Assembly (NCBI RefSeq): GCF_000002075.1
Contig: NW_004797280.1
Coordinates: forward strand, 1,628,701 to 1,691,073
Reading direction: 5' to 3'
From: Aplysia californica
Taxonomy: Eukaryota
DNA: 62,373 nucleotides
Both the position numbers and the translations under genes were made by a program. Under the pieces are notes generated by a model. That model had not been told where the DNA came from, did no database searches, and saw nothing but the letters and a program-made list of their open reading frames with translations. Of the stretch, positions 1 to 62,373 are shown piece after piece (the first letter of the stretch is position 1; each line of letters starts with the position of its first letter).

Positions 1-2147
1 GGGGGGCGGGGAGAGGTGAGAAGAAGGAAGACGAATGACGAAAGTAGCGTCGTATACATCTGAGTGTGAAAAGGTGTGTCCATAGAGAGATGGTACACCA
101 GACAGCAGACAAGTTTGCTGAATCAGTTCAAATGGTAGACAAGCTTGTGTAAGAAGACGGGATCTTTTATTGTGGAAGATTTTCGTTTCAATGGAGTGTT
201 TGTTTTCTTTGAAAGGAAGTAGGAGGAAAGGGTGGGGGTGGGGTTGCTCTCAGTGTTAGATTACTTTTCTAATAAATCATTCAACTGTTTGTTTTCTCTG
301 AAAGTACTCATGTACATTCAGTTCGTGTCCCTCTGCAATGTGCTGGTATAGCCAGTGAGCCATGAATGTTTGATTTTTTATTTTGTTTCTGTGGGTCGAG
401 GTTGATCAAAATACAAATTGTACATCATGTACCAAACGAGAGGGGTCAAAATACCAAAGGTGAAAATATTTAGGGTTTTCTTTCGACGCGTTGTCTTTTA
501 TTACTTGCTTTTCTCATTCTAATATTTTAAATTTTTAAAGTTCTCAGAGTCTACGCCACAAGAGAAGTTCCTATGATACTCGGTGACGTCCTGTTGTTCA
601 TCTGTTATTTTTTTAATTATAAAAAAAAGAATAAAGTCCGCGTTGCCCAAGTCCTGATCTGATTCCCGAGTTACGAGCGCTCCGCAATCCGTCAGTGTAT
701 TGCTGTCTTCTCAGTGAGCTTTTGTCAGTTCAAGTCCTGGAGTAGTTGGAATCTGCCACTGGTTGACCCTAGTTTTTGGTCTCCTGTTCTATTGTTTTGT
801 GCTGGGTTTTTTTGTTGTTTTGTTTTTTTGGTGGTGGTTGTTGTTTGTTGGGGGGGGGGGGGAGTTGTTTGTCTTTTTTTCTGTTCTCAACTTGTAGGGA
901 TGATGGTGTCCATCAAATCTCTGCCAAGACCAATCTGACCTTCCTTAGTATGTCATAAAGCTACGTCATAAATTAGTGGACTCTGCAAGTAAATTTCCAG
1001 GTGGAAATACAGAAATGATTATTGCTTGAGTCATGGCAAGGTGTGAAAAATAGCCCCCCACCCCCTCCCAACATCATTTAACTATAGCTTATATGATAAG
1101 TTGGAGGACGAGTCCATTGTCGCGGGAGGTTGATGACATGGACTCTGTCCCATATTGTACTGGGGTGAACTCCGCTTACCTTACTCCCACACACGTGTAC
1201 AAGGCCACTCACTTGCTCGCACACACAAGGTACGCTGATAAGTGGTATATAGAGAGGTCGACAAAGTTGGGGGTTGCTTGGGTGAGGGGCGGAAGGGGGG
1301 GGAGGGTTGAGGAGGCAGAGGTCTAAGAAAGAACTGTGCCTGACTGTTGTGTGTGTACCGCATTTGCTATTACGTACCTATCTCCTCTCTGATCTCTTGC
1401 CAGAGTATGCGTATCGTAATGCCCGTTAACTTTGGTGTGAGGCGGTTCTCCATGGCGTGTCGTGGAGGCTGGGGGCGCCTGGCTCATTCCAGCCTCACCT
1501 GTCGTCTGCTGGCAGCTGCTGGGTTCAGAGCCCGGCACAGGAAGAGTTGCGTGACTTGCCGCGACACTGGAAAATTCCGGTGTATGGGCAGCAACTCATA
1601 GATAGAAATGGTATAGTGGAAATAGTTCCCATGTTATGAGTTACTCCCCTTATTTCGTTTGTGCGATAATGTCTCCGGTAGTCTGTCTGTGTCGTGACGG
1701 TACAGTGGTATATATTAATATATGAGCGTACCTACAGATGTAATTAATGCTATATCTGTGCATGACTGTAATTCAACAATATTTATGTTTAACTCAGAAC
1801 CTCCTTCTTAACATTGCCTCTATAATCTGCATTTTTCATCTCCCTTTTTTGAGTGCACAATAATAGTCACCATTAGATCTTTGTGCTTCATATCAACTCA
1901 AAATGAGAGTTCCTGTACATTGTCTGGCCTGGGATGATGTTTGTGTGAATGTTCGGTTTTCAGATATTCATTGGATAGTGAGAGAAAGAGACTGATCAGT
2001 GGAAAGGTACAAAGACTGTCAGTTTATCATGTAATTCTAATAGTGTTCAAATATATGTCATTTTCTGAGAATAAGAAAATGTCCCTTTTCAGTTGACTTG
2101 TTGTTGTTTTTTGTCCACTCAATTTTCATGCTTTTTTTTTCATACAG

Positions 2148-2206
2148 AAACCTCAGCAATCCTCAGTTCATGGGTACACTTCTTGACATCTTCAACATGA
2201 TTTTAG
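2148..2206 (+). CDS. UTP15: UTP15 (U3 snoRNA-associated protein 15) penultimate coding exon; gene begins upstream of the window
   Basis: Acceptor ttttttcatacag and donor G|gtaag. Reads (R)NLSNPQFMGTLLDIFNMIL, matching my recollection of the UTP15 C-terminal domain (human [20 protein letters not shown]). Splices in frame to 3627. Confidence 0.8.
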
Positions 2207-2375
2207 GTAAGATTTGTAATACTTTTTACACCCTTAGTGGGAGGCCACTAGTGACTATTCTCAAAGTTTACGACATGTAACTTGCAACATACATTTTGTT
2301 ACTCCAATTGCAGGTACGAGTTATTACCATGGACATTGTGAACTATGGACTTTGAAAATGACACTCTGAATTTTA

Positions 2376-2560
2376 GTGGGTGGTTGGCGGGTGCTCTGGT
2401 GTGGTTTGCTCCTTCTTTCCTATCAAACATCTATCGTCCTTATCTCCCCTCCTTCTTTTTTATGTTTGTTACTCTCTTGTAACACCTCTAATCTTCTGGC
2501 GCTCATATGACCTTATGCAGTTGCGAGCGCCGTAAAACCTCTACTAAAACAAAACAAACA
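2376..2560 (+). mobile_element. ~185-nt short retroposon (SINE-like module) with hairpin tail
   Basis: Related copies at 15270, 36822 (minus strand) and 61385/61490; AAAC-type tail; flanking direct repeat tctgaatttta (2365, 2561). Confidence 0.85.
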
Positions 2561-3626
2561 TCTGAATTTTATTATTGTTGTAATCTCATGTGTGCATGTA
2601 AAGTGAAACCCTGTTATGACCTGCTTCTATTTGATATGAGATACTGACAATTAATTTGTTTTTACTCTCTTTTTGTTCAACTAAATATCTTTTTATGAAA
2701 TATCTTTGCATATTAAGATTTTGGTTTTCTGCAGTTTCTTTAGGCTCTCCATTTTTGCAATTATCTGTTGTGGATCCTAATGATCCTTTCTTAAGATGTT
2801 GCACTGTTCATAACTGTGGTATAACGAGATAGCACTGATTGTCATCTTGACTAGTTGTAGACTAGAAGAGACCAGAGACAAACATGTGCAGGGGAAAAAC
2901 GAGTAGCAACCAAACATGTACAGCTTCAGCTGTAAGAGCTAGGATATATGTGTCAAGAACCCTGTAGACGTATATTTTTTAAAAATCTAATACTTGTCAT
3001 TGTTTATTTTGTCTAAGACCTGTCATATAAACTTAAAAATCAATCCTCACAATATAAAAGCCTCACGGGCGCCCGCCAGCCTTTTGGTCATCAGGCTGAT
3101 ATCTGGAGACTAGATATCTGCAGGCACTTCGAGTTGATGCAGTTGCTTTGAAGTTTCACCAGGCGACTTAGAAATTTAATTTCACTTTTTAAAAAGATAC
3201 TTTCCAAAGCCTAATTTTATATAATAGTATTTTCATTATCAGCATAAATCAGGAGCAAATTGACGACAAGCACTAGAAATAGGCTGAGTTTACAGAGACT
3301 TGTGTTGGGCAGAGATTATCCAGCAGTCATCGAGTGGTTGCCATGTGTAGTGTCTCTGGCGGTCAATTGACTGGCGGTATAACAGAGCAAATTTACACTA
3401 TTTTGATAAGGACTGTACAACTCTGACAGTTAGAGGATGGCAGAGTAATGAAAAAAATTACCTTTTAAAACCTGAAATAGAAATTACTGTTTTTGTGCAA
3501 GGTAGCCATGCTCTTAAAACTTTTATCTATGTATTGTAAAATTATGCATCTTACTTTTAACACATTGCCTTGGAAAAAGCAAATTCGATTCAGCTTATTT
3601 TCCATTTTTAATTGCTTTCTCCACAG

Positions 3627-3970
3627 ACATTTATGGCATGTCAGAACTGGTGAACAGTGGCCCCATACAGTCTTTGATACTGCGAATCAAAGAACTGATT
3701 AATACAGAAGTCCATCTGATGAAAAGTGTCCAGGAGATCATGGGCTCCCTGAATCTCCTATTCAATGCAGCAGAGAACAATGCTGTTCCCACAAGAAGCT
3801 CATCAGTGGAAAAAGTTGAAGACATGGAGATAGACACAAACCTCACCAATGGCAGATCCACCGTGGGCTCAAAGTCCAAGGCCAAGAAGGAAGGCTCTGA
3901 CACTGAGAGAAAAAGTACATTGATGTCTATAGGATCGTTAGCATCATCAAATAATGGTGTTAATGTTTAG
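3627..3970 (+). CDS. UTP15: UTP15 terminal coding exon
   Basis: Acceptor ttctccacag. G|AC gives DIYGMSELVNSGPIQSLILRIKELINTEVHLMKSVQEIMGSLNLLFNAA..., similar to the recalled human [47 protein letters not shown]. Followed by a low-complexity tail and TAG. Confidence 0.8.
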
Positions 3971-4133
3971 TTGCAATCTCACCATTATTCTGTTTTGTTA
4001 TGAAAGGCATTTATGAAATTTAAGTATGTTTGAATGTTTGTGTAACTGAAATTGAATTGAGAAATGCTGCTCTGGTTGTGTGTGTAAAAGGGTGTGGACT
4101 GCCTGAGAAAGAAGCTGAATGTTTGGGCTGTTG

Positions 4134-4139
4134 AATAAA
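4134..4139 (+). terminator. Polyadenylation signal for UTP15
   Basis: AATAAA about 165 nt after the stop, followed by T/GT-rich sequence. Confidence 0.6.
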
Positions 4140-6039
4140 TTCTTTGTTGATTTGACAAATTTGTTCCAAGTATTTATCTCTGTCTGACTTTGTTATTCAT
4201 GTGATTTGTGACTAACCTGTACTTCACCTGTGCTGTTCTGAACTTTGCATGGCAATTTTCCAATGACATGGGAAAATGCATCAACAGAGGGGTGTAATTG
4301 TGTTATAATTCATTGTCTGTGGTCAGTAGTTAGAAGAGAGCAAAAGTCCTTTTGCCAGAATGTAATGGGGCTGATGACTTTGAAAAGATCAGCTACCTTT
4401 TCTATTTGTTTAGGATCTTGACTTGTTTTATGCTCCTGAAACCAAAAAAAAATCACAAAAAGGATGTTTTCACAACCTTTCCTGTTGCTGAGAACATGAG
4501 TTTTAGGTTGAATGTGGGTTCCAAAGCAAAAGTGTGCATAAAAAACTATTTCAGATTTTTAAGGGTAGATAATGTTTCAAACTACGACTACCATAACCAA
4601 TGCAGTAAAATCTAAGAGTTGTTTGACATTTCTGAAGAGCCTTTCAACTACTTCAAGATGGTAGCAGCATTTCTATGGCAATTAAAAGGTCAATTTTGTG
4701 AATCAGTCTTTCTAACCTGATTTTTTATCCATACCTGAATTATATTCTGAGTTCAGTAACATAACATTGAGAAATGAATAAACATGTAATTGAATCTTCT
4801 ATTGCACAGCCTCTTCCTTACAAAATGCACATAGGCCTAAGAACAATGTTTAGAGCAGGGAAAAAGCAGCTGGGGAATAACATTAACAAATACATGTAGA
4901 TAATAACTTGGAAATTCAGTGTACCAGCAGCACCCTCCCACTAACATTATCTTTAGCAAACCTAATGTTGACAGCAATGTTCTTACTATTTAATTTCCTG
5001 TCTGTCACTCAGACGCATTTCAGAGAAATGTGTCTTGTAAACTTTAGCCCAACTGCAGTGCTCTATAATTATTATGAAGAAATATTTCTTTAAGCGGCAT
5101 ATATTTCTCATACTGATCACCTCATCTCTTTGAGTTAGAGTCTTATAATTTCGTATTCCTCCAAAGGCATTGAAAGTATCTTTGGTTTCCCTCTATACAA
5201 TTCGAAAGAAAAAAAAGAGTGTTTTTTTGTAATAAAAGAGGAGACAAATAAGAAGTGTGCTGTACAGAACAATCAATGAAAGTAGAAAAGAAATTTTTTT
5301 TAAAGGAAAAAATTTCAATTTTCAAACCCCATTGTGAGATTTGTTTTTCCATATTTGTTCATGAAGTTGTGCACCTTTCTAGACTGTGGAAGTATTTTTG
5401 GAGGCAATATGCTCCTCTTTTTTCGTCACAGAATTGTATTATATAGTCTAGCACACACAGCAAATACGCACACAGCGAGATTCACTTTAGTTGTGTGCTG
5501 GGAGTCTGCAGTTGCATGAGAGCAGGTATCCGATATTGTCATCATATGCATCAGTGCACTTCCTCTTCAACAGAGATTACACACTACGCAACTGCTTGTT
5601 GGTATTCTATAAAGTAATGTCAAGGTGAAGTTTTAGGAGAGAGAAGATAACGTCGGAGCTAAAGATGCGGAAAGGCTTCTTATTCGCGAAAAAAAAAAAC
5701 GGCTGGTCCCAGCATGGGTGATGGAAAAATCAATGACAAATACCCTAATCTGCAAATCTAAACAACTATGAACCCAAAACAAATGTTGGCGTGGCTTTGT
5801 GGGCATAATTAAAGTAAAATTTTGATCCAGTAGTCCAACTTTGCTCGCTTGATATAACCTGGAATGTGCAGATTGCGAAATTCGTTCGTCATATCAAAAG
5901 GATTTTCATGTTCTGCCGATTTCGCGATGTGCGTGGTAGACTGCACGGGTATGTAATATCATAGACCGCGCACTCTGAAGTAGTTCCGATTTGAATCAGT
6001 TTGGATATGTGTGTATGTGGGGGAGGGGGGGGTACGCCC

Positions 6040-6242
6040 ATAGACCCAATTTCGATAAGTTAGGATACGGTCTTCCAACCCTGACTGTCATGGCCAACCT
6101 GGACTGAGGAGAGGGATACAAGTTAATACAACATCCCAGCAGAGAGACCGAGATACTCGATACAAATTCTAGCCACTCGGGAATTATACTTGGATCTCCT
6201 GCTTCCGACAGCAAAGCGACTAACCGCTGCACCACGGACACA
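6040..6242 (-). mobile_element. tRNA-derived SINE, 5' part
   Basis: Reverse complement gtggtgcagcggttagtcgctttgctgtcg (A-box-like) and cagtccaggttggccatgacag match the copy at 60861. Confidence 0.7.
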
Positions 6243-6569
6243 TTTGGAGCCAAATGAAGAGCAAGGGGGGAAAGGTGCCAAGTGCACTCAACTATTATAG
6301 TGAGAGTAGCGTTTTGCCCTTCATTTTTGAGCCCTCGTGGTGCACACACTTTGCAGTGCAGTTTTATAAACACCAAAGAACGGTGGGCATGACGGAGAAC
6401 GATCTATGGCATTAGTAGCACTAAAAGCAGTATGATTTAAGTATATTTTTTTAACTGAGTAAATTTGTCTTGCCTTTTTCAAGTCAAGTACACATCCCTT
6501 GAACACCCATTTTAAGCTGTCGCGCTGACAGTTTGTGATCGTGCCTTCCCTGACAAGCTACATTTTTGG

Positions 6570-7128
6570 TGTTTGTTTTGGTAAGTGTTGTATTTTACGG
6601 AGCTCGCAACTGCATAAAGTCATATGAGTACATTATACATGTATGAGCTCACGAGACACTTTGATTTTGAAGCATTTTCAGTCTGGTAGGAATTAATTTT
6701 GAATTTTGCCAGGGTGACCGCCGAAGCCTACTCTTGTCGATTTGAGGACCACTTAGGGATAGTTTGATGTGCGCAACTTGCTCACTGGACCTCCGAGAGT
6801 TTTTTCTCCCATATATCCAAGAAGGCTAGGTGTTAGATCTTACCTACCATAAGATCACGGGTGTGGCTGCCAACCAGCAGTAAAAAGGAGCCAGGAGTAG
6901 CTGCAGAAAGAGTTAGAAGCCCAAAGTAGGGGGGAAAAGGGGAAGGCAGAAAAGAAAGTGGAGATAAAGCAGATGACAGAAAATTTCTTAGAGAGCAGAA
7001 AAGGAGGTGAAAGGGAATTTTAGAGAAGAAAGTGCATGTATTCCGTCGCTTTCAGGTTTCAAACCAGAGGCATATTGAATGATGATGAATGAGAGCCGAA
7101 CATCGTACCTCTTCACCACGAGAGCCTA
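6570..7128 (-). mobile_element. Degenerate SINE carrying the shared hairpin tail
   Basis: 6570-6631 is the reverse complement of ...ctcatatgactttatgcagttgcgagctccgtaaaa; a tRNA-like A/B-box remnant lies near 7050-7128. Internal continuity is uncertain. Confidence 0.45.
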
Positions 7129-7173
7129 ATGACTATTAGACAAAAGAACAAATAAATAAGCTTCCTACAGTAT

Positions 7174-7174
<1 letters not shown>

Positions 7175-7208
<34 letters not shown>

Positions 7209-7232
7209 AAACAGAGAGAGAGAGAGAGCACA
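7175..7232. repeat. (CA)n plus (GA)n microsatellite
   Basis: Read directly. Confidence 0.95.
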
Positions 7233-10200
7233 CGCGACACTGCAATGCTCTCATAGAGCACGGTCATGCAGTGCCGCCCAAAAATTTTTAATGTTCAATT
7301 TCGAAAAGCATCCACAAACATAAAATAAAAGAAGTCAGAAACAAACGCTGGCCAAATATTAATTTAAAACAAGGTCGTCGCTCTGGCGCCTTAACTGTCA
7401 TTTCTGTGTCAAAAGCGCCGTAAAAAAACATCTACTATAACTTGCCAAAGTCCAGGCGCTTTAACTCAACGTAATAGGATATTCAACAGTGGTAACCTGA
7501 CCTACAAATCGCTATTTGGGATAACCCAAACGATGACGACACTCGTAGAGAGTTTGGCGGTACATTGATTAATAAGATGGCACATCTCAAACGTGCACCC
7601 ACGAGACATAGCCCACAGCCAAGACAGATTAAGGCTCCGTCTTGGCCCACAGTAGGTAGTCTAAAAATGAACGTGATAGACCGTACACTATTATGTGCCA
7701 AAATTATGTGATCCCCGGAGCAATTCAGCGGAGTGCTCAAGTCAATTGTGATTAGTTCATTGTCTTGCCACTATTATAAGCGACACTGTGACCGTGAACC
7801 TGAGGGAGGTGAACGTGACATACTTAAGTCACGTCCTGCGTCCTGTGAGTTGTGCCTTTGAATGGTTTCGTAGTGGAGTAGTGAAATTTATTACTTGAGT
7901 GTTCAGTTCAAATGCAGGATGAAGAAACTGGTGTTTAGCCTACAAACAGATTTAGGTCTAGAAATCAAAGTGACAATCCATTTACTATGCCCTTGACTAT
8001 CTTCAACCTGTTGTAGCTTGATAATTAATACAATTATTGTGCACGCCCACTTTTTAGCCCCAAGCGCCGCCCCTGCTGCAATGATATTAATACAACTTTA
8101 TACATCATGTACACATTCGCAGCTAGATTGGATATTCCTGCATGGACGGGGAATGATACATTCCTAATTATAAGAAAAACACGTTGAACACATCGATAAC
8201 ATAAGACATTGTATGGAGAATCTAAAGATATGGAAATTTCAGTAGCACCTTCCCTTAAGGTACGGTTGGTAAGATTGAGCATAAAGACGTAAAAAACCTC
8301 GGAGGTCCGGTATGCACGTTGCACTCGTTAAAGATCCCGTGACGGCAGAAAATCGCAGAAAAGTAGTAGGCCGTATAGGCCGCCACTCGGGCAAAATTAA
8401 TAAAATTCACAATTTCTCCACCATGAAAACAGGTCTCTACAACATCTGTAAAATAATAATAAGACACACCCTTACACATTCCTTGATTCCAAACTTTGAG
8501 GCATGTGAAGGAAGTCAAGATCTGAAGGGAGGGTAATAGTCCATTGGTACTCTACTTCCTCGACGTCAACCGACAAGGCAAATATGTATCATACAGAAGT
8601 CCTGCTTCACAATCGTCCGTCTTGATGCAAAAGGCCATAGTACAGTGCAGTAGTAGTAGGCTAATAATAGCCTAGGGCTATGTATATATTGCACACCAAG
8701 AGGCCTTACGGAAGAACTAAAACAAGTTTATTCCCGAAAGAGAAGAAGACAGAGAAACTAGAAACACCCTTAGCAGCTTATAAGTCTCTATAAACCTATT
8801 AGGCCTAGATCTCGGCCTGCGCGTGTATGCCTATTAGATTTATATCATGAACGCGGATCCTCTGTTACAGAACAACATGTTCAATTGTAGGTAGATATAT
8901 GCTATGTAGGAGGTTAAACAGTAGCTAGTAGGGCAGGTATGTAGGCCTAAGCACTGCATTCCGTCTCTGGAGAACAAATCAACTATGCTGCGCTGGTCTA
9001 TATTTCAATTTGAGTCACTTCTGACCAGTGCACTGCATTTTTTTTATTTTGACAATTATTTATTTTGTAAGCTTATGTTAAAGTGAGAAACGGAGCGTTA
9101 CAATTCTTTTTGCCCCAACGGCTAGGCCATCTCAGTCCTGAGAAAGCCTAGCCCAACGGGCAAATGTGGAAAAAACACGCACATAATCGACGGTCAAATT
9201 TGTCATCAGAGAAGATCGTTTGATTGTAGGTAGTGTAAAAAGACTTCACATGAGCACCACGCTATCATCATACAGAGTGCACGAAACAGGAAGAAATTCA
9301 GGCAAGACTAGATAGTTGATGGAGCCTACGCATCATACCAGCAGCCTTAATAAAAAGAACAAATTATTTTGAATATTAATTGTGTATTACCTGTATCATA
9401 ACAGCAGGCCTATTCTGAATTTGGGGTTCTGTAATATAATAATAGTAGTCCATATAATATTATCGTGACCCTTAGGCTAGACTTAGTCTATCTTTATTCT
9501 CTTTCCTGTATTATATAAAAGGCATACGTTACCGTTTTCTTTGCGTTTATTAACTGTATCATGTATCGCTTTTTAATGTTCTAAAAGAGTCCATTTTGAA
9601 TAACAGAAACTTGGCGAAGACAAAAAGAAATCACGTTCAAAACTCCATTGCAGAAGGCCTATAAATTTTGGTGATTGTCAACGGTAACAGTGTTGAGAAA
9701 AAACATTGAAACAATAATTTTTTGTTTCTTTTCTTGTTGCAAAAAAGTAGGCCTTTAACGACTGGCCGAACGAAAAACAATATAAGAATTCTAATTTTCA
9801 GATACCTAATATTACAATCTTTATAAAAGATAAGTTACTGAAAGTCGTAAGTTAGATGCGGGTTTTTGATAATAGCAGGGATTTTTCCAGAAATATGGCA
9901 TTAACATTGAAACGCAGAAAAAAATTAAAGAAAGAAAGGGGCTATCAAAAGTAAGGTGGACATAGCTGAAGCATTTAAATTTAGTATTATATATAAGACG
10001 TGAAACATGCAAATTATAACAATCTAAGAGTCAATGGGTAGGCCTAGAGATCACACTGGTGGATGTTTCATAGATATATCTGGCACGTCTTACAGCAAAG
10101 ACTACTACGCACGCAGGTAAAACGTAGGTAAACACGCACATAGCCATTTTTTGCTGCATATAATTGCGATTCTAAACTTTGAAGATATCCCCCCCTGCCC

Positions 10201-10299
10201 CCCCCCCCCCCCCCCCCCCGTCCGCCCAATTTTTTTTTTTGCCCTGCCCAACCCCCTTCACAAAAATACTCAAGTTAGACGATATATCCACCGAGGGTG

Positions 10300-10454
10300 T
10301 CATTGGATGTAGAACACCGTTTTTTTCAAAGAGGTGCTTTATGCGCCATCTATTTTCAAGTCACATGACCTTGGTTATACCGTCTGATTGGCGCTTTTTC
10401 CGACCAACCTTCTGTATTGTCGGAATCATAACAAGCTTGTCGTCTTCAGCCATC
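10300..10454 (+). promoter_or_regulatory. Probable CRTC proximal promoter / 5' UTR
   Basis: Inverted CCAAT boxes (ATTGG at 10302 and 10387), palindromic E-box GTCACATGAC at 10360-10369, locally CpG-richer sequence just before the ATG. Confidence 0.5.
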
Positions 10455-10565
10455 ATGGCGAACCCTCGGAAGTTTAGCGAGAAAATAGCCTTGCACACTC
10501 AAAAGCAGGCTGAGGAGACAGCTGCTTTTGAGGCTATTTTACAAGAAGTTAATTCTGCTACCAGG
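10455..10565 (+). CDS. CRTC: CRTC exon 1, TORC_N CREB-binding helix
   Basis: [37 protein letters not shown]; donor AGG|gtaatt; phase 0. Confidence 0.97.
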
Positions 10566-13500
10566 GTAATTTTCTGATGCTCATAATGGACTTGATCTAG
10601 GGATTCATCTGAGAACGAGACTTGTGTCTGTGTTTGCACAAAGTAGAGTGCGATGTGTGTGTTGTTTTGTACGCCCAATTGTTACACACTGCACACTTCG
10701 GTACCCCAACACGCAACACGGTCTTACCGCACGTCTGTCCTGAATTAAACTGAACATTACTGGCCCAACAACACACTATTATCAAAACGACAATGTAGTT
10801 AGGCTTTTGGTTATTGGCTTATTGAGTTTCGGAATATATTATCCGTTCAAGAAATTATGACCATGTCTGGGCTGGGTTCTAATTTTTGGCAAGCTATTGA
10901 CTGCTGTTCAAAATGTTGACCAGGTCTAGTGTCAGATTTTGTTATTGTTTGTCTAATGGCAAAGGTGGAACTGGATGTAGATCTAGTGTTTGATTTTCTG
11001 GGCACTGTTTTGATAGATTTCCTTGAAAGATTGGGCCTACTGGTGCGCAATGGGTTCATAATCCTAAGGCAATTTTAAAACTTGATTCTGTAATCTGATG
11101 GTTCTTTGCCGCAAAATTGCAGCACTGATCGCTCACACAGCTCACGGCCACGCATAAATTTGTTTTCGGACATGATATCGACTGTCCTGGAATCTAGTCC
11201 TAGTTGTAGCTCTAGCCCTAGCCAATTTCAGATCTATCTAGAATTGTAATGGTTTGGGCCATCTCTATTCTCACCCCAGGTGAGAATAGCACAGGCGAGT
11301 CTTTTGGCTATTCTCACCCTGTGTGCGTTCACCGCCTAGATCTAGGCCAACCAGTGTTGCGTTCATCCTGAACCACAGAATTCTACACTGTGATTACAGA
11401 ATTGTAGAATTCTGAGCGGGGAACAAACGTTCCATTACTACTGTTAGCCTAAAAGAAAAGTGTGCAATTTTGTCTGTGGGCAGTGGAAAGAGAGAGAGAG
11501 AGGAGTAGCGCAAGAACTTCCGGGCAACACAAAATGGCGACCCACGTAGTTCGGCTCGATTCGAAAAGTTAAATAGCCGTAGCATCTTGTAGACGACCAA
11601 ATTAATTTACTTTTGTGTTTTAACATCATTTTTTAACTTTGTTTTGGTCAATTTGATCGTCCACACCGATAGACAGTATTCAGAAAGAGACAGAGAGAGA
11701 AGAGGGGAGGAGTAGATCTTGCGAGAACTTCCGGGCAAAAGAAAATGGCGACCCGCGTATTTCGGCTCGATTCGAAAAGTGAAATAGCCATAGCACCTTT
11801 GTAGACGATCAAATTAGCTTTCTTTTGTGCTTTAAAGGTAATTTTCTTCTTTGCTTCTTTCGGTATTTTTTTACTTTCCCTCCCGTCTCACACTCAGCTA
11901 CCAGTTGTCTATTTTCTACTAAATATTGATGCGCTGAACACGAATATCAACTTCATTTCCGTCGCAAATTAATAGTTTTTGAAATATTTGATTGTTTTTA
12001 ACCGAGATAGACATGCTTTGGACCAATCGGGGGGTTCCAGGGGGGCCTGCCCCACTGGGGTAAAAGAAAATCTGGGGGGTTACAGGGGGGCATGCCCCCG
12101 TTTTTACACCCATAATTTGATATTTTACAGTTAAATTTGAAATTGTATTGAAAATAATTGATTTGCGACAGTTTTAGTGGCTTTATGTGTGATCTGCAGC
12201 AAACAGTACAGCAGTTTGACCCCTGAAACAGTGCATCTGTGTGCGGGAGTGAAAGTAAAAATTTACCCTTCTTTCTATTAATTTGATCATCCACATCGAT
12301 AGACAGTATTCCGAAATAAGGGAAAACAGGTCTTGTTTCACATCGGGTGAGAATAACCAACGGTGGCAAGTCTCACCCAGGGTGAGAGGTCGATCATATT
12401 TTTATTCCCACCCCGGGTGAGGATAGCCACTTCCAATGGTTTGCTAGATTAAGTAGGCCCTATTTTAGACTATTAGGCCTTTTGAATTCGCAAATGTGGG
12501 GTCATGCTCTAAGTCTTCTAAGAGTAGATTTGCCTCGTCTGATCCTGCTGTTCAATTACCGCGCCTGCCATAATTCTGTCAGGTAGTAAACAGTATCCAG
12601 ACTGCTAGTACACTACTTGGTCACGGACCCGTGGGAACAATGCTAGCTATGAGATGATACGCTTCTAAAGTCTAAAGGCATAGTATAGTAGGTTTAGTGA
12701 AAGATCATGACTTTGTTGGTCTTTATTGCTTTTCCAATGTATAAGAGTTAAGATGACCATTCCCCTCTTTTGTTTTTGAAACAATTTGTTCTATAATACA
12801 GTCAAACCTGTGTAAGATGGCCACCCATTGTCAAGGAGAAAAGTGGCCGTATAAGACAGGTGGCCTTCTTAGGCAGGACTGATCAAGATGAAGAAAACAA
12901 ACCATTCCCATCTGAGTCCCCAATCGAAAGTAGCCCCATTGTTGTTGTCTTTGTTGTTGTTGTTGCTTTGTATTTCGTTTGTAGTTTTCATTTTGTTGCT
13001 GCTTTTGCACAAACAAGGGTGACAATAAAACGAAATGTATCAGACTTAAGGAAGACTGAGTGCTGGGGTAAAACAAACACATGGGTCGCCACCACTCGGA
13101 GAACGAGGGGCGCTTCAGTAACAAGTTCATGTTGACGTCCTTTGTTACTTTGTTACAGACTGGGTAAACAGTGACCACTCATCTCACTTACGATTTGTGT
13201 ATGAGTTCTGGGCGGGGCTTATGGGTTATGAGGGATCACACACTTCCCTCACCAGCAGCTGAAAATTGGTAGCTATTGGTCAACAGTGGGAGGGGCGTAC
13301 GCAACATGATCGGTTGGAGGGGCTACCTAACAATAACGACAGGTGATTGAATTATTTATGACGGCTCGCCCACAACGCCAGGGGCCAAAGCACAATTTAT
13401 GACAAAACGTAATGGAGTCATTAAGGTGGCCGTCTAAGACAGGTGTTATTGTTTAGTGTGATAAGGGTTGTGTGTTAAATTATTGTGGCCGCGGCCGCGT

Positions 13501-28500: not shown

Positions 28501-31500
28501 GTATACCCAATTCAGGGATGTTCTTTGAGGAAAATTTGTCTGATCTGTGTACAGTGTGAATGGTGCTCTAAAATGGCGCATTTTCTTACACCAAAACTCG
28601 AATCATCTCTGGGGCTTCAGGATTCAATGGGATTTGTCATCTCTGAATAACCTTTTAGAAATAGCTGTGATGTGATGGATGTTATGTGTGCATATGACTT
28701 GTAGTACAGACTTGCAGCCTGCCTAAGGGTATATCTACTACTAATATTATGTACAGTATTATTTTTACCTCTTCAAGGTTAGTTTTGTCTCGTAATTTGA
28801 CGTAGTTTAGTTGTGTGTTAAATTACTCAATGTTGTGTAAACTGAAAATATGTCCATTTTTTTGTTCTCTAAATGATTGTTGTGAGAGCTTTCTATATGA
28901 TAAATCAATATCAGTGTTAGAAAACAGATTGTTTTTACTATAAATTGAACATTATCAAGTATACTCTTAATATTTTTTCAACGCTGTTGTTTTCTATGCA
29001 CAGATTTTGCCTTGCTTAATGCTTACAGTTTTGTTTTAACCGTTTTAAAATGTTATTTTCTTTAATTTTCCCAACTCTTTCTTTGTGTTCAGATTTTATT
29101 TGACCACAGTTTGGTTTACCCTTTTTTTTCCTTCTTGCAATTTTGATTGATTTCCTTTGCCAGTTATGGGCTCCCCAAGATGAACCGCTATCTGTATAGT
29201 GGCGTTTCCTTGTCTCGGTGAGTGTCTTTCCCCTTTCCCCTCCCCTGATTTCCTCTCTTACCCTCAAACCTTTGTGTTTGACCCTTTGCACTCACTTGCC
29301 AAACTGTTTCTTAAGGTGTGGTTGTGGGCGCTATTATGCATTTTAGCTATTTCCAGGCTTAATGGTCATTCTCCCTCAAGGTGGGAGAGGAAGCATGGGG
29401 GTTGGGTTCTTGTTTGTGGGTGGATTGCAGCGTGGTTATGTGACTCATTGTGACCGGGGCAGCGTGATTAGAGTTGTTTGATTAGTGCCAGTTCCAAATG
29501 GCATGTGATCGTGTACTTCTACGTTGATTTTATGTCGTGTATGCTCTTGCTTCATGTGCTCTTTGTGTTTGAACTATGTTGTCTTGTCCTTGAAAGGGTA
29601 CCAATGCTTTTGTTGTTTACCTTGTAGACTTTTGTACTGTGTTACGCCGTGCTTCATGGTCTTATGGGTCAGATGTTTTTGGCTCATCGAGTGTTTATAT
29701 TGTCTTGTTGTCAGTTTGAGCTTTATTCGACTGTTTCAAGACTTGTAACAGTTTAAGTAAATGAACAATGTGACTCTTGGAACATGGAGGGAGGGAATTT
29801 GTAGAGTGAGACTTGTCAGAACTTCATGTTTCTTAAGTTTTTGCATAGGCAGTTGAGATGTTTCCTCAAGTTTTCTTATAGTAAAGGGGACTTAGTTTTG
29901 AAGGTAACTAACTTCAGAACATTCTGCCTTTTAGTAATCAGGATAGAAACTGCTCAAAAGTCAACCCTCACCCATCCAAAGCTTGTCTGATAAATGGATG
30001 GCGACCAGGTACCCATTTCTGTGTACTTGTGACTTTTGATTTTTCCATCCTACTATTAACCTACTCTAAGACAATTCCATTCCAATCATTTCCAGAATTT
30101 TTATTAATTAGAAAAATTATTTTATCTAAAGTGCAGGAACCCAAAATGATTTTTCGACTAATAGTTTCCAAATCATAATTTCGGTGCTTGAGTAGATGTG
30201 TTGGGAAACTTTCTAGGGAGGGGTGGAGCATAGAGAAATGAAGATCTGATGGTCCTCCGGAATCATTTCATTACTGTGATGGAGATGGGAGGAATCCATA
30301 GATTTATTCTAAGAAATACAAATGGGCATCTTTTTGTCACTCGTCAACTTTCATTGCAGAGGACACACATAGGATTGATACAATGTCGTGTGAAAAGTAT
30401 CCCTGTTTGGTATTGTTATTGATTTCAATGAGGAGTTTGGACGTAGAATCAAGTTCATGTACTGGCAATACTGGCAACATAATTGTGAAGTATCTATGCT
30501 GTGGTGATGGTCTTCGCTTCCCAGCATTGCTTTTTTTGTTACTCTTTAATTGTGAATTTTGTATTTGATCTGTAAAGTTGCAGTGAACTTATTATACTTG
30601 TCAGTCATGCCTGTCCATGACTGAAGTATTGTCTAAGTGAAGTTACTTTAAAAATGTTTAGTGACAACTTTTCTGATGTGCATTTCCTTTCTGCGCCTTT
30701 TTTTTTTTAAGTCTGCAATTATATTGCAGAAACACTCTGTCTTTTCCGTAATGAATGGTCTTTGCGTGTCAAGTGCCCTATGTTTCACTTTGCATAGGGT
30801 TAATTTTTGTAGCCATGCTACTCTCCCATTGCTTTTTCTTGTTCTTTCATGTAACTGATGCATATAAGCTTCACAGGTCCCTGAACCTATTTGGTCACTG
30901 AACACATTTTAAAAAAACCAACTATTGTGTGTTCAGTTGACACCAGATTTCTACTTAATTATTAAGGACTAGCAATGACTGGTGGAGGTTAGGATTGTCA
31001 TGTTGTTTTGGCATGACAGGGTTGGTATCGGAGTTTGTTGAACTTCATTGATCTTCTAATCGTTTTAAGGAAAGGGCCTTTGCTGCACCCTGGGGGTATA
31101 TTTTGAGGATGAGTACACTGCATTGAAAAAACATTTCAGACTTTTAAAGAGAAGTATGAGTTTAAAATCAGAGTATTTAGTGGAAATAATGTTATTCTGA
31201 ATTTGTCTAATGGCTGCGTAATCTTGTTTATAAGCATTATCTTGATAGAAAACTGAAAGAGCATTTTGTAAAATATGTATGTCGATTTTCTCACTCGGTT
31301 TAAATGAGTGTGGCTCTAAGAAAACCAAATAGAAGGTGCAGATGGGATTTGTGAGATTCCTTTAAAAGTAGAAAGGGATTCCATCTCTATTTGAAAGTAG
31401 GTTTTATGAAAGATGGAAAAATAGCCCTCTTCTTAGATTTTGATTTTTAAGGATTTTGTTTAAATGTTGTTCTATTATTTTTTAAAAACCCCTTGACTGC

Positions 31501-34500
31501 TAACCATAAGTCCACCGTGTGTGCTAAGAAAATTTCCACAGTGGCTGTGTATGACATGGTCTGCTTTTTTAATGGCAATAGCTCGCTTACTATAAGCACT
31601 AGATACAGCAAAGTATATGTCAAATAAAAGAGAAATTAACGTGCAATCCACTGGTGTTACTCATTTTTAGGTATAAGTATTCTGGAGAAGAATCTGGCAG
31701 GTGAATGTGAGATTTAAAAAAATTCCATCTCCGTATTCGAGATCTCAGTCGGGTCTCGGATATTAGATTTATGACAAAAACCTCCTTTAGATGAATTGAA
31801 ATGTGCATAGTCATTGTCAGTATCTCGATAAATTTCTGCAATAACCTGATCCATAGACCTAGTCAACTTTTGCGAAGCCATCGTGGCGAATGTAGACTGC
31901 ACGCCAAAACTTCAGAGAGACAGACTGACTTAGTTATTTAAGCACAACACACAACACACAACACACCATGTCTCTTTGTTTCAGCTACTACATTCGAATC
32001 TCTGGACTAATAGCCAAAAAATAGGCATGATCACATCGTCAAGTGGAGAGAATACAGGGATGTAACTCTTGTTACTCAAAACTGTGTGGAAGTGAAGATG
32101 TGCATAAAACAAAACAGGGGGTTTTCAGGCGTACCAGGCGTACCATGTATGCCTACAGTGCACACGGGACTGAATTGTTACGGCGTACCAGGTACGCCCA
32201 CAGAGCAGGCAAGGGGTTAAAGAGATTATTTCGGTGACATACGGTGGCCAACATTCTAAAATCTAAAAAATTTTTACTCATTACTTTAGAGACTTATTTT
32301 CACATACACCCCCTACCAATGTAAAGGAAATTTATTGCTTTTCCAGTGAAATCTAGTGGGCATGGATATTTTAGCAGCAGCAAAGGACAACAACTGTGCA
32401 ACGTTTGTTTCACTCGTCATAAAAAATTTTGAAAGCTATTTTCTCAAAGCTTATCCTTTGGACCCCTTCCCTTTAAAGTGCTATAACTTTTTACAAAATG
32501 CTTTAGTTGCAGGGAAATGGATGCCGAAAGGCTACAGTAAGATGAACTCTCTGAAATGTGGAAAAACGGTCTGTTTTGAAACCGTTCACCTTTCAACAGG
32601 TTTTTAAAAATCATGTTCCATTGGTAATGAAGTTCATTTTGGGTGTTGAGTATCATGTTTTAAACTCTGGCGTTTTGTTTGGTGACAGAGACAACCTCTG
32701 AGAGCTTGAGACGTAAAAGATGCCTTTCATTGTGCTTCAGCGTATCCTATGTTATTTTATGGAGCGTCAGGTTTGGTGGGAAGCTTCTAACCTACTTGTT
32801 TGTGTGTAGTGTTGAAATTGTTTTCTTTATTGTTCCAGGGTGCACTCTGACCCCTCCCTGCACATGAATGCAATGGGCGGAAATACAGCAAATAAAAATT
32901 ATACGCATCCCCCCGTGACACCACCGTCCCATCGCCGTAGTAAGTACCACTGTGATGTGTTATATTTATGTGTTGGGAAAGAACATATCGTCGCTGTTGC
33001 AAGCAATTCTCTTTAGTTCAAAATTTGAGAATTTTTAGATTTTTACATACACCTTTCCAAAGCTTATCAAAGATGCGACTTTCAATGTCGCATACGTTAA
33101 CTCGGGTAATGATTTCCTTTCTTTCAGGATTTGGTTTGTATCATCTGACTTTTTGTGTATCAGTGACGTTTACTTGATTCCTGTTTTCCTCCTTGTGCTC
33201 CACGGGAATTAATTACCTATATTTTACTGAGGGTCTGACTTATGGAGATTTGTAATAGCCGGAATCTGAGGCTGTCTCAAAGCGAGGCAATGTGCTTGGC
33301 TTTGTGATGGTTCCTGATGCTGTCTGGATAATATTTGGATTAGTTTTTTGTCGTATGTTTCAATTTCAAAGGGGGCATTCAAAGGGCTGTTGGCATGCTC
33401 TTCAGCCAGTCGTGACTTTGAACCATAAGCAGTGATTCATTTGTGTTTGTCCTTACAGTTGTAGAGATGGTTGGAGAGAATGCAGGGGACAGCCTCCAGT
33501 TAAATTTCTGGGATTCTAAGAAAATGGGACCATCGAGGCCAAAGTCTTGTGAGGTTCCCAATATCAAGTAAGTGACAATAAGTTATACAATGTGTGAAAA
33601 ATATATTGATGTGCAACACAACTGTTTAACTCATTTTCGCCCATTAACGATACATCAGCACAGGCTCTATACTCATACTTTATTTAGTTCATAAATGCTT
33701 GATCCATAATTTTAAGTTTTGATATAAACAAATTTCAAAAGTAGAAACTTCCTGCAACAAAATATAGTGTCTATAACTACGTAAGTGGGTGGAAAGTTGA
33801 AATTGTTGAAATATTTTGTGTGGTGTGTTTGTGAAACCAAAAAATGAAAGATGATCACTCCTATTTCTAGTTCAAGCTATTTTTTCTGGGCCTGGTAGTA
33901 AACGACCCTATGGGTATATAACTTGTAAAACAGACTAGGGAATTTTTATTTAGTCAGCTTGAGGACAGAGATGATATTGTCTTAGAATCCTTAGCTTTAG
34001 ATTCTAATTTGGGTGATTATTGAATCGAGAATGCGAAGCGCGAAAGACATGATTCAACAATGACAGCAAAGAGGATAGTTGGAGATAGGGAAGTGAGTGA
34101 ATATGTTTGGAAATGAAAGGGAAAGAAAGCCAAGAGAAGTGAAAATCAAGAGGATAATGATCTAGATCTAGGTCTAAATCTAAATCTAGACTTGGACAAG
34201 CAAGTGCAACTTGGGCAAATTCTGATTCATTGCAACTTTTGGTATTGTCACAGTGATGTTACAAAATTGATAATAAAATCTGCTAGAATTGCACAATGTC
34301 ATACCTTTTTGCATGATTATGCAGGGAATTGAATGTAACATTCATTTTATAAGCGTAGGAATCTTTTTTTGAAATACAAATTTTATTATTGATATTTAAA
34401 GTCGAAAATTTAGTCTGTCTTTTTATTAGCTCCCATGTCCTTCCCAACATACATACTTATCATTCACGATCGGATGCACAGAGAAAATTGGTGAAAGCTG

Positions 34501-37500
34501 GTATAAAAATGGGCAGGGAATGAGTTAATAAATGTGGGGTGATGAGAGGGGGGTGTTTGTCTTTGTCATCAAATGTTATTCTTAATTCATGACGGACCAA
34601 TTTTTATTTAGTTTCCTAAAAGGTAGATCTCATAATGTACTTAAAAGATTTGACAATATGTGCACAAACCGTACTAGGAACAGATTGAGCTCCTTGTAAT
34701 TCCTTGCATTGTTTGGACTTTCATGGGTCTTGAGCTGTGTTCAAAGTCCACTAAAATGTTCACAGACTATTTTCTTCTTTAAATTGGTCTCAATTTTTTG
34801 GGGGGTCCTGAGGAAGTTGAGTACCTCTGTGTATGACTTATTTAAGTGTACCTGAACGATCAGGATACATTTTTACCAAGGTACGTCGTCAGCTCGCATG
34901 TTTAGTTAAATATGATTGAAATCTTTGTTTTCAAAAGTTGTTTACTTACAAGTATGTCTACTCACATGTTGGCTGTGTTGTTTTCCAGCATTTACCCCAG
35001 CCAGGAGCAGGAGGGCAGCAGCTCACAAGGGGGTGGTGCCATCATCCCGATGACGGCCAACAATACAGGCTCCCTGCCTGACCTGTCTGTGCTGCAGTTT
35101 CCCTCCCCACTGGTCACACCCCTGGACCAGGAGGACCCCTACAATACGGCCAATGCTGTGGCTGGCGTGGCCAATCAGGGCAACAGCCCTGTGAGTCTAA
35201 GCCCCACCAGTCCGCGACATATGCCAGGCATGGCCCACTCGAGCCCGCAGAGCCCTAATCAGCGCCGCCGCCAGCCAGGAGGCATGGCTCTTCCCAGCCC
35301 GCTGGTGTTGAATCAGATGGGAGGCCCACCCTCGCCCGTGAGTACACCCTTATATTGCCATCTTCCTTTTGATTCTCATTCTTGTTGTTTTTATTGTTGT
35401 CCTGCTTGAATACGTGGAAATTGTTCAGGGATTTATATTGCCAGTTTACAAGACATGGGAAGTTTCTTGTTTTATAATGCTTTTGCCAATAGCATTGGTA
35501 TTTTTTGTAATGTGCAGGGTATCAATTCAATTTAAAAGGGGCCATTCAGATTATTGTAAGCGCGATTTATTTTGACTGATTGTTGAAGAAGAGTAAACTG
35601 TAAATGTTGCAATGTCAAGCATTCTGAATAGGTTTTGTTGCTTATATAGGGCAATCTGATTTGAGAAGTGAGGAGTGAAGGGCTGTTTATGTGCAGTAGG
35701 TTTTGTTTTTATTCACATTTGTTCGAGTATTGCTTTTTTTTTTTTCATTCAAGTAGTGATCACTACACCATTTTTTCCAGTTGCAATTTTTGTGTGATTT
35801 AGTATTACGTAGCTTAATGTTAAGTTACCGAAACATTTCCTTTCACAATTATGAGTTCGTACATGTACACAAATATTCCTTTAGATATTGAAATTTGATG
35901 AAACAACTATTGTGACATATATTTTCATACTTCTAAGTAAATTTAATCATTACTATATTGCAAACAGAATGTTGATAATAATTTTTGTTTCAACATGGGA
36001 GAGTTTTGAGGATCTTATTAGATTTGAAACTAAAGTGCTGTCTAAATTTGTCACAGCAGTTAGATGTGTTAGAAAAGTTTTATCTTATGTACCTAATTAG
36101 CTTTATGCTCTGCCTCATATTTTTGAAGAAATTTTCTTGAGAGATATTGAACAGCAAAACAAGAATTTAAAACCAACCTGGATGGAGAATCACCATCTGT
36201 TATTTGTTTCAGTTGTTGCTTTACTGCTTTGTAGTGTAGATATAGATTTAAATGTTGCTACCCCCCCCCCCCCCTCCTTATTCATGATATGCATTTTATG
36301 ATTTTGGGGGGGGGGGGATTTGTCTCCCAGGAAATGTATATATTTTTTTTTTCGCCGAGAGATTGTTTTATGGTCAAAGTTGCGAAATCTGTGGATGTTG
36401 AAAGTTGTTCAGTGACCTGTTGTATGCACCACACATTGTTCTTTTTGATGTCCTATTGTCCTTGGCTGTAGAGAGTGTGTTAAGTAGTTACGCTTAAGTG
36501 GACCAGCTTGTTTAGGCCATCACAGATTTTTACCCTTGGCCAGACTGCAAAATGTTCCTTTCTGTGATATGAAGATCAGTTGGATTAGCTGTATCTAACT
36601 GTTATGCTTTAAATAAAGATGTGGAACTTCTACTTTTAGTAGTAATACGATAATAGACATCATCGTCTTCAGTGTTGAATGGGCAGTTACATGTAGATCA
36701 GTTTGGTATGTTTGGTTTCAGTTAATTTTTTTTTAACCATTGATTGTGCACATCATTTTAAAAATATTTTTTTAAGAAGGCTTTTGGCTCATTTGTTTAC
36801 TTGCAAGCATCAACAGATTTTTAGTTTTTTAGTAGAGGTTTTAAGGCACTCGCAACTACATACGATCATATGAGTGCCAGAAGATTAGAGGTGTTACAAG
36901 AGAGTAATAAACATAAAGAAGTAGGGGAGATAAGGAAGATAGATGTTTGATGGGAAAGAAGAAGCAAACCACACCAGAACACCCGCCAACCACCCACTTC
37001 AACAGGTTTTCTGTAACAAATAATCACTGCATTAAAACAGGAAATGAAAAATCTCTTCTGCAGCAAAATTATTTTTTGTTTACCCTCTTACAACTGCAGT
37101 GACATAAAATAAATTAATATTGAGCCATTTTATTAACTTTGACTGACTCTTTAACTAACGTTGCTTCTGAAAATGTGTAGGATATATGTGTGATTCTGAG
37201 AAAACCTTTGAGAAAGTGCAAAAAGCTGTTTTGTGATATCATAAAAAATAGGTAGGACTGATTTTTTAAATGAAAATGAGAAAGATGAAAACCTTTCTAA
37301 ATTTGAATTTGAAAGAATTTTGCTGAAATTAACATTTAGTTGAAGACTTATGAGGGCTGCCTATTTCTACAGATTTTTCCAGTAGTTACTGATTTTGGAC
37401 CTGTTCTCCCGCCATACCGATAAAGGTATCAAAACTTCTGGATTTGCGATGGGCACTGAAAGTAAAAGAAAAATAAAATGGCTCGTTCTGTAGTGCTTCC

Positions 37501-40500
37501 AATTTTCCTTATTTACGGAAATCTGTACATTCTGAATGTTACTCACCTGACACATCATCGTATCAACTTCATCAGTTGAAATAAAAGAGAGAGAGAGAAT
37601 CAAAGGATCCGTACTTGCTTCCGTAACTTCTCAGATATTTATGGTTACCCTCGGCAATGAGTTAATAGAAACCTGACAGGGTGTGCATTAGGTACACTCT
37701 ACCGTTGTCCGGCTAGGCCTGTGCATCTGTTGCGAGTTGTTGGCAATACATTTTCACATGCAAATCGGCTAAAATCTGACTAGATACACAGCTAATCTTT
37801 TCTCTGCATTTCATTCACTTATTCTTTTTGTCTATCTTCGGGATTTTGCTGCGGCTGGAAAATCTGTGCCTTGATTTTTTTTTTAATGGTTTGGGAATGT
37901 AGAATGAAAATTAAAATCAGAAAGAAACTTTTTCAAATCTGTCTAGATTTTGAGAAATTATCAGTATGGGGATTCTACAGCAGCAGGATAAGGCCACGGT
38001 GCAAGAAATTCATGCTAAAATATAAAAAACAAAGGAAATATGGAAGTGGTGCTCTGAGGTGATATTTGACAATCGAACTTGTAAATGGGGGAAAATTAGA
38101 ATACAGGCTCCGTGATTGTGTTGTCAAGACTTATATATGCCTGCTGTCAGTGGTGTGCTGACAAATTGAATAGTGACAATGGAAAAAGGACATTTTTCTA
38201 CCCTCGAAAAGTAGTAAATTAAAATTTCTTCTGGGGCTTTTCTCCCAGAACCCTCACTGGACCTTGCTGGGGGGCCTGTGATTGAGATTGAGAGAAAAAA
38301 AATCAATCTTTTTTTAGGTGGACAAAAACTGCTTAACGGGATACCAGAGGATAAGATCTGGAAACCAAGTTCTATGATTAGAGCGCTGTGCGTGCAGCAG
38401 GGTGCCTCTTTGTATGATGTCTTGTGTGTAGGCTATACGCAATGATAGCTACCCCCCAGGGTGGTACTACTGACTGAAGTGTCTTAAGGTCATTCCCAAA
38501 GGGGGGACATTAAACATGTTCTTATGCACAGTAGAATTGTAATTGTTAATGGGCTGATTCATCAATGTCATGCTCTGAACTGCAACTGCCTGAACTGCAA
38601 CAGGGAACTGCAGCTTTTTCTTTCCTAATCCTTACAAACGCCTTTTTCATCTACTTCTTTTGTATGTTTGTCACTCTATTTACGGGGTGCCTTAATAGTC
38701 GAAGCAGACTTTGTGTTGTTGAAGCCAGAGAGGTGAGCAGAGTAAGCCTGATTCCCTGTAAGGGCTTCTCTGTTGACATCCACCCCTTGGCGCTCATATG
38801 ACCTTATGCAGTTGCGAGCGCCGTAAAACCTCTACTAACACCCCCCGGGGCAGTGCCACTGACTGTAGTCTTTAGGCCATTCCCAAAGGGGGGGACATTT
38901 CTCGTTCAAGCATAGTAGAATTATAAATGGGCTGACTCATGTCACGCTCATAACTGTGCCTGATCTACAACAGGGAACTGCTGCTTTTTCTTTCCTGACC
39001 CTTACTATTGTTGTTTTCCTCTACTTCTTTTGTATGTTTGTCACTCTCTTGTGACCTGCTATTTTGGGGTGCCTTGATAGTCGAAGCAGACCATGTGCTG
39101 TTGAAGCTAGAGAGGGGAGCAGTCTAACTTAGTCTAAGTCTAATTCCCTGTAAAGACTTCTCTGTTGACACCCACCCCTTGGCGCTCATATGACCTTATG
39201 CAGTTGTGAGCGCCGTAAAACCCTCTAATATAAAAAAAAACAACCCTACTAAAACAAACAAAAACTCAATGATAGCCTTTTCACTATGAAAACACCAGTT
39301 TTTAAAATATTTTGCATTTTTTAAATCCAATAATTAATGTACGATGCAGTGACTGCCAGATTTTCCAGCATCACAACGTCCCACATTCTCATAGTCCTTC
39401 AAACTCAGTACTTGCTATCTTCCATTGTCACTTTTTAAAAATCGTTTGTGATATATGCATACAATAATATTAAATGAAAGGATATTTTTACTGCTTCTAA
39501 GGGGAAAATTCTATGTACATGATCGCATTATGTGAAGAAAAAAAAATGGATCATTTCGTTTGCTCTTTATTCAGTCCTGTCATGGAAATAAAATAATTTT
39601 CTTTAAAAAGTTTCTGATGTTCAAGAAAAATGTTTTATTTAGAGTATGCTAGCAAGTCTCTTGAAAATGTATGTGTGACATTGTGATGAAGTCAGGCGCT
39701 CGTTGTGAAATCGAGGAAACTGGCATTTTCCCATCCAGAGGACAATTTTTAAAGAATTTTTTGTTTTGGGTTCAACACTTTTTATGTCCATTTAGAAATG
39801 CATTTCTGCGTTTATTTTACTGAACAATGTTGATCAAAGGCACAAAAAAATGTAAATTTGCAGTTTCTAAAGTCACAGCAGCTTTAAAAGTTACGAAATT
39901 TCGGCAGCCATTTTCTTGCTAATTTTATGTCTGAAATCAGGTGATCCCCCACCTCCTTTAATTGCAAGTAACTCGACTTCTTTTCAAGACAATGGGTAAT
40001 TTTTCATCAAAAGCAAAAGAACTGAACAAGCTTTAAGATTATACCAATAATGCGACACGTACCTGCGATAGATTTTCTCAGAATCACATTTTTTAAAAAG
40101 TCTAGTACATTCCTTAAAAAATGCTCGTGTCTTATACGGGGTGCCCACTACGGCTGGATCGGGCAGTTCCTCCGACTCGATCGCCTGAAACTGAAAACAA
40201 ACACGTTTGTTTTTGAGTCGGTCGATCAACCCGATCGGCCGATCCCATCCGTAGGTGTTGGAAGTGATAGCTTGTGAATTGTTTTGTATAAAGTGAAAGA
40301 AGGTATCACATACATGCTATTGATTTGATTTTTTTTTTTTTCATGTGAAAACTACTTGATCGAAACAGGTTTAAAGTTATCAGCAGTGGCTTTGGAAGAG
40401 GGAAGCATGTGCTTTCTAGTTGACTTTTAATGAACTCATTTCTGTTAAATCCACACTTTTTCCTTAGATTTAGAATTTTTTTTTGTCATTTCTTTCTTTT

Positions 40501-43500
40501 TTTTTTTTCTATTTGGTTGGTTGATTTTCATCCTGATTCATTTTTGACTGTACTTTTGTTTATAGTGTTAGTGTGAGTCTTGCTGTTGTGCTTTTGTCAG
40601 CGTGTCTGTTTGTTTGGTTTTTAGGCTGGAATGGCAGATATGGACCCGTGCATGCGACAGCAGTACATGTTGTGTTTACAACAGCAGCAACAGCTACAGC
40701 AACAACAGCAGCAGCAGCAGCAAATGAGGCACCGGGGCTCCCCCCACAGCCAACCCTACCCGACTCCTGTCTCTCCCTTATACTCGCCCACGCATCGGTC
40801 GCTAAACCACCAACGGCAAGCCACTAAGCCTTCATTGCACAATCACTCGCACCACATAGGCTCTCCGACTGGTTCCCCAACACACAGCACCCCCTTGCCC
40901 CCCAATCAGCAGCCACAGCTTCACCAGGCTCAGTTCTCACCCCCCATCCAGCCACAGCAACAACAACAACAACAACAACACACAAACCCCCAACAGCATC
41001 AGCATCAGCAACAACAACAACAACAACAACACCAGCGTCAGCAATCTCCCCTGTCGCCCCCGGTGCCTCAAGTGCACATCACCAACTGTGATGACCCGAG
41101 TACGCAGGTTGGTACCTTGTGTTACATGTTACATTTCCCCCGACCAGCTTACATAGAACATTCGCGTATGAGCTTATAGTCATGCACTGCATCGATATTT
41201 TCCTTCATGTGTCACATATTGTACGATGTATTGTCTTGTATTTATTAACTCACCAGCAGTGTATATCTTATGGTTTGTTAAACCAGTTTGCAGCCCTGTC
41301 CGCTGTATATACTTTTTAAAATATGTTTTCATTTGTTCATTTTGTAGTTTTCAGTCATTTTGGGATTTCAGAAGATGACTGTGTCAACCTGCTATTTTGA
41401 GAGAAAAGTTAAGATTAATTATGATTATATTGAGGTCATGAGAAGGGAGCTGGTTCAAATAGTCCTAGGGAAATGATGTTTTATTCATATTTGCCTTTAC
41501 AAGTACGTATCTTATAGACATGAGATTTGGGTTTAAATACTGTATTTGAAAGGGATATGTATAAGTAGATGAGTAATAATAAAATTGTCTTTCGCGTTCA
41601 GGTTTTTCTTTGTCCACCTTTCAAGGAAGTCACTTTTTATAGAACTTTCTTAGGTTTTTAAAATGTGGTTGAGAATGTGTGTAACACTGGTGCATGTTAA
41701 AATAATGGGAATAATATTAATATAATCTTTTAGCTTTACTATGTTGATCCATTTATATGAATTTGTTGAATCTTCTGAAGACAATGTTAACACAGTGTCT
41801 TGTGTTATATAATGTTAGTAGGCTGTACACCTGGTGTCCATGCTCTTGTCTGTGCCAGTGTTGAGTATGAAGTCCTTGTGTGCTTGACATTGTAATCCCA
41901 CCAAGCATGATGTGACGCGGCAGGCTTCAGTGTAGCACGGCTTCTCCTGATGTGTGTGTACTGTACCCGCTGCTTGGCCATCCTTTGGCAGTGGGCACCT
42001 GACTAGTCGGTAGTCACCTTGTCGTCCCTTTACCTGAATTCTGTTGACTAATTCTTCAGTTACTGCCAACTGTTCTAGGTGGTCCCTCATACTGTATTAT
42101 AGTGGTGCAGCTCCTCTGGGTATATTGGTTGGTCACTGGTTNNNNNNNNNNNNNNNNNNNNNNNNNNNNNNNNNNNNNNNNNNNNNNNNNNNNNNNNNNN
42201 NNNNNNNNNNNNNNNNNNNNNNNNNNNNNNNNNNNNNNNNNCATAACAGTATATAATGTCCCCTCAACATGATATCAAAATGCACTAAGAAGTACCAGAA
42301 CTCTATCTAGGTCAAGATGAAGTGGGTGGCTTGTGGATATTTTGGTATTTAGTTATCTTTCATCATTGTTGCTATTGTCCTTATCTGTTCCAGGCAAAAT
42401 GTGGCCGTTGTCACGCTGACTCGCTGTAAACCACGGCATAACAGTTCAACAGGGTGTCATTATGTAAATGTTGTGTTTGTAAAAGGGCAAATGGCAAAAG
42501 AGCTAGTGAAGAATGTTTTTTTTTCTCTATCTGTATTTCACAGGCGTCCATGACGCAGTACCGCAACAATGCGGTCTCTGAAACAAACTGCCAGTCTCCC
42601 ACCTCCCCCCATTCAGCCCCCTCTTACAGTCCTTCCCAGTCCCCTGGGCTGAACCCCACCACTCAAGCTGTCAACTCAACCTTCAGCGACTCATACTACA
42701 TTCAGCAGCAGCAGCAGCAGACCAACGCTCTGCAACATCAGTTCGAGCAGTTCAACATGGTCAGCACCTTTCTTTGTTTTTGGCTATTTTTTTTTCTTTC
42801 TCGGGCCCTTATTTTTGGTTTAATGGGGGTCCACCTTACTAGTAACAATGGGATATCATTCAGTTTTGCAGGCTGTTTACAACATCAGTTTTACTAATGG
42901 TACGCTCTGTGGTACTGTGTTCTCTCAAAGTATTGTGTCAATACCTTGTAGAATTCTATAAAATTCTGATAGTGTTTAGTTTTGTAGACTAAACTCTGAG
43001 GGATTCCAAGGTATTTCTTTGATAGTAAACTTTATGGGGAATGTTATTTTACTTCACAGAGTGAGATGTACTTGTATCATCACTTGGTCTCTTTAAGACT
43101 CTCAAAGTCATGGTCTTATCTTTGAGTGCACAGCCTTGTTTATATACTTCTATACTTGTGTGTTTATATAAGCTCAAGCCATCAAAAGATTGTACGTGCA
43201 AAGTAGTAGCATGTTCACTTTGTTGAAGGTCATCATAAGACAGTTTCTAGTGCTCTTTATCTTCCCCTCCTCCCTCCCCCCCTCCCTCTCTCTTCTGTCT
43301 GTCATCCTCCACTACCGTCTTTTTGTCTCTCTCTTTCTCTTACTGTCTCTCTCTCTCCCTCCATCCTTCCTTCTCCCCTCCCCTTTTTATCTTCCTCCCC
43401 TCATCTCGTTCAATTGCTCTCCCTTTGCTGTCTACATCTCTCTATGCCCTGTCCTATCATCTGCTTTATCTCCTTCCACTCTGCACTCTTACCTTCCCCT

Positions 43501-46500
43501 CTTTTCTTTTCCCCTCTCTCTGTCATGCCCTCTGTCTTTGTGTGTCTGTCTGTCTCTCTGTCTGTTTGTCTGCTTGGCCGTCTTTCTTTCTCTCTGTCTC
43601 TTTTCCTCTCTGTTTCTGTCACACACACACACGCACACACACTCACACACGCACACACACACACACACACGCACACACACACGCACCTGGCAGTCAAAAC
43701 AATTGTAACCTATAGATTAGATGTGAAAACTGTATGTTTGTCTTTCAATTGAAAATACTTCTCTTGTTCTGTGAGGCTATGATTTGAATTGCTTCTTTTC
43801 ACTCTTTGCAAAGGTTTTTTTTCATCTTGCTTAAAATATCAACATTAGCATGAAAACACTTTCTGCTTGTTACGTTTCTACTTTTCGAGGTTTTTAGTAA
43901 TTCAGTAACTGTATGCACCCTTATGATACGAAATATTTTGACCCAATGTTAAATTAAAAAACAAGCCTCATGAAGTGTCTTGTAAGCATCAGTTAGCAAG
44001 CTACTAGAACTATAGGTTTAATGTTGAACCCCTTTCATCTTGTAGAGAGACTGAAGAGGCTTTCTGAGTTAGCAGTCATATTTATCTCTGGCTTGCCACC
44101 AAGCACATGCACAACTTAGGACCACCAGTTATTGATGAAACTTTCTGCAGTAGGAAACTATTTTTCTCTCTCTTGATGTATTTCTGTATCTGTTTACAAT
44201 AAAGTAAGTTCAATGCCTACTTTTTGACAAATCAGCCTAAAATTTATTTGTATTTATAAAAGACTTGTACACTATTTCTCTGAAAACTTATGGGATTTTG
44301 TATTGTAAAAATTATGGAGAGAAGAAAGAGAAATACAGACGTTCTTGTAAAAAAATTGGAATTGAATGTTGAATGACTCTTGACCGTTTTCTTGTTGACC
44401 TTTCTTCAGAATCCTCCTGGGGACCCAACCACCATGGGCTCCACAGTCATGACCAGCAACGGCCTGGGTTTAGTCAGTAGCAGTAGCGCTAACAACATCA
44501 ACAGTATGGCCTTCTCCCAACAGCCGGGATTAGCATTACAGTACTCTCAGGTGAGTGGACGATGGGTGGTCTGTGCCTCATCAAGGACTAATACTTTACC
44601 AGTAACAACAGCTTTTGCAGTCACATGTTCATGGGCTCGATTTGCTCACCCTTACTCAATAGCATCTGTGATGATATAAAGAAGGATAATAGATGATTGG
44701 CTTTCTGTTAAGCTATTTTGCTTAGGATTTCTGGCAGTGAAATGGGGAAAATGATAAAATGTGTCACGCCGCAGTGGAATCGGTAGCTCGTTGGGGTTTG
44801 TGGAGTTATTGGTATCATCATAAAGCTTGTTCATTTGTGTGCTTTCAATGAAAGAAATATACATCTATCTTGAATAGAAGTTGAGATGTTTGTCATAGAA
44901 CGAGATGGGGATCACCTGGTTTCAGGGGTTCACCAAAGTTTGGTGACTTCCTTAGCTTGACAGTCCATGGAAAGTGAAAATTCACTCTTTTTTTAAAAAG
45001 TGCCTTAAATCAACGGTTTTCTGTAAAATCTACACAGAAATGTGCTTTTAAATGGACATTAGAGGTGTCGAATCAAAAAACAAAAATTCAATAAAAATTG
45101 CCAAACCGGCGTGAAAATGCTAGTTTCTTTGATTTAATTAATTTAACCTTTTCGCTGCCGCTCTCATAGAATTTACAGGCTTGAACCATGTAACGCTGAT
45201 CCTATGGCCCGTAGAATTTACGGGACTGTGACAGTGGTTGTTTAGATACCAATTATAAGGGAAGTTACTGCTAAAGTCTTGTACATATTATTGGGGTGCC
45301 TTCCCTTTATGTTTACCTCCATCCCCCCCCCCCCCATCCATTTGAAAGCGTCAGATTCAGATTTTAGCTGGAAGAGAAGATTAGATCTAGATGTAACACA
45401 TCTACCACACAAAAATGATTTACTGGCAGTAAACACAGATGGGCTTATATGTATTAAAATGGATTGTACGAGTGTTGTATAAGGTAGGGAAAGCCTCTTG
45501 TCACTTCTTTTTTACCTGTAAACACTCACACAACATGTATTCTTCTTCTTTTTTTTGGTCTCAGTTTATCATTACTCGAATGTGTGTTGTTCATGTTGTT
45601 TTGTGGTGTTGTTTTTGGCATCATGTTACTAACTCCAACTTTTCTCCATCTATCTCTATATCAATAGAAATGTGGTTCAACGTAGAAGGTACATGCAGAA
45701 ATTCATTAGGAAATATTCATAAATAAAAAAGTTATGAGAGGTAGAGTAGGGTCACCCCTGAGAAGCCCTGGTTCATGGTATTTCTCCCAGCACAGGGGTC
45801 TATTTACCTGCGGCATTGAAGGGGTTAATGACCCATGATTTCACCATATTTGCTCACAAATGAGTTCAGAAAGGTATTTCAACAAACCCGAGGTGCTCAG
45901 CGAAATTTGTATGGATGCAGACTGTGATGCAGAGGCAGATGACTGGAACAATGACCTTGATTATTTGGGAGTCTTCAGATGATGGGAGAGGAAAGGATCG
46001 AGAATAAATCTTGAAACAATTATCTCTGATTGAGAAGCAATTTACTCTTATAAGTAAATCAAGATCTAATCTCTCATGTCTATTTGGATCTGAGTCTGGA
46101 CAAAAGCATACCATGATATAACTGATTAGATCTTCCCTTTAGTGACTGAAACCAGAATATTTTTTTCAATGGAAATGTGTTCATATAAAGGGATACAGTT
46201 TAAACAGAATGTTGAAGTTTCATGTCTATAACGTAACAAGGGTCTGAGTTATTCATATTTGAGTGACTTACCTCTGATACAGTCAGAAAAAGGACGGCAG
46301 CTCCTGTTTTTGGGAACTGAAAGTCAAATGTGAGGCTGGTGCTATAAGTATTGAGATCATCTGTCAAGAGGCATAAGGCCATACATAATTTTTTTAGCAC
46401 AAATGAATTTTTGAAATAAATACCGGAGCAGCTCATTTAAATATCATTCAATTCTCTGACCTGCAGGCAGCCATGCTGGGACTGACTAGCTCGGATGACC

Positions 46501-48026
46501 TCTTCCAACCACATTTCCTGGGGCCTATTGATGTGATGGCTAGTGGTCAATCGGGCAGTCACCCATCAGTGTCCAGCAGCCGGCCTATGGCCCAGAGCAA
46601 CTCTGTTTCTTCACCCACTTCTGGCAGCAAGATTCCTGACATTGTTCTCACTGGTAAGGCAGAGGAAGATGTATTGCTTACAAGATATATCTTTCCTGAA
46701 GAGTTTATTTTTTAAGTCAAAGGATAAATGGGGTTGGGGGAGGGGTTGGTCTCCATATTGCATAAAAATTGATTGTAGCAGTCAGCTCGTATGATATTTT
46801 GTACTGCATGTTTCTGTGAGAAAAAGTATTTTTCTTCTTGCTCAATATTTTTGTTGTTGGCGGGAATGATGTGGTGATAATGAATAGAAAAGGTTGTTTA
46901 GGTTTTATAAGGCTTATATGGGGGCTTTTTGTTGTTTCTGTTCATTTGGAAAGTTGTTTTGGTAAGTTTGGGAGTTTTTTTTGTGAATTGATGAGTTCCC
47001 TTGTCAAATCTGTCGATCTTCACTTAAAAGTTTACTTATTAGCTACTTTTAGAAAATGTTTACTCCCGTGATACTAAATGTTACCCCGAGCAGCTGAGAA
47101 TGTTTCTGAGTTACCTTCTAGGGTCCCCTGGGGTAATAATTGTAAAGTATGTAGAGCATACTGTAGAGTGAGGGTGTGCACTGCACAAATGTGACTATTA
47201 TTATTGTTGTTACAAATTAATATGGATTTAATATTTTGATACTCTATAGTTGCAAAGGTTAAGAAGAATGAGGTTATTTCTCTTGGGTTTTTGTGTCTGG
47301 CACACAGTGTGAATACCGGTACTCTTGGCACACAGTGTGAATACCGGTACTCTGCACTGCAGGTGTAAATGATTAAATGAAAAGGATTTTTAAACCATTG
47401 ACATGATTTAACGAAAGTATTATTTTGTTTTATTTGTTTCTTTCAACAAAAGTTTTTCAATAGTTGTATGTTATAGGACTGTTGCTTTCAGGATATAGGG
47501 AAGGGCTTTTGGAAAAAAATATTGTCATGTTTTACATAGTTGAGTTATTAGACTTTTGTTCTCTGTCCTCTATACAGCCTAAAATGTCTGCATTTTGTAA
47601 CTTTAAATGTTTAGGTATGTGCAGTTGAAATAATGCAGATCTCTAAATTATTAACTGGATTTCATGCTCCTTGACCTTACCTGCAATTTTCATGGAGTAC
47701 GTTTGAGATGGAACGCTAAGAATGTGATGGTGTAGTGTGTTTTTTTTGGGGGGGTGAGGTTGTTGTATTTTGAGACTGAATCTTTCCATCTTTTTGTGTC
47801 TGCAGGTGCTGACGACTTGTGTCGGTTACCTCTAGATTTTGCCAAAGATTTGGGTAATGCCATCACGGGCATGACCGATGGATTTGACACTGACTTTCTC
47901 ACCAATGACGAAGCTTTCAAGGCTGGATTGGATCCGTTAGATTTGGAAGAAATTCAGATGTTAACAGATGCTAGTTTAGTTGCCGACCCTGCCACAGAAG
48001 ACACTTTCAAGTTGGACAGATTGTAA
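10455..48026 (+). CDS. CRTC: CREB-regulated transcription coactivator (CRTC/TORC), whole-gene span; 12 core exons, 751 aa
   Basis: join(10455-10565,19156-19299,19683-19811,22747-22811,32839-32939,33459-33567,34989-35337,40625-41107,42544-42759,44410-44550,46467-46653,47806-48026) = 2256 nt, open frame, all GT-AG. Family motifs: [81 protein letters not shown]. Confidence 0.96.
11262..12432. mobile_element. Non-autonomous inverted-repeat element (MITE-like) in CRTC intron 1
   Basis: Palindromic ctattctcacccc-a-ggtgagaatag-type motifs cluster at both ends; internal ~110-nt direct duplication. Confidence 0.55.
12799..13622. mobile_element. Tc1/mariner (pogo/Tigger-like) MITE
   Basis: TA|cagtcaaacctg ... 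caggttggacta|TA; repeated subterminal caggtggccgt motifs. Confidence 0.75.
14945..15152 (+). mobile_element. tRNA-derived SINE with CORE/V-like centre
   Basis: A-box-like tggccaagtgatt, B-box-like ggtttgagc, central gtgtccttgggaaag, tail ...gttgacaggggcattaaacc. Confidence 0.65.
15270..15431 (+). mobile_element. ~185-nt retroposon copy whose tail is interrupted by a DNA transposon
   Basis: Aligns to 2376-2560; the tail continues as ctaaagctaagaaac after 17419. Confidence 0.85.
15432..17417. mobile_element. ~2-kb non-autonomous Tc1/mariner-type DNA transposon
   Basis: 24-bp TIRs cagtagtctccgcctaaacgcacg / cgtgcgtttaggcgcagactactg (1 mismatch), TA duplication, subterminal gcgtgcgttt repeats; no recognisable transposase ORF. 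Confidence 0.88.
17444..18110. mobile_element. Possible MITE
   Basis: ccctaccaca (~17510) is inverted against tgtggtaggg (~18100); exact ends unclear. Confidence 0.35.
19156..19299 (+). CDS. CRTC: CRTC exon 2 (Q12 tract and [10 protein letters not shown])
   Basis: ctgacag|EPPRYQK(Q)12[29 protein letters not shown]|gtaagg. Confidence 0.95.
19683..19811 (+). CDS. CRTC: CRTC exon 3
   Basis: cccag|[43 protein letters not shown]|gtactg; resembles the CRTC1 LVDR...PHRR...DK segment. Confidence 0.9.
20950..22325. mobile_element. Possible Kolobok-like non-autonomous element
   Basis: Imperfect inverted ends taaaagaaaccacactcccct / aggggtggtcagtggtcccttta; CpG-rich interior unlike the flanking intron. 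Confidence 0.4.
22747..22811 (+). CDS. CRTC: CRTC exon 4
   Basis: tcacag|[23 protein letters not shown]|gtgagt; ends in phase 2. Confidence 0.95.
25534..25826. mobile_element. piggyBac-like MITE remnant
   Basis: TTAA|ccct ... aggg|TTAA. Confidence 0.5.
27150..27330. mobile_element. Fragment related to the 12799 MITE
   Basis: ggagaaaagtgg...caggtggccattagagcaggttcgactgta resembles both ends of 12799-13622. Confidence 0.55.
29164..29217 (+). CDS. CRTC: Candidate CRTC cassette exon 4a (54 nt, phase 2-2)
   Basis: Long pyrimidine tract, tttgccag acceptor, consensus CG|gtgagt donor, length divisible by 3 and open in the required frame: (S)[17 protein letters not shown](R). Confidence 0.65.
29357..29380 (+). 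CDS. CRTC: Candidate CRTC microexon 4b (24 nt, phase 2-2)
   Basis: tatttccag acceptor, weaker AG|gtggga donor; open in frame: (R)LNGHSPS(R). Confidence 0.4.
31489..32216. mobile_element. piggyBac-like MITE
   Basis: ccccttgactgct / agcaggcaagggg|TTAA inverted ends; left TTAA degenerate. Confidence 0.6.
32839..32939 (+). CDS. CRTC: CRTC exon 5 with the main regulatory serine (CRTC1 S151 / CRTC2 S171 equivalent)
   Basis: ttccag|[35 protein letters not shown]|gtaagt; phase 2 in and phase 1 out, fitting both neighbours. Confidence 0.9.
33459..33567 (+). CDS. CRTC: CRTC exon 6
   Basis: cttacag|(I)[37 protein letters not shown]|gtaagt. Confidence 0.95.
33630..34524. mobile_element. TTAA-flanked MITE (piggyBac-like)
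   Basis: TTAA|ctcattttcgccc ... gggcagggaatgag|TTAA. Confidence 0.55.
34989..35337 (+). CDS. CRTC: CRTC exon 7 (NNTGSLPDL site)
   Basis: ttttccag|(N)IYPSQEQ...[26 protein letters not shown]...GGPPSP|gtgagt. Confidence 0.95.
36822..36998 (-). mobile_element. ~185-nt retroposon copy, antisense
   Basis: Reverse complement aligns to 2376-2560; flanking repeat tcaacag(a/g)tttt. Confidence 0.85.
38450..39266 (+). mobile_element. Head-to-tail pair of ~390-430-nt retroposons with the shared hairpin tail
   Basis: Units at ~38451-38839 and ~38840-39240 align along their length; the pair is flanked by direct repeat caatgatagc (38440, 39267). Confidence 0.85.
40625..41107 (+). CDS. CRTC: CRTC exon 8, Q/H/P/S-rich low-complexity region
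   Basis: tttttag|[13 protein letters not shown]...[14 protein letters not shown]|gttggt; 161 codons, GC-rich coding-like composition, phase 0-0. Confidence 0.88.
42142..42241. other. Assembly gap (100 N) in CRTC intron 8
   Basis: Run of n; true size unknown. Confidence 0.99.
42544..42759 (+). CDS. CRTC: CRTC exon 9
   Basis: ttcacag|ASMTQYR...QSPTSP...[13 protein letters not shown]|gtcagc. Confidence 0.93.
43250..43686. repeat. Polypyrimidine (CT/TCTG-rich) tract followed by (CA)n
   Basis: Read directly; explains the cluster of spurious ORFs here. Confidence 0.92.
44410..44550 (+). CDS. CRTC: CRTC exon 10
   Basis: ttcttcag|[14 protein letters not shown]...LALQYSQ|gtgagt. Confidence 0.88.
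45147..45824. mobile_element. piggyBac-like MITE
   Basis: TTAA|ccttttcgctgccgc ... gcggcattgaagggg|TTAA. Confidence 0.6.
46467..46653 (+). CDS. CRTC: CRTC exon 11
   Basis: ctgcag|AAMLGLT...KIPDIVLT-G|gtaagg. The YSQ|AAMLGLT junction resembles CRTC1 YSQAAMMGLT. Confidence 0.92.
47806..48026 (+). CDS. CRTC: CRTC exon 12, TORC_C transactivation domain
   Basis: tctgcag|(G)[15 protein letters not shown]...[32 protein letters not shown] followed by TAA TAG. Confidence 0.97.
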
Positions 48027-51000
48027 TAGGCCCTGCGAAATGCAGGCTGGCAGAACAAAAGTGTTTGACTTACATTTGTACGCTTTGCTCTAATCAGAGC
48101 TTTTAAAGTTTGCTGACGAAAATTTCCCTGTTTATTAAGCACGGACAAGATGTCGCAGCTTTTATCCTCTTATATGTGTTCACCAACACTGTCGGTCTGC
48201 CTGTGGAGTTTCCTGCACATTGACAGAAAATTCTGGGAGAGGAGCAGCTTGTTTCTTCGAAGTAGGTGATCACAGAGAGTTGTGGTGCAGGTGTGCATGT
48301 GTGTGCTTGTGGTGCTCTAGGTGGCGACAATGTGTGCTGACAATCACTTGGCAGTCTGAACGGGTGCGTGTAGGACAGGATTGCTGACAGTGGATCCTGC
48401 TTCTAGTGGCTGTGTGTTCACAAAGACCCAGGAACATGTACAGGACTCACAGATGCAGCTGTAAGATCACAAGGACTTTGTTTTATCCTCTGCTTTATTG
48501 GTATTTTTTGCTAAAGTGATTTGTGATGGAATATTATGCTTTTTTTAAGAATCATTATAAAAGAAATTTACTCATGGGAAGCAAGCCTAACTCATTGTAT
48601 ATCAATCAATACTTCCTTCCCTCTTTCTTCCCAGCTTGGCCCTAGTACTGAAGTGGATGGAAGCAAATTAAAGATACATTTGGCATGTTTCAAGCATTCT
48701 TAGTTTACATAGTTTTGGGTAATTGCGCAAATCGACACTTGGTAAAATATTTGGTAAAGTAAAAGCCTAGTATTGTTCATAAAGCATAGAAATCTGTATT
48801 GTTTGTAAAGTACTGGTTTTTGTATCTGTTCACTGCATCCTTTCAGCTGTCATCTGTATGGAAGGTTAATTGGTTTATTAGCGCTTTCAGCATGTCTCAG
48901 CTTCTGCTTCACTTCGATTGACTGCTCATGAATGAAATTCTTTTATTGTCATTTTTATCATTTCTTCTCATAATGCAGAAACTCGTAGGTCATTTCACAT
49001 GGGAATGTTATACCACTTTTTTCTTTCCTCAAACCAACGTATTCAGTTGTTTTTTTTTTAAATGTCTGTTGTTATGGTGTTGTCTTTATTTAATGCAAAC
49101 TTATTGATATGCTCAGGTTTATTATGGATGAAAGATAACTTTTTGGAAGACACAGCATTCTTCAGTACAGTTTCTTTTCTTTTTTTCATTTCATCTTATG
49201 GTCACTGCTCTTCATCAACAATAACGCATGTTAAAATGAAGATGTCTTCATTTCTGGAGCTGCGCAGGCTTACTTTTTAATTTAATGAAAGCCTTGTTTT
49301 GAGTTGAGCTGAAAGAACAAAGGAAGAAATATAGTATTTCGTGCTAGCTTTTTTTAAACTCATCATGTCGTCTTTGCAGAATATCAATATTGCATTGGCA
49401 AGAGTAAATCATAAAGAGTATTTTAGGGGGAAAAACAATTTAGGAAATATTATGAACAATGCTTTGATGGGTAATGATGCCAGATGAATTGTCCTTTACT
49501 GTAAAGAGGAAAGATGATGTATGCTTAATTGTGTCTTCAGTGAGAAAAAGAAAATTGTGTGTGTCTTTGAACTCTTTATAGACTTAACTCTCATGTTTAA
49601 AGTTATGTTAAATGTAGGTAAGACAACTGTTGATGCAGAATCAGTCTTCAAATGTTAAGGAATTTTACTACCTGAAAAATTGAATGTGATGGAATTGATT
49701 TTGTGATATTTAGAGGAATAGGTAATGAGCTGTATTGCTTAAGGATGCTTATAGTAAACGACAAGAAATAATTATTTGTGAGGGTCTAATTGGGATCTTT
49801 TGTCCTTTAGTGTGGATGCACTTCTAGTTGTTGCTGTTATGCTCTCTGCTCTCTGCAGAGCGGGTGCTGTGGTCTTTGTACAGCAGAAACAAAAGTTCAT
49901 GTGACTGCTGTGCTCTTTTAGTATTAGTCGTTGAGAGGAGTTGCTGTTGTCTGCTGGACAAATGTCAAAGTTTGAGGCATTCTTTGCTTTCTTTTGTCAC
50001 AAATAGTGGACAGTTTGCGTTGTATGCTTCTGTTATGGAATCTTCTGCATATGAAGATGTGATGATTTTCTTTTTGGGGGTCTTAGGATTTCTTAGAATG
50101 ATCGTTTGAGAGCAGGTCACGCTGCAGTGTTTATCAGGGCTGCCCATCGCTACGAATTTGGTGGAATAGTCATGATTTTTATTCAATTTTACGAAAATAC
50201 GATTGTTTTACCTCTGATTCTGATTTTAGAAAGTTTCTGTTATCCCAACTCACTGCCAACCTTCCCAGTGTATAAGGGAAGAAAAACTACATACCCAGAC
50301 AGTCTACGTCACTATGTCACTTGAAGATGTCTAACTTTAACATCCTCTTTGCCTTGAGCCTTGTAGTCGTTCAGTGCCAGTTTGCCCCAAGAAAAACTTA
50401 AGATTTTAGAAGTGCTGAATCCAGGAGTAAGGTAAACATTAGGTTGACAGGGTGTTAGCAAATTCCTGTCTTTTTATGCTGTGTATGACAGCTAAGGCCA
50501 GTGAAAGATATTTTTATAAAGAAGGATCAGTGTTTGAAACATAGTACAAAAGCCCCCATTTCTTACCTTTTTTTAATTTAACTCCACCGGTGACGAGCCC
50601 ATCAAGACCTTTTTTTTTCATCATGCCTTTGTTTTCACTTGAGTTACTTTTACACTTGCCTGACTAAACCCCTGTCCTTGAAACCCCAACCCCGTAGAAA
50701 AAGACGATCCATAGCTCTATTACGAATTTTTAAGCCAGATTGCTAATTATCTATTTGCTGATTACTAAAACATATATGCTGGTGAGTGGGCAGCCCTGCT
50801 TTATGCTTGGTTTTCTGCATTTATTTTCTGGCAGATGCGCCTTTTTCATGTGAACTGCATTTCGTAGTAACACATCACATCAGATTTATCGTTTTTAGGA
50901 AGGGAAAAATTTAATCCATATATCACTTTTATAAAAGAGGGGTCTTTTTTGCTGTAGTTGGAAGTGATCTTTCAAATTATGTAAGACGAAATATATACAG

Positions 51001-54000
51001 TGTTGAAAGCTTGATTCTAGTCTTGTAACAACTTGCCCTTCAAATAGGAAAATACCTGAAAGTAGACTTGTCAATCTTATCTAAATGACTTTACACTGGC
51101 ATGAATATATATGTGTATAGACCGATACTCTTAATGTGGAATAATCATTATGACTGATTGGACATAAAATGATAATCTGATGTATGGCCAGGGTTTTTGT
51201 TTTTAATCTCAGACTTTCTCATTCCTCTTGCTCACAACTCTGTGGAAACAACTCTGTGGAAAAAATGCAGTATTTAATAGGTTCCAATGTTCATATAATG
51301 TATGCCATTGAGGTCTTAACCTCCTTGAAGCGTCTCCAGCACCATCGTGTGGTAAGAGTGATCATACAGAAAGGAAAACATTGGTAGTACACATCTGTTG
51401 GTTTTGAGCTCAAAATCTCAATGGCAGGCAGGATACAGTGTGCAATTTTTGCATTGACAGCAGTCGCAGATTATGGCCTTGTTTCTCATTTATCACTCAG
51501 CATGTTGATCACCCACTGCTGTTGTCACCCATTCCTTTTGTGTCATGAGATGCTATTATTTTATGTTGTGCACCTTGTGTTGGCTTTGTATTGGTGCATT
51601 GAAGAGTTTGAAGGGGGGGGGGGGTGGAGATATTGTTTTAATGTTGCAACTGTCGTCTGTCACTGCTCGCCTTTCTTGTGTGGTCATAGACGAGGTGTGT
51701 ATGTTCTTGTGACTCAGTTGTCAATGCGTGTGCCTTGTCTGTGCAATGAATGTTACCTGTCTAATTATGTCATCTTTAGCAAAGGAGAGCTATAAAAGCA
51801 TTCCTAACTGATTCTGTGTAGTGACATGGAGGTGATGCTGTGTCATATTTTGAACGGTGATGATCTGCTGTGGTTGGCCTTTGTGTTTCCTCTTGGTGTC
51901 TGTGTCTGAAATGTCTGTACAATTTTTTGCTCGTCTTTTTTACTGCAATTTTTGTCCCTGTAGATTGTAAGGTATACTTTTGTATTGCTTTTATCCATTT
52001 ATTTTTATACTGAAGTGTTGCTGAAACTTTCCATGTGGTCAATGAACTGTTTTAGAGAATAGTGAGGTGTCAAAAAAGATGTCACAGTGTCCTGATAGAG
52101 AGAAAATTGTATTTTTCTTTGGTTTCGAGGCTCTTATATTTAAAAGTTCCATGTTCTGTGAAGAAGGAAAAAACAAAACAAATGTTGTTGAAAGTCAAGC
52201 TGTTTGAGATTTTTCTTTGAATTTTCAATTTGTTTCAGTGGTTTTGTTTTCATTTCTTTGAACAATGTAACCTTCATAAAGCTGTTCACATCATATATGC
52301 CACTTCCTTTTTTTTTTACGAACGAAGGAAATAGAATGACAGGATGCAAATTAGTATCCCATTATTCTACATTGCCATAGCTAGGGGCTGCATTTTGGTC
52401 AATATTTCGCAACAGGAGTGTCTTGGATACTTTTTCCACTGCCCAAGTAACTTTAGAAGGCAAAGTGGCAGTTTTGTGGTGGTTTCACATTGTCAAGGGG
52501 GCCTGGGATGACTGCTGTCTTGGAGTAGATTCAATCAAAGTCTATTTGAACATTTGATCCGGTGATACAATTTGCGTGCTTCTGGCTTATGTTACAGTAC
52601 TTCATGGTGACTCTTTTTTGTTGATCTTTTTTCCTGTTTCCATTGTTCACTTATATTGCAAGTCAGTACAGACCTTTTACATTTGTAAGTCAGTTATTTT
52701 TGTTTGCTCCCTTCTGTTTGCATTGTTCTGTACCAGGTTTCAAGTTCACTTCTAAATCTTATTGCTAATTTTGAAAAGTTTTGTCGAATTGATGTGTAAA
52801 GTCGAACAACGACATTGCTGCAGGAAAATTTAGCAAGATCCTATATTTCAAGACTTAGTCTTTGGCTTATGTCTGCAATTTTTTCTTCTAAATATGTCCC
52901 AAGGTACTGGTTCATTTCACTTTAGATTTTAGCTGCTGAGGACAACACTACTGTCCAATACTTTCACAGTTGATATGACTTCAGTTTTGAAAGAGTGTGT
53001 GCTCTATGAAGGTGTGGCTAGTTAGGTTCAGAATGGGCAATAATACACAATGGTAATTAACCGATGCATGTGACATGAGAGTGGATTATATGGAAGTGAA
53101 GTAATCTTGCTGTTTTAATACTGTTGTTTGAACTCACTTTTATTTAATTTGTCATGTTAAGGGTGGTTTTAATTTTGATCTGAATGGCTATGGGTTTATG
53201 TCTTGTGTAATCTGTGGCTTAAAATTGACAAGAGTGGTACATGTACATACTTTATGAGATATAAGGGTTGGGGGAAAAATGCTTTTATATATAATATTAT
53301 CACTTGCCTTTGCGATTTCAAAGTGACTGTAAAAAAAAAAAAAAAAATAAAAATCTGACAATGCTATTTTCCTCTTTCTTTCTGTCTTTCTCACTGGCCT
53401 TTAATTTTTGGCTCCACCGCCCAGCTCTGGTATTGTTTGCATACTTCATCTTTGCGTGATGGAATCACAATCTTGAGTAGAAAAGAGAATGGTCTGTGTT
53501 GAGGATGGCCCAAAGACTACCAGAGTGCATTGTGATAAGGGTGCTTTGGCTTCTCCCAGTGTAATGTCGAGAGTGAAACTTCTTTCTCTCTTTCTTTCTT
53601 TAATCATTCATATGAACAAATTGGCCGTCCAGACACATTTGCCAATCATTATGCTCTCACACTGCATCTCCTGGTCTGGTGAAAAGTCATACATTATACT
53701 GTCCTCTTCATGTCCACATGACTTCAATTATTTGAGCACATGGATGGCTACTCAGAACGCCTCTACGGGTGATGGGCAAACGATGCTGGATTATCTACAG
53801 ATTCATTGGTCTAGTGAACGCTGTGCCTTACTTAAGTAGTGACATTTCTTCAATAAGTAGCACCCCAGAGTCCCTTGTACAGATTTTGATGTATCTTTTT
53901 CAATTAAAAGAGGTTACAGATTTGAAAGTTGCAAGCAGTAGTTTATTTTTTTCTTTTCTTTTGGAAATAAAGGAAATATTTTAAAATATTAAGTGATAGT

Positions 54001-55638
54001 GATCAATCAAATGATTACATCGTTCAGCTGTTATGATTTAGGTCCTGACAGAATAAATTGTGTTTCAACTGAGACAAGTGTTCAGTGTTTGTTGTATAGG
54101 AAGATAGCTGTGTTGATGTATTTCTCATTCATGGCCGGAATCTTAGTGATTTAGATTTTGTAGGTCAAAGTTTGGCTTGAGGCTGCCAAAATGATTCGTA
54201 TGTTCACTTCAGATCTGAAAGTGCTCTTTGGTTGCTTTCTGTACATTTTGCACACAGAGACATTTTTTGACTGTTGTTTGATGAAACTGCTCCACACTGT
54301 GAAGGTTTCTAGTTTGGGTCTGTTTTATTGTCTCAGAAAATCTTTGAAAGTGTATCTCCTAGTCTTTTCCCCTTTTTAAGTGATTAATTTGTTTTAAAGA
54401 TTTTATCATTTTTTTGTGATATGAAGCAGTGATACAGACAACAGGTTTTCATCTTTCCTTTTGTGTTTTCAGAAAGAGGAGCAGGCGCTGAGGTACATGT
54501 CTCTGACTTTTCTTTCACTAAAAGTTATTCACAACATTATTGGTGCTGATCAGACATATACTATTGTCAAAATGGTTAGTTTTGTCCTCAAGGATATGTT
54601 TCTAAGAAAAAAGGAGCATTGCACGTTATTTGAAAAAACTAAAGAGTTAATGTATGTGCCTGAGAATGATGCTACCAAGAGTACTGATAGTGAAATCTTG
54701 AAATGTGTGGTATATTTCTGTATGTTTTAAATTCAGCAGAAAACTAAAATTGTAGCACATGAAGCTACAAAATAAGAAAACAGTCTGTAAATTTGAATAC
54801 TGGCCCTTTTTTTTAGCCTATAAAGGAATGGCTGCAACAGTTTCACTGCTAGCTATTTGGCAGTCACAGTTCACAGTAGACAGTAATCTTGTTAGGTATA
54901 CAGGTCATCAGGTCAGTAGGCCTTTTGGAAGATTTCTTTTTTTCTCCTTGATTTCTGTGATCTTGTGGATTGTGCCACATGATACTGTAGCTCTTCCTGC
55001 CTGTTTTCTCTCACACTGAATGCAGTATGCAGGTTTTTCCTTCTAGGTTTATACGGTTGAGAGGTTTTTCATTCAGATGTGAGTGGTTGCAAGTTGTCTG
55101 TTCTCTCACTATCAGAAGTGGAAACCTTCTTTTCTTTATCTGGCTTTGGGTGGGGGTGTATGTACTCCTAGTGCTGACTCCGCATTAGCTACCTCTGCAC
55201 ATTCTTTAATTGCTAGTTGCATTCAACTGGTGGTTGTGCAAAGAGAAAGGCCTTTCAGTCCAACCCTCTCTCTCATTGTCGTTGGGTACATGTTGATAGT
55301 TTATGTGGAAGTTCATACATGACACGATGATGCTCAGTCGATTGCTGAGGTAAAAGGGTGGTCCTTGGGGCTCTTGTCATGAGTGCAGTCACTTGCCTCT
55401 TTTATGTAAACCTTCTACTTTTCTCCTTGTCACTGGTAAATGTACTGCACAGTAAATATGCCCTCACTTTTCTTAATTGCATGTGTGACCTCTGTATATG
55501 AAGATTAATTTGTTTTTTTAAAAATTTCTCTCAATTTCAATCTGGTTGTTAGCATTTAAAAAGTACTTTTTGTAGAGCATCAATTTTTTTTTCACTTGCC
55601 TCTCAGGCTGCACCGTCAGCCATCATGCACTTCTCATA

Positions 55639-55658
55639 AATAAAGCTGATGTAATAAA
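55639..55658 (+). terminator. Candidate proximal CRTC polyadenylation signals
   Basis: Two AATAAA 14 nt apart (55639, 55653). Confidence 0.35.
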
Positions 55659-58600
55659 GGTGTGATACAAATCTGTGGCCACTCCTTTTAGTTGGCAGCT
55701 GTTTCTGCTGAGTGCTTGAGGATTGATGGCTTCTCTTGCTGGCCTGAATAGTGCCTTACCACGAAATGGGTTGTGGTAGTTTCAGATAGAGGCTGTTGGA
55801 ATACGTAGTACACAAAATGTGGGACTAAAATACTTGAGATATAGATTGTCCTGTCTGTGAACCCAACGGCAAAGGGAGATGGAGGAAAGACCTTGAATAT
55901 TTTCTGATCTTTGGGCTCATTCATTGTTTTAAGTAGAATGCCAAGCATGTAATTTTGCCAACTACTTTCTTGTCAGGCTTAGCTCTTTCTTGCACATCAA
56001 GCAGTGGAGAAATTTTATTTTATGTTGAACGGGATGTAGAGTACAAATTCACATATATATGATTTCGAGGAAGGCTTGTGCATTGTCTGTTCGTGAGTGT
56101 ATTTGTCAGATGCAATCATCATGTGGGGCTTTTCTGTCTGCTGCAGCCTTGGCCAGTCACAAAATATCCTTCAACTAGTCGTGGACAAAATAATTACTTG
56201 TGATGCATGTTTATAAATGTTCTGAACTTTTTCAAGTATATTTCCTTGTTTATGTTCTCATAGATATCTACGTATCTACATACATATATCTTTTTTTTTT
56301 TAATGCCTTTGTTGTTTAGTTTGATATTGTAAATGTGGGCAGTGGGTGTGGCATTTACTATTTTGTTGGCCTCTACATTGTTATTGTATAGCTCATAATC
56401 TACTTATTTTCTAGAATACAGTCTATATCTGAGACAACTGATGGTTTGGGGGAGTTAATAGGCTTACCATTGGCAGAGTGCTGTTCAGTCTCCGACTACA
56501 CTTCCATATTTCAAACTGGGCTTAATCTTTTTACTGAATTTGGTGCGAGTCTGGCAATTTGCTGTAGTTCCTTGTTTTAAATTTCTCTTCTCTCCCATTG
56601 ATGCCCTTCTTTTCGTTGATGCAGAATTATATTTGTTTTACTGTAATGAGTCTGTTCCAATATCCTCTCAAACTGTGGATAGTGGCATTGACTCCTGAGC
56701 ATAGGTCTGTCCCATTTCGGGACCCCAACAGCAGAGAACTATAGAAAAAGATTGCTTGATGACAGGCTTCTAGGGCCATGGAGAAGGTCAATAATGTAGA
56801 TGTTTACCAGAGACCTCTGTTCCAATCTTACCCATAGTTTTAATGTTCATGTTGAGTAACTGGTGTTCATTAGCTTTTCTTTCTTGTGAATGCACACATT
56901 TGATTATATACTTTTCACCAATCTTTGTATATTTGATTATTTCAGTGTTCCTTTCTTTTTGTTTTCATTTTTGTTTTCACTCTTATCACATTTCTTTCTT
57001 CAAACAAAATTGAAACACACACATACCCAAAGGAATAACAAGTACAGATATTCTGTGTTTGTTTTGACAAAGTTCTGTGATCAATTTCCGTAATGATTTT
57101 TGCTCTCATTCTGTAACTACAGTATTTTATAAACCAAGCGGCTGGTTTTGTGAGTTTTCTTCAGCGTGACTTTTTAGGTTGATATGGAGGGGTACTAAAC
57201 ATTATGCGCCTGTGAATAGGTAGTTTTATTTCAGCATGGTATGTGATCACTTTATTACCTCATGTAGAAACCAGAGGGGCAGATGGTGTGTTAATAGAAA
57301 AATCAATTATAGAAATACTTTTTAATATTAATGAATATAGTAATTGAAAACTAGGGGGTAGAAAATTTGAAAGAAAAGAAAAAAACAAACCCCCCCCCCC
57401 AATTTGTTACCAGAATGAGGGCAAAAATTTAGACTGTAAACTTTATGATTCTTGTGATTTAGGATGCCACAGAAAGCTTGTCAACAAATTTATTGTGAGC
57501 TTACTGTTTTGGGGCAACTTTATTTATGACTAAATTATTATTTAAGTGCCAAAAAGTGATTCACTAGTTCATTTTGATTTTTATCAAAGATCCTTATTTA
57601 ATCATGCAAGTTTGATTGGTGTAGACCCTGTGAAACAAAGACATTCCATGAACTTTTGTAGCACAATACCATTGGATGACCATGAACTTGCTTTGAAGAT
57701 GCATGCTCAATTTAATGACATCAAAATGAGAGACGAACATTTCTGTGCACGCCAAAAGTAAAGAGTCAAGTGTCTTAGATGCGAACTGCTGAAAAGCTGG
57801 AGTGACCTCTTGTATCTTGAAAATTAAAGGGACAGCAAGCAGGGATTTTTGTTTTCTCTTTTCAGCTAAAGACATGATAATATTGCCTTCATACAATAAT
57901 CAGTCCATTTGAAGTGAATTATAGTTTTCCACAAACATCAGTACTATTTATGTCATGTTACGGGAGTGTTTCAACTCTGCCTGAGGGATACTCGATGAAA
58001 ATCCTCCCCAGATGGGAATCGACCTCACATGGGAATTAAACTCACATCCTCTGTGTGCGATGTCAAAGCTACACAAGGGATACCGGTAGTTATTTTGAGG
58101 GAGGGGGGGAAAAACCGCCAACATTTTGTGGTGTTCCTGTCTCAACTTGGGAGATTTTTAGAGGATGTATGTGCTTTTCATGGACAATAGTCTTGAGTCC
58201 CGTTTATAGAACTATACTGTCAAGCCCTCATTTGCTGAAGAGCACAGCTCTAGTTCAGATGTTAGTCACCATCAGAATGTCAACACTCCATCTGTGCAGC
58301 AGGGGAATGTGTTTTTCTACAATTGTGTAAAAAAAACAAAAAGCGTGAAGGGTATGGGAAGCAGTCCTGGTTGATTTCTTAAAGAGAATTTCTTTAGGCA
58401 TTGTATCATATCAGTGGTGTTATCCTTTGGTCATGTTTTTGGTTTCTTAAAAAAATTTCAACAGGGGAAAAAAAAATTAATTTCAAGAATGTTTCATTCA
58501 TAGCTAAATAACTTGTAAATGGATGTCCTTATCATGAAAAACGATTCCTGTTGAGGACCCACTGAAAATTGGCAACCATTTTGCAAGTGAAAACTTGTTG

Positions 58601-60677
58601 ACCTAGTTCTGGCTGGTACGTGGTTACAGTATAGCATCATCTGTATGGGATGCATGATAGATGGTGATTTTTGTGGCTATGTTTCTCCTGAAGACTCATC
58701 ACTTTCATGTGAACATAACAAAGAACAATTGCTATCCTGATACTGATTGCTAGCATAGAGAAAGTGCTCTAAAAGAATGAAAACAAGAACTTGGAGGAAT
58801 TCAGTCAAACAAACTGATTTTTACAGTGTGTCCTGCTGTCACTTCTTGATGGTGTTGTAGATGAGTCAGGAAGCTCTCAGTCTCAAGTTGGGTCGTTGGT
58901 AGTGAGGGTTATTGGTACTGAGCCCCTGTCCACCGTTAATGAAATATATAATATAATAGTTTGCACATTGATTGTTTTGGAGATGCCGGTTCGAGGTATG
59001 TTGCAACAGCACTATACATTTCAATGCACTAGTTAATGCTTTGCACTTTGTTCTCTAGGCTTTATTCTTCTTCTTGTGTGTCAACATGGTCTTTATATTT
59101 ATATGTGATACCAGTCCAACTTGAACAATTCTTATTGTGTATTGAGGCATTTGCTAGATATGTCATTCTTTTTGTAGGGACGTTTTTAGGACTATAGTAC
59201 TTCCACTTGCTCTCTCGGAAAGGGTAAAGTGTTGGGATTTGTTGTTGTTTTTTTTGTTGTTTTTTTTTTTGGGGGGGGGGGGGTTGCTTCAAATTGTACA
59301 AACAAATTTATTGTTTTGAAAATTTGTAAAGAAGAAAGTAAAGATAAAGAAAACTGAATGCTACCGAATAGCAAAAATTAACATTAAAAAGAAAAGGTTG
59401 AATAATTTGTTCAGTACGGTCACTTGTCACCTTTTTTTCAATGGGCTGAAGAACAAGAATTGATAAAGAGTGGTTTCTTTTTTTTTCTTTCCTTTTTTTC
59501 CTCCTCCCCCGGTAACGGATATTGTGATGATCAAAACTGTGTACTAAATATTGTACTTGTTTGGAAATGAAGTGCCTCATTCCTTACTTCTTCCACCTCC
59601 GCTGATGTGGAGTTTCAAGTGGATGAATTTCTATATCTTATGTCATGTCAATAATGATGGATGTGTGCGTTGGGGAAGCTGAGTCTTCTACTCATAAGTT
59701 TCTAGTGGTTTTAAGTTTAGAAAGATGGAACGAAATCTTTCAACAAAAAAGTATGCTGTGCCAAACCTTTTGGGTTGTTGTTCCTTCCCCTACCCCCCCC
59801 CCCCCCCCCTCCCAATGTTTGAAGATTAGTATTTTTGCTTTTCCTTGTAGTGGCCAAACTTGTAAATGTAAATAAACAAAGTAACAGAAGATCATGCTCT
59901 GATATTTAAACCTAATCGTAATTTCCCCGTTCTTTGCTCTTACCACATGCCCTCAAAGCAAATTTAGGCAGATAAAATTTACTTTATCGTATTCTTCAAA
60001 ATTCCTGTAGAAATTTATCTTCTTTTATAATAGAAATTTTGGCTTCACAGCTCTGTTGCTTGACCTGGCCTCAGTGTCAGCATGCTTGGTTGTCTCACGG
60101 ACACCTCAGGAAGCTGTTCCCATAGCTGCTGGGTGTCTGGCGCATGCTTTAGGGTTACTTTTGAATATGTGACTTGGAGAAGCTGGCACTTGTGGCTTTC
60201 ATTGGAACAGGAGGTGTATATTTCCAACTGTTGATGGAAGAGTTAAAGTTTTTAAAAATGAAGTATTTAGTGAGACGCGCTGGAAAGCTGTGTATTTTTC
60301 TTTTGGCTTTTCAAGTCTTGCTTCAATGTAGAGAAAATAATGCATTGTAGGGTATAAGGGGCTAGATTGTTCATATTTTTATCGTTTCGTCTTTTCTCAA
60401 GCAACTAAAGGTCATTGTCTTTTTTTCATAATGTATACACTTTTACAAATTAGTGTTTATTTATCTGTGCAGAACATGCTTACTGTTTGTGTATTCACAC
60501 TTTGTTTGCTATGGTATCTTTTATGCTTTTAACTATCCTGGTATATATAATGTTTAAAAATTTTATATTACAAAATACATGAAGTACAATATTGTTTATA
60601 AGATGTTGACCACCCTGTTGTGAGTTTCCTGTGGTGTTATCATGTTCATTTTCAACATTTTGCCATACAAAGAATTC

Positions 60678-60683
60678 AATAAA
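60678..60683 (+). terminator. Candidate distal CRTC polyadenylation signal
   Basis: AATAAA preceded by TGTA/AT-rich sequence and followed by a T/GT-rich tract; interspersed repeats resume about 180 nt later. Confidence 0.5.
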
Positions 60684-60860
60684 ATGAAAAAAAAAATATT
60701 GAGTATTTTTTCTTGTTTTCTGATAGGTCTAGCTGTTTTTCACAGTGCTCCGTGATACTCCATCTTTCTCTTCAGCTATGAGCCTGCCTCGTTTTACAAT
60801 ATGTGGTTCGTAGTTGATTCTAATTCCTTCTCTTCCACTGTTCTGTCATTTTTTAAAAAT

Positions 60861-62195
60861 GGGCATCTATGGTGTAGCGGTTAGGCGCTTTGCTGTCGCA
60901 TGCAGGAATCCTGAGTGGAGAGCCCATTTTTATCGAGTATCTTGGTCTTTCTGCTATGATGTTGTATCCTTTTCAGCCCAGGCTGGCCCTGACAGGCAGG
61001 TAGGGTGGGAAGCCCGCCTCCTAAAGAATTTAAATTGTGTCGATGTGGGGGTAAGAAAAACCTACATTAAAACAAAAAGACTACATGTATCAAAATTGCA
61101 GTTTTTGTTTTGTATGGTTGTTTACTTTTCATGTCAATCTGTCGTGACAGGTTGTTGAAGTGGTCACTGATACTGATATGCCTTATTCCTTTCCTTCTTG
61201 ATCACTTGCTGTCCCTTGGTGTTTTCTGCCACTCCTATCTTTTCCCCAGCACTTTATTGCTATTGTCCCGTTTGTGTGTTCCTTTTTAACTCCAACTTAA
61301 ACCATACTCTGTTTTTCTTTTGTGAAATCGATACCTTTAATCTCTATTTTTGTCGTGTCTTCTGGTGAAATCAGTATAGGTTTGGGTGGTTGGTGGGTGC
61401 GCCAGTGGGATTTGCTCCTTCATTCCTGTCAGACGTCTATGTCCTAATCTCTCCTTTTCTTTGTATATTACTCTCAAGTAACGCAGTCTGTTGGTGTTTG
61501 GCGGGTGCTCTGGTGTGGTAAACTCCTTCTTTACTATCAATGATCAAACACCTATCGTTCTAATCTCTCCTCCTGTTTTGTGTTTGTTACTCTCTTGTAA
61601 CATATTCATCCCTTGCCAAACTTGGACCACGAACAAGACGTTAGAGCAAAGAATTACAACTTGTGAAATGCGATGTCTTAGAAAAGCAGTAAACAAGACC
61701 AGGCGAGACAAAATTAGAAACTCTGTAATCCAAGAAATGGTGGGCACAAAATATGTCATGCATCACATCCAACACCAAAGAACCAAATGGTTGGGACATC
61801 TCTTACGATTACCAACACACCATCCAGCACAACGTGCCTACATCCAAAAATTCAATGGCAACAAGGCTAGATGGCGACCGAGAAAGACCTGGATAGATGG
61901 AGTCGGGGAAACATTAACCACCCACGGCATCCCCCTGACCCAAGCTCTCCGGCTGGCGACAGAGAGACGTCTCTTTTATCCCGCGACACCCAAAAGGGTA
62001 TAACATTACTATAAGCGGCAGATAAAAGTAAAGTAAGTACTCTCTAATCTTCGGCACTTGTATGACCTTATTGTGTTGCAAGAGCCGTAAAACTCTTACT
62101 AACTAAAACTAAACGCAGTCCAATCTTCGCCATGTATATGACCTATTTGTGTTGCACAAGTGCCGTATAACTCTTACGAAAACTATAACTGAAAT
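60861..62195 (+). mobile_element. Long or composite tRNA-headed SINE with duplicated 3' module and duplicated tail
   Basis: Head matches the 6242 minus-strand copy; 185-nt-type modules at ~61385 and ~61490; hairpin tails at 62053 and ~62128. Confidence 0.65.
61603..62039 (+). mobile_element. 5'-truncated RTE-clade LINE inserted in the SINE
   Basis: TWTTNKTLEQRITTCEMRCLRK...TRRDKIRNSVI...KWLGHLLR...RPRKTWID is typical of the post-RT C-terminus of RTE-type LINEs; (AAGT)n-like tail; splits the SINE consensus gtaaca|ctctaatc. Confidence 0.85.
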
Positions 62196-62373
62196 CAGCC
62201 ATTCTCAGGATGGCTCGCCGAGAACTTCAACTAAGCAAAAAACTTGTTTGAAAGTGGATTTAATAAGAGGAGTCGTCTAGTCTCGCTTTCTTGTCACTGC
62301 CAGTCCCTTTCTGTTTATTTGTGGTTGTGGACATTTTTGGGACATCATTTTGACTTCAGTCTAGGGAAAAAAG

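Follow-up and report, generated by a model that had tools for sequence, protein, structure and literature searches.

An optional 54-nt exon beside the site II gatekeeper serine of the CRTC gene in Aplysia californica

CREB has cAMP- and calcium-gated partners in the CRTC proteins, which act in metabolism and in long-term memory. Memory is classically studied in sea hares and pond snails. We found that the CRTC gene of A. californica makes two splice forms by means of a real, optional cassette exon whose residues enter the protein directly ahead of the site II serine. Our main reading, to which we give a probability of about 0.7, is that this conserved cassette toggles site II between a CRTC1-type W-R-R and a CRTC2/3-type L-S-R sequence, the inclusion ratio setting the responsiveness of the CREB co-activator. 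Such a splice switch beside the gatekeeper serine would let neurons or other tissues set the escape of CRTC from 14-3-3, and it would add a case in which the kinase and 14-3-3 motif of a well-studied signalling protein is edited by alternative splicing. Isoforms of this kind are already known from the gene catalogues of related species; a search of full texts found no publication on optional splicing of an exon at CRTC site II or on its tie to the difference between CRTC1 and CRTC2/3.

The CRTC gene and its cassette exon

The window (the whole stretch of DNA analysed, 62,373 nt) holds a complete CRTC (TORC) gene on the + strand. The exons were mapped by tblastn comparison of the full-length CRTC proteins of Biomphalaria (P0002) and Lymnaea (P0003) with the window, and Pfam and protein searches were carried out exon by exon. 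The translations matched Pfam TORC_N in exon 1 with 71.7 bits (cut-off 25), TORC_M in exon 7 with 44.8 bits (cut-off 27), and TORC_C in the last exon with 60.3 bits (cut-off 26); a site III motif of the SLPDL type can be read in the exon 7 translation. Heterobranch gastropods supplied the nearest database proteins. The whole genome gave one TORC_N and one TORC_C match, both inside the window, and we concluded that there is only one CRTC gene. The features are as follows.

10455..48026, + strand: CRTC coding span, about 12 coding exons plus the cassette (tblastn; Pfam on single exons)
10455..10565, + strand: coding part of exon 1, CREB-binding TORC_N (PF12884, E 7.9e-20)
22747..22811, + strand: exon 4, 65 nt, donor GTGAGT (tblastn; its last 28+2 letters precede the cassette in one X7 contig and exon 5 in another)
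29114..29163, + strand: acceptor region of the cassette, pyrimidine-rich, ending in TTGCCAG (15 of 20 pyrimidines before the AG)
29164..29217, + strand: cassette exon, 54 nt, phase 2 in and phase 2 out, 18 residues (splice signals, X7 contig, conservation)
29218..29317, + strand: donor GTGAGT, then intron sequence rich in C/T (73% pyrimidine)
32839..32939, + strand: exon 5, 101 nt (X7 joints 29216>32838 and 32939>33459)
33459..33567, + strand: exon 6 (X7 record 7; served as the splicing positive control)
34990..35340, + strand: exon 7, ends approximate, TORC_M (PF12885, E 1.7e-11) and the second 14-3-3 site, of SLPDL type
47806..48026, + strand: last coding exon with stop codon, TORC_C (PF12886, E 2.4e-16)

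A preliminary description of this DNA had placed the intron between exons 4 and 5 inside the Arg codon at -3 from the regulatory serine, and the exon borders agree with it. Exon 4 ends at 22811 with TGG CGT AG|gtgagt, stopping after two bases of an Arg codon, and exon 5 opens at 32839 with cag|G GTG CAC TCT, the first base of which finishes the -3 Arg; the intron thus splits this codon after its second base. Exon 4 spliced straight to exon 5 encodes W-R-R-V-H-S, with W at -5, R at -4 and R at -3. With the cassette spliced in, the protein gains 18 residues and reads L-S-R-V-H-S, the cassette contributing Leu at -5, Ser at -4 and two bases (CG) of the -3 Arg codon. Both products had been anticipated, the second as a motif of the LxRxxS type, and both were reconstructed here from the exon sequences. 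The serine encoded at 32846-32848 corresponds to S171 of CRTC2; by the columns of the MAFFT alignment A1 (28 sequences), it is followed by Pro at +2 and Leu at +4. The wider context of site II, P-P-D-T-S-W-R ... R-x-x-S-D, is present, and its W and R are invariant in 28/28 sequences of that alignment. To say, as that description does, that the exon would rewrite the phosphosite overstates the change: residues -5 and -4 differ, but the serine, the -3 Arg, Pro +2, Leu +4 and all downstream sequence are the same in the two forms, and the Trp at -5 in the skipped form is hydrophobic too.

The cassette is free of stops in the incoming phase 2 and its length is a multiple of three. Within the 10,027-nt intron we listed 419 frame-keeping, stop-free AG..GT candidates of 27-201 nt and called signals strong when there were at least 15 pyrimidines in the 20 nt upstream, a YAG acceptor and a GTRAGT donor. 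Exactly one of the 419 had strong signals on both sides, namely the 54-nt phase-2/2 segment at 29164-29217 that had been singled out from the sequence beforehand. Random introns of matching size and composition (Markov-1, n = 200) contained a mean of 0.145 strong candidates, and 12% of them had at least one, so that the splice signals by themselves are suggestive evidence for an exon; it is the RNA contigs and the conservation described below, not the signals alone, that settle the cassette as real. Pyrimidines make up 72% of the 100 nt upstream of the cassette, and the 73% share downstream is equalled by just 0.9% of the 100-nt windows of the intron; the C/T-rich stretch at 29218..29317 is a possible splicing-control region. 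Two TGC motifs lie within 30 nt of the acceptor and two GCATG motifs downstream, counts that are close to chance. The cassette and its flanks are single copy in the genome; this, together with the conservation across molluscs, ruled out a transposon-derived exon. An internal acceptor that would yield a 12-residue version in A. californica was also ruled out, as it reads into a stop.

RNA contigs and conservation within molluscs

Out of 24 sequencing runs found, the contigs of run X7 and the reads of the raw poly(A) RNA runs X21-X23 were compared with positions 28000-33600 of the window. The raw runs gave 3, 3, and 5 reads in this interval, zero of them exonic. In X7, one contig (record 3; 113 nt, depth 18.9) runs from the end of exon 4 through the cassette into exon 5: it opens with 28 letters identical to 22782-22809, and its cassette-exon 5 joint was placed at 29216>32838 with GT..AG borders and a cut of +1. 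A second contig carries the identical 28 exon 4 letters directly before exon 5, which is the skip junction. A longer contig, record 7 (967 nt, depth 19.4), spans the joined exons 5, 6, and 7, and the ends of exon 5 are confirmed by contigs of the run. X7 is one run, classed as RNA by conjecture in its catalogue entry, and its four exon-exon joints identify its contigs as spliced transcripts. The junctions by which the preliminary description proposed to check the exon (22811>29164, 29217>32839, and 22811>32839) were thus all found, in this one run. We concluded that the A. californica CRTC gene makes both splice forms via a real, optional exon, and the proposal that one gene could produce both architectures is upheld by the inclusion and skip contigs and by the single TORC_N and TORC_C matches in the genome. 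The contig depths, 18.9 for the cassette and 19.4 for the downstream exons, hint that inclusion predominates and skipping is minor in the X7 sample, contig depth being a poor measure of level.

Relatives were collected with single-exon queries and database proteins; from one set of 106 matches, the 26 of at least 400 residues were examined. The A. californica CRTC protein itself was absent from the protein-search matches. The mollusc set comprised 41 proteins, 39 named by their source and 2 clustering with a cuttlefish fragment. Between the invariant W-R and the R-x-x-S, 32/41 of these proteins carry an insert and 9/41 do not. It was found in 8/10 heterobranchs, 8/10 other gastropods, 7/10 cephalopods, and 9/11 bivalves, and in alignment A1 all inserts fall in the same columns. 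Every mollusc insert (32/32) places Leu at -5, ending in LSR (22), LPR (8), or LAR (2). The heterobranch inserts have 18 residues, 13-14 of which match the A. californica cassette when counted by eye; elsewhere among the molluscs most inserts are 12 residues long and share the core of the heterobranch ones, an aromatic-Arg/Pro-x-Leu-Asn-Gly sequence with tyrosines that gastropods, bivalves, and cephalopods have in common.

Both forms are catalogued in Physella acuta (isoform X2 versus X5/X6), Pomacea canaliculata (X2 versus X4), Octopus sinensis (X3 versus X1/X2/X4/X5), and Mya arenaria, and one 90% protein cluster contains both forms. Catalogued skip forms come from Physella (X2), Lymnaea, Pomacea, Octopus sinensis, Mya, Potamilus, and Gigantopelta. 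These catalogued isoforms of relatives are mostly automatic predictions.

The near-equal depths of the cassette and downstream exons in X7, and the insert in 8/10 heterobranch database proteins, could also mean that the cassette is effectively constitutive in A. californica and that the skip joint is occasional noise of the splicing machinery, without regulatory use. We consider this unlikely. The skip-junction contig is present in X7, where contig depths measure level poorly, and the catalogues list skip forms from two heterobranchs (Physella X2 and Lymnaea) as well as from five other molluscs. Furthermore, skipping keeps the reading frame and yields the same W-R-R as in the 22 arthropod and priapulid rows and in Nematostella.

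Site II in other animals and the origin of the insert

Beyond molluscs, the insert was found in one of six isoforms of the hemichordate Glandiceps and in 4/4 amphioxus proteins. Among vertebrates it occurs in 79/80 CRTC2/3-type rows, 76 ending in LNR and 3 in LSR; this tally leaves out P0189 and the CRTC1-like P0193. The sole CRTC2/3 row without it is isoform X2 of CRTC3 from the skate Rhinoraja, which misses exactly the insert, a hint that in vertebrates too it may be a separate exon. No vertebrate CRTC1 with an insert at this site was seen in 119 rows among the best 120 of 2,641 matches; rarer forms may occur among the lower-ranking ones. The insert of CRTC2 and CRTC3 given in the preliminary description is thus seen in the database rows. 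The arthropod and priapulid proteins have the W-R-R form only (insert in 0/22), and the insert was likewise found in 0/6 further insect rows and 0/1 annelid protein; the CRTC of Nematostella has W-R-R and no insert. Compared by eye, mollusc and deuterostome inserts have in common their Leu and small-residue end and an aromatic-Arg pair only, and their cores differ. A Leu at -5 followed by a small residue is the one feature common to the 32 mollusc and 79 vertebrate CRTC2/3 inserts.

The conservation of the mollusc core well beyond the last two residues suggests an additional role of the insert such as docking, and tuning of -5 and -4 may not be its sole or main role. Taken further, the optional exon might mainly add a separate short docking or modification motif, with the -5/-4 change as a side effect; gastropods, bivalves, and cephalopods all preserve the core ahead of the last two residues, and selection on -5/-4 alone would be insufficient to explain this. 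However, the core matched no known motif, the deuterostome cores differ, and the Leu at -5 with its small residue is the sole feature that the mollusc and CRTC2/3 inserts have in common. We regard this explanation as improbable, to about the same degree as a constitutive cassette. That the cassette is no more than an open frame arisen by chance in a long intron and flanked by splice-like signals, as the 12% of random introns with an equally strong candidate might have suggested, is refuted by the spliced contigs in X7 and the homologous inserts at the same spot in 32/41 mollusc proteins.

The preliminary description had left open whether the paralogue difference descends from an ancestral splice choice or is convergent. 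In four mollusc species and one hemichordate, catalogued isoforms occur with and without the insert, and from these sequences an ancestral splice choice behind the paralogue difference gains support. One ancient exon common to molluscs and deuterostomes is plausible, and repeated gains in the same conserved intron may instead have produced the mollusc and deuterostome inserts separately. In its fullest version, to which we would give slightly less than even odds, the exon was an alternative exon of ancient bilaterians and the protostome-deuterostome ancestor already toggled W-R-R versus L-x-R; the exon would have been kept by molluscs and hemichordates, lost in ecdysozoans, and frozen into the vertebrate paralogues. 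W-R-R would then be the tight-clamp form and L-x-R the cAMP-responsive form of a single ancestral CRTC, and after the vertebrate genome duplications CRTC1 would correspond to the always skipped and CRTC2/3 to the almost always included state. If this is true, the functional split between CRTC1 and CRTC2/3 predates the paralogues, and the splice choice is a possible origin for the long-noted gap in cAMP responsiveness between vertebrate CRTC1 and CRTC2/3.

Predicted effect at site II and comparison with known systems

In PMC5325614, site II is described as the 14-3-3 gatekeeper, phosphorylated by SIKs and MARKs; AMPK-family kinases are given the preference LXBS/TXSXXXL and 14-3-3 the binding motif RXXS/TXP. 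The LXRXXSXXXL motif is named in the abstract of PMC6890249. PMC5325614 also gives mouse CRTC1 as W146RR, with two Arg, and mouse CRTC3 as L157NR, so that the kinase preference and the CRTC1 sequence of the preliminary description are matched by a published source. Swapping W146RR and L157NR cut the activity of CRTC3 by over 50% and gave CRTC1 a modest increase, and the authors state there that the two Arg strengthen 14-3-3 affinity and are the likely cause of the weak cAMP induction of CRTC1 (PMC5325614). The mollusc cassette alters exactly the positions swapped between CRTC1 and CRTC3, turning W-R-R into L-S-R. In A. californica, the included form (L at -5, R at -3, L at +4) fits the AMPK-family consensus, and the predicted 14-3-3 motif is present in both forms as R-V-H-S-D-P.

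Skipping places W(-5) R(-4) R(-3) before the serine, as in CRTC1 and in the arthropod and cnidarian proteins, and inclusion places L(-5) S(-4) R(-3) there, a sequence of the CRTC2/3 type that makes a textbook LxRxxSxxxL. By extension from the mouse CRTC mutagenesis, the two Arg of the skipped form would bind 14-3-3 more tightly and give a weak cAMP response; the included form, with its better AMPK-family consensus and weaker 14-3-3 clamp, would be released more easily. Cells would then set the responsiveness of the CREB co-activator through the inclusion ratio. Kinase recognition of the two forms may differ little, Trp at -5 being hydrophobic as well. The isoforms differ by one small exon, which makes the idea directly testable.

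The mouse swap differs from the A. californica case in that it used LNR, not LSR, in a T-N rather than a V-H context. The predicted CRTC1-like isoforms of other molluscs resemble the A. californica forms in having an optional insert at the same spot with Leu at -5; they are known from catalogue annotation, whereas the A. californica forms are seen in RNA contigs.

Mammalian CRTC1 likewise comes in long and short isoforms, which differ by an in-frame insert ahead of the same serine, and S167A or S151A has been used for the same CRTC1 SIK site (PMC3640950; PMC5325614). In the 91 CRTC1 rows counted, the serine stands at 167 in 46 and at 151 in 38, with W-R-R in all rows. We considered whether the S151/S167 numbering reflects the same cassette and ruled this out: unlike the mollusc cassette, the 16-residue CRTC1 insert lies about 60 residues further upstream, in a different exon, and leaves the motif untouched, with W-R-R intact.

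The splice forms of one ancestral gene can be partitioned between duplicates, each keeping one. The proposed history of CRTC would resemble such a partition, with one ancestral gene, two forms, and one form per duplicate; it differs in that for CRTC the partition is read from the distribution of the insert.

A close parallel is the difference between vertebrate CRTC1 and CRTC2/3 at site II (S151 / S171 / S162): it concerns the same three residues and has the same character, and the CRTC2/3 insert lies between W-R and R-T-N-S, the place that the cassette takes in molluscs. The vertebrate inserts, however, are 21-24 residues long and similar to the mollusc ones near the end only. Vertebrates divide the two forms among paralogous genes, whereas A. 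californica makes both from one gene by splicing.

Flanks of the cassette exon and two open frames

29064-29517 (+): flanks of the cassette, the optional 54-nt exon of the CRTC gene; pyrimidine content and motif count
29019-29291 (-): Lys/Arg/Glu-rich open frame of 91 residues overlapping the cassette; ORF reading
61482-62000 (+): open frame of 173 residues; ORF reading

Pyrimidines make up 72-73% of the 100 nt on each side of the cassette, and the level in the downstream flank is matched by only 0.9% of the windows of this intron. The motif GCATG occurs twice, 176 and 284 nt 3' of the cassette. The pyrimidine-rich flanks and the GCATG motifs may be splicing-control elements, though the counts are close to chance. 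On the minus strand, the open frame appears to be simply the pyrimidine tracts read in complement; ORF reading of the window gave no evidence for a gene there. The distal frame (61482-62000) looks like the tail of a retroelement protein.

Segments of the Aplysia CRTC gene compared with proteins of relatives

10416-10454 (+): open 13-codon stretch 5' of the ATG; match to Biomphalaria protein P0002
19153-19302 (+): exon 2; comparison with Biomphalaria and Lymnaea proteins
40625-41125 (+): Gln-rich exon; protein comparison with relatives
46446-46580 (+): initial part of the second-to-last coding exon; protein comparison with relatives

Biomphalaria isoform X4 (P0002) lacks the Gln-rich exon that Lymnaea P0003 and Elysia marginata P0005 both have; on this comparison the exon probably represents a second optional one. 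The start of the second-to-last coding exon is matched in P0002 and lacks a counterpart in P0003, which may reflect an additional splice variant or an annotation difference. The run of 12 Gln encoded in exon 2 corresponds to just 2 Gln in the proteins of Biomphalaria and Lymnaea. Upstream of the ATG, the frame stays open through 13 codons that match the N-terminal extension of P0002, with the start Met of that protein replaced by Ile; this stretch could be a conserved leader or point to a non-AUG start.

Numbering of the gatekeeper serine in vertebrate CRTC1

Among the counted CRTC1 rows from mammals and other vertebrates (P0264-P0355), the gatekeeper serine (14-3-3 site II) lies at position 167 in 46/91 and at 151 in 38/91, because a 16-residue optional insert is located ∼60 residues upstream of it; hence the S151 and S167 numbering of CRTC1 in papers.
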